A stretch of DNA of 64,000 nt, from positions 248,001 through 312,000 of the forward strand of contig CDROCS010002147.1 in the NCBI GenBank assembly GCA_977020255.1, in the 5' to 3' direction. A program made the position numbers and the translations under genes. Every line of letters begins with the position of its first letter. Positions within the stretch are counted from its first letter, which is position 1. The notes beneath the pieces were generated by a model, which searched no databases, was not told the DNA's origin, and saw only the letters and a program-made list of their open reading frames with translations. Shown here in pieces: positions 1 through 64,000 of the stretch. The stretch is from Obrimoposthia wandeli (lineage: Eukaryota).

Positions 1-1
1 T

Positions 2-898
2 GGTCGTGTGCTGCTCGTCAAGCACAAAGGAAACGGTACTTTCTTTGCTCTGAAAGTGCTTAGCAAATTGGAGATCATCAAAAGTAAACAAATTGAAAAT
101 GCCCTCAACGAAAAAAAGATTCTTGCGTGCGTTGAATTTCCATTTCTGAACTATCTGGCCTACAGCTTCAAAGATAACAGTTACCTGTACATGGTGTTGG
201 AATTCGTCATTGGTGGTGAAATGTTTACATTACTGAGAAATATGCGCAGATTCCCCGACAATTTGGTGAAGTTCTACGGCGCTCAAGTTATTATGACCTT
301 TGAATATCTGCACTATCTTAACATTGCCTACCGAGATCTGAAGCCGGAGAATATTCTCATAAATGCAGACGGCTATCTGAAAGTGGTGGATCTCGGATTT
401 GCCAAAGTCATCCCGAAAGACAAGCGTACCTGGACACTGTGTGGTACGCCCGACTACATGGCGCCAGAGATCATTATGAACAAGGGTTACCACTGCGCCG
501 TGGACTGGTGGGCCTTCGGTGTGCTACTTTACGAGATGACAGCTGGCTTCCCACCCTTCATGCACCAGGACCAGATGAAGACGTTCGAGCACATCATCGC
601 CGGTAAGGTGAAGTTCACGTCCAGCTTCTCCAGTGACCTCAAGGACCTCATCCGCAATCTGATCCAGGTGGACCTAAGTCGTCGATTCGGGAATCTGAAA
701 AACGGGGTTGCAGACATAAAATCGCACAAGTATCTTGTTGATGTGGAATGGATGGACCTCTACAACAAGAAGCCAAAAGCACCATACAAGCCTAAATGCA
801 AAGGTCCAGATGACACCAGCTGTTTCGACAAGTGGGAGGAAGAACAGTTCAAGATATCTGAAAAAGACAAATTCAAAACAGAATTCGAGGAGTTTTGA
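2..898 (+). CDS. PKA-C: cAMP-dependent protein kinase catalytic subunit (PKA-C), 5'-partial, no intron in the visible part
   Basis: Frame is open from the window edge (GRVLLVKH, end of the Gly-rich loop). Contains ALK, NEKKIL, YRDLKPEN, D(L)GFAK, RTWTLCGTPDYMAPE, VDWWAFG, the AGC tail DTSCFDKWEEE and the terminal FxxF motif EFEEF, then TGA at 896-898. The true start lies upstream of the window. Confidence 0.96.
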   Translation, partial: GRVLLVKHKGNGTFFALKVLSKLEIIKSKQIENALNEKKILACVEFPFLNYLAYSFKDNSYLYMVLEFVIGGEMFTLLRNMRRFPDNLVKFYGAQVIMTFEYLHYLNIAYRDLKPENILINADGYLKVVDLGFAKVIPKDKRTWTLCGTPDYMAPEIIMNKGYHCAVDWWAFGVLLYEMTAGFPPFMHQDQMKTFEHIIAGKVKFTSSFSSDLKDLIRNLIQVDLSRRFGNLKNGVADIKSHKYLVDVEWMDLYNKKPKAPYKPKCKGPDDTSCFDKWEEEQFKISEKDKFKTEFEEF

Positions 899-1749
899 GT
901 TAAGTGAGGAAATTCCGGTGATAAATATGAAAATTTGGTAGATATCTAACAATAGTCGAATAATAGTACCAATTAAATTAATTTTCTTGCAGCTGATAAA
1001 ATAATTTGCCATATTTATCTCTCTTAAGTTGACTGAGCTGTATTTATTTATGAAGTCAGGGCAGTGAATTAATCTTTTCTTCAATTTTAATTGTTTTTCT
1101 ATTCAATTCTTTTTAGAAATAAAAAATGGTTTCTTTTAGTTTTGCTGTCAGTTAAATTTTATTTGTCAATGTAGTCGACTGTCTTATTTCTTTCCCAATC
1201 TAATAAGTTTTACGTTATACTTTTTATTTTTTTATGAAATTTAATTTATTTTCATTTAAAAATTTCAGATCAATAAAACTAAAGTTAACCGAGGACTTAT
1301 ATTATGTTTATTTAAAGGTTACCTACTTAACCTTGAACATAAGTTTTCAATAATGTACTTTTGGACTACAGTAGTAATCATTTAAATATAATAATGGCCC
1401 ATTTACAAATTTTGAAGCACGTAATATGTACTTTGTTGCACTATACGATATATAATTAATACATTTCTTTAACTTTTATATAAGTAAAAATTCAAGGGTA
1501 AAAAATTATAGAAAATCAATTAATTATATTCTATATGAATTTTGATAATCATTGAAATAGAAAAATGCAAAAATGTTAAAAAATCAACATTAAGAAAAAT
1601 CATTTAGCAGAATATCCTAGAATATACAAATGCAGGCAAAAATCTTTTTGTACTTTCTTAAGTGAATTTAGAGACCTAATTTTTATTGACAGCAACCAAC
1701 TTAATAATCTCTCTTTGTATGTCAAACTTATTTTGTCGACCATTTTTAT

Positions 1750-1960
1750 AAACACATTATGCAAGTAATCCCAGGCATTTTCTTTTGGATTCAGATTGGC
1801 AAAAGACTTGGCTCTTTCTTAATATTGACATTATTAGGTTGAAGATGTGTAATCATCGATTTTTAGACATGCGATGGGGCATTATTTTGGGCAAATTTCC
1901 CGTTGTGCTTCACAGTATTCATCATTTATGTCTGCAGTACATCTTGATATCTTTCATTAT
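1750..1960 (-). mobile_element. Tc1-like transposase remnant (catalytic C-terminal part)
   Basis: Minus strand reads YQDVL, AQNNAPSHV (cf. QQDNAPxH) and NLNPKENAWDYL (cf. DLNPIENxW) in different frames. Confidence 0.6.
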
Positions 1961-4900
1961 TCTGGATTCCTTCAATAAAATTCAGCTTTGAACATACAAT
2001 TAATGAACATCCACCAGCTTATCGTTGATCTGTAGTTATTGTATGTTTCTTAAGATAGTGTCAATAATAATTTACGTGACCTGATTCATAGAGGTTCTAG
2101 TGTTTTTCCTCACAAAATCAAACTTTAAATCAATCTTGTTTGACATTAACTTTACAAAATTCGATGGTTTACAAAATTCCCAGTCATAACAGAGTTTAGA
2201 GGCATGTGGATATATTGATCCAAACAAAATTTAAGATAGAAGATGTTATGGAAACAGTATTCGAAACAAAAAAGGTTTTATCCGTTGAATAGCGCTAGAT
2301 CTTCTTAAATTTGTTGCACTGTTTGAAGAAGTTGAATGGAAGTGCGGACAAATATTTTATCATAATAATGTCAGATGGTTAAGTTGAAGAGTAATAGAAA
2401 TATTTTTTGCAATTTAATAAATATAATCCAAGTTTTATAAATAAAAAAAAACTGAACAAACAATATCAAGATACATTCACCGAAGTTTGATTGTTTCGGC
2501 ACTAAGGATGGATGTTTGAAATTGAGACATGTTTTAAAGTAAGTTTTGAAATTTATGCTTGGTTCATCGCACATCGCCAGTTCTGTTTTTTTCAAAAATG
2601 TCAGAATAGGCATTTGGATTAAATTACGCGTCTACAATAAAAAAGCTACACATCGTATTCATTGAAAGTTTGAGAGTAAGTTAAGATTTGACGAAATTAA
2701 TCATTATAATTGGCTCGTCTAACACAATTTCTAAGCAGGATGGTATTTTTTAACTGTAATGATGTTTACCTGGAAAAATGTTTAATTAATGTTTCTCCTT
2801 TCTTCTTCACGTTGAGACCATCATTACATTTTCCACAATCATTTTCATATTAAAAAAATATTGATGCAGCTGACTATTTATTTACCAGTCGTATTGGTTT
2901 CTGAATGATTTCATGGAACCATTGAATAGCAATTTATAAATATATTGAGCAAATAGTAGTAGTACAAAATGTATAGCAACGTCGATGTTCTCATGTAGTT
3001 ACTCAACCATATTTATAATAGCTATGTGGGTCTCACCGTTTTTGAGTTTGAAGGAATGTTTCTGAAAGCTTTTACACCCTCTCTAAACCAGTTCCAAAGG
3101 AAGAGTGGTTAACCAAACTTTAGACCTAAGTAATTCAGGTATCGTGGTTCAATATCTTAGTTCATGTTGCTAAACACATGAAGAAACCGAGTCTGATGTT
3201 CTTCTCGTCGCACTTGCGGCAAAAACCACATTCATGAGAGCATTGCGTTTGCAATAACCAATCATATCCAGCATGTGTTCCATATGAAATCACCATAAAC
3301 TAATGGTCACATTCATCGACCAGTTGCTATCCTACTCTTTGATTATTTTCTTTCCCTACTCATGTCATGATTGATGATGATCTTCTTACTTTGGACGCGC
3401 TTGATACTTGATTTATCTGATTGACTGACCCCTCCCGAAGGCTTCTGAAATTTCATTTCCTATGACCCACAGTGGGTCAGAATCCATGTCATCATGATGA
3501 TTTTCTTTTTTCATGTTGATAATACATTTCGAGAGGGTTTGAACGTTGAACTTACTGCCGTTCACTATCGTCACATAATTTAGACACCATACATCATATT
3601 TCGTAACAATCACGGCTTATCTCACCGATTGTTCTTTTTACTTCAGCAGTTGTTATAAAAGGACCAACATGATCAGGTTCTACTTATTATGGTATTGGAA
3701 CTTCTCGTGTGCTAACCCTTGATTCTTGATGACGTTCACTCTCCTCATTTCGTTTGGTTCCAATCTTAATTCATTTACATTCTTCCGCCCACGGCTCTAG
3801 CATTCTTTCTCTAACCGATGCACTGCAATTGGTTGCTCTCTAATTCATTTCATTTCCTACATTATCTTTCTTCACCCGACGTAACACACTATTGACCTCT
3901 TTTTCTATGTTTGTAGCAGTGATTAGAGGTATCTCTTCACGATCATGTCTTTCACATCCGCGAGTGTAGTAATAACCTTTTTACATCTCTTGTTGATCAA
4001 GTTCTTTCTCTTCTCCCTCATAGCTGATTTTGCCCGTATTTTATGTGGTCACCTTCTTCATACATATTGCAAATCTCATACAACACTCCATTCTGAAGAG
4101 ATTTGAATAATTCACAAAACATTGCCGACTGATCTTGTTCGTTGGTTTACTTAGGATAATATTCACAATAAGAGTTTCATTTTTATCACTAGCACTCTTC
4201 CTACATTTGTAATTCTTATCTTCTTTTTACCGACCGTAAAAGGTCCCTTTGTTAACTATATTACACTCAAATAGACACAGTGATCACACTGTATACACAG
4301 ACGACCACTCACATCACAAAACCTTGGCACATTGCAGTAGAGAGCTGAAAACCCTAAATACTCCCTCGGGTTTGGTTCCTTCGCTCACTTCTTGGGAATT
4401 TATGGTAAATCACTGGAATTCGGGACCATGTGTAAATACTTGTGGATGAAGACTATCAGTTGCCAGTAGCCTTATGTTGTAGTGATAGTGGTATGGTGCT
4501 GCTCAGCTGGTTAGAGTTAGGTTTCAGACAATATCAACAAATAAAGTGGAAAACCGATCTAAAGTCTAAGAGACTATTATTGACGTCAAATAAAGCTAAA
4601 CTAAAACTAAACATATGTTTTAATAATTTTCAAGTATTTCCCTTGAGAGATGAATAATTATTAAATAAAACTGAAATATTTTTAAATGTCAACAACTAAA
4701 TAATTCAATTACATATCATGTTTTAATAATAAAACCCTAATATTATTAATATTGTTCTTTAAATTAAAGATAATTAGAAACTAAATTAATTTTTATACAA
4801 AATTTGGATTCTAAACAAACATTTTTCTAAACATCTTTTCAAAATTAAGTTATCAATTTTCTTGATAAGGTTTGATGATGTTAAATAAGTTGTTGAATCT

Positions 4901-6479
4901 GTTGAACTTAATTAAAAAATAATCAAAATATTATATACTACTTTATTAAGATTATCAAAACTGGTAAATAATACAAATGGCCAGGGGGCCAACAATTATG
5001 AGAGTTCTCTAATAAAAATTTATATATTTTTAAAACGTCAACATAAAAAATGACGACGATGATTATAAATAAAAATAATGACCTGTAGTATTTTTCGTAA
5101 GAAGAGGTCCGTCACGATGCCCAGTAATTTTTTCTTATTCTAATTTCCAAAAATCAGGGTTTTCATATCCTTTTAATTCCTATGTAGTACCCAGGAGCTT
5201 TTGATTCAGATTAAATAATCTAAATGGGGTTTAGTTTATTTGATGTATTGCCCACTTAGGTTCCATCGGGTAACCCGTTAGTAGGTGTGTCTTCCTGTTG
5301 GTATTGCAAAGTTTTATGTAATTCTTAGACTTTAGAACTTTTTTACCCAAATATGTGATTTTGATGAGCCGTACATTTTTCAATTGGAAATGATGTTTTG
5401 TTCATTTATTTGCGACTTTTAGATGTCTAGAATTCATTTTTTAAGTTTAATTAATTAACGTTTTAATTAACAAAAAAACACATTTGAAACAATTTCGAGA
5501 ATACATGAAATAAATCGATATTTCATTACTAATGTATGTGTAGTTCAGATTTTGAGATAAGGTCTTTCTTTAAAAAGTTATTCGTAAAAAGGTGAATTTT
5601 ACATAAAATTAATTAATATTTTAAAACTATTAATCTTTAATACATAACTGGTCACTACATAACATTTTAATAAGTATTTTGGTATAAACTTTATACATAA
5701 CTTAAGCATTTGTTAATTATTTGATTTATATTTTTTAATGATAGTTATTTAAGTTTTTGTTATTTTAATGTTCCTTTAAGTTTAACTTTAACAAATCAAA
5801 ACACATATCACATTCAATAAAATTTATTATTTCTAGAAAATTTCTTTCTAAAATTTTTAAAAAATTAAACTGAAACTAATTGAAATCAATTTATATAACT
5901 TGCATATAACTTGTTGTAATGTACATTGTGAGTAACAAGATGATAAAATTAAATAAATGATGACATTCTTAAAACATCAGTTTGACATCAGTGGATGGGA
6001 AGTTACCAATTGTTTTCTATATTCTGTGATTTAACAAGAACTAAACGAAACATATTTATTTGATAACAGTATTGTAGTGTTGCACCGTGAGTGATACCCA
6101 ATTGATTTCCGATTACCTGGCTCTCGGCTACTAAGCAGCTATTGAATTCTGAAATTTAATATTATGATTTGTAGTAATTACATTTCTCATTATAATAATC
6201 ATCATCACCACAATTATTATCATAATCATGTTATTATACTACAAATAGGCAATGAAGTGTTACCTTTTATAAATTGCAAAATATTGTAAAATCACCTGCG
6301 AAAAAGTGCGAATTCGAACCTTATATTTTTCAAGATTAGCTCATATTTTAAAATAATTTGCACTTTCATCATAAATGTAACAAAAATAAGGAAACAAAAA
6401 ATTGAAAATTTTAAATAAACTAAATCCACTTTATTTAAAGTTTTCTACAAAATGAAAAAGTCATTTTCAATATCATGAA

Positions 6480-6860
6480 AGCACTCTTTTTGTTATGTTT
6501 GTGGCAAATTTATGAAGAAAATGTTAAATTATTCTTTAGAAATGGAAATATTAAGCTTCAATAGCCAAGCCATCATAAAAGATTTTATTCAAAGCAACGA
6601 TTTATGTTAATGCATAAATTTTCGAAATCTAATGGAAGCTATTCAAATAAATTAAATGAGTAAAAATGAATTATTTTCATATATGATTCCAGGAAGGTTT
6701 TAAAACGCAAATTGTAACATTCTAAAGCAACGTTCTGGTAATTCCAATTGCATATGGACGAGAAATTCAAGAAACATTTGATAATCTAAATTGAGTCTCA
6801 GTTTATTGATTATAAAAAGCACGATTGGTATATTTGTTGGAACCTCAAAGTAGTGATGCA
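6480..6860 (+). mobile_element. DNA transposase remnant, probably CMC/Chapaev-type
   Basis: HSFCYVCGKF (6482-6511), VIPIAYGREIQETFDNL (6738-6788) and KHDWYICWNLKVV (6817-6855) match motifs of a widespread transposase family (CYICG; PIAYS..KETYEN; W.ICGDLKV). The superfamily name is from memory. Confidence 0.55.
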
Positions 6861-7224
6861 AAAAAACGCATTTTTTCGTTTCCATAAGTTTTTTTTCTTC
6901 GTTTTTTCCAATATACTTAAAAATATTACATAAGTTCTTTAGAATCTAATTTTTATTAAATTTACTTTACTTTTTGTTGGTTCAAAACTACTTAATGAAA
7001 CCACGAAAAATATTTATAGGTTTGTGAAATGTAAGAACCTTTTGAATTCGTATCATAACATGCTCAAGCCAAATTTAACTATCAGATTGAGATTCTAAAG
7101 TATAGAGGTTCATAGTGTTCGTTAGAGATAGAATAAAACATATATCCTTTACATTTTGATAATATGCCGGATCTATGACGGTCTAGGACTACGACCCCTA
7201 AAAAGGTATGAAAGATATTTATAT

Positions 7225-7312
7225 GAAACATCAGGAAGTGATAAGACTTATTTTACTCTTATACTATTAATAACAACAGATGGTACAAAGATTCCAACAA
7301 TGGTTAGTTTTT
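7225..7312 (+). mobile_element. pogo-like DDE transposase fragment
   Basis: ETSGSDKTYFTLILLITTDGTKIPTMV resembles pogo T.G.EK..FTVVL...ADGTKLPPM. Confidence 0.55.
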
Positions 7313-7959
7313 TAAAAAACTGTAAATTCCTCTTTGTTTCATCATTATTAATTCAAAACACAAAACGTTTCAATTCACATGTATTGCCACGTACAATAAA
7401 TTGTGTATGTCTCGCTTTATATAACCCAGACCACATTACACACCTACGTATGAGCGACAAGAAAGCACGTAAGAGTGCATATCATAATTCAGCCTGTCCT
7501 TGACCTATTTAAATTAATTACTGATTAGACAAATTTACTTAATCAGCGAAATATTATCGACAAAAAGCATTATCTAAGAAATAGTAGTAGAGTGTCTGCT
7601 CATCCTGAACGAAGACTGCTCGATGTGTCAGTGAATACACATTCTTTGTTCTCAAAATCAATGACTCAATGTAATTTTTTATTCAAATTTTCGTAACATA
7701 TTTTAAAACTTACATCTCTTTTAATCTCAAGTTATCATTGAAATGCAGTCTTCACCATAGGATAACCCTAACCTTCTACCTAACCAATTCTAAGGAGCAC
7801 ACCTTCAAAGTCACACATTTAAGGGACAAACACGAACTTAGTCAATAATAATCTATTTAATATATATAGGTAAATAATATTGTTAAAATCATTCTTGCAC
7901 CTCAGATGAACGTAAGTTGCAAAAAGATGCAGCTATTTAATATAAAAACATTTGGTTTA

Positions 7960-9965
7960 AATACATCAATTTCACAACATCCACAACACAAAGAAAAACA
8001 CACACAACTACACACAAAATAGTAACTACTGGATATCCATGCCATACAAGAGTGCGACTTTTACTACCAGATAAGTTGGCAGCTGCAAAAGACACTTTCT
8101 ACAACCTCATAAATGACAATACCATCAGACCATCAGATTCACCATGGTCAACCGCCCTAATGATGAAATAGAAATCATCAGGCGAATGGCGCAGTTGTGG
8201 CGACTACCGCCTTCTTAACGCATCAGCTACACCAGACTCCTACCCATTACCACTCATCAACGATATAACACGTAGAATAGGAGGAGCCACAATATTTTCT
8301 AAATTAGATTTAAAAAGCGCATACCACCACATTCCAGTAGATATAGCAGACATTCAAAAGACCGCCATCATAACACCATTCGGTCTTTTTGAATACACCA
8401 AAATGCCATTTTGGCTTAAAAAACTCCGCCACCACTTTCCAAAGATTAATGGACAACATCTTCCGAAACACAAAGAACGTCATAAACTACATAGACTACA
8501 TCCTGATAGCGAGCAAAAACAAAACAGAACACGAAAAAGACATAAACAATACCATGAAAGTAATAACCGACAACAACCTCACACTAAACAAAGAAAGATA
8601 TGTTTAATACAAAACATCAATAATTTTTTTTAGGATTCACTCTGACTTAACATGGTATACAACCTAATGAGAACAAAATGAAAACAATAAATAAATTTCC
8701 ACCTCCAAACAACATTAAACAACTAAGAGGTTTTTTATGCATGATAAATTTTTATCACAAACATATCAAAAGTTGTGCTCATATCCTAGCCCCATTAAAC
8801 GAAATGATCAAGAATAAACATAAAATAGTGAAAATCAAATTACATCCACAACACATGATACATTTTGATAACGTAAAAGACTCACTTCTCACGCCAAAAC
8901 CCTAACATATCCATTTACCGGCACAAAAATCACCTTAACCACGGATTCGTCAAACACAGCAATAGGAGCAGTTCTAAACCAAACTGATAAAAATAACAAC
9001 ACACTTCCATTATCATTCTTTTCACAAAACTTAAAGTTCACCAAATTAAATACTCACATACGATAGAGAACTTCTCGCCATCAACCAAGCCATAAAACAC
9101 TTCGAAAACATTTTAATCGACAATACATTCGACACATTCACCTACCACAAGCCACTCATACATCCACTCATAATGAAAAACTCTTCATCAAGACAGTCAA
9201 GAAGACAACAAAGAAAGATACATTTCACAATTCAACACATCGATAAATTATATTCCAGGCTCATCCAACATAATATCCAGACCACCTGAAACAATCAACA
9301 ACATAGAACAAATATTTGAAAGACACGAAATAATAAACAGACAAAACATAAACGAACTTCCTCCAAGATCTTTCGACATTACAAATTCGAACGGAATATG
9401 GTACGACATAACAACCCCAGGACTGATCAGAACTATTTTATTAAAAGAACTTAGACAGAAATCCATTAAACACTACCACGACACTCATCATCCAGGAATC
9501 AAAGCTACATTCGATATCGTTAGATAACATTACATTTTGAAGAACATACGAAAAGACGTTCAGAACTACGTCAAGTCATGCACACAATGCAACCTTTATA
9601 ATTCACAAAAACATGTAAAAACCATAAAACTATAAATCACATGCGACACTCCTTTCCACACAATCCACATTGATTTACTTGGTCCGTTACCTCTACATGA
9701 CAAATACACACACTTGCTAACAATGATAGACAACAACACAAGTTGGTACACAGCCACCCCAATTAAAGAAACATCTGCAAAAACAATTATTGTTCCCATT
9801 ACAAGATAGCGATACCACAATAGTTATGTTATATGTGTTTCTTTGTATGTTTTTATTATTGCTATATTGACTAGTAATTAGCACCTAAGCTGCATAATTG
9901 AAGTTTTAATTAAATAATAAAAAATCAATAAATCTTTATCGCTTCCCAACTTCTCAACTACCACA
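7960..9965 (+). mobile_element. Truncated Ty3/Gypsy pol (RT-RNaseH-integrase) with putative 3' LTR; relative of the 33.6-kb element
   Basis: RT: PSDSPWSTALMM, WRSCGDYRLLN, DSYPLP, FSKLDLKSAYHHIP. RH: TTDSSNTAIGAVL, DRELLAI. IN: HHPGIKAT..CTQC, IHIDLLGPLP. Many stops and frameshifts, strongly A/C-rich. No gag or 5' LTR seen. Confidence 0.9.
9827..9965 (+). repeat. Putative 3' LTR of the truncated Gypsy element
   Basis: Begins TG after AGTTA (the 33.6-kb element also has AGTTA|TG at its PPT/LTR border) and ends CA. Shares TGTGTTTCTTTGT and AAAAATCAATAAATC blocks with the 183-bp LTR. No partner LTR is present. Confidence 0.5.
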
Positions 9966-10959
9966 AATCAACCTAACAATAATATATAATAGTTTTTAAA
10001 AAAGTTTAGCTACCTTCTATTAAAAGTAGCCTTATTTTTCACATTTAAATTAATTTTATCTAATTTAACATAATATTTTTTAAAAATTAAATATAAATAA
10101 TGAGTACTATTTAATTATAAATTTAAGTATTATATAATTTACTATATTTAATTACATATGATTATTTACTTATAAAAATATATATAATATAAATTTCTAA
10201 ATTTTATTATGATTTACGTTCTACTTATAAAGGTAAGTATTAGATAATTACTAAAGTAAATTAGTAAATTTTATATAACTATCTTTTGATAATGGGTAAC
10301 AAAAAGAGATACAAAAAATTTCTAAGAAGTTACAAACACTTCAATATTTTAGAAGCAATTATTTGAGCCAGAATTACAAAGTGGTTGATGGGTGAACTTA
10401 AGATACACAGGAGATTTCTCCGCTTTGGTTTGAACTCCAATTCCAATATCTTATTTTTCAGAAAACTTTGTTTAAAATTCTTAAATTAAATAAATAATAT
10501 TATAACTATATGTATTTACATGTATATCTGAGTATGAAACAAATATAGTCAAGTACTGCGACAAGTAGGAGATCATCCATTCTACTTATCAGAGCAATGT
10601 CTCCTACTCTTTTCAACCTCGAATGCCTGCTTCTATGGCAATCCCTTATCTGTTCTAGCCACTCATTCCAGTCGTAGCCTATCCTGTCAAACATACTGCT
10701 AATTCTATCATAGCAGTTAGACCTTTGGATGCTACTGCACCTTCGAATACGACTACTGCTATAAGTTATGCAGCATTTACCCACAAGAGAAGTGTTATGT
10801 ATACTTCAAGTAATGCTGCTGTTTAGGTGTTTAAGAGGAAACTTTAAGGTATTTCAGTCATCGCTACTAAAACAACGTAGCTGAATTATATTCAGGGGCC
10901 AGTTAGATCGCAAATTCGTATGATCTTCTCGTCTCTAGAGCAATAGAGTACATGAATAG

Positions 10960-11680
10960 TTCTATATGCTGGCCTATCTGAAGATGGACGTCCACCTCAT
11001 GGTGGACATATTTACGGCTCCCCAGGAGAAGGATATTATTGACGATGTGCTGGAGCCGCTCAACGTCTTCACTTTTACTAGTTTAAAATATTTTATAATT
11101 TTCTTATTTTTTAATATTTTATTTAATACGAATAATAAGAATAATAGTTATTAATAATCTCTTTAGTACTTATTTAAAATAATGCTTTAAAATAAGAAAT
11201 CTTGTAGTAGTCTCTTTAGTAATTATTTTAAATATGGAACATACTTCTTAAAATCGTTTTAGTTTCATCAATTATTTCTCCTCAAAACTGGACTTACTGG
11301 ACTCGCTGCTATGCACTGATGAACCACTTCATATTCGTCCCGTCATCCCAACAGAAACTCTAATCAAGGTTGAGCTAGTGCAGGATCCAGATATGTATGC
11401 TTTCTTTCGTAAAAGCACCCGAGTGGCATCACTTTTGTCAAAATGTCCAAGGTTGACGCCATCAATGGACAAGATTTATTTTATATTGATGTAAATAATA
11501 TGTATGGTTGGTGTATGAGCCAATTTTAGCGTATGGTGGGATTGTATAGGTGACTGGTACGACTGAGTTAGAAGTTATAATTTTCGAGCTAGCTTATATT
11601 GATCTAAGCTTTATTAACTTTGCTCATATTTTGAAGACGATTTATGTGATCCAGCTGAGCTACATGATTAACTTGATAAG
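10960..11680 (+). pseudogene. Protein-primed DNA polymerase B (Polinton/Maverick-type) relic 1
   Basis: Collinear motifs: LAYLKMDVHLMVDIF (cf. YLKTDVLLLADVF), VELVQDPDMYAFFRKSTR/GGITFV (cf. ELLTD.DM..F....RGG), FYIDVNNMYGWCMSQF (cf. YLDANNLYGWAMSQ.LP), IFEDDLCDPAELHD (cf. ILEVDLEYP.ELHD). Frameshifted and interrupted by AT-rich DNA at ~11060-11280. Confidence 0.8.
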
Positions 11681-12792
11681 AGTAAAGCGGAATAAGAATA
11701 TGAAAACAAATACGGTTGAAAATACGCCACTGGAAAATTTTAAAATAAATTAAACATTTCATGTAGATTGTAATGAATATTTCGAAAAATTTAACTAATA
11801 AACTTTAAAGTCGAAAAACATGCAAAAAGATTCACACACACTTTCTCATAAGATATTTTAATGAAATTATTTTTGTTCTTTCAATTTCGCATATTCAGCA
11901 TTTTTGTTTTTAGTTAAAGCTTTCACTAATAGTTGTGAATTTTTAATTTTAGAGACACATAATATTCACTATGTATTCAATAATAAAAAGATAACTTGGT
12001 TTTGTATATGACTTTTTGAAAAATTAAAAGAGTTTTCTCAGTAGATGTCCTTTATGACAAATAAGGTCACATTATATTTTAAGGTTACTGATTTTAAATA
12101 ATTTATATTTCATGATTTTGAATAATTTGGATATTTTATGATTGGTTTAATAAATCCTTTCGTTTCTTCTTCTTAACTTTTTATTTAAATAATGAATTTT
12201 ATATTAAATTTAATAATTATTAAAGAATTTCCAGTAGTTGGGGTAGTAACCTTCAAATATGATGTAAAGTTCCTTTTGAATAATATTTTGAAAAATTAAT
12301 AGTGCACTTATTATATAGTTTATAACCATATTTATAACGTCTTTTGTTAAATACTAACGAACTTTACATAATAATTACTTATTAATGTTATTTTAACGAC
12401 TGCGTCTGCATTTAATAGACACGCAATACTTTTAAATTTTAATTTGTGAAATTTTCGGAGAGAAAACAGAAAAAGACAATTTTTGTTGAAATAATGTATT
12501 GCTCAATAGGTCTTCAAATTTGATTTGAAAATTTGCTTCCATCTAAATAAAAATTATTAAGATAAATTTAAGAATTTATTTAATAAAAATAATATTTAAT
12601 TTGTATGTTGATTTTTAGTTAACTCACAGCAGAAGTTATCAAATGTGATAAGAAGAGAATCCAAAAATATTTGAATATAATACGTATTATTTTTTTAAAA
12701 ATGTGTACCTCATTTTTCAGATTTCTAAATTAGATATTTTTCTAAAAATTTTGATTGAAATGATTACCCAGTGGCATATACGTATATATGAT

Positions 12793-13762
12793 ATGGATGT
12801 TGCATAATTAATGTCGGTTTTCGATGTCAGAATTTCAATATATATTTATCCTATTTTTTATGATTTAAATCGTGTACCCACATTATTCATTTATTGCATG
12901 GTTATTAAATTATATGATATGTCGAACAATTTTATTATTTTATAGTTTTTATGTCAGAAAAATGAGCCAGAAATTGGTACAAATCGGAATCAAAAACGGA
13001 TAATTCTTTATATGAATATAAATTAGGTCACACAGCTGCAAAAGTATTCAGAAATGAAATTATAGCGTTTGGTGAAGGTTCTCCTAATGGAAGAACCACA
13101 CAAAGATGATTTGAAAAGTTTAAGTCTGGTATCACTGACTTAGAAGATTCAGTAAGTCATATAGCTTCTATTATGTAATGGTGAAAAGAAGATGAAGTAG
13201 AACAATAGGAGACATTCAATTCAACGGTGTAAAGAGGCTGAGGCACCACAGGCAATACTAAGATGAACATATTACCAAAAAGGTTGATAACCGTTTGGTT
13301 GTCTATGGTGAGTATCATACACTACCGCTTTTCGAATGAAGATGAAACAATTAATTCGGACTCATATTGCAACGAAATTTATATATGACACACAAAAGTT
13401 ATTATTAAACAAGCTAGTTCAGATAATTGGAAATATTTATTTTGCATCACGTTAATGTCAAACCACATGTTTCAATTCGAACGCAAGATAAATAAAGGAA
13501 CTTGAAGTATAAAGTCCTTCCTCGTCCTCCATACTCACTGGACCTGGCTCTAACAGCTTTTCATTTTTTATCCTCATTTCTGAATGAGACGAAATTTGAT
13601 AATATAGAAAGTATAAAGTCGGGAGTATGCAACTTCCTTGAATCTAGAATATCTTAGTAAAGTGGTAAATGTATAGAATTTTGATTAATTATTACTTTAA
13701 TGTGTGTATTTATCTTGTATTTTTATTTATTAAAAACCGAAATTGATCATACAGCAAATTTT
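12793..13762 (+). mobile_element. mariner element remnant with degenerate TIRs and internal deletions
   Basis: LYEYKLGHTAAKVFRN..AFGEGSPNGRTTQR*FEKFKSG..DLED (mariner HTH) and VLPRPPYSLDLA (cf. HPPYSPDLAP). Imperfect inverted ends TGCATAATTAATGTCGGTTTT (~12801) and AAAACCGAAATTGATCATACA (~13733). Confidence 0.85.
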
Positions 13763-14783
13763 TATATTATATATGTATGTTATATTAAAAAAAACTGTAA
13801 TCGCATAATAATCATAGAAATCTTAAAAAATACTACATAATATGGAAAATTAAAAAACAGTATATAAATACAACTAAACAGTTAATTTGAGAAATAAACA
13901 GGCTAAATATTGAAATATATCAATAAATTTAGTAATAAAATGTGACTGGTCTAATCATCCTTCAAATAAAACCGTGCATATGTGTGAAATAAATTATCTC
14001 TTACATGTGTGTATATATAAATCTATACATGTCCTGAGACATATATGCTCTTTTCAACTGCACAATAGTAGTTTAATGCAGTGGATGGTACAATGGTCAA
14101 GGTGGCAAACATAAATTCGAATATTAAGCGCATTTGAATTTCATTTAGAGCAATTTTGAACTGGTCCCTACAGTTCTTGGCTTACCATTAAGCTTCTGAA
14201 ATTCCCTAAATTGTCCTTACATATTCCATACCACTGCCAATAAATCCCTATATAGTATTTTTAAGTGTTGTTAAACTCCCCCTTAAAACCATAAAATACA
14301 ATTTAACTCAATTTAATACCCCTTAAAACTGAAAATCGCATAGAGAATCCCCACATGGGGAGGAAGTGCCTGAGAGGCCATCTGAGGGTGAACACGTACT
14401 CTTCGGGTCTGCCGTGGCTTGACGAGAAATATACATACAGGGTCGCGATTTTTTATCTCGCTCCCATCAAGCTTGTAAAAAAATCTGTATAACTATTTAT
14501 ATCAAGATACACTAAAAAAAATTCTATCTAAATCTCTACCCCTCCAACTACACACAGTCAACAAAATCATATCAAAATACTACGATTTTTCGAATAAAAT
14601 AATTGAAAATATTTTTATATTCAATGATTTTCTCGCACACAAATGTAGTCAAAACTTAAGAAAAGACTACGAATTTTCTAATTAGCAATTTGAATAACAC
14701 GCCCTGATTGGATGATCAAAGAGGGTTAATCTGATGTTTGTGTATATAACGAGGTATATTTTCATTATTTTTCATAAATCAAA

Positions 14784-15510
14784 ATGCATTTTTACAACAA
14801 CATATATTTGGACGAAAATATGAAGGTGGAGCTGTATGGAAATACATCTCCAGTCCTACAGCGAATACCACTACCGTCGCAGTACATTGACTTACTTAGT
14901 CAAGACTCGTCGTTGGTGAGCAAAGGAGAAAAATCAGCAAGAAGAGAAGCCCCAGCCAGAGGAGAATCATCAGCAAGAGTAGCAAGTCCAGAGCTGATGG
15001 AGCTGGACGAACCTCTCACCAGCTCGACCACGAGAAAACAATCAATGGCAGCGAGACTCCAATATATCGATCTGACTAATCAGGATTCGATTGAAAATTG
15101 TGAACACTGTACTCCTTAGCGGAATGCAGAAGCCACTGCTCATCCATCAATACCGACGAGGAAGAGGAGCAATCTCTTCGACAATTTCAAGGCTGGTATC
15201 AAACATCAATGTCAGTAAAAACTGATCACGTTGTCTCAGCCAGAGATAGTCCTCGTAACCACTCCGACGAAGAGCTCTTCAGTGATGATGTACCGTCGGA
15301 TCAGGAGAAGGACTTGACTCCATTCATCGACTAGTGGGTCAATTTCATTCCACGTTTTCTAATCAATAACAATCCTGTAGTCAGATATGACTCAATAATT
15401 GCTGAGTTAGATGATGATGAGTGGAATCTCTTCACATACGACTGGGATGCTCTTTACCATTGCTGCTACACCGACTCCGATTCAAACCGCAGACGATATG
15501 GTGTCTGAAT
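14784..15510 (+). pseudogene. Decayed acidic/Ser-rich ORF of unknown family directly upstream of pPolB relic 2
   Basis: ORF 14784-15119 continues, after a stop and frameshift, as a long acidic frame (SINTDEEEEQ..SDEELFSDD..ELDDDEWNLF). It is richer in GC than its flanks and has two QYIDL(L/T) motifs. No family recognised. Confidence 0.4.
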
Positions 15511-16393
15511 TCAGGGATTGGGCAAAATGCATACCTGTTGAATTCAAGGTGTATGCTGACTTTGAGTCAATTCTAGTATTGCATGACCAGTATGAGAGTA
15601 TTCACCTACTGGCTTCGCAGGACTATTATTCTTAGGCCCCAATATAACCCAGTACAATGAATTTTCTGGTTCAAATTGTATTTTTGATTTTATGTTAAAA
15701 TTATAGGAGTTAGGAACAACTATTGTCAACCCGTGGTATGATCTTAATGATCATCAAGCAATGATCATGACTGGCATATACTGGGTTTATTTTAATTCTA
15801 GTAGATCTTGTCTTTTCGTGTAAAACTTTAGCAGAATATGGGCTAGATCCAGTGGTGGGATTCAAACTGTTTAGCAACCGGTTCGCGCGAACCGGTGCGA
15901 ACCATTGAATCCCACGACTGTGTAAAACACTCGATATAATTTATCATTAAAATATATTTATCAATTTTACTTAAACGGTTGAACCATTGTTATATGTAGA
16001 AGGTTCATTTCACCATATTATATATACATGAAAAAATCTGTGCTCGGATTTTTTTATGTTTAAATATTAATATATTGTAGTTAAATGTTTGCTGAATTTT
16101 AATAATAGTTTCGAAATTTTGACTTTCCCATTAATATTAATATAAGAATAAATAAGAATAAATAATGCGTTCAATCAACGAATTAAAAAATTATATCTTT
16201 TTTATCCAGATGATTATGTACGTTTCAGTCGAAGAAGGTAGTCCAGGAACCGGTTCAGGCGGTTCTGCGAACTTTTATATTTTTAGGAACCGGTTCGCGC
16301 GAACCGGTGCGAACCCTTGAATCCCACCACTGGCTAGATCCCATACAATTCTTTAGTTTACCTGGTCTTTCATGGGCAACAGCAATTCGGACT
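15500..16393 (+). pseudogene. Protein-primed DNA polymerase B (Polinton/Maverick-type) relic 2, heavily deleted and split by a hAT MITE
   Basis: IPVEFKVYADFESILV (cf. P.VIYADFESIL). Removing the MITE and one TSD restores EYGLDPIQFFSLPGLSWAT (cf. YGLDP.HY.TLPGLSWDA). Confidence 0.78.
15850..16332. mobile_element. hAT-type MITE, copy 1 (483 bp)
   Basis: TIRs CAGTGGTGGGATTCAA / TTGAATCCCACCACTG. Perfect 8-bp TSD GCTAGATC (15842-15849 and 16333-16340). Non-coding. Confidence 0.95.
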
Positions 16394-16399
16394 TTATCA

Positions 16400-17290
16400 A
16401 TTTAAAAGAATGTTGTTTGGATTCAAAAATGCTCTAGCTACATATCAAAGAATTATGGATAATTTATTGAAACATGTTCCATCTACTGCGGCCTTCCTAT
16501 ATGATATTATAGTTTATTCTAATTCATTCGAAAAGCAGATCGATATACTAAATCGCGTGTTCAAAAAGTTGCAAAGCGCTAATTGAACGATCAACCCAAC
16601 CAAAATTAAGATGATGATGTTTAAAACAGAATTTTTCGGGAAATTGGTTGGGAATGGAGAATTGTCACCAATAACAGATAAAGTGTCTGTAATAAGGAAA
16701 TTATCAAAGCCAAAAACAAAACAAAAAAGTACGTTAGTTTATGGGAATGATTAACTACTATAGAGCACACATACGTAATCTAGCAATTATTGTGTCTCCC
16801 TTGAATGATTTACTTAACAAGAAAATGACTAATACTGTAAAGGGGAACAGTGAATGTGAGAAAAGTTTTATAAGATTTAAAGAATCCTTGACAACATCAC
16901 CGATATTAAAATTAACTGATCATTCTAAGCAATTTTTTATCCAGACAGATGCCTCCGATAGAGTTGTAGGCACCGCATTATCTCAATATTTTGAAGATCA
17001 ATTGCTTTCAGATCGAGAAAGTTAACGGAAACCCAACAAAGATGGTCAACCATTGAAAAATAGTTATACGCAATAATTTATTCCATTGAACAATTCCATT
17101 ATTACATTTATGGAAGGAAATTTATTCTGCAGTCAGATCATAAACCACTATCATGGTTGAAGACAAATAAACTCAAAGGGAACAAAATAGCCAGATGGAA
17201 CTTGCTATTACAAGAAATTCAAAATTCAACACAAAAAAGGAGTAGAAAACCAGAATAGTTACTTCCTAGTCGTATATGGGAAGAAACTAG
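16400..17290 (+). mobile_element. Ty3/Gypsy RT-RNaseH relic (separate family, not A/C-biased)
   Basis: MLFGFKNALATYQRIMD, MGMINYYRAHI, FFIQTDASDRVVG, QRWSTIEK*LYAI, QSDHKPLSWL, IARWNLLLQE. Stops and frameshifts present. Confidence 0.9.
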
Positions 17291-18979
17291 CCAAGAAGAA
17301 GACAATTTTGATATTAAATTAGAAATGATTAATAATATTTAATGTTCTTTTTAAGTGTTTGTTTTAATATTGAGAATTGAGTACGAAAAATATATTTGAA
17401 TTTTTAAATTACATTATCGTATTAATCTCTTGATCAAGTTTACTTATACGAAATATTTAATTGCTCCAATTCCGATCAAAATTTTTTTAAATGTAGTAGA
17501 GCTAATTTTAGAAGTTAAATATATTTCAATAGTAAATTCTATATTTAGCTTGATCTACTTTTCATACAACATTCTCATATCATCCGATAATAGAAAATAA
17601 AGAATTTTATGGATTTTACTTCTAAAAATTATCAATAAAAGTTGTCATGTTAAATAATAATATTTTTATATAATTTATGAGATTATATAATTACAGACAA
17701 ATTCACTTAAACCGGATCAATTTTTGTGCACGAAATATATTTTTCATCTTTAACTTATATTTGAAATCCGGATAAACAGGAAGGAATTTCTGTATTTTTC
17801 ATGTTTTGAAATTAACTGAAACTGATCTATTGAGATTTTTAAATTTAATCATTAAATATAGTTTTAATTTGGCAAATACAAAATCAGTTAAATAAAGTAT
17901 TTGTGTATCATATAAAAAATGTCATAAAAATGAAAGCAATTTAAGGTTAGACATATTTTTCTAACAACCTCTTTTTATATTTCTATTTTTTAGAAACTTT
18001 TTCGGGATTGGCCAAATTTAACTGACATGAATTTTTAAAAAATATAATTTAGAATGTGCAAAAGAAAATACATTTAATATGAGTTGAAGAAGTCATCAGA
18101 AATTACAGAGTACATAAAATAAATGATCAGAAAGACAAAACAAAACATGTATTCTACATTAACCATATCTGATATTTAGAAACAAAGACATGTGACCTTG
18201 CCATTGCAGATTTGCTCTCTGTAATATAGGCTAAATACAATTAATGGAAAATTTCATGTATATTTTGTACAGTTCTGACGCTAGGCCCTTATGACAGGTA
18301 TTACACAGAGAACAGTAAAATTCTAAAATTACACATTTTAAAAGTCCTCATTTAGCAATAACTTAAAAAATTCAAAAAACTTTTTATTTGTGACAAAAAC
18401 AACTCACAAAATTATATTTCTTAAAATAAAATTCAAACGTAAAATAAAATTCAACAAAATTTAAAGCAATCAACACAATGAAATTCAAAATTTTGAATTG
18501 ATAGTGGCCACTGCCTTTTAGTCAAATGAATATATCTATTTAAATATTTATTTTTATACTAACTTTTATTTTAATAGAATTTTTCGGACAGAGTGAAAGT
18601 TTTAAAGCAATTGCTATCGCACTAGTGATACTGCCACTGATTTTGTAATTTAAAGTTTTTTACTGTACAAAATTACTTTATTCGTTAGAGGCAGATTTTT
18701 TTCATGGATAAAGGTGATCCTATTTTAGCAAATTTGACTGTATAAAAAACTATAAAAACCATTTTATTCAAAGAATTATTAAAGTTATTAGAGCAGATTA
18801 GTAAAGTAGATTATACCCTATATTTTTATGTATCTACAAATAATTATTTTAAAGCATTATGACAAATTTATATGACATAATTAAAATACAAATATAGAAT
18901 ATTCATTCATATTATATTATATCTAAAATCACTATTACTTATTTAATATATTACATATTTTTAAAATGTATTAAACAAA

Positions 18980-19790
18980 AATGCGTACGACAACGTAAAC
19001 GAAGCCTGTCAAAGAGTAAATCAGGAAACGTGAAAAGTTAATGATACAGATTCAGTAGATTGAGACGCAAACAAGACTGTAAATGAATATATGACAAGCA
19101 ATATTCTTCAACCTTGAGAATAAATTGAGATAATTGACTTAAATGATCAGGAATAAATTCATAAAGAGAGAAACTATCTAAACGTAAAACATACAAGGAA
19201 AAAAGTAGAAATCATAGATTTGAATGATTTAGAAGAAGCTTGTGAAGAACGAAATAATGTTATCACAGAACCAACAAGAGATGAAAGCGAATTTACGACA
19301 GAAATTCCAAGACGACTGGCTTAGGAAAGAGAATCAAACAATGAGATACATTCTGACATAAAATACCGATGAACAGACTTGTACGAGATACATAGAAAGA
19401 GTGACAGACGCCCCCACAGATTACAGTCAAGATTACACAGGGTTGCGAGACGACAGAAAGTTCAATAAATACTAGAGAAATAATGACAAACATCTTAAAA
19501 TCATCAAATCCTAAAGCGTTTAAATTGTACAAAAATAAAATAACTGTATTATTGAAACACTAGTCAAGATAATTAAAATGCAGATTACAACAATAAAACG
19601 AGAAATAGATTCATTTGGTTATCATTCATAAGTCGACAGAGGACGTTATGGTAAAATATTACAACTATTATAATGTGAGGAGCCTTCAAATTAAAATGTT
19701 TTGACTGCTTTATCTTATTTATTGTATCGATTGTATCAGAGAACTATTCGGCCTGAAGATATAAACAGAGAAATACACACAAAAGGACTG
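18980..19790 (+). pseudogene. Decayed acidic ORF with two EIIDLND motifs and a Cys-rich C-terminal remnant
   Basis: One coherent frame from 18980 to ~19470 with scattered stops contains IEIIDLNDQE and VEIIDLNDLEE. Further on, KCFDCF / YCIDCIRELF appear across a frameshift (19694-19750). Confidence 0.35.
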
Positions 19791-22700
19791 CATAAAATAA
19801 TTTATAAATACCGATAAAATATATGGTTTAATGTAGAGTTGTGATAATTGGGTCTCTATTCCAAAGCTCGTCACAGTTTCTTAATCACATTGACGCTTTG
19901 ATTTTCTTATTCGTACTAACTTCGAACCATCTTATATTTTGTTGTTATTAAAATTAAGATATGAAATATAGACAATTATATCATCAAATTATTAAAATTT
20001 TAATGTATGACAACAAACATTTAGATGTGCAACCGAAGACAATCATCTACAAAAGGAGATTTAACTTACCACCTTCCCCCTTTACAGTAAACTGCCTGGT
20101 CTATTCCTTGATATGTACATGTCCGACTACAGCACTCCCCACATAAATATGTATCAAAACCGTCGTTAAAAACCTCTTCGCCTTCTGATAGACCTAAATT
20201 TAAAATAATAATAAACCTTTAACAGAATATTGACTACTTGAATACTTTATTAAGAACAAAAAATAATAATTTCTTATGGGAAATATCACCAATTCCCTAA
20301 ATGCATTACTAATAAAACTGTGTGTTGACATCAACTCTCGACACACCAAAAAAAATCGACTTCAACATCAACTCCTTCACCAACACGAACATATTGTTCT
20401 TCACAATCTATACACTCATTATTGCAGTCAGAGAATTCAGGAGAAATCATGCCAAGCCAACTTTAATTCATCACTACCCAATAACTTCTGCAATACCATA
20501 TGTTACCTTTTCACATAAACAGCATTACAACAATCATAATAAGTGTACAGTTTTACAGTACAACAAACTATTCACAACAATCACTAAACATTTAATAATT
20601 ATGTATGATTCCAACAATAATAAAAGCACATACACAATATAGTCAGAGATATGGTTAAAGTAAAAAATTCATTTCGTCGTCAGATAAATATATATCATAC
20701 ATTTGATGAGGAAGAAACTCAAATTGTACAAATTGGAGGACAAGCTGCATGGATGCTGCATGGATGTTGCACTTCAAAGTGCCTGATGTTTGGGTGTCTG
20801 TCTCTGTTATTCAACCACATGTGTGATGTTAGCGATGAACCAGCTGTGATAGAGGATTTGATTCAGTGTTACGACAGTAAACATTTTGAGAAATAAAACT
20901 GAATTATTATGATTGTTTTATGCGTTAATATCAAAAAGTAGCTGCAGCGTGGTTTTGTCACGAAAGTTTATATGATAAATACTGAAGCTCTTTCAGGTGG
21001 AGTAGATGCAGCATTGGATGTGAAGGATGGTATTGAATGTTTTTTGACGCTATAAAAAGAGTGGTAAACGATGTCACAATTAACGTAAAGGTCGGCAAGG
21101 CATTGATTGAAGGACTGAAATTGGAACGTGGTTATGATTTGTCGATACCGACAAAGGTGTCACATACGGTTTACTTACAAATATTCAGCTGCAGAAAGAA
21201 AGAAGATTAAAATATGAATCGCAAGTAAAGTCATAGAACATACTTGTGCCTAGTGGAATTGATTTAGACTACGTGGAGTTTCAGAAACTGTGGATACAAT
21301 ACCTGATCTAGTAGATGCTCTGTCTGCCGACAAGTTGGAGAGGATTGAAAGTGGATGTATGTATTATGAAAATAAATTACCCATTTAAATTTCTGACAAA
21401 TTCTTTTTGGAAGAAATTGAAATACCAGAACATATAATATTTACTTTTCCAGTACTCTGGAAATAATCAGAAAATGATGTCACAACCTGGGAAACCACCA
21501 AGCAGTCGCACAAACAATCTCCCCTGTAGATTCATCGGTCCTACATGAAGTAGAAGACACCTCACGGTGTATTGTGGCTTGCACGTAGTACAGGTTGGCC
21601 CCGAGTATGGCGATTGTTGTTCGATTTAAGAGCTTTGGTAAGTTTGTTAAAGTCAGTTTTGGGTTATTGTTTTGATGATGAGGTATTATCGTGGTTGGGG
21701 TATATTGATGACTAATTGATTATTAATGTTTTTGTTGAATCGGCAATTAGTAAATTCAAATTTTTGAAACAGGCCAGTTGGAGACCATGGTTTGTGTAAC
21801 CCATTAGTATGTACTTTTAAATGCTTTGTGTGTGTGGTCGTATGTCTAAATGTCTGGGTAAAAATAGTTCAGCAAAAGTTCAGTTGTTTTTGGGAATTGA
21901 TAATGTTTATGAAACATAAGAAGATACGAATTTATTCATTACACATTTATTTACACGAAATTGTTTTTGTCCTATATTCAAGGAATATATAAAGTCAGTT
22001 ATGATTTTTTTCAATCGAGTCAATATGGGACTCAATATATATAAATATTATACTAAATAAGTCTTACGTTTATCAGCTATAATATATATCTTATTTCATG
22101 GCGATATATCATTGAGTAATAAAGTAATTTAATTTTCAATATTTTTTGTAGTATCTTAATATATTTGAAATGTGATTATAATGCAACATAAGCTCCCACA
22201 GCTATATATTAAAACGAATTATCTGACACATCATTGTCGATAACTACTCATATTTATAAAAACTATCAATAATTCACATTAATTTTTTCAGTTTTATGCA
22301 AAATGTAGTTTTAATACTCTAAATAGCAAAGCAACTATCACCTTGAAAATTTCTTCCAGATATTGTAATTAACATTCATCTGTGAATATGACATTTTCTA
22401 TCAAAAAAAGTCTCATTTCAATGTTGAGGAGCACATGTCAATTTAGTTTCTGGCTTCAGAATGTTGTTTCCACGTAATGTAAAATAATTCTTTACAAATT
22501 TCACGTAAAATACTATTAATTTGTAACATGTGATATACATATATTTACAAATCCTGACTAAAATATTACCTAAACATGTGACTATAGTTTCTCCGAGTTT
22601 TGTCTTGCAATATTATTCGAACTTGATCTCACTATACCTAGCAAAGTAAATGATTTGCTTACATATATGTATGACTCATTCTTTCTATTTCAGTTTATTG

Positions 22701-23624
22701 CACTTGTTAGTCGCCAGGCAGATATCTGTGTGTGTCAATTCAACGTCATTGTAGTATCTATTTTGTCTTGCATATGTTACGGCCCTAATTTCCATTTCTG
22801 TCTATTAGCATTCTTAGTCTCAGCCAGAGTGGGGAACTTCTTTCTCATCAACACCAAAGCGAGTATCAAATCATACCATGCTTAAAATGGGCTACCAACG
22901 ATAAAGGGTAAAGTAGGAAACAAATAAGAAGTTAATTGTGATGCTAAGGTAAGAAACTTTATCAAGTTTTACTGTCCATGACAATCAGTGGGAGTCGGCG
23001 TGGTAGACAGAACTAACAAAGTTGTACAGATAGTAGCAGCAATATCAAAAAATATCAGACTTCAAGCCGTTGGATTCCCTCAAATCGGGCATCTAATACA
23101 TTAGAAGACTATATCATTTGTCAATCGGAGTAGCTCGTGCAGAAAATCAGATTTGATCATCTTTAGTCGGAAAATCTTGTAAATAAAATAAATGTTTGAC
23201 ATATTATATTTTACAAATATCCCTAAAAATATTCAAAAACTATTACAACTTCCATTTCTAGTTATTCAGACTTTTCAGGAATTTCGATTTAAATTGTAAT
23301 TGTTTTTATTCTCTAACGACAGAATTTTAAATTGTACCAAAATACAATCTACCTTTATATGTAAAAATCTGTGTGTCAATATTCAAAAATAGCTGGTTAT
23401 TCTCAATACACTCATTGACTGTAACCCTCCTTCTTTAAATCCTTTATTGATATACAATACAAATTTTATTTGTACTAAAACATGTTCTACATGTCACAGC
23501 AATCTATTTAGGAAATTATTTCAGAAAACCTGCTAATGATTGATTCATTTCATTAACACTGGCTTAGATAAGACAGAATTCCAGATTCGCTAATTATTTA
23601 ATATGGATTTACCTATTATCTTGG

Positions 23625-23711
23625 TTATTAGTATTTTGACAAGTTCTTGACAAAAATTGAAAAAATCATTATTAGTATTTTGACAAGTTCTTCACAAAAA
23701 ATGAAAAAATC
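23625..23711. repeat. Tandem duplication, 2 x 44 bp
   Basis: TTATTAGTATTTTGACAAGTTCTT(G/C)ACAAAAA(T/A)TGAAAAAATC starts at 23625 and again at 23669. Confidence 0.9.
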
Positions 23712-26084
23712 TTAATAGTGTATAAAACAATGAATTACATCAACTGTAATATTAGTATTAATAATTTATTTAGTAAAAAAACTATATCTAAAATAAATTT
23801 TTGAAATTTTGTTCGAAATAAGTTTAAAAATAACACAAAAATAGTTCATATAGAAAAACAAAATCAAACTACAGGATAACCGTGAACTGAAATGATTGTA
23901 ATAGTATATCTTGTATATTATATATTAATAACATGCAATATATAGCTTAATAATAATATAAATCAAAAGTAAAACAATGACAATTAAACATCATTAACAT
24001 ATTAATAACCCTTTAGTTTAAGAATTTCAAAACTTCTTCGTAGCATGCTTCGAAAAAGATTATAAATAATTTATAACAAACACTTGTAGAATAATCGAAT
24101 GGATAATGCGTCACATAGCCTCCAAGCAGTGTAGAAATATACGAGAAGAGGTAGCGCCTCTGAAAAGCGGCGAATTGATGGCGAGTCTTTGCGTCAAAGT
24201 TGATGACAGCGTTGTCAGTGTACGGTATCTAGCGGCGATGGAAACCTTGTTGAGCCCCGATGATGTCGCAGCCTTCGGTCAGCTAATTTGATCGGGCATT
24301 CCGAGTCAAATCACAATGAGTCAGAGTCTATGTTAGCATAGTCGTTGATCCCAGCTCGATTCGGAAGCTTGTTTGAGTTGTTAATGCAGCCGGTTACACT
24401 TGTTGTCGGCCGGAGTGGATTGCGGTGCATTGCTGGATGGGTTGCTACCTAGAAATAGTTGAGACAACCTCGAATTGGAAGTCGCATCACCGTCATCCAA
24501 CGATATTGACAAAAATCAGTCAGAAGAGCTGGCCTCGGCGGACTCAGTCACGTCGAGTTCATCAAAATGGAGAACGACACGGTCAACAATACTAATTGTT
24601 TGTTTCGATTGTCGCAATGAGCAACACTTGTAGAATATTCGAAAAGATTAAAGACACACGACGCATCTTTGTACTTCAAAAATATACTGCATAATTTACT
24701 TCTATTTTTTATGTACTGAACACACGCTAAATTTTTTATAACTTATGTATTAAATACATTCATTGACAAACCCTACTGCAGCTCCAGGATCCGCTAAATA
24801 ATTGTTGAACAATTAATTTTTCGATATTTAAATCAATAAATTGTCAGTATGTTTGATAATTTTTTGATATTTCAAAATTGTTCAGTTTTCCGAAATGATT
24901 TTGCTTTAGTGCTTCATTCTAAGAGTGTTTAAAAATAAGATATAATTACTTTAAAAGTTTTCCTGAATATATAATTAAATAATTAACTAAATAAAATTTT
25001 CTATGAATACTTTATTAAATAAACGTAATTTTCTCAAATAATAATGATATATCTTTGATAAAAGTCTATATAAACTTATTTAAAAAAATTTATAATGTTT
25101 GATTTGTTCATTATATTACTATAGTATGATAGATTAATTTAACAGTTTCTTCGTGTTAAGATAAACATTATTAGAAATATAATATATTAGAAAACTTACA
25201 TAATAATGCATTTTCTCCAAATTTCAATGAAATGGAAAAAAAAATCAAAAAGAAAATATTACATTTCATATTGCTAAAAAAGTTCAAATTCAAAATTGTT
25301 ACTACACAGAACAATCTGGAAATTTTGTAAAAAAATTTAAATTTATTTCTTAAATTAGCATAAAGTTATGAACAACTTTGTTAACAAACATTTGAAAAAA
25401 ATTTGAATTTAACTAACAAGGGAATAATCCCAAATGTATATAAAGTATAATTTTTATCAGTCTATCTGCTAAATATTTGTAATAAGTGAGAAAATTGTAC
25501 ATAAACGAGTAAATTAATTTTTAAATGATCTTAAATAGTCCAAAATTCAAACAAAGCTAGATTTGAAAGAATTATTTTCTACAATTATTCATGCAAGTTA
25601 TACTAATATGATAAGATGTACTACGATTTTCACACAAATAAATATACAGTTAATAATATTAATTATTTATAAATTTTTTGAAGTTCAAATTAATCTTTGT
25701 AACATTTACTTATTTAACAAATATTAAAACCTTTAAAATAGTTTATAATGGCTTACAACTTAAATAAAGATATCATTTGAAATATTACAAACAAGATTTA
25801 GAGTAATCTTTATTGTAATTCTGATTTTCAAAAATGTATAATTCTATTTTTAGAACTGTGTCAATTAGGTGATTAATATAATAATATTTGTGTGTACAAT
25901 GCAGTTCTTTCCAAAAAATGTCGCCTAATCTTTCCCCAATATAGGCAGTGCGGAAACTGCACGAATTCAACTGCACAAACAGTGCGAATTCATAATTTGC
26001 TTCCAGTCAGCAGGAGAATTGGGTAGATAGGAAAAAGATCCTGTATATAAATTGTATTAACAGACATACGCTCGAGACAGATTG

Positions 26085-26722
26085 TGTGTGAGTGAGTGAA
26101 TAGAGAGTGAGTGAGCGAGTGAGTAGAGAGAGTCAGTAGTGAGCGAACAGGAAGAGTGAGTAGTGAGCGAGTAGGAAGAGTGAGTGAGCGAGTGAGTAGG
26201 GAGAGTGAGTGAGCAATGGAGTAGGAAGAGTGACTGAGCAATGAGAGTGTGTGTGGGATTGAGTGAATAGGGAGAGTGAGTGAGCGAGTGAGTAGGAAGA
26301 GTCAGTAGTGAGCGAACAGGAAGAGTGAGTAGTGAGCGAGTAGGAAGAGTGAGTGAGCGAGTGAGTAGGGAGAGTGAGTGAGCAATGGAGTAGGAAGAGT
26401 GACTGAGCAATGAGAGTGTGTGTGGGAGTGAGTGAATAGGGAGAGTGAGTATGCAATTGAACAGAGTGAGTGAGTGAGCAACTTTATAGGGAGAGTGAGT
26501 GAGCGAGTGAATAAGGAGAGTGAGTGAGCAATGGAGTAGGAAGAGTGACTGAGCAATGAGAGTGTGTGTGGGAGTGAGTGAATAGTGAGAGTGAGTAAGC
26601 AATTGAACAGAGTGATTAAGTGAGCGACTTTATAGGGAGAGTGAGTGAGCGAGTGAATAAGGAGAGTGAGTGAGCGAGTGAATAAGGAGAGTGAGTGAGC
26701 GAGTGAATAAGGAGAGTGAGTA
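26085..26722. repeat. Purine-rich (GAGT-based) minisatellite with higher-order units
   Basis: Built of GAGT/GAGC/GAGTAGG units. AGTCAG landmarks at 26131 and 26300 give a 169-bp period; GACTGAGCAATGAG occurs at 26232, 26401 and 26547. Ends with three 25-bp units (26641, 26666, 26691). Confidence 0.95.
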
Positions 26723-27863
26723 AATCTTTATTTATTTTCAAAACTTACTGGATTAAAAAACTATATCCAAGGATTATTTACCAATAATCAAACAATGGTA
26801 TAAAAGTCGTTTTTTCTGATTATCATTTAATTCAGACGACATTGAAATTAAAATCAATTTCGCTTTAGGTACCAGTAATGTTTCAAAATGTTTTTTTATC
26901 TTCACAAACTTATTTCCTACAATCCTGTTACTTAATATATTAAAAAACTTTTATATTACTGATATTAATTTTAGCTTAATTGAATAAAACAGATTAAATA
27001 TAAAATTAATGTTTTATATACATTGTGTAAAGAGATTGTGCAGCAAGCAAGTATGTAAAAATAGAAACTATATGAAACGTTGCAACCTCCAGAGAAAGAG
27101 ATTTTAATATCACTTTAATGGTCAGAATTAAATGATAATAACAAATAAACGACTTTTATAAAATTTATTTGTGGTTAATTCTTTAATAAATGTTTCTTAG
27201 AAATTCAGAAAGTTTTGAAAAAAATGTAATAATTTTATATTATCATTATTTATTTATTTTTTAATTCTACTAAATATAAACGTTATATAAATTTAAGTCG
27301 TATTTATCATTTTTTTGCATGTATTTTTAAATTAATTGCTTTAGTTTTTTAAATTGGTTGATAAAAAATATTAAGAAAATTTTGTAACTTTAAAGTTGTT
27401 TTAATTTTTTGTTAGCGAAATTCAAATTATATGCCCATTGTAGTCCTAGCCATGATTTTGTTAATCTTTATCGATAAAACAGCTGTTAAATTCAGTTAAT
27501 TTCGCTTATTTTGCTAACCTACATGTTTATAAATGTTATTCTTTTAAAATATAAACTATTGAGTATTTGTAAGTAAACTATTGTATTAAATATTATATTT
27601 TATTATATTTAATTTTATATAATGCTAAAATTTCATATAATAAATAGGTAAATTATTAAAATTATGCTATTATTTTATAAGTTAAAAAACTTTTTTTATA
27701 TTGTAATTATTTTGTTATTTTTAAATAATATTTCTATATATTTCTTATCTAATAATTAGGATTAAAACTTTTATATTTAGAAATAAAAAAGCAGCTGTAA
27801 TCGCCATTTTTTGCAAATTGCGTTTTTTATTGTTTATGAGGGCAATTTTCGACTAATGCCCAA

Positions 27864-28004
27864 TGTAGTATGGCCGCAGTTGAAGGAATTTATAAGATAA
27901 CCATAAGATAATGAAGTATTGTTTTTTTAATCAATCCTAATTATTATAAACCATAAATACATATTAACAACCATACAACACGCAAATACATACTGCACAC
28001 TACA
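27864..28004 (-). repeat. 3' LTR (141 bp) of the deleted Gypsy element
   Basis: TG...CA on the minus strand. By hand alignment about 20 mismatches plus one 8-nt gap versus 31017-31149. Confidence 0.85.
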
Positions 28005-29544
28005 CCAACTTCCACTTTTTGGTGTATCATGAAAGCTGATGACCATGGTGAGTTGGATTTTTGTATAATGCCTTGTTTATCTAATTCTTTGAATGTTTGT
28101 CTGGTAGGAATTGTTTTACTTTGATGGAACATGATCTCCGTTTGTTAATTATTTTATGTGTAGTTGTGTTTTTTCTATGTGTGCGATGTTAGTGGGGTAG
28201 TTTTTTGATTGTTCGGGAATATTAGGGTTTTATTTTTGTAATCTATCACTATGTTGTAGTGTGCTAGGATATCGGAGCCTAGTATTGCTTGTTGGAATTT
28301 GGTGGTGGTGAAAAACCATTTGTATGGTTTTTGTTAGGTATGATCGTGATTTCTGTCTCACCATATGTGGGAATGTTAGTGCCGTTTGCTGCGTAAAGTT
28401 GGTTGAGTGGCGTATGTTGTGTATCATATGAGAGGTTTGATATCAATGATCAGCTTTATTTAGAGTGTATTGTGTTGTGTGGTAATGAGTTTCTATGATA
28501 TGGAGAGGACTCTGTGTTAGTTGTTATTGAATTGGGTCTGTCCATTCTGTATGGTGAGTTGTAATAGTTTGTTATTTGCTTCAAGTGTGTCTTGTAGTGA
28601 TTGTATCGTTTTGTTTTGATTGTTTTGATTGTTTATGATGGTTTCTAAACTGTTGTCTTTGTTGTGGTTGTGCTGTTTGTTTTTTCTGTGGACGTGTTCA
28701 CTAGTATCTTGTATTCTATCAGCTATGTCGGTTAGTATTTGGAGGTTGTCGATGTTTGTTGCTGCGAGTATTTTTTGTTGTTGTTTCGCTAAGTAGGCTT
28801 TTCATGAAGCATTCTGTTATCAGACTATTGTTTGATGATGTGTTTGGTTGAATGATATATTGTTTGTTTTGTAGATTCTATAGTGTCTCTGATGGCTTGT
28901 TCAGGGTGCTTGTATCAGTTGTGTTAATATGTGTTGTTTGTTTATTTTGTAGTGTTTTGTTAGGATGGTGATTATGTTTTATGTTTATATATTTTTATGG
29001 CTGATTGGGTTTTTGGCTGTGTTTATGTTGTCTAGTTCATCTGTGGTTTGTCTGAGGGTGTTGTTTGGTAATGCTGATATTATATTCTTTGTAAATGTCT
29101 TGGATGATATGTTTGGAAATAGATTAATCTGTTTGAATCAGTTTTAACTATTTTAGTGATGTATTGTTGTTTTCTAAGAAAAAAATTGGAGATATCTGGA
29201 TAGTAAGTAGATTTGTGACTTCTGGAACAAAGACCCCCGTGCTGAGGACAAAATGTGTTAGTTCTACTGTTTAGGTGACTCATCGATGACTCATCGAACA
29301 AAGACCATGATTCGTCGATGACTCATATTCGTTGTTCTCATAAAGTACACTTGACTCCTCACCAAGTTCTAATAAAGCCTATTATATATAACTTTGAAAA
29401 GTAAAAAAATACATTTTTTGAAGGTTTGGACCCTTGAGGGTTAACTCTTGAAGGTTTTAGACCCTTTGAGAGAACCCTATTGGAATAACCATATTAAAAA
29501 ACAGCGAAAAAAAAACCAACTCGAAGAATCAGCAATAAGAAGTA

Positions 29545-29650
29545 CCTTAAAAGAAGCAACTCAAATAACTTCCTTAAAATAAGCTACTCAAAGAACTCCC
29601 TTAAAAGAAGCAACTCAAATAACTTCCTTAAAATAAACAGCTCAAAGAAA
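29545..29650. repeat. Internal tandem repeat (2 x ~54 bp made of ~27-bp subunits)
   Basis: CTTAAAAGAAGCAACTCAAATAACTTCCTTAAAATAA occurs twice, alternating with ..CTCAAAGAA.. subunits. Confidence 0.85.
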
Positions 29651-30149
29651 TACAATCAAGAGTGAGTAACCATGTGCTCATAGTCTTTGTTTTGAAAGAC
29701 TCATGTTCTCAACATGTGAAAAGAAATATTTCAAAAAGAACAAAACACATCACGTGTTCTTATATTGCACATTTTCATCACATCTGTGTGAGTGTGTGAT
29801 TTTCTCTTCCCTACCGCATACTCCAATACAAGGCAGAGACAATCTCTGCCTGTATTTGAGAATGTGTGCGGTAATGACGGCAGATGATGAAATAATCACA
29901 TCACTCTGCCGCTGGATGGATTTATGCTGCAGTATTTAGTTAAGTTTTTATTTATTTTTATTCTGCTGCTGTGACAATCTTGAGTAAATTTTATTTTTAT
30001 TGATTTAATTTCAATATATGTTTGAAAAACACAATAGAAGAACAAATAACTATTAATTGTTGTCCTTCTATTGTGTTTTTCAAACATTATTGGAGTAAAC
30101 ATCCTATGTGTTTTATACCTTTTAGCTGTTATGATTATGTCTTTCAAGA

Positions 30150-30675
30150 CAAAGGCATGAGCTCATAGTCGGCACTTGGGCTCATGACCTAGACCATAAC
30201 CTTGAGCTCATGGTGAGTACATTGGCTCAAGTGATGAGTATACTATAAAAGAATGTGAGCTTGATATCATGATAACCTTATGATAACCTTGGGCTCATGG
30301 TGAGCACATGAGCTCATGATCTTATAATAACCTTGAGCTCATAGTCAGCACATGAGCTCATAACCTCGTAATAACCTTGAGTTCATGGTAAGCACATAGG
30401 CTCACTTGATGAGTGCACTATAGAACAAAGGACATGAGTCATGACCTTGAGCTCACGTGATGAGTCTAATAAAACAAAGGACATGAGTCATGACCTTGGA
30501 ATGACCTTGAAAATCAGGTGTACTCGGGAGAAATGTGTCCTTAACATGACCTCAAATTACCTTGACCTCATGTGACCTCATGAGGTTACGTGATGAGTCA
30601 TGTGTACTTTAGGAGAACAAAAGATGTGAGTCATCGATGAGTCATGTCTTTCTTCGATGAGTCATCGATGAGTCA
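30150..30675. repeat. Degenerate tandem array rich in TGAGCTCA and TGAGTCA motifs
   Basis: Six exact TGAGCTCA (30158, 30203, 30309, 30334, 30353, 30448) and seven exact TGAGTCA (30435, 30484, 30594, 30627, 30638, 30658, 30669), set in recurring TAACCTTGAGCTCAT..GCACATGAGCTCA units. Confidence 0.9.
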
Positions 30676-31001
30676 CCTAAAAAGTAGAACAAATACATTT
30701 TGTCCTCTGCTTTTTTCCAGAAGTCACCCATCTACCTACTCTGGATGATTGTGTGTTGTTGTTATGTTATCTGTTGGTTCCATTTGTGTAGGATAGTTGA
30801 TATGGTGAGATAACAGACCTCTTTGGACTGAAAATTGTAGTACTTTGGGTGTTGGAGGAGGTCGGGTGGCTTCACACACTGGATGTGGCGATGCTGATGG
30901 CAGTAACCTGTGGGTGAGATTGACGATGTTGGTGATGCTGGTTGCTGCAGGCTGAGGCAAAACTGGATATTGTTGTTATCTATAGGAGTAGGTGGTTTAT
31001 T

Positions 31002-31013
31002 CTTCTGACACCA
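31002..31013 (-). promoter_or_regulatory. Primer-binding site (tRNA-Leu type)
   Basis: Minus strand TGGTGTCAGAAG, 3 nt from the LTR end; identical to the PBS at 33807. Confidence 0.85.
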
Positions 31014-31016
31014 AAT

Positions 31017-31149
31017 TTTAGTATGGCGGAAGTTGAGGGAATTAATAAGATAGTCACAAGATAACCATTTATTGATCAATCCTAATTATTATAAACCATA
31101 ATAACATAATAACAACCATACAGCACGCACATACATATTGTACACCACA
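31017..31149 (-). repeat. 5' LTR (133 bp) of the deleted Gypsy element
   Basis: Starts TGTGGTG on the minus strand, homologous to 27864-28004, followed by the PBS. Confidence 0.85.
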
Positions 31150-31869
31150 GCTCATGTTAAATGAAAGCCCACACCAATTATTAGTGAATACTTCAACCTA
31201 AAACTAGTGGATCGAATATTTGAAGTTTCTAGTGAAATGTTATATCCCAATTTGGCCTGATGGATAATAAAACGGCTAAATCAGACTTCAAAAAGTCTGT
31301 TGAACTATTTAAATTAAAAATAATTATAAAGATTTCACGTGTTAACTAGTATAATAAATTGAGTATCAGTTTCAGAGATCTTGTAAAACAATGTTTGGAT
31401 GCGTCTTTGAATACTGCATATTTATTAGATTCCGGCGATATATGCACATATTTCATCTAATCTTATACCATCTTAATATATAAACTCTTCCCAGCACAGA
31501 ATTCAAATTTAAATTGTTCATAAACTACAAAATCTCACGTTTTATTACATATTATATATTTGGGATCCATTCTAAAATAAACTTTATATTTCGGCGGAAA
31601 ACTATGGTTGCTTTCTCGAAATATACTTCTGCTAAACAATTTGGGAAACAGAGAAGTTGTCTTAACCACCGAATATTATAGTTCATAAAAGAAAAAAATA
31701 ATTTGAATTGTAACATTTTTATTTGAATAATTTAAAAAAAAAGTTAGTTATACAAGATTAAATATGCCTGTTTAAAGTTTGTAGAAATTTAAATTTAAAA
31801 AGGTTGAAAATTAGAAAACTTAAAAGTCTTGAAGCTGAAATTTTATTCACCGTGAATAAATTCTCAAAA

Positions 31870-32110
31870 GGATATGGGAATAGAACTGCTGGAAGAGATT
31901 TTAAAAAATCAGAAAATTGTGAAATACGTGGATGATTTTTGGTGAAAAAGAGTTGTTCATAAGAACATCTCTAAAAGGCTCAGTTTATGCTTGGTTGCTG
32001 ATTGGGTGACAGAAGATTTTGACAGCATTTCCTCAGAGAATATTAAAAAACCTCCAAAAATGTTATATTTCCAATGCTATGGATAGCACTCTGAAAATGA
32101 TATAATGACG
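31870..32110 (+). mobile_element. pogo-like transposase remnant (N-terminal HTH fused to C-terminus by deletion)
   Basis: YGNRTAGRDF (cf. GNRAAARKF), VADWVTEDFDSISSENIKK (cf. W V..AW..I....I.K), KCYISNAMD (cf. KCCISNALDG). Confidence 0.6.
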
Positions 32111-33621
32111 ATGAAAATTCAGAGGAGAGAAGAGGAAGATAATGAAACTGTTATTACTGAATTGGATAATTATTACAATGTAACAAAAAGCCTATCATAT
32201 GAACTTATGGCCAGATTAATTACTAGCACAAGTGACGAGAATGAAGACATGCTTTAATAACTTTCTGGGAACATATTTCGTTTAAAAAACATGCTATAAG
32301 CTTAGGCTTCATTACTTCTGCTAAATAAAAATGTTTTACAATGGGATAATCTCAAGACAAACCCTTCAATTTTATTTTATAGGTTATTAATTTGAAATTG
32401 ACGACATTTGATGCTTAATATTTGGTATGTAAATATATTAAAAAAGAAAATAGGTAATAAAAAATCGTTTAGATTCATGTGATGTGCTTAATAATTTTTT
32501 AAAAGTTTATTATAATTTTTAGTTTAAACATTAAATAAACTATTTTAAAAGTTAAAAATTTGTTGAATAAATAAATGATACAGAAATTAATTTTTAATTC
32601 AAAATCGTTGATATTATTAATTTTAATTTTATTTATAAGAAACATTTTGCATAATTTATTTTTCAGCATAACTTACATGTATACATGTAATTAAAAAAAA
32701 AATTCTGGTTGCGTTTGAAATTTTGACTATTAAAGAGCATTTTAAACATTAATTTTCTAATTTTCTAAATTTCCTTCTTTTTTACAGGTAGTAGCTGCCA
32801 TAAATGATAAAAATGAAATTTTATAAATATTTTTTATTAAAAATTACTTATTTTAATATTTAAAAGTATTGGAAGTATTTACATGTACTTTATCATTCTT
32901 ATGCCAAACTTTTATTTTTATCCGACAAACTATGGCAGCGTCCTACTGGCAAATATTCATGGCACTCAGTACAATACACAACTTATCTTGCACAAACATT
33001 AACTTTCAATACAACGTTGGATTTTTCAAATTTCTATCATAGTTTACTAGTAGTAGTCATTTGTTATTTAGATCACAGCCATAAAATGTAACTCAGATAA
33101 AATTAATTTTATTTTTTAAGTACTTAATTTTGTATTGAAATAAAAAATTCTAGTTAAATGAAAGAATAAGTTGTAAAGTTGTACCTAAAAATAGTAATTA
33201 AATAATCAAAATTGGGATTAAATTTTAACTATTCGATTAATTTTTCGATTAATCGATTAATTTTTTTTATGTTTCAGCTTTTTTGATTAAGTTGCCAGTT
33301 TTTGGGTTTTACCGTTGGTTACCAAAGGCTCATGTTGAAACTCCTGTCTTTGGTTTTAGCAGGAATACTGAAAAATTGATTTAAGAAGTTAAACTTATTT
33401 GACAAATATGACCGAGGTATTCGAAAAAGATCATAATGATATTGGTAATCAAATAGTAAAAATTTAAATATATCTTAAATATAATATTTTGATTAAATAG
33501 GACATTAAATTTCTAGAGAAGAATTTTACACTTATTATAAATATGAGAAGAAAAAAATTATAACACGTCTAGATTTTTGAAAGAAAATATCGATTTTCAA
33601 ATTATTATACATATATATTAC

Positions 33622-33804
33622 TGTTGTGACCCTATCCTTCCTTTTCTCTCATTATCTTGTGTGTTTCTTTGTTTTTATTATCATGTTATTGTAAGTATAA
33701 TAATATATTAGAAAAATCAATAAATCGTTATCTAGTTATTTTGTTCGTATCTCTCCTCATTCTTCTCTCTACAATTTTTCTATCTCTCACGAAGGCCTCC
33801 TACA
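33622..33804 (+). repeat. 5' LTR
   Basis: TGTTGTGACC...CCTCCTACA; 178/183 identical to the 3' LTR; contains AATAAA. Confidence 0.98.
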
Positions 33805-33806
33805 AT

Positions 33807-33819
33807 TGGTGTCAGAAGT
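33807..33819 (+). promoter_or_regulatory. Primer-binding site complementary to the tRNA-Leu 3' end
   Basis: TGGTGTCAGAAGT, 2 nt after the LTR; reverse complement of ...ACTTCTGACACCA, the 3' end of eukaryotic tRNA-Leu(CAA). Confidence 0.9.
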
Positions 33820-34568
33820 CCTCAATATATATTCAATATATCGATACATTCAGAAGAAGAACCAACTCATCCAAGAACTACATTCAATTCAACAACAACC
33901 ACTGCCAATCCAACAACCTCATCTCCTTCTCGTTCTTCTGTTTTACTACTCTACAATACCCTCTACGACACCCTCGATACCCTCTAGAAACAGAGACAGC
34001 AGCAACCTGATCATAATCATCATCATCAGAATTTCAGAAACAATTACTACTCTGTCGCTCACAATCTACGAGATTCTGCTACAACAATCACCACCACAAC
34101 TACGGAGCCACGCTATAGGGGCTAAACTACTCCAACTCACATCCTACAGGTCACAATTAAGAGCGAAGATATCAGCGAAACAATCCTAATAACCACAATT
34201 CCAAGTTCACAAATTCAACAATACACTACTCTACTTAACTCTACAAACCGTCGGGAGTAAGAAAACTGTGACTGCAGAAACCAGCATCACCAACATCACC
34301 ATTCTAATTCTTTACTATGTCAGCCGGATATCGGTAAGCAGCAACAGCAGCACCAAAACTACCAACTACTCAGCCGCGCTAGAGAAACTCAATCAAACTC
34401 AATCCACAAAGAAACATATATTGAATTATCAAGTTAGTCACCCGCTCTCAGACAAACACTGATCCTACAAGTCCTGCTCCAACCCCAGACAACAAAGTGT
34501 TATCACTGGGGCCACAAAATAACTTCCGTGTTTTCATAACCACAGTCACAACATAACCGATCGCATAA

Positions 34569-35474
34569 ATGGCACACAACACACCATCCACACCAGAGTT
34601 TTTCCTGGACGAAAATCAGAGCCCTAATAAATGGTTATCACTCACTCAAACAATCTTAAATTTGCCGGGGACTCACAACCCGAAACACATCACTCACAAA
34701 ATCATCTCATCACTACCCACCAACACACTCAATGACATTGCACAGGATCTCATCGACATTCACAAACACACTTCACCTCTAGATCAGATCAAAAACATTC
34801 TAAACCAACACTACACCATAAATAAAAAGGAGTTATTTGAAGACTTATTTAACTCACCTATCACTTTCACATAAAAACCCACCCATCTCTTAAACACATT
34901 GAAGACTAAACTGGAACACATTCAACCCAACATCATAAATTACACTCACAACTCATTACTCCAAGAAGTCTTTTTCCTACAACTACCCCCAGACACAAAA
35001 AAATACTTACAACGTTGGAAAACAAATCATTAGAAGAACTGGCCACAACAGCAGACAAACTACATGCATACAACCAACCCACCTCACAACAAACATTACA
35101 CATACAAAGAAACCCAACAAACCAAAACGAGTCAGAAATAGACAATTTAAAAATGATCATACACCAACAGAACCAAACAATAACATCACTGACAGAAAAG
35201 ATTGACAAACTTACAACGACCTATACACAACACACCACCAACAGACACAGATCATAATCATCAAATTACGACAACAAACAACAACATACCACAAACAGAT
35301 ACTGATCACCATCACCATATTACGACAATAAACCACAATACACTTATAACAGATACAGATCACCCTAACCATACAATAACAATAAACTACCCAATCCAAA
35401 CTACTGCTATTACCACAATACATACGGCACCAAAGCCATCAAATGCACCTTGCACATACCCAAAAAACTGCTAA
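34569..35474 (+). pseudogene. gag: gag (disrupted)
   Basis: ATG at 34569; in-frame TAA at 34872 in FT*KPTHLL. EVFFLQLPP / SLEELATTADKL span a frameshift near 35010. RS-rich repeats and C-terminal YCYYHNTYGTKAIKC (CxYH..FG.KA.KC knuckle of this Gypsy clade). Confidence 0.9.
35240..35390 (+). repeat. Three ~54-bp repeats in the gag C-terminus
   Basis: ACAGA(C/T)AC(A/T)GATCA recurs at ~35241, ~35295 and ~35349, encoding NR(H/Y)RS..S.Y repeats in the gag frame, with stops at probable Arg/Ser codons. Confidence 0.8.
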
Positions 35475-35479
35475 AATCA

Positions 35480-38398
35480 ACAGTAAGCGCACCAATTACC
35501 GTTGATTGCTTCAAAATATTCACGGTGCACTCACAAATCAACAACATTCATTTCCTCATAGACACTGGCTCTTCAGTTTATATAATACCACACACCATCA
35601 CGCCAATACCTAGACAACGCACCACACCTACCACACTCATGGCAGCGAACCACACACCAATAAAACTTTCGGTACGACTAACCTAACAATAACCTTAGAC
35701 AACATCCTCTACAAATAGGATTTTGTCATAGCAGACATAATACAGCCAATCATCGGAGCTGACTTTCTACCCAATTTCAACCTAATCATCGACTGCAAAA
35801 ATAAAACACTAATACGAAACAAAACATCAACACATACAAACCTCCACACCCATACCACAAACTGGAAAACACATAACCAAAACGTATTAGGCACAATATA
35901 TACAAAAACAGACGCGACAAACACACTACAATCAACTATACCACTCCAAAAACAAAACAACTTCACTCACAAAATCATTACAAACGGACGACCATGTCAC
36001 GCCAAAGTAAGGCAACTTCCACCTAATAAGCTAGCAGTCGCAAAAGACACATTCATTAAGTTAGAAAAAAATGCATTATTCAAAAGTCCGACTCACCTTG
36101 GTCATCAGCTCTCATGATGCAACAAAAAAAGGATCAAACATGGAGATGCTGCGGAGACTACCGAATGTTGAATGCTATGACAACACCAGACTCGTATCCA
36201 CTTCCACTCATAAAAGACATCACCACACGCCTAATTCATGCGACAATCTTCAGTAAAATAGATCTCACATCAGCTTACCACAACATTCCTATGCACACAG
36301 AGGACATCAACAAAACAGCAATCATTACACCATTCGGACTCTGCGAATACATCAAAATGCCATTCGGTCTAAAAATTTCCGCCGCCACGTTCCAAAGGTT
36401 CATGGATCACATATTCACAAACACGAACAACATTGTAACGTACATAGACGACGTCCTAATAAGAAGCGACAACCACGCCAACCACATCAAAGACATTCAA
36501 AAAGTAAAAGAAATACTAAAAAACCACAACCTCGAGATCAACACCAAAAAATGCCTTTATCATCAAACACAAGTAGAGTTCCTTGGACATACCATATCAC
36601 ATAACCAAATCAAACCTCTACCAAACAAGACAAACACGATAAACAACATGCCAATACCAACCACGGCTAAAAAAATCAGAAGCTTCCTAGGAATGGTGGA
36701 TTTTTACCACAGACACATACCTAACTGCGCAGGAACACTAGCCCCTCTACACGACTTAATCAAAAACACGCACAAACAAGCAAAGATCACACTAACCAAC
36801 ATCGACATAAAAAAATTCAATACAGCCAAACAAGTACTTACAGACGCTACAACCTTAAATTTCCCATTTCCAAACGCGCCACTTACGCTCACCACAGACA
36901 CTTCAAATCACGCAATAGGAGCAGTTTTAAATCAAATAACAGAAACCACACCACAACCAATCGCATTCTTCTCAAAGAAACTGAAAATACACCAGACTAA
37001 ATACTCAACATACGAGAGAGAATTACTGGCCATATACGAAGCAATAAAATACTTCGAAACACATCTAGAAGGCAACACTTTCACAATTTACACGGATCAT
37101 AAACCCCTTCTACAAATCATCACCATGAAAACACCCTCGCCACGCCAAATCAGACAGATCAACTACATCTCGCAATTCAATTGTACTCTCAAACACATCG
37201 CTGGAAACACAAACATCGTAGCAGACACACTCTCACGCATACCTCAAAACAACAACGTCATAACGCAAAATATATTTCTCGGACGCGGACATCAGACACA
37301 AACATGACATATCCGAATTCACTCGAGGAAACTTACATCTCACTAAAACAAACGACATATGGTACGAAACCACTACTCCCGGTTTAACTAGAGTCATACT
37401 CCCAAAAAACGACATGCATAAAACACATCCATGATTTCCATCATCCCAGCATAAAAGCAATATTTGACATAATCAAACAAACTTACATATGGCCATGCAT
37501 GTGCAAAGACATCCAAATATTCGTTAAACAATGCATCAAATGTAACAACAACAAATCACAAAAACATTACAAAACAATTCCATTCACCGTCACTAGCAAA
37601 AACGCATTCCACACAATTCACATTGATCTCGTCAGACCATTACCTTCAAACAACTCGTTCACACATCTCCTGACAATAATAGACAACAACACAAGCTGGT
37701 TTTCCGCCATACCCATCAAAGACACATCATCAACATATATATGGAACAAAATATACAAACATTGGTTCATCACATACGGTTTCCCTTCAAAAATAATCAC
37801 AGATCAGGGACGGCAATTCATCAGCAAAACATTCAATGACTGCTGCAACAATAAAAACATCAAACACACAACCACGACCACATACAACCCACAATCAAAT
37901 AGCAAAATAGAACGACTATACCGCCAAATTAAGGAAAGTTTGACATGCTTCGACAACCCAAAGAATTGGTAACACAATTTTCACAACTGCATCATGGGTC
38001 TCAGAAACACCCCTCACCTATGGGACAACAAAAGTCCCGTACATCGAATATTCAAAGCACACGTACCACGCATATACAATAAACACGACACGCAAACAAA
38101 CACACAGATGAAACCCAAATCTATCACAACACACTCACACGCATACATAAAAATACACAACCATCACTCACTAGACCCAAAATACCAGGGTCCATACACC
38201 ATCATCCGACACAACACCAACAATACAACGCTCATTAACAGAAACCAAAAGCCAACGCTCATCAATAACAGAAATTTGAAAATCACCCACCCTGAGAAAC
38301 ACAAAAACCTACCACAAACACACAAACACAAGACAGTCAAATTCACCACAGTAACACGTCCGACAAACATCACTCATTCCATAACTCCGTTATCTTAG
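35480..38398 (+). pseudogene. pol: pol (protease-RT-RNaseH-integrase), frameshifted
   Basis: PR: FLIDTGSS, IIGADFL. RT: WRCCGDYRMLN, YIDD. RH: TTDTSNHAIGAVL, YERELLAI, YTDHKPL, ADTLSR. IN: HH..CIKC, IHIDLVRPLP, ITDQGRQF, YNPQSNSKIER. RT-RH (36114-37307) is still one open frame. Confidence 0.95.
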
Positions 38399-38409
38399 AG
38401 AGGAAGTTA
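38397..38409 (+). promoter_or_regulatory. Polypurine tract
   Basis: AGAGAGGAAG(TTA) immediately before the 3' LTR. Confidence 0.85.
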
Positions 38410-38592
38410 TGTTGTGACCCTATCCTTCCTTTTCCATCATTATCTTGTGTGTTTCTTTGTTTTTATTATCATGTTATTGTAAGTATAATAATAATTTAGA
38501 AAAATCAATAAATCGTTATCTAGTTATTTTGTTCGTATCTCTCCTCATTCTTCCCTCTACAATTTTTCTATCTCTCACGAAGGCCTCCTACA
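38410..38592 (+). repeat. 3' LTR
   Basis: Same 183-bp sequence, followed by TSD ATTAC. Confidence 0.98.
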
Positions 38593-39581
38593 ATTACGTA
38601 ATAAATAAATTAAGGTACGTAAAAATATACAATAAGTAAAGAAATATCGGAATTAAAATGCACAATAACTTTTTCTAATGTCGAAAATTTATCGATTTAT
38701 GATTTTTTTTGCCTGAGTTTATCGAACATTCTTTTTATAAAAATCAACAAATTTCCCCTAACTTATCTTTGTGAATAACCTTTTTCTATATGTCATGTGC
38801 TGCTAATGTGGAAGGATTATGATTTTTTTTGAAATCTAAGCTAAATAAAGATTGAGAAAAGTATTTGTATCATTAATTAATAAAAAGAAGTAAAAATATG
38901 TTGTCAAGATAATTTAGGAGCATTCAGTGAAGAACATGGGAGTTGCAATATGATGACTGATTTCTAATGAGGTTTGAAACGAGGTGTTTACCAATTTAAC
39001 TGCAACTGACAATCAAAAAGATTTTCTTTTACTAATTAATGTTTGTATATTTTAAAATATATATATTGTATAAATAGTTTGAGGGCAATTCGTGAGAATA
39101 GTAGATGTGACAGATATTGATAAGTGGTTTTATTCAGTCAGCCTAAAAGTAGATCTAGATACTCCTATTTTTTAAATAACTGAATATTTTCCATTTTATT
39201 GTTGAATGCTACATACAAAATTATGTAAATGAAAAAATTATTTATATTTTTCTAATTGTACCACGTTTCGAAATGAAACTTTTGACAGTTTATTTTCAAC
39301 ACTACGGAAAAGAAGCAGCAATGTAGAATTGAAGGTGATATTTATCAAATGTGACGTTTACAAGTAGTATTTTCTTTCATTTATATCCATAATTATAAAT
39401 AGATTTAATGACTATTTCGATGCAAAGAATTTTCTTTGGCTAATTATTTCATTGAAAAAAAATTCTATCTGATATTATTGTGGGGAATATTGATAAATTG
39501 CTGCCCATTTATTAAACTTCTACTCGAAATTTTGTCACAATTACATTTAGACTTAGTTTATTATATATAGATAGATATACA

Positions 39582-39984
39582 CAGTGGTGGGATTCAAACT
39601 GTTTAGGAACCGGTTCGCGCGAACCGGTGCGAACCCTTGAATCCCACCACTGATTATATAACAGTATCATTATATATACATGAAAAAATCTGTGCTCGGA
39701 TTTTTTTATGTTTAAATATTAATATATTGTAGTTAAATGTTTGCTGAATTTTAATAATAGTTTCGAAATTTTGACTTTCCCATTAATATTAATATAAGAA
39801 TAAATAAGAATAAATAATGCGTTCAATCAACGAATTAAAAAATTATATCTTTTTTATCCAGATGATTATGTACGTTTCAGTCGAAGAAGGTAGTCCAGGA
39901 ACCGGTTCAGGCGGTTCTGCAAACTTTTATATTTTTAGGAACCGGTTCGCGCGAACCGGTGCGAACCCTTGAATCCCACCACTG
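39582..39984. mobile_element. hAT-type MITE, copy 2 (403 bp)
   Basis: Same TIRs as copy 1. Perfect 8-bp TSD GATATACA (39574-39581 and 39985-39992). The last ~310 bp are nearly identical to 16020-16332. Confidence 0.95.
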
Positions 39985-42524
39985 GATATACATGTGTTAT
40001 AATGGATAAATCTAACTGCTGCATAAAACTGCTACTCGAACACGCCATCTTCATAACGTAATTCTTTAAGTGCATTAGAAAGCATGGAAGAGGTTTGGTT
40101 ATAATTAAGAAGCAGTTGAGAGCTGATATCTTATTCAAATATATATAAAAGGATGTTCTTTTTAATAGGCAAATGAGTTTAATATCGTCGGAACTGCTAC
40201 CTATTAATATTTATAGTACCTTTTAAAACCGTAGAAAAATAAAAACACTGGACAACGAGGAAACTGATATTTTTGAAGTGACAAAAGTTAAGGTTTTTCA
40301 AACAGAGACCGCGATAAAAGTTAAAAAATTATTTATCTACAACCAAAAATCAAAAGTGAAACATTCAGAGGTCTTAATTGAATTTTTAAGAACTTTTATT
40401 GAATAAATGTTTGAGAAATTTTAAAGTACATTTAACTGTATTCAAAGTACCTACATAGTTTTACAGAACACCTGAACCATCAGACAACATGATCATGAAC
40501 ATTATCAATTTTTAAAGATAATCTACAAATAAAAACTGTTTTCAAAATTTTCATATTTAATGCAGGTAAAATATAATTAATATTAAATAATAAATGCCCA
40601 AACGTAATTTAAATGTATTTTAAATAAAACAAAATAATATCAAATAAATTTTAAGTCACAATAATAAATAAAAAACGGCCTAAATTTGGAATATAGTTTC
40701 ATTATATTGATTTATTTAGATATACAGGACATCCCACCACTGTTTTAACGCATTTCACTTCATCAATATTTTATGAAATCCTTTTAAATTTTCAAAAATA
40801 ATAGAAAAATGATCCAAAAAAATATTTTATTATATTAAAATTATTACAAATTTAACTCCATTTTATTTGTGTTCATGAGTAATTGCAACTATCCTTCATT
40901 ATTTAATATGTTATGTAGCTGTAGAGTCATCAAAAATAATTATCTAATACGAAAATACTTTACTACTGACATCACCACAGTACTAACGCATGCGATTATT
41001 ACAATAATACTTGATTTTAAAAATTATTAATATTCCAGTTAATCAATTAAATCGATTGCAACAAAATTTTAACAAATCTACCAGAATTACATTCTAATCA
41101 AAGAAAAGTGCCAGTACAAATGAACATTTAATGAAGCTCCATTGGCTACTGATCAATGCCAGAATTCGATTCAAGCCTGCTTATTATCAAACAATTTTTT
41201 CTCACAAAAGCCCAAATATTCATATGATCTTCTCAAGCCGAGTACAGTGGACGTGTATATGTATCTTAGGAACAATGATGACTTCAGATTAGTTAAGAAA
41301 ATATTTATTTGCGAAGAATAATGGAAAACAGAAAGCGGTTTTGACTGATAAATCACAGATTCATTGTATAGAGCGCTATATTAAATATATTATTGTTGTT
41401 TCAAGTTACTGATAAACGTTCTAAAAATCAAACTTCAACAACTAGTCGAGATGAGCTGGATTTATTATGCAAATCAATTATAATAAAATAATTTTCACAT
41501 ATCGACTTATCAGATTGAATTCAATTATTTAAATTGGATAAATTTGATTAAACATTATCATCATCATCGTAATTATCATTGTCAGCAGTAGCAAATATTC
41601 AAATTTGAGCAGTAATGGACAAAAGATGTCGACTTTATCTATCGTTGAATTTTCATTGGTTGTCGAATAAGCTGTCAGTATGACGTCTAAGATACAAGTC
41701 AGCATACGGTGATCTCGATTCAGGAATGTGACGTCGCGATCTCTGTAGCATGCATCAGCCAAAAGATCAGTTCGAGTCGCAGACAACGGAGCTACCGCCA
41801 CAAATCGAGATCACCACGCAAACGAAAGTCATCCCCACCGACGGAGGGGATATATATGTCACCACGAAGACAACAAGACGGCGCAAAGTCAAGGTCATCA
41901 AGAACATCAGCAGGCGGATCTATGAAGTTCCAGTCTTGTGAGTGCTACATTGACACAGTTTTGAAATGGACTTATTTTCTGCTGATTGGTGGTTATGCAT
42001 TTATTGTAAATTAGTCAGTTAAATTTAGAGTTACCTAATTAAATAAAAACTAATTGTAGAGGGATTAATTGATTGTGACAAATTTGGCTAAATGTCCATT
42101 CTATAGAAGTAATCTATTTTTAAAATAAATGGATGGCCTGAAGTCCCTACCATATAGGAATGTGAGAAAGTTTCAAAGTCCATAAATACTCATTAAACAT
42201 TGTCAACTATACAATTATCTAAATATTTACAGTTTTATTAATAATATAGCATTATTATTTTTCATAGGAATCCATCTAAATTTGTTCACACAGCTAACAT
42301 GGATTCGGTCCGAACTCCGTTCATTAAGACGTCCTTATTCCCTTTGATCCAAAATAGTGCCTATATGGAAGCTCAACGAGCAAAATATCTCATCATTTGC
42401 TTTTCATTGTTCTCAGTGCTGCAGTCTTTGTACAGGTTCGACAATAAATTTCTTCTTGTTATATTGTAAATTTGAATGTAAAACAAGAAACACAAAATTA
42501 TTATTCATTTTGAACATCTTAAGG

Positions 42525-42640
42525 TCTTCAAAGTAAATTCCATTATTTTGTATAGATTTTCCCACTGACCAGGTAGTTTCTCAATTCCATCTAATGACAA
42601 TTTAGGTGTTTTTGAAGCACCCCATTCTTCATAAGGAGAA
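42525..42640 (-). mobile_element. mariner transposase C-terminal remnant
   Basis: DGIEKLPGQWE / KSIQNNGIYFED (cf. DGIEKLPERWQKCI.NNGEYF). Confidence 0.65.
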
Positions 42641-43559
42641 ATTATTTATTTTCCTGTCTAAAATAACTTTCCATGTATGTCAGATTTCATTGCCGAAAAG
42701 ACATAAAGTTTGGAGCGTGTAAGGTTCAGAAAATGTGAAAGGGAGGAATGAGATTTTATACATTTTTTTCTAATAATCTATTAATATGTAGAAACTTAAT
42801 TTAAATCCTTCTTTACTCTGTGGTCCGTTACAATATAGAAAAACTATGGTAAGTTGTCTGTCTATGTCGCACCTAATTACCTATAATTACCTATATTTAG
42901 GGCTGGGACCATGACGGGTCCACAGGCTTAACATATCAAATAGTAAAAAGCTTGCTTTGTAGTTTAAATTTCTCGACATGACTTCTCGTATTTTTTTAAA
43001 GCGGACCCGTGTATCTCGTAATATCCTCGATTATTGAATCTGGAACTTCCAAACTCCGTAATCACTTATGTGGCTTCTGAGATTCTCCGTGTCTCACAGT
43101 TCGATGTGCAGCTACCTATTTTCAATGTTTCAGCAGACTATTGATAATCACTTCAGAAGTAATCTGTTGTTGATCAACTATACTTATTTAAACTCTTTTT
43201 TTATTCATTATTATTATTAAAAAGTATTTTTAATATTTTAATATGTCCTTGGCCCAATCTATAAATATTAAATAATTTAATTAAGCATTTTATCCAATTC
43301 CTTGAACTAAATCTTCTCCGGACTTCAACAATGTCATTTCTATCATATTTAGTTGGTCATTCATTTAGAAACCCCTGACGTAAGTGCAAAACAAAATAAT
43401 CTGGAGAAAGGTGCATAATCAGGTCCTTCAAGATGCATTTCGGGGAATTAGTTCTTGCTGGGTCAAGCCCCCAAAAGTCGAGTGAAGGGTTTGTCAGATT
43501 TTGTGATTTCCGAAGGTTATGGTCCCTGTGGAGATTCAGAAAAATGCATCCAAGAAATA

Positions 43560-43790
43560 CATTGAAGTTACTTTTAGTTAATATGATATATCCACCATCA
43601 CTGATGCTTTTTTGACCTATTAATGACCTATGATACCATATTATTCTGGCCCATCGAATGAATATCGTTTTTCGTCAGAAAATACGTTGTTTTCCCAATT
43701 TATCCCAATTACTATGGAATCGTCAAAGCAGCTGTACGTATCTTCCCTTTGTTGAATCGAGTCAAAACAAGTCTTCTTCTTAACAACAAC
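43560..43790 (-). mobile_element. Tc1-like transposase remnant
   Basis: VFSDEKRYSFDGPE at 43685-43644 (cf. VIFSDEKKFNLDGPDG). Confidence 0.55.
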
Positions 43791-44249
43791 AATGTGTTAA
43801 ATAAATCACTAATAAGCTTCTAAAATGACTATCTTTCACTCTTTGATCTTTGCAGCAGGATCTGCGAATCTTCAACTCTCTCGCTCTGATCTTATGTCAA
43901 GCTACTAACTTTTAAATGTCGAATAGACACAAGGAATAACCATATATTTATTTAGATATAAAATAGTAGGTTATCTTAGTTTGACTTTGTTAATAACATT
44001 TGTTAATTTTCTCTTTTAAATTTTGTAAGTCAATCACTTTCATTCATATTTTTCATTATTCCCAGTTCAACAATACTGAAACTAATTTTAAATTCAGAAA
44101 ATGAGGGTTAGATGTCTTAGTCACTATTTTTCACTGCATTGTTATTTTCACTGCATACTAAAATTTTCACCAGTAAAACATATATGAAATATTGTTGGCC
44201 GTTCTTTTGACGATTTAAAACTCGGTTTATCTTTATCACCAACTATGTA

Positions 44250-44693
44250 GGATCTGTTGTTTAGATTTTTAAAGTACCATCCAGACTCATCACAATTAAA
44301 TTTGTCTTTATAATAATTTTTTGTTAAAACTTCTAAATAGTCATATTAAAAATACAAAACTGACTCTTGCTTAATAAAACTACTTTCACTGGATAATATT
44401 TCCGAATGAATATTGTGTTTGGTTAAAAAAGAACTAAGCCACCCATTTGATGCTTGAGTGGCTTCTATATTTCTTCGTATGATACCCTTGTAGAGAAAAA
44501 TGGGTACTTCTTTTGTATACAATCCACTCCTACAAATGTCTAAATCTTTCGTTAGTTTTATGGAAATATGGTATCTCTTATTGACTGTCTTTTCATCTAT
44601 ATTCAAAATCGATATGTTCAATTGTGCTGCTCTTTGAATCATTTTATTTTCCGTAATATATTTGACAATTTTTCGCATATCTAAAATTTTCAA
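44250..44693 (-). mobile_element. Tigger/pogo (CENP-B-like HTH + DDE start) remnant
   Basis: ASNGWLSSFLTKHNI..LSSES (cf. ASNGWL.RFK.RH.I...GES) and FNCDESGWYFK (cf. FNADETGLF). Confidence 0.75.
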
Positions 44694-45389
44694 ATCTTTT
44701 TTATGCCAAATTTCAAGGTTAAATTTATAACAATTAAAATAAATTTACGGATAAAATTTACAGAATCAGTCATCTTTATTGTTTACAATTAACACTAGGC
44801 AGGATTCATACTGTAAATGAAAAACATATTCTATGTTCATATTATTTGGCAAGAGTGGAAATTCGTCAACTGCAGACGACTTGTCCATCGCGAATATTTT
44901 AAATTAACTTAATTCCATCATATTTTTCACACCAAAATACTAAAGAAATTTTAATGAACGAAGACTTTATTAACCTACTGTAGCGTTCTATTCATAAAAA
45001 TTATAACATAAAGCATACATCGTAAATATTTAACTTAATTAAAACCGTTCAATCATTTGATAATTCAAATTATCAGTGTTTCATTAATTATTCAAATTCA
45101 TTATTTTTACACTTTTTTAGACTTCTTTTTCTGTTAAACAGCTTTATGATTTTAAAACTTTCAGTCTTGTATATATATTAGGAGTGATTCATGTTCTAAA
45201 ATGTTCGAATCTTATCATTATAATAATGAATGGGAGGAAGAATTATTTTTTATTATTATGAATACCAAAATGTATTTGTATTTCAAATGTCGCATTGCCG
45301 AAAATAATTTTTGAACAATTCACAAACAATATGAAAACTAAAAAGACTATCTACCGAAATCCTGAGATCTGAAAGGCCAAAATCAGACT

Positions 45390-45770
45390 GTTGGAGTTAC
45401 AATTGGGTGTGGAACAACCATTGTTTGCCAAGTTTAATACGAGATCAAAGACAGCAACCCTAGCATCATTGAAGGTCGTTAATGTTTTAATGAAACTTTT
45501 AAAGCCTTTCGAGTATGGAAAAGTACGAAAGAGGCTTTCAAAATTGCTGGAGAAGTTCTATTTAACAACTTTAAAAACATCTGAAATAATTGAGGAAGAT
45601 ATACTAGTGTTTAAAAACGGTTTGTTCCTGAAATCTAGAGATTCGACTGAACGCAGCTCTTGAAACTTAATATCCATTTATGTGGAAGACTTCTGGCTAA
45701 CTCAGTTATTTTTCGGTTGCATGTATTTATGTGAATCTGGCTTTTCTTCAATCAATGCAATTTCAAGTCA
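45390..45770 (+). mobile_element. hAT (Buster/Charlie-like) transposase remnant with large internal deletion
   Basis: TLASLKVVNVLMKLLKPFEYGK (cf. T.ASF.VS..LAK..KPF..GE) and FGCMYLCESGFSSI (cf. F.STYLCESGFS). Confidence 0.7.
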
Positions 45771-47529
45771 CAGGCTCAAAAATAGCAATAAGTAACGAAA
45801 ATGTATATTGAAATATACTAAGGGAAATAAATTCGTGTTATACTATTTGTTATGTTTAAGCCAACAAAAAATCAACATACCTTTTATAGAAATTTCATTA
45901 AACTAATGTCAGCAGCTAATAATATTGTAGAAATATAATCGCGTTGTGGGTTTAAACATCACTCAAATATACTAAATTTTTACACAAATGTTTAAAATGA
46001 CAGCGCAATATAATATCCCTAGGGTGAGACAGGAATAATTTTTATTTATTTAATAATTTCCAATTTTTAATGTTAACTGTACTATATTTTTACAAAATGT
46101 ACTACTCGGATAAAAACTAAATTAATATTAGAATGTTTGATTTTGACAGCAAAACAGTTAAAAATAATTTCGAATTAGAGATTATTAAAATTCCAGTAAT
46201 TTGTGATAACTTTAGAAATTTGGGTAATTATCATTTTGGTGGCGTTCCCTTTTAGTTACTTTATCACCTACAATTATTTTAATTGTCAGCACTTATAAGT
46301 TTAGTGTAAATACAGCGGGAAAACGACTTGAAGCGATTGCGGGTAATTAAATACAACACGACATCTATTTGAAAAACAATATTATTTCAATTTTCTTGAA
46401 TATATGCTGGTGTATATTGGTGTAAATATTTCACGGAATCCGTACTAAATTGTGATTGAGATGTTTACTCAGTTTGGAGTATTTACATTTCTACAATCAG
46501 AGCTGAGACTTTTGTGGCCAAATACAATGACTGATTCATCTGCTTCATCACGGAAACACACATGGAATTGTTTGCGAAGGAACTTCACAAATTGTTTTGT
46601 GATAATATTTTTATTGATATTGCTTTATTCTTTATTAATAAAACATAATTAAAAGTTGTGAATAGATAAAGTTTAGTTTATATCATCTGTTATATACACC
46701 TGTTATTGATTTCGAACTTTCGAGAAGAAAATGAAATACATCACTTTTATTAATTTATCAAAATTACTTTTATTAACTATTTCTTTAATGATTTCAAATT
46801 ATACAACTTACAACTATTTTATTTTTCTCGTTTAAGTTATTTATGGCTAAGAATTATATATTTGTTAGATTAAGGAAAACTAAAATAAATAATGGAAATT
46901 ATCTATACCAAAAATTTGACCTTCAAAAATTTAGAAGGTCGAAAATTAAAAATAATAGAAATTAATTTTCTAAAAAATAAAGTTAAATGTGTATATAAAT
47001 AAATTGAGACCTTGAAGAAGTCGAATATGTATTAAAAAAATAAAACAACAGACACAAAACATTCAGATTTGAAACTAGAACTAAGTAAAATAAGAACAGG
47101 TAGGTCACATACATATGTAAGCCCTATCGCCACACAACTCACGTTGGGGGCCTCCGTACGAGGATCTAGTTCATTAAAAAACCCAACATATACAATTTAA
47201 AATAACTCTAAGTTAAAAAAAATTATACTGGAGACCAAACTTTTAGTTGCATTGATACCAGCATTTGCTTTTAACTCATTGTGGTATACTGAATTCAAAT
47301 ATGCAATTAATTTTTCTATGTAAGATTCAGATTTTTTTTTCTACAATTCAACATTCATTTTGTTTGTGAAATTTTGATGCCTCTCGCTTTTTGACATGGT
47401 CTTTCTGAAAAATTTACGGTTAAATGTTTAAATTAAACTCAAAATCTCTGAAATATATGGAAAAAAGAAGCAAATCTCATTTTCTGGGTTAAATGTGTAA
47501 AAATATGATTTATATAGATAGAAAATTCC

Positions 47530-48304
47530 ACTTTAATAATATTTATCTCAAAATGTGCTCTGGCAGTAGTCTACTATCATATTTTTCTCTTATCACTATT
47601 TGATGTTTTGATGGAAGCGCTCTGTTGGTTCATCATTTACAGTCTCGTGGTTCTCGTGACTATTCATGAAATGGAGCTTGAAAAAAAATACATGGCTTTA
47701 TTAAATATGATAATAATTCAATATGACAATGCTCGACCCCATATCTATGATAATAACAAATCTCTTAATATTTAAATGAGGCAAAAGAAGACAAATCTTT
47801 GAATGTTGCATATATTTTGCCGTATTTAAACGTTTATTTGAAATGAGTAAATAGCGCTCATGTCGAAAATATGAATCCGTTAACAACCAAGGGCAAAAGT
47901 GAGATATTTAATCAGTTACTGAAACAGGTAAAGGACATATTTGAAAATAAGATCCACATGATAAAAGTAGAAAAAACCTTAGAAATGAATCATTCTCTAC
48001 TTGTTTTTGGAGAGGATAATACATTTTGTTATTTCTTTGATAGAAGATATTTATTAAATAGTTTTCCCAATATTTTGTTAGTATTTCTCTTCGTAGGGAT
48101 TTTGTTCTAAGAACTTTAACTTCATAAACAAAGAAGCAGAAATTATTTAGCAAGATTTTAAATGAAATTGAATTATAACCGATGAAGTTAAAGTTCATAG
48201 AACAAAATCCCGACGAAAAGAAATACTAACAAAATATTGGGCAAACTATTTAATAAATATCTTCTATCAAAGAAATAACAAAATGTATTATCCTCTCCAA
48301 AAAC
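47530..48304 (-). mobile_element. DNA transposase remnant, probably CMC/Chapaev-type, with a fold-back at its 5' part
   Basis: Minus strand: LLLPHLNIKRFV (cf. LLPPLHIKLG), VNDEPTERFHQNIK (cf. VSDEQGERFHQDI), MIVDYC (cf. MLADYC). Same motif family as 6480-6860. Confidence 0.55.
48003..48304. repeat. Inverted repeat: 123-bp arms, 56-bp spacer
   Basis: 48003-48125 and 48182-48304 are reverse complements with 4 mismatches. No TSD. Confidence 0.95.
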
Positions 48305-50699
48305 GTTTTATTATTTCCCCTTTAGGAGAGACTATCTGATATGCGAGTTGAAACAATGGATGTTGAACAATTAAAAATACATTTTATACAGTTGTTTTTA
48401 AGAAGAAAATAATTACTAAGTATGTTTCAAAAAGTTCGAGTAATGAAAGGCTGAGCAAATAAGGCATAATATGTGAAAACTACAGACATAGATACCAGTA
48501 GTAAACATTGAGCAGTCATTTAATTAGAAGAAGTTATTTTCTATGGAAATGGCAGACTTAACGGAACAATTGATTCTTATAGTTATAAAAGTATTATAGA
48601 ATACATTGTTCAATCACAAATTTATCATTTTCTCTAGTATGGAAACTATGAGCAGCTTTAGACTTTTTTTGTGATACTGAATCCATATCTGAACTCAAAT
48701 TTGCTATATACATCATATTTTTATTCTATAGGTATTTTACAAAAAATTAACCTTTAAATACTATGTCATGTCGAATTTTGTTTTACAAGAAGTAAAAGAG
48801 AATCAGAACTGCAAAAGTACTTCCATTCAAATGGTCAGCTGGTTTAATGTAATAATATTGAAGGGTTTCTTCTCACTATTGGACTGTCTGCATATGATAA
48901 AAGTGAGTAGAAACTTTTTATTGACAGTTCTAAAATGAGATCAAAATGTGTTTTACTTCACCAAATGACTCAATCCCAATATGTCAGTCTATTAAAACGA
49001 AAAAAGAGTATGCCAAAATCAAGATTGTTTAGGAGAACTTGCTAAATAAATGTCCTAAATAATTATTCAAATTATGTTAGTTTTCATAATGTGTTGCTTT
49101 AAATGAATAAGGTAGAAAACATTTTGATTTTTGTAAATATTTGGATTAAACATTTGTAACTAAGATTATTTTTTTAATATCTTCATTCGTCAGTTGGATA
49201 TGTGGATAGTTATAGTGGGACCTGGGAAAGAAAAACCAGCAATTTAAAATGCAATAGTTTTTTTACGGAAATATCAAGTGTGATTTCCCTGATTTTCAGT
49301 AAGGAATGTAGAAAGGAGTAATAAATTATTTTCCTTTTCAACGGTGTTGACGTGAAAGTGGCGATAAAACGAACAAATGCTAGTCTCAATGGAATTTTTG
49401 GCGGGAAATTTTATCCCATCTCCCTTCAGCTCTGTATTTCTTTACTGAGAAGCCACAGTCAGATCATCTATCAAATTCCCGCTTTGATTAAACCGATGAG
49501 TACGACAAAACGTGGAACGAAATTAACCGTCGAAAAGTCGTTTTTTGCCCCAGTAATAATTGAAGGGTGTGTCAAAATTCTGAATATATATCACAAAACT
49601 AGTCTTCGCATATGACATAGTTATTATTAATAGTCAAAAATGGATTTTTTAAATTAAAATATTAATAATTTCTCCTTATTTAGATTTTTATCGAATAATA
49701 TTATTTTCATATATACAGAAAGGAATATTATCTCCTATAGCATTATACTTTCGGGAAGATTTTCTTTTCCGAAATTAATTTTCTGCTTCTGTCATAATTA
49801 ATCTAAACCTTCTCGGACAAAATGTTTTCATAGATAAACATAATTTTATCCCCATAATTGGTGCATTATAAAAGTATCTAACCTTAATCGTTTGCGAACT
49901 TAATTAAATTTTGTATGTCTTTGTTCATGACATCTTTCTAACAGATGAATTATTGAGTTTTGCCTATTACAAAATGGCGTTTTTATTTTTAATTATTTTT
50001 CTTTATAACCACAATTTTTCAGATTTTTTTCAAAAAATTTTGGATGCGTTATTTATTTTCTAGGATTTCTTTTAAACAATTTGCATATAATATTTGGGAA
50101 TTTTCCTTCTTCATGAATTTTTAAAAATTCCAATATTTTTTCGTCTTTATCACATTTTATTAGTAAATAAATTAATAAATAACTATACTAATGATGGAAA
50201 ATTACTTTGAAACAAATAAGCCTTTCAGATATGAAAATTTCAAAATTTGGCTTTTGTACATCTCTGAAGAATAATTAGTTACCCAAGAAACTTTATTATG
50301 TAATTTTCAACAACTTGTCGGTACAATTTTTGGGTGTGATGTTTGAACATCATACTGTAGTGTATTTATTATTCCTAAAGTATTTTTTGTAGTAAGCAAG
50401 GATGAAACATCTCAATAATGGGACAATAAGTTCTCCTCAGCCTACTGATTGTAATTTTATTTTTATATTTCATTCAAAAAGATTTTCAATTGTGATGCAA
50501 TTCTGTGAAAATAAATATAGATAAAATAATTTTGATTGCTTGTACTATACAATGATACGCCGCATTGACTTACTGTACGATTAAAAGACGTGACAAAAGG
50601 AACGAAGAAATAACGTTCAATGAAATGCAGGATATTTTGGTTCACTCAGAATTTTTAGGGTTACAAAGAAAAATTTAATTTACATCAAAATATTTATTA

Positions 50700-51340
50700 A
50701 TGTGATCACGCAAAAGTTACCATGTCACCAGACCATTTAAATTTAATTAGCAAATGTATTACATTTGATGATAATGATACACGTAGAGAACAGGGGCAAG
50801 ATAACTCTAAACTGTACAAAATGCGCCAGATTCTGAACATGTTTAAACCACAAAATGTGAGCCAGTGTGTTTTGATGAGACATTGTATGTCTTCCGTGGC
50901 AATATATACCTAGCAAACCAGCAGAGTATGATTTAAAGTACTGGTGTATTTTGATGTAACAGGAGAATTGCTTGATTGTAATTTGTTTACTAGAAAAGGA
51001 GGTGAGTCAAATAGCTATGGTGAAATCTGAGAACGAATTGTTTTTAAATTATCTAAACCGTACGTACAAACAGGCTTATTCATGTCAGTAGAATTGGCGC
51101 AAAATCTTTACAACCAAGGTTTGACCCTATTGGGAACTATGCGCAAGTCCCGAGCTGAGATACCGTCAAACTTTCTAGGCACTTGTACGATATATCGTTT
51201 GCGTACTGTGGCCTATTAACTCTCTGTTCTTATGTGACTAAAAAACGTATAGTTATGTTATGTAGTGAACACCATTCTTCCACTGAGTCAAAAAATGATC
51301 AAAAAGCAGAAATGAACATTGATTATAATAATACAATTAA
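50700..51340 (+). mobile_element. piggyBac transposase remnant
   Basis: ISKCITFDDNDTR, VCFDETL..FRG, YIPSKP..Y.LK.W, FMSVELAQNL..LTLLGTMRKSRAEIP, SYVTKKRIVMLCSEHH, KAEMNIDYN. Confidence 0.85.
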
Positions 51341-53469
51341 GATAACCCAAATCATTTTAACAACAAAAAAACCTTGTTAAAAATATTAAATTAATCTTTC
51401 ATTTTAAATAAACACTTTTTTAAATAAACAAAATATTAAATCTCGTTTCAACATTAATAGACTGAGTAAAGAAAAATAATTTTAATAAATTACCTCAACA
51501 ATTACTAAAACTTTATTCACTTTATAATATATTTCAATGTCAAGCTAGAGAAGTATATTTTGAAATGTCTAATCAAAAAAATTAAATAGAGTGATCTGTT
51601 TGGGAGGCATTTAAGTTCAAATTATTAAAGATGATGAATAATATTAAGATTAATTAAATTTCGTCTATTTATTAGGTTTTGAAGTTGTTTAAAAATGAAA
51701 AATACCATCAACATCTAAAATGTAATTATTCATATTTCAAATCCCAAATATCTCAATTTGTTAACCAGGGAGCGATGGATAAATTAAAGACTCGTCAGTA
51801 AATAATTTGTAAAGATAAAATATAAAATTTGTTAAATGATAATAAGTAGAACTATTTTTCAAAGTTAAAACTTCATGATTTGTATATATTAAATCGGAAT
51901 CGAAAAAGCATTTTAATCTAATGGTAGCAGTGCCAAATTCCAATTTATTTGACAAATATATTCACATTAATAAGTAATGTGGAATTTTCAAAAAATAATT
52001 TGAATGCTGATGACAACTTTGAGTAGTAGCACTGTCGATGAGATGGCTGGGTGCTGTGGGAGGGTGTAACGTCAGTTGGGATCTCTGAAAGTGGGCAGAT
52101 GGCAACTTCACCGGGATCGGGAGAGAGCTGAGCAAACATTCGATTATATTTAGTCACTGCACTGACCCTTGTTTGCTGTTGACAATGAAAATCAAGAAAA
52201 ATGAGACTAGGCGTTATGGGCCACGCGCTCAAATCGAAGTTTGGCTTTATTGATAGCTTCATTAAAAAGAAAATATTAATTTGATAAAAGTATTAAGGTA
52301 TCGTTTCACAGATTCAAACAAAATCCACTATATAGGACTATTTCGAAAATGCGCAACTCGTACACGAATGGAGCATTTGGATTTTCCAACGCTCTTTCTG
52401 CTGGATGTATGGATATATGTTTAGATTTATATCCTTAGCTGATCTAAATCATTCTGTGGAATGACTTTTTCTAGGAATATTCTTTGATTCGATTAGTTTG
52501 TCTCTATCACAGGGAATGAAATGTAAGTGAACCTAAATTTTATAATACTCTTATGAACAAATATACCGAAAATAGTAAAATTCAAAAGAAATTAAATAAT
52601 CAAAGCACATAAAAACTATAAAGTGTATAGAGGACAACGCATAGTATCTTTAATTATTTATTTCACACTTCAAACACAACAAAAAGAAACGTTTTGGTGA
52701 ACACCACGCCTTAACAAGTCAAAATCTCAAATGAAATGAAGCTCAAACTTTGACTCCTATAAAAAAATATCATTTGGGTCAGAGATACCTGACATGAGCC
52801 ATGTAGACAACAAGAGCTTTTTGAGTGGTCAATAACTATATGTATATAAATAAATAATGTTTGCAGACAATTATATGTTTTTCCAAATTATAAAGAGTTT
52901 CATTTAAAATTTATTGTACAAATTTTTAATGTAACATTCTTGGATTTTTATTCTGAAATATGTAAAACAATAAAAAATTAAATATTTTACTTTATTTCTT
53001 TTCAATCTTTTTTAAATTTTAATCTTAGAATTAAAATATTGTTTCAACTTAATTTTTACATAGTAAATATATTATTATTACTTTTATCTGTGTATTTTAT
53101 CGAAATAGAAAATTATGTCCCTGTCAAACACAGGAGAATGACACAATTATTATTATTAATGATCAGAAAAGTAAACCAGTTGAATGCATTTTTATTATTC
53201 CTAACGATTTTCGATGGAAAAAAGTAAAATAGGAGATTCATCAGAAAACACAACACCCATTATGTGTTGTTAAAGATAAAAACTATTGGAAATCAAATCT
53301 AAGAAAATACCAGAAAAGGTCAGTTAACCTATTCAAGAAAACGAATGCACCCAGATTAATTATTTACTATCTGAAATCAATTGGTTTATGAATTAGTTAA
53401 AGCAAACATAATTTATTTTCTAACTACTTGGCTAGTAGAAGCAGAGTTTTCTATGATTACATATATATT

Positions 53470-53910
53470 AGTAGGTGGATGTGTCCAGTCTAATCCACAC
53501 CCCCTCCCCCCCTTGTCCTTTAAAACCGTGCATGTGTGTGGAGTGAAATTTCGTGTAGGTGTGTGGAGTGAAATTTCACTCCACACACATGCACGATTTT
53601 AAAGGACAAGGGGGGGGGTCCCAAATTTTTTTTTCGCACCTCTAGGCGCGAAAGGCTCGGGACTCGTATATGTCACAGACTAGCTTGCGTGATGGCCGAA
53701 TGTCTCGCTCTGGTGTATATCACTAACTACCTCGGGTGATATTAAATATTAAATTTTTTGGGACCCCCCCCCTGTCCTTTAAAACTGTGCATGTCTGTGG
53801 AGTGAAATTTCACTCCACACACCTACACGAAATTTCACTCCACACATGCACGGATTAAAGGACAAGGGGGGAGGGTGGTGTGTGGATTAGACCGGACACA
53901 TCCACCTACT
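53470..53910. mobile_element. Non-autonomous fold-back element with Polinton/Maverick-type ends (441 bp)
   Basis: Both ends read AGTAGGTGGATGTGTCC. TIRs 53470-53625 and 53757-53910, 131-bp spacer. 6-bp TSD TATATT (53464-53469 and 53911-53916). Each arm is itself palindromic. Confidence 0.93.
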
Positions 53911-56569
53911 TATATTCACAAATAAACGAAACAACATGAATATAAATGATCGAGAAAAGCTACGATTGAGACCAAACAAGGTTATTAAAAATGAATTTTC
54001 GTTTTGTGCAAGAAAGACATGTTAAATAAATACTTTTTTATCGAGAAACTTGTTTTGTCTACTATTTTTAATTAATGTTACATAAAATTTTTATGGAATT
54101 ATTTAGGCTAAAATTTGTGATCCACGGCTGATTTAATAAATAGTGTATAAGTCATTCAAAAACTAAAGAGGAAGCTACACAATCATTGCGGTTCCATAGA
54201 ATGAGTTAAAATGATGAATAAAGAGATTTAAACAGTCAAAATTTTGCAAGGTTGAGGCACAACATAAACCCAACAAATTGAGTCTTTCAAATGTTGTTAA
54301 AGATTGCTTCTCATATTCGTAATTTGATTTCTGTATTGATAAATTTTTAGATTAATGGGGATCGTTCTTTGTCACATTTTGCTAATAATTTGTTCATTTT
54401 TCAGTCCTTCTGATTGTAGAAATGTTAGAACTAGTAATTAATTATTTTCTATTAAATAAAGTTTGTATAAATGGATTGTAAAAACCTGATTTCCTACAGT
54501 CAAATATCACCTTTAAGTGGGATTGTTCTGTGCCAACTTCCCACTATTTAATAGTCAATTCCCGACCGACTTTGAATGCTTCTTTTACCGACGTATTTTA
54601 TCTGATAATGTAATTGCGAATCATTCTAATATCTGGTGGAAGATAATTGATCTGATTATTAGTTCTGATGTTCAGAATTCTTTGCGAGGAGCGTAATAAT
54701 TACAAATTGAATGGCTTCAAGTGATTGGGCTAATATCTCAGCAGATTCTGAGATATTATACACCAAATTTTGTTAATTTATAAATAAACTTTTACTCGAA
54801 ATTTATATTGATTTTTTTCCCTTTTTCTACTAAATTAGTTTTATCAAACTAATTTTTATCACCATCAAATAAATATATTCAAAAATTTAATTTTTTTATT
54901 TATTAATCATTTTAGATTTTAAATAGGTTTTATAAAATTAAATATAAATTAAAATGTTTAATTATAATATTTTTCAAGTAACAATTTTATAATTTTTATA
55001 ATAAATAATTTTATTTAATTAAAAATTAAATGTTATTATTTCTTTAATTACTAGAAAATTAACAGAAAAAATCAACATAAAAGCTAAATAAATATTTATT
55101 GAAAAATGATTTATGTTATTTTTTTTATATTTACAATGTATTATAACAAATAATTCTAGGATTTATTATGATATTTTAGAAATAATTTTAAATTTAAATG
55201 TTAAATTTATTTGTTTTGATATTTTTCTTCACTTTGCATTTTGTGACGAATATTTTCATTCTAAAAATTTACATTTATTTTATTTAAAAAATAATCAATT
55301 ATGCTTCTAAAAAATGCATATAGCTAGCAATCTCCAATTGATCATGTGCAAACGACTACTGATTTTTATGAGATTTTATTTCCAATCAACAGACCAAGAC
55401 GGGCCTAACGAGAATAAGATAGATTCAGAGGCTTTTCCAGAATTAGATCAGATGCGGCCAAGCATGAATAGCCAGAATGTCACGCTTGGCCAGACTTGGA
55501 TTTTGAGGAGGATATGTCAAGAAATCTAAACACAAAATAATATAATTTACGAAATACAATACTAACATTCATAAAAATGGCTGAGTTCTTAATAGAGTTT
55601 TTTAAATATTTTACAAAAAAATATAAAAAACAGTTTTAATAAACTTAAGTAAATATATTTACATTTAAAAAGCACAATATTCTTCGCGGTTCTTATATCT
55701 CTTTCTGTCAAGACACATTCTAAACCTTTAAAATATTTTAATAATAAATTACCCATTCCTCTCCGATAATTAGCCATATACCGTTGTTCAATCCTTAGAA
55801 GCCTTAAAACTATCGATCTTATAAGATTTTATTAACTTTAAAGTCATGATTTTTACGTTTTCTTATTGCTTCATATTTTTCATGATTTAGACTTAGTTTT
55901 TTATATTGGGGTTTATACATCAAAAATTACTTTAAAATGATTAATTAAAGCTCGCTGACCAATTTTTAACTAAACTTTTTTAATTTTTATATTTAGTTTT
56001 GTTTATAGTAAAGAGACAATAAATACTATCAATATACATTAAACTTTCACGTTTCCTCCTTTTATATTTCATATATGCTTGAAACTTTAAAGGATTATAC
56101 TACAGATTTTAACAGGAATTATTATTATTATAGGTTTATGTAGGATTATGGGTTGTAAAAAACCAATCAAAAATATAGAAAATATAGAAATTAAACGTAT
56201 TCAATCTCTAAGTATCTTAGTGAATATCAACTAGAAGGTTAATTTGTATATGTTATCGGTGAAAATTGAAAGAAATTGTATATTTTAACCCGAATTGTTT
56301 CAGCAGTCAGAAATTTAAAGTTTGATACACTATGTGTTAATGTATTTGCTAGTGGAAAAGGGAATATTCATAGTATTAAAGATTTTGATTATAATTGTGA
56401 AGTTGAGTCTATTGAATTATTTCGTGAAAGCTTTTTACAAACTAGTATATGTTTTTGATTTGATTTTTGAAAATGTTTGGTGATTAATAATTTATTATAT
56501 AATTGTTAATGATTTTTTAGTTAAACGAAAAGTAGAATATACTAGAGTGAATATACTATAATTTGATAT

Positions 56570-57360
56570 AATAAATATGAGAGTGAAAGATTAAGGTTGT
56601 TATTATTAAATTTTAAAGAGAATCAATATAACATTTATTTAGCTAAAGCCGTTTTTATAAACATGATGATGATTAAACTGATAAAGTAAAATTTATATAA
56701 TGTAAAGGTGCATTATCTGAATGGGAGTGGTATCTTATATATATATATATATATAAATAATTTCCTACATGTTCATTCCTTTTGAAATTAAATGTTGCAA
56801 ATGTACCAATAATTGAAAATAGTGTGAAGAAAATTGATTTTGATACATAACCATTGAACGGAAAATTATATGGATCAAGTATGAATTATAAAAATTACCC
56901 GACATATTATATGCAAATAGTTCACTAAATTTAGAAAACGAGGATGATAATGATAATGAAAAAATTTAAACATAATGTTTTATTGAATATCTTATAACTA
57001 TAAATAAAAATCAAGTCAAAAATTTAAAACGGTTCTTCACTAAAGATAGAATAAAATCTGTTTTAAAATATAAAATTATGTGACATGGAGAATACAAATC
57101 AACATATGAAATGATTTATGATTTAACATATTTAGAAACAAAACCGGATAAATATATAAATATACTTTCAAACTTTTGAAAAAAACCTGAATGATTAGTA
57201 TGTTTAAATAATAATATTGAAGTGATATTTCTTTCTTGTGGGCATGTGAATACATGTATATCATGTATATCATGTTCCAGAATGTTACATTCATGTTCAG
57301 TAGGTGGATGTATGATTGAATGGAGAGTAATAAATGTACAATGTCATGGTATAAACAATT
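56570..57360 (+). pseudogene. iap: Decayed intronless inhibitor-of-apoptosis (IAP) gene: BIR-UBA-RING
   Basis: BIR: YESERLR..LAKAVF / TDKVKFI*CKGALSEWE...FPTCSFL. UBA-like: FTKDRIKSVLKYKIM*HGEYKSTYEMIYDL. RING, in frame with the UBA: E*LVCLNNNIEVIFLSCGHVNTCISC(ISC)SRMLHSCSVG, giving the IAP spacing Cx2Cx11CGHx3Cx2Cx6C after removing a 9-nt duplication. Confidence 0.85.
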
Positions 57361-57580
57361 AAAATTAGTAATATATACAAAAATGGATAAAAATGATAAA
57401 TTAGTTGATGATACGGTTGAGGAAATTATAAGTGAAACAATAAATGGAGTTAAATACTTTTCTAATTTTAATAAAGATATTCGTGCTCATGTTAGAGAAA
57501 TTGTTCGAGCACATGTCTATAGAGATCTTATGAAACTTAAAAATGATTCAGTATATAAGATAGTAGGACCCATTTTGTAG
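57320..57580 (+). other. Short ORF between IAP and ATPase; its last codons are the ATPase start
   Basis: 86 aa, no recognised motif. Ends in MKLKNDSVYKIVGP, interpreted as the ATPase N-terminus. Confidence 0.3.
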
Positions 57581-57935
57581 CTAAATTATTATAAAACAAT
57601 TAAATATTTAATAGTCGATTTAATAAGATTTATTGGTATTATGGTGATGTTTGCGAATCTGGATTAACGAAAAGTTATTTATGTAAACTGTCACTGTTTA
57701 TTTCATTACTCAAAACCTATTTCATCAAGGTGGTAAACATAGAACACGTAATTTAAACGTACATTACTTGGTTTTGTTTAAGAATCCGCGCCAAGCATTT
57801 CCAAATAACAGACTATATTTGAAAAATTCATTTCAAAATACAACTGAAAATTATCATGGTTACTTGTTTCTTGATTTTACACAGTATGTTTTGATGAATT
57901 GAGAATAATAACCGATATTTTCAACAACTGTATGG
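57530..57935 (+). pseudogene. Polinton/Maverick A32-like DNA-packaging ATPase relic
   Basis: IVGP / THFVAKLL (Walker A core missing), FNKIYWYYG (cf. RIIWCYG), TVYFITQNLFHQGGKHRTRNLNVHYLVLFKNPR (cf. SVIYITQNLFHQG...R.ISLNAHYIVLFKNPRD), YHGYLFLDFTQ (cf. PHGYLLLDL.Q). Confidence 0.85.
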
Positions 57936-58599
57936 TATATAAACAAAAATAAAGTAATTTTAAAAATAAATAGTATTTCCGGTCTTAAGTGGTAGTAAGT
58001 TAGTAGTTAAATCTTTAAAACATAAAATAAAAAAGTTAGGTATTTTATTTAATCTATACACTTTAGTTTTTAAAATCATTTTATCATGACTTCTCATTTA
58101 AGCACTTTGGATATGTTATGTGCTCTTCGTGTTAACCTTAAAGAAGACATATTCAAACTATACACTAATCAATACTTCTCAATTTATTATTCTCCAGAAC
58201 TTTGTTAAGCTAGAATTTTAAAATTATTTCACTATAATCATAGTAAGAATTTATTTTTGAATTTAATTTTAAATATTTTATTAGCTATGAGAATTATTCA
58301 GTATCATCATCATCATGATACTGAATTTTGTAGTCATATGAATAAATGATTTTAATTGTTAAAATATTTATTATTATTATTTTGAATATTTTAAATATTC
58401 ATTGCCACAGGTCTAAGGTGCTCTCTGATCATGCAGGGCTTCCCTCTTCAGAGATTCCTTAAGGGAAAAATGGGCATTTAAAAAAAAAGCTCGGAAACAT
58501 TTAAAAGGCGCAAAATTTAAAATTCGTATAATTAAAACAACATTTTTGTAAAGAACGCGAAAATTAAAAATTATTAAAGTCTCAAAATTGTGCATACTG

Positions 58600-58825
58600 C
58601 CCCTGTGAAATTTTGCAGTAAAAGGTACCTACCGGGAGGGTCAGTATGTATGATTTCAAGACCTGATGAATTTGAGTAATTTTTGTGTGTGTTTCGAGTA
58701 AATTTGACTATATATTAGCCGGCATGACTAATGCATAGTGTTTTTTAGCCTTATAGCGACAATGAACGGAGCATTCCCCCTTGGGGGGCTTTGGTACTTT
58801 GGCTGGAGCGACACTATATACTACT
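58600..58825. mobile_element. Candidate right terminus of the decayed Polinton-like element
   Basis: GC-richer block ending ...CACTATATACTACT (reverse complement AGTAGTATATAGTG), then AT-rich DNA. No matching left TIR found in the window. Confidence 0.35.
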
Positions 58826-59230
58826 TATATTCTAGTCTAAATGTCTTAGCGTCAGCAAACACATTTTTATACACAAAATAACAATTTGACACTGTATAAT
58901 ATAACATAGTCATTGCAATTACTTAGTAGGTACGATATGTTACGAAACCTGGATAGGCTTCTAAAATGTTTCTAATAGATTCCATTGTTGCAAAAGCAAG
59001 AAAAGTGTTTTCTTTTAAATTGTGTTTTGAAAAATGAAAATTGAACATTTGATGTTATGTTATTTTAAAATTTCAATTTCAAAGTTACAAAAATTTTATT
59101 TAATGAACCATTTTTTGAATTTCTATGAAACCATGACGATTAACTTCGCGACTAAACAAAAATGAATATCAATCAAATTCTTTCAATTCAATAATTACAA
59201 CCCTACAATTTTTCGGAAGATCAAATCAAA

Positions 59231-59341
59231 CCTGCTACATGGCTTGTGGAGACTGCATTCTCTGTATTGCTAGATGTCTTCACGAAAAAAGAAATACATT
59301 AGAAGTGGACAATCGTGGAACCATACGATTAAAACTAAATA
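59231..59341 (+). mobile_element. hAT transposase C-terminal (dimerisation) fragment
   Basis: PATWLVETAFSVLLDVFTKKRNTLEVDNRGTIRLKLN (cf. PSTYLVE.GFS.V..I.TKKRNRL....RGDLRLKL). Confidence 0.7.
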
Positions 59342-60958
59342 AAGATTTAGACATTGACTATTTTTTAGACTATTTATTATAAAATCCCATCTGTATGTGG
59401 GGTTATCTAATGAGAACGGGTTATGCAATTAAAAAAACAACATTAAAAATACAATTTTAATTCTGCAGGCTATACACTGTGTGGATAATTTATCGAAAAT
59501 ACGGTACTTTCATAGCATTTAATTTTTATTCTAACTTTATTTTCTTTATTGAATGCACAAACTGTGGTAATTGGTGACCATCCATTGCTAAAGCATAATC
59601 TAAGCAAGCTAAGTACAAATAAAAAAATTACCTTATTATTGTCGCTTCAATATAAATTTTAAATTCCACCATTTATAAATTTTAAATTATAAAAAATAAT
59701 AAAACAAAAAGTACTTAAAATATCCCGTTTTGTAGTCTATATTTAATTATTTTATGAATCATAAATTGCATTATTACAGGTTTGTTATGCTAATCTTTTG
59801 GTAAAATAACTTTTTTGGAACATGTTCTAAAATTTATTTAGAAATATTATTTTTATGGAACAAAAGTTAGTCGAATCCTCAAACTAATTGGTTACTTCAT
59901 GTTTTCGTTAACCGGTGCCTTTGTCTATTGGAAATTGTTAATTCATACTTTTCAAAATTTGTTATTTGGTAAAACATTTAAAAAATTTTAATTTTAACGC
60001 TATCAAGACTGGTAAAGCCCGACATATTGAAATATTAAATATCCTAAATATTTCTCAAATGTCAAAGAAAAATAGCTTATATTTAAAGCAATGTGACATA
60101 TACATTACGATGCAAATTATCCCGAATTGATTTAAACTAACAAAACTTTCAAAAAGTGAGACAGACACATAAAGATACATGTTGTTTATCATCAAAGAAA
60201 AACTTCACAATAGATCTTAACTATAAAATGAGAAACGAAAGAGTGTTTTATATTGCAAAATGATGTAATAAGAAAACTCTAATGATGATTTTCCAATAAT
60301 TTCGTATACAGCAGCTTAACAATCAATTTGTTTTGAATGAGTTACCTTCAAACGCGAATTAGTTTCAAAATGACTTTCTTTAATTTACCAATTTTTTGGC
60401 TTCATTAATTTTATGCCAACAGTTCCTGTGTTACTGATGTTTTTAGGATTGAAATTTTACTTCATACGGTTTTCAACAATCACCGGTAACATTTTTTGAC
60501 GATATTATTTGTGTTTTTATAATATTTGTGATTTCACTAACTTTTATCTACTTACAATTATAAATAATACATTTTGGAGCAAACATTTAGTTGTTTTAAT
60601 TATTAGTGGCTTTTTAATATTGATACTAACAGTGAATTATATTAATTTGTAATGTGATATTGATTTCGTGCTTAATTTTTTTAAAACGTTTTAGTATAAT
60701 ATAAAAAAGTCAACTGTTCACTCAAGCAGGGGTGATATCGTGTACGTGTGGCCTATTTTTTATATTTTGAGTGGGCGATGAAAACTATGAAATTAATGAA
60801 GGGTGTTTGCTTTAATATAATCAAAAATATTTATTTAATATATTTTAATTCTTTATTTGAGAAAGTTATTTTTAAATTTAGTTATATTTCACTTTTATAC
60901 TTTTATCGGGTTTTTCTGTCATATCGCTGTATTCATTTCTAAATAAGCACATCTTAAA

Positions 60959-61159
60959 ATGAATATCTCCGGGCGTCAACTCCATCAATTTCGATTGGAT
61001 AGCTTGAAAGATGAATTGGTTGATAATGAAATAATTTCATATTGCAAATATTTGGATTCCTTGTATAGCTACTTGGTTCAGCGATTTCAACACATAATAG
61101 AATTATCTGTTTCACTGTGGTCAAACAATTCTTTTGAAGTTCAAGCGATGGATTGTTAA
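60959..61159 (+). mobile_element. hAT (Buster-like) transposase internal fragment
   Basis: LDSLKDELVDNEIISYCKYLDSLYSYLVQRFQHII..W..NSF resembles L..L.....D.DI..YC.HL..L..D...RF.DI....P.WV.NPF. Confidence 0.55.
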
Positions 61160-64000
61160 AATGTTTGGTTATCGGAAGAAAATATGAGTCACGATAGTTT
61201 AGGGGTAGAATGCGCGACTTGCAATAAAAATGTATATCTTGATAAAATAAGAATCATGTGACGAGCTCAGACAATTTGGATGAACAAAAGGCTTGTACAA
61301 ATAATTCTTGTAGAAGTTATTAATAAAGTGAAGCGGCATTACAAAGTGTAAAAATTATATGAAATTTTTTTAAAAATAGAAAATGTCTACGTATGGTAAT
61401 TCTGGATATATCTCAGCATTTAACATATAAGAGTTGGAAAATATCGGAAATTATCGGAATCAAGGGAAAGAAGCTGGATTGGTTTAAAATGTATTTACTT
61501 TTGTGTAAACAATGGCATAATTGATGACACTGTCTCAGATCCTGAATACTTAAAATTCAATTTAAACTTCGTAAATTGTGATTATTTGTAAGAAATAAAT
61601 TGTTCATATTCACTTTTGATCTTATGATACACAGCTTGACGTTGATTTTGTTTCTAATGACATTTTCTAAAATAGTTATATGGAGGAAATCAAGACAGTT
61701 GAAGATAAATGAAAATAAAACTGAGGCTTTATTTTTTTATTCTAAGTTTCAGACACATCCATGAAAATATGATTAATTTAGGACTTTTAAAAAAATAATG
61801 TGATAAGAACATGCACTTATGAAAAAGATTTACCTAATTAGAAAATACCTTACTAATGAGATAACTACATTACTAACGTTGCAATTATAAGATTAAGACC
61901 TGATTTTCAAAATTCTTCACTGTTTAATTCACAGCTTTAATACACCTACATAAAGTTTTAAACAAAACCATCAGAATTATAATCAAATTAAATGCTAGTA
62001 CAAGTAAACACTCAATTAAGCTGCCTTGGTACTGATCAGGTCAGAATTTAATTAAAGTTTCCACTTTTTATCAAAAAAGTATTCTCTTACAAAAGCAAAA
62101 ATATGTATATCATCTTCTCGAACCAGTTGCAGTGAGCATGCACATACATCTTAGGAGTAACGATGATCTGCAATGATTGGTCAAAACATTTTCAAATAAC
62201 AATGATAATTTACGTTTTTCAGTCGTGTTTGATATGAGCTGTTAATACGAAACAAATTAATAATTACAATAACAAATCCATTCAAATTTCAATCAATAAT
62301 AAAATTGGAAATTTCCATGCTTCACGGTTGTTCGTTGTCCTTAATGAGTTTGAAATAAGACAAGTCATACCAAATATTGCAATATCCGTATAAGAACCTA
62401 GAAATTAATTAAAATTCGTGTCACCTTGACAATATAGAATTCATAGAAATAATCATTTACCAGCGTGATTTTTACATTATTAGGCAAGGTGATATGAATA
62501 AAAAAATTAAAATGATAAATTTATCGGAAAATTATGAAAACTCTATCAAAATAGTTAATTACTTTTATATTTGTAAGTTTTAATTTATACAATTAAAATT
62601 ATATTCTAACGAATCAATAGTATTTAATTTTTCCCAAATTAGAACTTTAAAGATCTTTATTTTATTTAAAAAAGAAATTTTAATATACTTCATAAATAAA
62701 CTAAATAATCTAATCATTTATCTTTACTATAAAGTAGTTTACTTATTATTAAAAGTAGTTTGAAACTTGTATTTATTGACATTGAATTGTTTCAAGTATG
62801 TGAAGTTGGCGTCATTGCTACAATTAGAAAAGCTATTTTGTCACATTTGTCCCATAACTCAATTTATTAATGTTTAAGTTTCATTATTAAAATAAAATCA
62901 ACATTTATCTTCTATCGAAAATTTAATAGCTCAGTTTCATTTCTATTGGATTAAATTTTAAAAGTAGGTTAGCCATTTTCGATTATAATTTTACAATCTT
63001 TATTATTAATCAAATGGGTTTAATAATTATTAACGTTAATATTTTGTAATAGTAAGGCTAAATTCGTTCAATTTTGTTTACAATTTTTAAATTTAAAAAA
63101 TATCCAGATTTTAAAGTAAAAATTGTACTGCAACTTGCATATGTGTGCCGTTAAAAAGGTCTAAAGCATTATATAAAACAAATTTTATTATACATAGTTT
63201 AAATAATGATTGACCCACTCAAGTTACATATTGGATGGCTGTTCGGCCGTCGGAGCATCGTCGTACATGTTCAGGTTGTCTTCGTTGTTATCATCGCATT
63301 TGTTGCCATCAAGATTTCTTTGACGACTTGGATTTTTACTCATATTTTCATGCGGAAATAGTAGAGTAAGTTATACGCGGAGAAATGCAGTATGCCCGAA
63401 GAGTAAGGATGGTCGTAAGAAAGTCAAAGTCGAGTTGATTAATTTGGTTTAAGGACTGTGTGTTGCCTGGCATTGTCTCGTAAGAAAAAGCGAACGCGTG
63501 CGTATTTTCTCATAAGAAAAGCAACAGCCAACATGTCTAGATATTGGAAATCTGGTTCTGAATTCATTGACTGTCTTTCTAGTAGAATTTCAAATATAAT
63601 CAGACATAGAATTGCAAAATACAGAGGTTAAAAAAAATTTGTTGTGATTCTTAGTATTATCAGTGATTCTCAACCTATTTATCATAAATGCTTCTTGAAA
63701 CCAAAAATTATTTTCCATGCTCCTTTAAAAAAATGGAAACAATAAATTATATATTCGAAACACGTTTTTTAAAATTATATCGATATTTTCACAAAACAGT
63801 CTGATACACAAGAATGTAGTAAAATAAAGTCACTATTGTGAGCCCTGAGGTTGAAGATTTGCAGCCAAACTGTGAACATCTGGTTCTTTCTTCGACAAGT
63901 TTAGGCTCAAGTTACCCCATTTGACAATGATTTCTATGTTTAGTTAATAATTGGTTAACTGTACTAAATCCATACTCAACTAAATATGAAGAAGGAAGGC

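Follow-up and report, generated by a model that had tools for sequence, protein, structure and literature searches.

Polintons/Mavericks are described as self-synthesising, virus-like DNA transposons (PMC8097293, PMC6431247, PMC8969392). Their hallmark is a 6-bp target-site duplication (TSD) (PMC10045372), given elsewhere together with AG ends (PMC6839031), and for vertebrate Mavericks terminal inverted repeats (TIRs) of 46-1447 bp are reported, with the terminal motifs (AGT)2, the commonest, (AG)3 and (AC)3A (PMC8097293). In the cycle proposed for these elements, pPolB copies a TIR-paired single strand and starts at a short terminal repeat; a short perfect repeat of this kind is thought to serve protein priming (PMC4196379). 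Anolis is reported to have fewer than ten Polintons, none of them non-autonomous (PMC3014272), and a Maverick expansion is reported for the genomes of Dugesia (bioRxiv 10.64898/2025.12.11.693146).

The locus considered here, element 1, lies within a stretch of 64,000 nucleotides that was analysed as a whole (the window; Table 1). The GC content of the window is near 30%. At its start is an exon of a PKA catalytic subunit. Among named full-length proteins, the greatest similarity (78% and 73%) is to those of parasitic flatworms; a longer tick protein (59%) outscores both. From this exon and the GC content, the host is likely to be a planarian-like flatworm.

Table 1. Coordinates of element 1, its host and related features in the window.
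Feature	Position	Strand	Remarks
Candidate left terminus, dead autonomous Polinton	13931..14065	+	Decayed homologue of the element 2 TIR, in register at AGTA
pPolB remnant, decayed	15411..16441	+	ExoI motif at 15552; runs into Gypsy RT fragments
Integrase remnant, short, Polinton-type	17412..17493	-	Faces the pPolB remnant
Host Gypsy LTR element, internally deleted, dead	27866..31149	-	gag-like region cut near its start and broken further
Left TSD copy, CTGGAT	29196..29201	.	
Element 1, TIR element, non-coding	29202..30740	.	1539 bp
Left TIR, 161 bp	29202..29362	+	Repeated TGACTCATCGA units
Tandem array, 27/54-bp	29537..29653	+	Related extra units near 29361-29375 and 29498 in other copies (contig loose ends)
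Internal hairpin, 28-bp arms	30018..30087	.	
Subterminal 44/49-bp repeats	30158..30498	+	Unit number differs between copies (contig joints going back 38-85 nt)
Right TIR, 151 bp	30590..30740	-	
Right TSD copy, CTGGAT	30741..30746	.	Abuts element 1
Element 2 TSD, TATATT	53464-53469, 53911-53916		Exact 6 bp, unambiguous
Element 2, non-coding, 441 bp	53470..53910	.	Ends AGTAGGTGGATG
Second Polinton remnant	56139..57946	+	TBP-like, RING and Pox_A32-type packaging ATPase fragments

We confirmed that the ends, TIRs and TSD of element 1 are real, as first described. The earlier note had given AGTA...TACT ends, imperfect TIRs of about 150 bp and an exact 6-bp TSD; AGT...ACT ends were found at the predicted boundaries, the TIRs aligned with 133 identities, 18 mismatches and 10 gap columns, and the two TSD copies are identical. 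The termini open with AGTAAGTAG on the + strand and AGTAGGTAG on the - strand (AGTAAGTAGAT and AGTAGGTAGAT, respectively), and the left TIR was predicted to fold no better than shuffled sequences (z 0.15). Equal 6-mers occurred by chance in 140 of 200,000 random flank pairs in the window. When the window was scanned for AG...CT pairs with an inverted identity of at least 16/20, an exact 6-bp flank repeat was present in two of the 66 pairs, namely element 1 and the shorter element 2. The 6-bp TSD is therefore found in both elements having these ends, and AG...CT termini with AGTA at the start occur at 4/4 ends. The terminal hexamer is AGTAAG at one end and AGTAGG at three, with five of the six letters of (AGT)2, a motif published for vertebrates only.

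The description of element 1 as 1.5 kb long and non-coding likewise held. Its longest stop-free frame encodes 89 aa, neither of its two frames of at least 62 aa had a Pfam match (150 of the 156 window frames of this length were covered), Rfam returned 0 matches, and tblastn with 525 ORFs from 79 related metagenome loci placed no match inside it. Other copies of the family hold more of the subterminal repeat units, as seen in contigs, and proteins of the helper or the host probably bind the motifs that recur within the TIRs and next to them.

Element 1 interrupts a Gypsy element whose LTR-like repeats (27866-28004 and 31019-31149) share 112 identities, with 19 mismatches. Comparison of the left flank alone gave a match (E 1e-10) to the ORF at the gag position in the second Gypsy of the window. 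The insertion point lies within the first ~10 codons of the gag homologue. It had been claimed that removing element 1 restores gag and that the boundaries are thereby independently supported. Removal rejoins the first codons locally; the gag match, however, shifts among three frames and contains stops, so that the gene is dead irrespective of element 1, and because gag is broken elsewhere too, it is not restored. The boundaries are better backed by assembled contigs.

The contig data comprised four runs from one sample of one study, which is probably the window's own source; the runs are thus not independent. Contigs were placed on the window at 80% likeness. Loose contig ends started exactly at 29202 (run X3, 9 contigs, agreement 0.48, among the loose ends listed), and their poor agreement is expected because the flanks differ between copies. 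In all four runs of this one sample, a joint from 29177 to 30740 bypassed element 1 (depth 517 in run X1); this joint stems from diverged Gypsy copies and fits a TSD of 6 or 7 bp alike. A scan of shifted boundaries left a single alternative for element 1, a 7-bp repeat in which the last T is assigned to the flank. A 7-bp TSD, and with it membership in a 7-bp-TSD group, is thus formally possible for this copy, and the resumption of the joint at 30740 is the same in either case; it would nevertheless require asymmetric ends, and element 2 permits 6 bp alone. The related suggestion that the boundaries are an assembly artefact conflicts with contigs 28941-29290 and 30680-31104, which cross the two junctions with 0 differences. 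We regard both possibilities together as very improbable.

Across the 12 bins of element 1 (29188 to 30675), the summed contig depth in run X1 was 104,847-531,769, whereas the interior of the Gypsy had 767-2,579 and most long contigs, taken singly, had 41-54; it was about 100-fold higher than that of the host Gypsy, and the step recurred in the other three runs. Divided by 44, the summed depth of element 1 gives 2,400-12,000, a value that is not a copy number, as summed depth is inflated by overlapping short contigs and is as low as 242 at single positions. Judged by summed depth in this one sample, the family probably comprises thousands of copies over its whole length and not of the TIRs alone. 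The family to which element 1 belongs is non-coding, has fixed ends and is very high-copy.

Element 2 is a sister mini-element. Its TIRs of ~155 bp have 146 identities and 5 mismatches, and over the first 11 nt both of its ends differ by one mismatch from the right end of element 1 and by two from the left end. Repbase, as its rule is summarised, groups non-autonomous elements that share the TSD length and have at most one mismatch in 11 nt (PMC4455052); with one mismatch between the right end of element 1 and the ends of element 2, the two belong to the same superfamily under that rule. The first 16 nt of the right end of element 1, with up to three mismatches, recurred at 3 of the 124,470 positions outside element 1, two of which are the ends of element 2. 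Past the terminal ~16 nt, no likeness was found between the two elements. A 13-nt match to an end of element 2 at 57299 was dismissed as chance; it lies in RING-like coding sequence and has no TIR.

The TSD lengths listed in the earlier note for other superfamilies were incomplete: 6-bp TSDs are also made by hAT6 (PMC12730594) and IS3EU/GingerRoot (PMC10045372, PMC6839031) elements. IS3EU/GingerRoot elements combine such TSDs with TIRs, and a non-autonomous member of this group, or of Ginger, would on that count resemble element 1; their ends, however, are given as TA..TA, rarely TG..CA (PMC10045372, PMC6839031), and moving either boundary of element 1 by as much as 4 nt never yielded TA..TA or TG..CA together with a TSD. 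Ginger1/2 elements are described with TGT ends and 4-5-bp TSDs (PMC2836005), whereas AGT...ACT was seen at 4/4 ends here. This origin therefore appears scarcely probable.

A further alternative is that element 1 is a MITE of a cut-and-paste DDE transposon with 6-bp TSDs, either hAT6 or an unnamed AG...CT lineage, the Polinton remnants of the window being coincidental in a repeat-rich genome. Families of hAT6 with 6-bp TSDs occur among animal hATs (PMC12730594), and the TSD of element 1 has this length. Its very high apparent abundance and its subterminal arrays of short repeats point the same way, as does the lack of a direct match between element 1 and any Polinton sequence compared. Very high copy number and short subterminal repeat arrays are typical of MITEs. 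The ends of hATs in general are of CA/TA type; those found here are AGT on both sides, and neither element 1 nor element 2 has C or T before AGT at both ends. The window's own hAT-like MITE starts with CAGTGG and has 8-bp TSDs in 2/2 copies. A homologue of the element 2 TIR also lies upstream of a pPolB remnant, as set out below, which speaks against a DDE origin of either kind. We consider such an origin unlikely.

Polintons were once resident in this genome. Remnants were mapped with the ORFs of the metagenome loci described below. The pPolB remnant listed in Table 1 matches at 15596-15811 and 16334-16441, on either side of the hAT-like MITE at 15850-16332, a further pPolB remnant lies at 10963-11523, and the integrase match on the opposite strand spans 17412-17486. 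In the second Polinton remnant, the TBP-like ORF occupies 56139-56419, and the fragment at 57687-57899 matches Pox_A32-type ATPases of ~210 aa (up to 1e-24). Upstream of the first pPolB remnant, the segment at 13931 resembles the TIR of element 2. In anchored alignment it scored 43, against a mean of -29.6 (sd 9.8, max 9) for 1936 AGT-anchored sites; among 440 tiles, the mean was 18.7 (sd 3.2) and the next best score elsewhere 29. The segment points into the pPolB remnant, with the ExoI motif 1621 nt downstream, and its positions 5-9 all differ from those of element 2. The right arm of element 2, aligned without an anchor, scored 31 against the segment, which is not above shuffles (mean 29, max 38; 40 controls), and no inverted partner TIR or TSD was found for this end. 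A 25-nt likeness to the inner end of the element 2 TIR at 14440-14464 (score 26) fell within the 22-29 of other matches and was rejected. A dead Polinton would be expected to show the layout seen at 13931 on its left, and the segment is a candidate for such an end; alternatively, it could be an isolated piece of a mini-element.

The TIR of element 1 did not match this segment (anchored scores 4 and -10; null mean -16, sd 9). Since its TIR is unmatched beyond ~16 nt, element 1 is connected to Polinton genes in two steps, by way of element 2. The chain, drawn from sequence comparison, runs from element 1 to element 2 through common ends and an equal TSD length, and from element 2 to a probable Polinton end through ~135 bp of shared sequence.

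For comparison, 79 metagenome loci were retrieved with an ATPase alignment built from 35 of 739 matches and the window fragment 57687-57899. The long loci carry an rve-chromo integrase, an A32-type ATPase, a double-jelly-roll-like capsid protein (feature score 0.97) and an ORF of 1150-1230 aa with ExoI, PolA, PolB and PolC motifs, and by the integrase, the capsid-like protein and the polymerase-motif ORF they are Polintons. In one related locus (L016), pPolB is outermost and points inward, with its ExoI motif 1453 nt (547 + 906) from the locus end. We take this ORF to be a pPolB from its ExoI, PolA, PolB and PolC motifs; it had no sequence match in PDB, and Pfam gave only Endonuclease_7. Elements 1 and 2 had no match at E < 0.1 in the 79 loci, none of which has these ends (there was one motif match with a single mismatch), and no terminal TIRs were found in the 11 longer loci checked. 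Metagenome contigs contained 0 matches to a 25-nt TIR pattern, and viral contigs 0 matches to a degenerate 22-nt pattern of the ends; in the viral contigs, the ATPase alignment led to 17 candidate stretches, none of them confirmed. Neither an intact helper nor a full-length Polinton with the TIR of element 1 was found in the window or in the metagenome loci.

Taken together, we judge it likely that element 1 is a MITE-sized non-autonomous Polinton, that is, a member of an abundant gene-less family moved in trans by Polinton/Maverick enzymes. The earlier note had proposed such an assignment, and its reading is strengthened by element 2 (terminal 11-16 nt, 6-bp TSD), the Polinton remnants and the TIR homologue at 13931; weighing against it are the failure of the searches to find a full-length Polinton with this TIR, the observation of no more than two TSDs and a hexamer that lies outside the published vertebrate motifs.

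To our knowledge, Polinton movement has been proposed from sequence only. Element 1 would retain just the signals that act in cis, namely AGT-initiated ends and TIRs of ~150 bp, and one old copy of its family would have inserted at the start of the Gypsy gag with a 6-bp duplication. The staggered 6-bp insertion would be made by the retroviral-type integrase of a helper Polinton. With less confidence, we infer mobilisation by pPolB: the helper's enzyme would copy the excised, TIR-paired strand from the AGT ends, as proposed for full-length Polintons. Given the Polinton assignment, we lean towards multiplication of the passengers by a protein-primed polymerase. The terminal repeat of the type used in priming is present only in part, because the hexamers are AGTAGG and AGTAAG and not (AGT)2, (AG)3 or (AC)3A. 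This imperfect tandem repeat suits a variant within the preferred assignment, in which ends derived from Polintons are moved by integrase-only cut-and-paste, as in Ginger, and protein-primed copying plays no part. Ginger transposons move by means of a related integrase and lack a polymerase (PMC2836005). Long TIRs have nevertheless been kept in both families, which would suit a TIR-paired single-strand template (PMC4196379), and we consider the integrase-only variant possible but not the one to be favoured.

A bolder reading can be offered tentatively, and we doubt that it holds in full. Under it, at least two unrelated mini-families (0.44 and 1.5 kb), one probably with thousands of copies, would be Polinton MITEs in the full sense, hijacking the protein-primed polymerase and the integrase of a low-copy, virus-like helper whose own end motif, AGTAGG, lacks a perfect repeat. 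Such families may form much of the planarian 'Maverick expansion', and the larger one would scatter clusters of ten TGA(C/G)TCA (AP-1-like) sites in a host that is probably regenerating.

If the elements are Polinton passengers, the minimal cis signal would be defined by a 441-bp and a 1.5-kb element that have hardly anything in common beyond their terminal ~16 nt, and neither genome size nor capsid genes would be needed in cis. The many copies allow target preferences to be counted, replicative and cut-and-paste movement to be tested against each other, and free intermediates to be sought. For annotation, the Maverick expansions of flatworms may consist partly of such passengers. Should the helper prove to be a DDE transposase, its lineage, with 6-bp TSDs and AG...CT ends, would be one not yet classified.

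The idea of gene-less Polintons is not itself new: Kapitonov and Jurka reportedly described gene-less non-autonomous Polintons with Polinton ends and a 6-bp TSD in 2006, and the 'Polinton-N' entries of Repbase are non-autonomous Polinton families. New in the present case are small size, apparent abundance, the presence of two families sharing an end motif and the non-canonical terminal hexamer. MITE-sized Polinton satellites were absent from the titles and abstract openings searched, and Repbase or published supplements may already list them. The exact phrase for such satellites is applied to Tlr1 in one paper (PMC5499653).

Element 1 and element 2 resemble Polintons/Mavericks in their 6-bp TSD, their 5'-AG...CT-3' ends opening with AGT and their TIRs of 150-160 bp, a length inside the span reported for vertebrate Mavericks, and remnants of Polinton genes lie in the same window. 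They differ in being gene-less and 1.5 and 0.44 kb long instead of 13-25 kb, in having ends with AGTAGG and not (AGT)2 or (AG)3, and in an apparent abundance far above that of Polintons, which are often low-copy. An autonomous Polinton has pPolB, integrase, ATPase, protease and capsid genes over 13-25 kb, and element 1 has neither these genes nor this length. The MITEs of hAT6 and IS3EU/GingerRoot are similar in their 6-bp TSDs, their TIRs and their small non-autonomous forms, but their ends are not AG...CT. With MITEs as a class, element 1 shares that it is short, non-coding, bounded by TIRs, flanked by a TSD and high-copy (by summed depth in one sample), although 1.5 kb is long for a MITE. 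In sum, element 1 works like a MITE and is probably, though not certainly, a non-autonomous Polinton; it is not an autonomous one.

In related Polintons from metagenomes, a TBP-like protein is encoded upstream of the packaging-type (Pox_A32) ATPase (L009:1147-1632 and L017:382-726), and the two proteins matched the Pfam TBP model with E-values of 7e-18 and 4e-12, respectively. The matching remnant in the window is listed below with the other annotated features.

Coordinates of annotated features in the window
Feature	Position	Strand	Remarks
PKA catalytic subunit exon	2-895	+	298 codons, uninterrupted; divergent, flatworm-type
Another decayed Gypsy relative	near 7994-9775		
Additional pPolB remnant	10963-11523	+	distinct from the pPolB remnant at 15.4-16.4 kb
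hAT-like MITE, copy 1	15850-16332		CAGTGG ends, 8-bp TSDs
Gypsy element, nearly complete	33622-38595	+	LTRs 97% identical; gag/pol frames broken
hAT-like MITE, copy 2	39582-39984		CAGTGG ends, 8-bp TSDs
TBP-like remnant	56139-56419	+	matches the TBP-like protein of metagenome Polintons
RING fragment	57195-57359		Pfam match
GC-richer stretch	58700-58825	-	AGTAGT (canonical motif) at its end; ~880 bp past the ATPase remnant

A second dead Polinton may have its right end at this AGTAGT-ended stretch, for which no partner end was seen. In the Polinton remnant, 13 nt of RING-like coding sequence (57299-57311) are identical to the terminus of element 2, the 441-bp non-coding TIR element. This match is not followed by a TIR and is probably due to chance.

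The pPolB remnant at 15.4-16.4 kb is interrupted by the first hAT-like MITE copy, which is 99% alike to the second across 320 bp. Two further stretches of 300-500 bp, at 48003-48304 and 26732-27224, are palindromic (86% and 69% self-complementary, respectively), with no obvious TSD at either, and positions 26083-26722 comprise a purine-rich, GTGA-type tandem array with higher-order periods of 71, 146 and 169 bp.

Element 1, the 1539-bp non-coding TIR element, contains 10 TGA(C/G)TCA sites (29276-30675), 7 of them in its TIRs, compared with 9 across the remaining 62,461 nt of the window; 1000 shuffles gave a mean of 0.2 and a maximum of 3. We take these sites to be AP-1-like.

The TIRs of element 2 (53470-53625 and 53757-53910) each form a near-perfect hairpin of ~110 bp on their own, and the left TIR has a folding z-score of -14.9 relative to 200 shuffles. 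Unlike these TIRs, the left TIR of element 1 shows no more folding than its shuffled versions (z = 0.15).

Follow-up and report, generated by a model that had tools for sequence, protein, structure and literature searches.

The Polintons, or Mavericks, are the closest known counterparts of the element reported here, and their life cycle was characterised in 2016 as inferred rather than demonstrated (PMC5499653). Intact vertebrate Mavericks have a mean length of 16,862 bp, terminal inverted repeats (TIRs) of 46-1,447 bp and a protein-primed DNA polymerase (pPolB) module oriented toward the centre, and the gene-bearing ones occurred in few copies (a median of 8 and at most 287) in a survey that began from gene matches (PMC8097293). 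The Polinton target-site duplication (TSD) is 6 bp, a length also found for IS3EU and GingerRoot, whose ends are TA..TA or TG..CA (PMC10045372), and Ginger1/2 elements have TGT ends and a 4-5-bp TSD (PMC2836005). As given in the main text of PMC8097293, Maverick ends include (AGT)2, (AG)3 and (AC)3A, repeats tied there to jumping-back priming, and its supplementary table contains 37 occurrences of AGTAGG. The pair AGTAGG//CCTACT stands in 21 of the 29 rows listed (20 tuatara, 1 axolotl), 13 of these 21 having exact 6-bp TSDs and many an integrase and pPolB; the table likewise holds the pair AGTAAG//CCTACT, and in row 2641 a gene-less 2,085-bp tuatara-table element with AGTAGG//CCTACT ends and an exact TSD. 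A TIR-panhandle model has been described for protein-primed self-synthesizing elements (PMC4046053), polB-lacking polintons are reported to remain mobile (10.1101/2025.02.07.637071), and in anole, according to PMC3014272, non-autonomous copies were not found. In searches of the open full-text literature, non-autonomous or miniature Polintons received passing mentions only, and no account came up of a Polinton MITE as small or as abundant as the one below; short families may be described in Repbase or the founding papers. In the name Polinton-1N1_DR, we take the N to denote non-autonomous. This catalogued Polinton name (PMC9341505) can be likened to our element by name only. Non-autonomous Polintons are thus known already, and what is new here is the size, the abundance and the link, within one window, between an arm and a pPolB.

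The element occupies positions 53470..53910 of the window, by which we mean the whole 64,000-nucleotide stretch of Obrimoposthia wandeli DNA analysed, and is very probably a MITE-sized non-autonomous Polinton/Maverick moved by proteins supplied in trans. It combines a 6-bp TSD and long TIRs with the end motif of gene-bearing Mavericks, although this end is not a perfect repeat like (AGT)2 or (AG)3 and is not among the three motifs of the PMC8097293 main text. Compared by end motif alone, it is like the gene-bearing tuatara Mavericks (PMC8097293), with which it also shares the 6-bp TSD and the TIR-length range; those elements are 8-41 kb long and present in hundreds of copies, whereas ours is 441 bp, gene-less and apparently present in thousands. 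The sequence-only reading had proposed a minimal Polinton-derived satellite, of which the non-autonomous derivative stands, its length some 38-fold below the mean for intact vertebrate Mavericks, and the role as a replication substrate is one that we infer. MITEs and foldback elements in general are short, gene-less, mostly TIR and high in copy number, with internal tandem repeats. Our element resembles those of the cut-and-paste superfamilies in size, TIR content, copies and tandem repeats, but against the TA, TTAA and 8-9-bp superfamilies its ends and TSD fit Polintons, and its presumed helper, unlike the helpers of MITEs, would be self-synthesizing and capsid-coding.

No strand can be given to the element, which is non-coding (longest ORF from ATG, 22 aa), has a GC content of 48% against 30% for the window, is bounded by AGTAGG//CCTACT ends at exactly the positions where contigs exit, and gives AGTAGGTGGAT as the inward reading from either end. 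The left TIR (53470..53625, + strand, 156 bp) and the right TIR (53757..53910, - strand, 154 bp) are 91% identical over 158 columns, and the core between them (53648..53741, + strand) consists of two diverged tandem units of about 47 nt, alike at 33/46 pairs (score 45 against a shuffle maximum of 30; 0/2000 shuffles). Back-jump joints in contigs are consistent with other copies carrying longer core arrays. A search for pPolB and integrase gave zero matches inside 53470-53910, so that the coding of an autonomous Polinton is absent; Rfam returned no match for the element, and its terminus had 0 matches in metagenome contigs. Two 17-nt viral-contig matches to the terminus, at which the similarity stops, were treated as chance. 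The 441-bp extent, the TIRs of about 155 bp, the AGTAGG//CCTACT ends, the flanking TATATT and the hairpin arms, all proposed from the letters by the sequence-only reading, were each re-found by computation.

The two copies of TATATT lie at 53464..53469 and 53911..53916 (both + strand), and the worry that such a motif might match by chance in AT-rich DNA is removed by a paralogous empty site that bears a single copy. The chance of TATATT in window-like DNA is about 0.2% per site. One contig per run (X1 and X2) links 53426 to 53911 across 37 other letters, of which 27/37 match window positions 53427-53463, 15 alternative registers scoring 7-14; this register makes the empty paralog short by 447 bp, that is 441 + 6, and boundary shifts that preserve this sum require a terminal mismatch. 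The empty site derives from the insertion host, an older repeat (53354-53469 and 53911-54016) with a depth 20-50 times unique. The 6-bp duplication at 53470-53910 is therefore real, the TSD length resting on two insertions, this one and that of the 1.5-kb element described below.

The contig data come from runs X1 and X2 of a single sample, possibly the window's own source. Contigs exit exactly at 53470 in 175 (X1) and 67 (X2) cases and exactly at 53910 in 104 (X1), and the flanks beyond these exits agree at just about 0.4, i.e. they are unrelated. The element is mobile as a unit of defined extent, and its insertions, at many AT-rich sites, have a 6-bp stagger. Against unique-flank depths of 46 and 5.3, the terminal bins reach 56,000-61,000 times unique flank in both runs; summed depth cannot be read as a copy number, and division by a worst-case 31-fold contig overlap, a correction of our own, leaves about 1,800-2,000, relatives down to 80% identity included. 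This points to a copy number in the thousands for the family, among which other layouts may be counted, as no contig among those listed spans the whole element, and the exact-end junction contigs by themselves imply roughly 140 insertions. Such a copy number is high where that of gene-bearing Mavericks is low. Loose ends occur at 53514 (307/160 contigs in X1/X2) and 53564 (154/73), together with a back-jump from 53564 to 53508, and suggest subfamilies with a different subterminal segment and tandem arm modules. The loop start in the arm resembles the terminus (GTAGGTG).

A second non-autonomous family is represented at 29202..30740 (1539 bp, no strand) by an element with AGTAAG//CCTACT ends, an exact TSD (CTGGAT) and TIRs of about 160 bp at 83%. 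The proposal that the window holds at least two such families with unrelated interiors is thereby borne out. The arms of the two elements have 15-16 of the first 25 bases in common, and beyond about 16 nt their alignment does not rise above shuffles. In Repbase, non-autonomous elements are filed according to TSD length and the 11 bases at the start (PMC4455052); as 10/11 first bases are identical and both TSDs are 6 bp, the 441-bp and 1.5-kb elements go together under this rule. The layout of TIRs plus repeats is the same in both, in unrelated sequence, the longer one containing tandem arrays (27, 44 and 49 bp) and, at its centre (30012-30092), a palindrome of 81 bp. Structure in its arms is weak or absent (z 0.03 and -2.55), and it was mobile without hairpins comparable to those of the 441-bp arms. 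Elsewhere in the window are a Gypsy-type LTR retrotransposon (33622-38595; 186-bp LTRs at 97%, broken frames), an older Gypsy relative (7994-9775), a PKA-like kinase frame (2-898, + strand; about 300 uninterrupted codons at about 50% GC against 30% for the window) and, at 48003-48304, 26732-27224 and 26083-26721, two more inverted-repeat elements without exact TSD and a GA-rich minisatellite.

The window also contains a decayed terminus with a whole arm of the 441-bp family (13931..14075, + strand), which begins in register with AGTA and is identical to the arm at 87/128 columns (0/2000 shuffles), the best of 1,146 window tiles. For this remnant a partner or right end, a second arm, a core and a TSD were sought and none was found; the element core had no match in 14075-14800, and a match to the inner TIR end at 14440 was rejected as not significant (168/1000 shuffles). 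The decayed arm folds no better than shuffles (77/200). On the same strand, 1.5 kb downstream and pointing inward, lies a decayed pPolB gene (15435..16441, +) with profile matches in order at 15501-15605 (iE 2.5e-6), 15617-15817 (2.9e-9) and 16331-16441 (7.7e-6). Its identity came solely via a motif scan of metagenome contigs that gave 115 stretches, mostly of one protein family; 119 motif-bearing frames were reduced to 74 (at least 150 aa, a shadow-frame family removed), which came from 69 loci, and the final profile was built from 14 close natural relatives out of 30. Among 14 ORFs scanned, 5 match DNA_pol_B_2 and 11 Endonuclease_7, and polinton pPolBs are known to contain homing-endonuclease inserts (PMC11161782); at one locus of the motif scan there is an rve-chromo integrase, and at another an A32-like ATPase that has a Walker A motif. 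The motif that served to gather the relatives makes the first of the three matches circular, and the flank score there, 6.4, is far under the members' median of 24.6; the other two are not circular. About 400 N-terminal profile positions went undetected in the decayed gene, and the 1.36 kb from 14075 to 15435 showed no recognised homolog. A 74-aa frame at 15411 found nothing in Pfam, a word-indexed search or viral contigs, and in the atlas unnamed clusters with low recognition; three phmmer matches of this frame, to long repetitive proteins without a tblastn match to the window, were rejected. The decayed pPolB is interrupted by a stretch (16017-16336) that recurs at 39669-39988 with 99% identity, and a 71-bp palindromic mini-element of CAGTGG..CCACTG type occurs, with partial copies, at 15850-15920, 39582-39652, 16282-16332 and 39934-39990.

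Since the 1.36 kb lacks a homolog and the N-terminal positions are undetected, the arm and the pPolB are linked by proximity and orientation only; the two together are probably a fossil parent of the 441-bp element. A truncated family copy lying beside an unrelated Polinton fragment would, by rough arithmetic, have a chance of under 1% to several per cent. Other Polinton debris is present in the window. A second decayed pPolB piece with later motifs (10963-11526, +; iE 5.7e-8 and 2.9e-8), upstream of the 13931 end, is either a separate copy or a rearrangement. For an A32-type packaging ATPase remnant (57687-57899, +), 739 of 771 candidates proved to be homologs at E<=1e-3, with PF04665 for most of those listed, and a RING remnant lies at 57195-57359 (+). 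A canonical ACTACT right end stands at 58825, followed by TATATT and lacking its partner end; as an AGTAGT end it is weakly similar to the 441-bp arm (10/300 shuffles). Together the features from 57195 to 58825 make up one more decayed Polinton, at a distance of 3.3-4.9 kb from the 441-bp element. A 13-nt terminal match at 57299, in frame within the RING remnant, was set aside as probably chance. The second pPolB remnant and the ATPase remnant indicate that Polintons were once active at this window, in which neither an intact helper nor a Polinton integrase gene was found, the sole integrase match being Gypsy.

In each arm of the 441-bp element, a hairpin of some 111 nt starts 36 nt inside the end. 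The left one (53506..53616, no strand) consists of an 86-bp palindrome, with its centre at 53573/53574, and a 25-nt tandem duplication, and folds at -55.1 kcal/mol (z -18.6, 0/200 shuffles); the right one (53764..53874, no strand) is its mirror and folds at -39.7 kcal/mol (z -11.4, 0/200 shuffles). With energies so far below shuffles, the claim that each arm is a hairpin is confirmed. The perfect 30-bp palindrome at 53559..53588 (no strand), said to be made by a direct repeat, is present at the centre of the arm palindrome, its right-arm counterpart being perfect over 24 bp, and both it and the 17-nt loop result from the single 25-nt tandem duplication (53527..53577, + strand; 2 copies, 92%) in the outer half. 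The idea that this palindrome competes with the long stem fails, however, as its fold is unpopulated: pair probabilities for the isolated arm exceed 0.99 in the long stem and stay under 0.001 in the 30-bp fold. Of the alternative folds suggested for the whole molecule, the panhandle is recovered at -180 kcal/mol (0/100 shuffles), better by about 57 kcal/mol than the local hairpins, which sum to -122.5 kcal/mol, and the parvovirus-like alternative terminal hairpins are not, both hairpins being subterminal and in the same orientation. The nested palindromes are better explained by a small duplication in an inherited subterminal palindrome than by flip/flop. The arm palindromes were most likely inherited from the parent TIR and serve as paired duplex-DNA binding sites or are passive, rather than acting as primers. 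Casposons are similar in having a panhandle-origin model and, in some TIRs, internal palindromes, but they are prokaryotic, use a Cas1 integrase and have other TSD lengths, and serve as an analogy only (PMC4046053).

Several other accounts of the element have to be weighed against a Polinton origin with movement in trans. Parvovirus-type replicons such as parvovirus/AAV have a hairpin at the extreme terminus, where it is the very end of the molecule and primes synthesis, and show flip/flop orientations among copies. Our element has nested foldable palindromes in common with them, and its very stable arm hairpins could be thought to flip between alternative hairpins in a rolling-hairpin satellite, with joints from 53496-53498 to 53772 derived from inverted arms. 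We rejected this hairpin replicon as highly improbable: the hairpins lie 36 nt inside the ends and alongside integrase-type TSDs, the loops of the two arms differ neither in sequence nor in orientation relative to their own ends (2/2 arms), the loop is entered uninverted in the 3 listed X2 contigs that run from the terminus (contigs too short for a family-wide survey), and the joints make up less than 0.1% of element depth, have a short side of at most 29 letters and do not reach the loop. The unpopulated alternative fold and the tandem duplication that explains the nesting argue in the same direction. Back-jump joints that reveal core and arm module arrays in other copies, together with a depth that falls 10-35-fold across the homopolymer-rich TIR/core junctions, would suit an immobile remnant left by deletion in place from a full Polinton, its depth coming from satellite-like module arrays. 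This too is quite unlikely, because depths over the termini, arms and core share one order of magnitude, and the contigs that link the termini to unrelated flanks number in the hundreds.

Internally repetitive TIRs, a tandem core, the absence of an identified helper from the window and the 6-bp TSDs of IS3EU/GingerRoot might instead point to a foldback-like MITE of another DDE superfamily with Polinton-like ends by chance, which we consider unlikely. Dada and certain hAT subgroups are further groups with a 6-bp TSD. For IS3EU/GingerRoot, the TA..TA boundary lies 2 bp inside and has no TSD, and contigs break at the AG..CT boundary; for Ginger1/Ginger2, the ends are not TGT and the TSD is not 4-5 bp. 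Tc1/mariner-type elements use a fixed TA target, and a TA-targeting MITE of this type was rejected on the 6-bp empty site and on the 104 X1 contigs that leave 53910 without the T expected of such a target. Another superfamily is also made less likely by the match of all six bases to Maverick ends and by the copy of the arm next to a pPolB. A plausible, if minority, reading keeps the Polinton derivation and has the element multiply by the integrase only, through MITE-like excision and reinsertion with gain via host gap repair or S-phase timing. Its size and abundance are MITE-like, its terminal repeat is imperfect and all results bear on the integration step alone. On the other hand, the same imperfect end is found on a family of pPolB-bearing tuatara Mavericks and is thereby compatible with protein priming, long TIRs have been retained although the common end motif is short, and no excision joint was found at the 441-bp locus in contigs of one sample, a weak observation.

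We therefore return to the non-autonomous Polinton moved in trans, for which the following model would most reasonably fit our observations. Internal loss from a Polinton-type element would have kept the outer TIR of about 155 bp, palindrome included, at both ends, with a short tandem-repeat core remaining between them. A strand would then loop out and its TIRs close into the panhandle, a terminal-protein/pPolB would prime at the AG-T-AG end and copy the strand, and an integrase would insert the copied product. Insertion by the retroviral-like integrase of Polintons, supplied in trans, is very likely in our view. As to the copying, we lean somewhat toward a helper terminal-protein/pPolB acting on the TIR panhandle, by analogy with what is modelled for self-synthesizing elements. 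That the element goes further and is a genuine satellite of Polintons, a minimal replicon of 441 nt which the helper terminal-protein/polymerase copies extrachromosomally and which is possibly co-packaged in helper capsids, is a doubtful extension. Were it true, the satellite would have come to outnumber its helper by orders of magnitude in a MITE-like manner, its arm modules expanding and recombining from one subfamily to another, and its conserved sequence would be a direct map of the cis-elements of Polinton replication and integration.

From a high-copy, gene-less derivative of this kind it follows that a few hundred bases suffice as a substrate for Polinton proteins in trans, and that new insertions can do without capsid genes in cis. 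Furthermore, with thousands of natural copies one could derive statistics on target sites and map the conservation of the required end sequences, neither of which low-copy full elements can provide. In this sense the 441-bp element seems to offer a minimal natural model for the DNA ends that Polintons need for movement.

Follow-up and report, generated by a model that had tools for sequence, protein, structure and literature searches.

An IAP gene in Polintons of Obrimoposthia wandeli and its very probable common lineage with the IAP of a Burro1-like retrotransposon

A decayed Polinton fragment with an IAP remnant

The window (the whole stretch of 64,000 nucleotides of Obrimoposthia wandeli DNA that was analysed) contains a decayed and internally deleted fragment of a Polinton (Maverick/adintovirus-like element) at positions 55985-58825. 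From around 55985 onwards, the window is homologous to other Polinton copies, with a TBP-like gene, an IAP gene, a small ORF and a packaging ATPase in this order, followed by the right terminal repeat (Table 1). With natural open-frame copies as tblastn queries, the IAP was matched at 56487-57359 (60-65% at the amino acid level, E 9e-69), the ATPase at 57527-57955 (E 1e-29) and the TBP-like remnant with an E-value of 1e-14. The IAP-ATPase region contains no long ORF, and six-frame reading likewise reveals the two decayed genes.

The initial annotation of this DNA had described an IAP remnant with a BIR and a RING next to a remnant of an A32-like ATPase. Both identifications are borne out by the open-frame copies, which match Pfam BIR (E 3.6e-14), a C-terminal C3HC4 RING (zf-C3HC4_3 / PF13920, E 3e-11) and Pox_A32 (E 6.8e-7). 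This two-gene picture was nevertheless incomplete, as it missed the TBP-like remnant directly upstream, the small ORF separating IAP from ATPase, and the right terminal repeat. It also had the IAP starting at 56570, while the start instead lies near 56472. The distance between IAP and ATPase, given as ~200 bp, is 167 bp, and is this short only because ~150 bp of the intervening ORF (88-94 aa) has been lost.

Table 1. Features of the Polinton fragment in the window. Strand is given as + or, where it does not apply, as a dot.
Feature	Position	Strand	Remarks
TBP-like gene, decayed	56073..56420	+	Exon 1 tail to ~56115, exon 2 from 56134
Shortened intron remnant of TBP-like gene	56116-56133	+	Site matches GT-AG intron of families A1, A2 and B
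Type-A IAP, decayed	56472..57362	+	Many stops and frameshifts; 80-81% nucleotide identity to open-frame copies
(AT)n run	~56737-56756	.	Stands in place of BIR zinc-His segment
UBA-like bundle of IAP	~57010-57140	+	
RING of IAP	~57190-57330	+	
Small Polinton ORF (88-94 aa), 5' part	57383..57527	+	3' part deleted in window copy
A32-like packaging ATPase, decayed	57530..57950	+	tblastn; Pox_A32 on open-frame copies
ATPase breaks	57567-57571, 57689, 57786	+	Walker A core lost (57567-57571); Walker B region lost (57689)
Remnant of small unnamed ORF	58033..58250	+	Found beside right end of A2 elements
Right terminal inverted repeat region	58386..58825	.	Left ends in L003 and L013 match it in inverted orientation

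The IAP remnant retains the layout of an N-terminal extension, one BIR, a short remnant at the site of a second BIR (BIR2), a UBA-like bundle, a RING and an extended C-terminal tail. It differs from one open-frame copy by eight frameshifting indels. The BIR zinc site (CxxC..H..C), which is above the Pfam cut-off in open-frame copies, is broken here; as the initial annotation had noticed, an (AT)n run replaces the His segment. This copy itself cannot work. At the first ATPase break 19 bp of Walker A are gone, at the second ~150 bp with Walker B among them, and at the third 30 bp. Loss of the Walker A core at a microhomology had also been recognised before; the deletion stands, and the length of the flanking microhomology varies with the reference copy, measuring 5 bp in comparison with one copy and 1-2 bp with two further ones.

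The integrase, capsid and protease genes that normally precede the unnamed ORF beside the right end are missing, and pPolB is absent from the fragment. The right end reads ACTACT (58820-58825), and the left end of another copy (L013) reads AGTAGT. No left end or target site duplication (TSD) partner was found within the window. The fragment belongs to the family that we call A2, with which its ATPase groups at 100/100 in the backbone tree, and other internally deleted A2 copies resemble it.

The window holds further decayed mobile DNA. Fragments of Polinton pPolB or integrase genes lie at 10963-11091, 15507-15605, 16298-16393 and 17412-17486, and two decayed gypsy-type pol regions (RT, RNase H and integrase, by eye) at 8172-9527 and 34910-38398. 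An acidic ORF at 14778-15119 recurs near Polintons at other loci, and a short palindromic repeat at 53438-53917 is present in many of the Polinton-rich loci fetched (74-97% identity).

IAP is a regular gene of several Polinton families

IAP is a regular and genuine Polinton gene in this genome. Exact 22-base motifs of the two IAP types, A and B, occur 1,572 and 1,613 times, respectively, and the reversed control motifs do not occur at all. In a DNA search of the genome in which 40 of 3,521 candidates were scored, matches besides the window were mostly 70-90% identical. We sampled 20 places in even steps from the first 100 listed of the 1,572 type-A motif matches: ATPase lies downstream in 19, TBP upstream in 19, and one or the other in all 20, with a full IAP frame in five. 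Homology searches gave a set of 104 small loci, a few being the same place twice, which split into 43 type A, 37 type B, 20 Burro-type and four others. Polinton genes flank every type-A locus (43/43; ATPase downstream in 32, TBP upstream in 41), and 33 of the 37 type-B loci have TBP or ATPase downstream.

The better-preserved elements, of family A1, are 13.4-17.4 kb long and encode the TBP-like protein, IAP, ATPase, integrase, minor and major capsid proteins, protease and pPolB. They end in terminal inverted repeats (TIRs) of 550-600 bp with AG..CT termini, and a clean 6-bp TSD is present in four of eight A1 stretches. The pPolB of one family-A copy matches PF03175 (E 1.5e-13), the integrase is of retroviral type (PF00665, E 8e-12) with a chromodomain and is deleted in the window copy, and the adenoviral-type protease gives a weak match to Peptidase_C5 (E 0.008). 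The major capsid protein reaches 0.98 to Atlas clusters with PF21738 in 22-30% of their members; the minor capsid gene is presumed to be one from its position and general likeness. Given this gene set together with the TIRs and TSD, the IAP-bearing elements are Polintons. Young copies still have open frames for capsid and ATPase.

We distinguished four Polinton families, three of which carry IAP. Families A1 and A2 share the order TBP, IAP, small ORF, ATPase, and family B has IAP, TBP, phosphatase, small ORF, ATPase. Family C (three loci) has TBP, small ORF and ATPase without IAP; its small ORF is similar to that of A2 (blastp E 3e-8). The backbone tree unites IAP-bearing B with IAP-less C (93/100), and AU tests of the backbone do not reject groupings of A1 with A2 (0.23) or of A with B (0.13). 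The IAP genes of A1 and A2 are 84-96% identical at the DNA level (dS 0.19), whereas dS between these families reaches 2.4 in the ATPase and saturation in the TBP exon. This contrast shows that diverged lineages have exchanged or homogenised their IAP region. Recombinant Polinton copies were also seen (L006, L053 and L339).

IAP has evolved under purifying selection, with dN/dS of 0.29-0.35 in six of seven pairs; the seventh consists of near-identical young copies with one synonymous and 11 non-synonymous differences. A ratio of around 0.3 is a weaker constraint than that on the ATPase (0.07-0.13).

The TBP-like gene is short and present in all four families; open-frame copies match Pfam TBP (E 3e-12) and TBPs in the PDB (E 8e-11), and its product could redirect host transcription. 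A GT-AG mini-intron interrupts the gene in A1, A2 and B, always at one and the same codon position (L051 950-990, L199 555-592 and L067 2597-2635). No canonical splice joint was among the joints listed for four contig runs of one sample, which has no bearing on expression. The family-B phosphatase (L075:5967-6701, minus strand) is of the dual-specificity type without HCxxGxxR, and hence a pseudophosphatase (dN/dS 0.44, one pair).

Some copies are rearranged. Two family-B elements of ~14.3 kb (L071-L073, G000:C609:145794-160102; L074-L076, G000:C777:599822-614306) have inverted arms of 3.6-4.1 kb that are 99.8-99.9% identical and duplicate IAP, TBP and phosphatase at both ends, with no pPolB seen inside; the C609 element is nested in a family-A element. 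At L087-L088 (G000:C3084), TBP and a truncated A2 IAP form a tandem array with a period of ~7.15 kb.

The nearest relative is the IAP of a Burro1-like retrotransposon

A search with shark XIAP found IAP within frames of more than 1,000 aa in the same genome. These belong to a giant LTR retrotransposon encoding Gag, env (PF24664, in frame), protease, IAP, protease, RT, RNase H and integrase, with ubiquitin-like and BCL2-like segments recognised by eye and a phosphatase ORF downstream. This layout agrees with that described for planarian Burro1 (PMC6431247), one of the Burro1/GYPSM1 giant gypsy elements. The layout also makes a triclad the probable host. Identity with the published Burro1 B-IAP is presumed from this layout rather than from the Schmidtea Burro1 sequence.

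The IAP of this element (hereafter Burro IAP) is the best non-Polinton match among all fetched proteins, at 124-163 bits in blastp against at most 100 bits for any other, and is the closest relative of Polinton IAP with a known genomic context. With 100/100 support, Polinton IAPs, Burro IAPs and two ENA proteins form a clade that excludes 50 cellular-type IAPs and four other viral ones. For this tree, the 100 eligible rows were thinned at random to 50, the named ones being retained; most rows are unnamed and assumed to be cellular. A second tree of 14 rows recovered the same clade, also at 100/100, and Polinton types A and B unite within it at 99/96. On this similarity, Polinton and Burro IAPs almost certainly represent one lineage. 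The trees took in no flatworm host IAP, so the clade could partly reflect divergence of the host lineage.

The two ENA proteins, P0120 (15,990-bp contig) and P0122 (1,864-bp contig), are unnamed stand-alone members of this lineage with a fuller BIR2, and share its extended C-terminal tail. P0120 had no match in IMG/VR, where the IAP alignment found three unrelated viral IAP loci. A homologous-protein search with one IAP copy gave none among 385 candidates, and longer proteins matching a five-sequence IAP alignment were absent among 6,786 candidates, which is weak evidence.

Domains and predicted role of the Polinton IAP

Open-frame copies keep all four BIR zinc ligands and a full RING. An AF2 model of the protein has a pLDDT of ~90 over the BIR (31 only for a single-sequence model), and the modelled BIR lies within ~2 Å of the DIAP1 and XIAP BIRs. 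The best PDB folds are cIAP1 (3t6p), DIAP1 BIR1 and the XIAP BIRs, and the Atlas neighbours are BIRC7/XIAP-like clusters (0.94). The UBA-like segment of the initial annotation was harder to place: the UBA profile PF21290 has no match on the IAP proteins or in the genome. An HMM that we built from 117 UBA segments of other IAPs scored 18.6 bits on type B and 11.0 bits on type A (best of 300 shuffles, 3.7 and 0.7 bits, respectively). Together with hhalign (95.3%) and a confident helical bundle in the AF2 model, whose alignment included cellular IAPs, this supports the assignment, although the MGF loop is absent.

Polinton IAP has a BIR, a UBA-like segment and a C3HC4 RING in the same order as cellular RING IAPs (XIAP, BIRC7, cIAP1, DIAP1/2). 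It differs from these in sharing only 25-30% identity, in its extra N-terminal region, reduced BIR2 and missing MGF loop, in a tail five residues longer and in lacking introns. Of 126 cellular-type IAPs, 113 stop 13 residues past the last RING Cys; in Polinton IAPs this stretch is 18 residues long. C-terminal extension harms XIAP RING dimers. Most cellular BIRs (382 of 415) and every Burro BIR (29 of 29) have an acidic residue six positions before the zinc His, a part of the peptide-binding (IBM) groove in XIAP; none of the 33 type-A and 35 type-B BIRs has it (loci not de-duplicated). Burro IAP has this residue with an Arg at His-1, and Polinton IAP the reverse; the groove positions are uninformative about the direction of transfer. 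From the lost groove residue, missing MGF loop and extended tail, canonical IAP activity may be lost or changed.

By analogy with its relatives, an anti-death role for Polinton IAP is nonetheless probable. According to PMC13465017, which cites Lee et al. Dev Cell 2026, Burro1 B-IAP guards stem cells from being killed by caspases. Encoded by an intact copy, Polinton IAP would be a ubiquitin ligase that delays the death of the cell in which the element replicates. It would act mainly through its RING, since the acidic groove residue is missing from its BIR. In planarians, Polintons and LTR elements are reported to be PIWI targets that are desilenced during differentiation (PMC8532177), and elements carrying IAP might survive better when de-repressed in stem or germ cells.

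Alternatively, whatever its route, the Polinton protein may no longer inhibit apoptosis but have been repurposed as an E3 ligase or decoy, with targets in immune or stress signalling or among the proteins of the element itself. All 68 Polinton BIRs read have lost the groove residue, BIR2 and the MGF loop are gone, the tail is extended, and the neighbouring genes (the TBP-like gene and the dead phosphatase) look like regulators. Set against this are the retained zinc ligands and RING of the open-frame copies, a modelled BIR that still matches those of DIAP1 and XIAP, and the reported anti-apoptotic activity of the sister protein (Burro1 B-IAP; PMC13465017). We consider such repurposing rather unlikely.

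Origin and direction of transfer

We favour acquisition of IAP by a Polinton from a Burro-like element, with a rough probability of 0.55. A Burro-like element would first have captured a cellular BIR-BIR-UBA-RING mRNA, in frame between its two proteases, the normal IAP stop being lost in the polyprotein. A piece of such an element would then have entered a Polinton beside the TBP-like gene, gaining its own start and stop, and BIR2 would have been reduced afterwards, by half in family B and wholly in family A. The single BIR of Polinton IAP is a reduction from two. The initial annotation had proposed that a Polinton captured a host mRNA; an ultimate origin from a cellular BIR-BIR-UBA-RING IAP stands, but direct capture by the Polinton is not supported, the nearest relative of known context being the polyprotein IAP of a Burro1-like element.

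Four observations count for transfer from Burro to Polinton. Polinton IAPs and the Burro polyprotein have the read-through C-terminus VRN[VI][KR]FH in common, as would be expected had fusion removed the stop. Loss of BIR2 is stepwise: Burro keeps the frame, B half of it and A none. A second gene is shared, as the degenerate family-B phosphatase scores 63 bits to the Burro phosphatase and at most 40 to PDB phosphatases (a comparison without planarian host phosphatases, for which the host search returned repeat copies only). Finally, family C has the same backbone without IAP, with TBP next to the small ORF. Other observations count against this direction. The IAP trees leave it open, with Burro and the ENA proteins grouping at 71/59 inside the clade and AU tests rejecting no arrangement (p 0.28-0.38); the B+C grouping of the backbone fits ancestral presence and loss as well as gain; and the extended tail also occurs in P0120 and P0122.

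Polinton and Burro could also have captured the same host IAP separately, the host gene having since been lost or missed. Neither IAP has introns, P0120 and P0122 are stand-alone proteins of this lineage, and no flatworm host IAP entered the trees. Adintoviruses also take up cellular IAPs on their own, as in L100, whose canonical IAP is outside the clade. However, a survivin-like ORF and a BRUCE-like exon are all that was found of host BIR genes in the genome (G000). Of the 20 best loci for a canonical IAP RING, 19 were Polinton copies and one was unparsed, and a single donor more easily accounts for both the extended tail and the second shared gene. No host RING-IAP or intron-bearing parent surfaced among the best 87-150 of 7,000-18,000 candidates scored, in a search swamped by repeats and prone to missing split exons. 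We regard separate capture as improbable. The only non-mobile BIRs seen are two probable host genes, L223 (G000:C694:435314-435805) and L224 (G000:C6834:49145-49381), which we take to be survivin-like and BRUCE-like, respectively, from general likeness.

The reverse route, in which an ancestral Polinton with a two-BIR IAP donated the gene to Burro, is likewise doubtful. Retroelements readily capture RNA, and the domains that Burro has captured include BCL2, ubiquitin-like and env (PMC6431247). IAP occurs in most of the Polinton families, ancestral presence is compatible with the backbone tree, and the P0120 contig is Polinton-sized. On the other hand, BIR2 is missing wholly or in part from every Polinton IAP read in G000, while Burro has kept it, and a stand-alone gene has no evident reason for losing its conserved C-terminal end. 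Moreover, a Burro BIR has been reported in Schmidtea, and Burro1 expansion across two triclad families (PMC13465017; PMC6431247). An independent processed pseudogene that came to lie beside a Polinton ATPase by chance, as the dead window copy without a left end might suggest, is refuted by Polinton genes at 43/43 homology-search and 20/20 motif-sample type-A loci; the linkage that the initial annotation proposed holds in other copies.

Returning to transfer from Burro to Polinton, a fuller account can be offered only tentatively: a giant envelope-bearing retrotransposon may have handed IAP and phosphatase, both as genes for host control, to a Polinton in the same planarian host, after which the IAP cassette may have swept between diverged Polinton lineages and helped their expansion to thousands of copies.

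Comparison with known elements

The initial annotation knew of no standard pairing of IAP with a Polinton ATPase; IAP had in fact already been reported in adintoviruses. Homologues of Bcl2 and IAP were observed by Starrett et al. 2021 (PMC8502044), where IAP figures in a single sentence and as a label on two maps, and IAP is listed among the genes of leafhopper adintoviruses in a figure legend (bioRxiv 10.64898/2026.07.28.741253). Maverick expansion has been reported in some planarians (10.64898/2025.12.11.693146). Our elements resemble the adintoviruses and Polintons described in these sources in pPolB, rve integrase, two capsid proteins, protease, A32/FtsK ATPase, a length of 13-17 kb, TIRs and an accessory IAP. 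The relevant text of the adintovirus reports gives neither domain structure nor origin of the IAP, which here belongs to a divergent lineage common to an LTR retrotransposon. Here the gene is also found in more than 3,000 motif-bearing copies. It has a TBP-like gene with an intron as its neighbour and is exchanged among lineages of Polintons. Burro IAP differs from it in being part of a polyprotein, in its fuller BIR2 and in having the acidic groove residue, which Polinton IAP, encoded by a gene of its own and with a single BIR, lacks.

Baculoviruses, nudiviruses and other large DNA viruses also carry BIR and RING proteins (BFVD matches), but over full alignments most of these are 12-20% identical to Polinton IAP. 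The viral IAPs that were sampled, L091 and L093, fall among cellular IAPs, outside the Polinton-Burro clade. L091 (IMGVR_UViG_3300010885_091098, 7164-11056) is a GC-rich contig resembling a large DNA virus, with two adjacent IAP genes and one weak UBA hit. Of 83 outside loci, namely the best 80 of 180 from JGI metagenomes and the three from IMG/VR, one had Polinton genes. This metagenome contig, L100 (Ga0194135_10005289, 1-8059), has a canonical BIR-UBA-RING IAP alongside genes for pPolB, integrase, an ATPase-like and a major-capsid-like protein. It is a separate capture of IAP by a Polinton, not of the Polinton-Burro lineage.

IAP in adintoviruses/Polintons and the Burro1 IAP are thus already published, separately. 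We found no paper on an IAP lineage common to both, in a search covering sources other than subscription journals, Repbase reports and Supplementary Fig S1 of Starrett et al. What is new is the lineage shared with a retrotransposon, the signs of direction, the exchange of the cassette between Polintons, and the scale.

Implications

That these Polintons are infectious does not follow from finding an IAP. The infectious lifestyle considered in the initial annotation is not needed, because Burro1 IAP is reported to act from endogenous copies (PMC13465017). The finding is a concrete example of a class I retroelement and a virus-like element of class II exchanging a gene, with donor-like and recipient-like forms of IAP both still abundant in one genome. 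The presence of IAP-bearing and IAP-less families in the same genome lets the effect of an anti-death gene on element expansion be tested. Burro1 IAP has been reported to protect planarian stem cells and aid regeneration (PMC13465017), and hundreds of open-frame Polinton copies, judging from 5/20 sampled type-A copies, would be a second and unnoticed source of such a protein. If the tentative account of transfer and spread given above is true, two unrelated classes of selfish element would run the same anti-death module in planarian stem cells.
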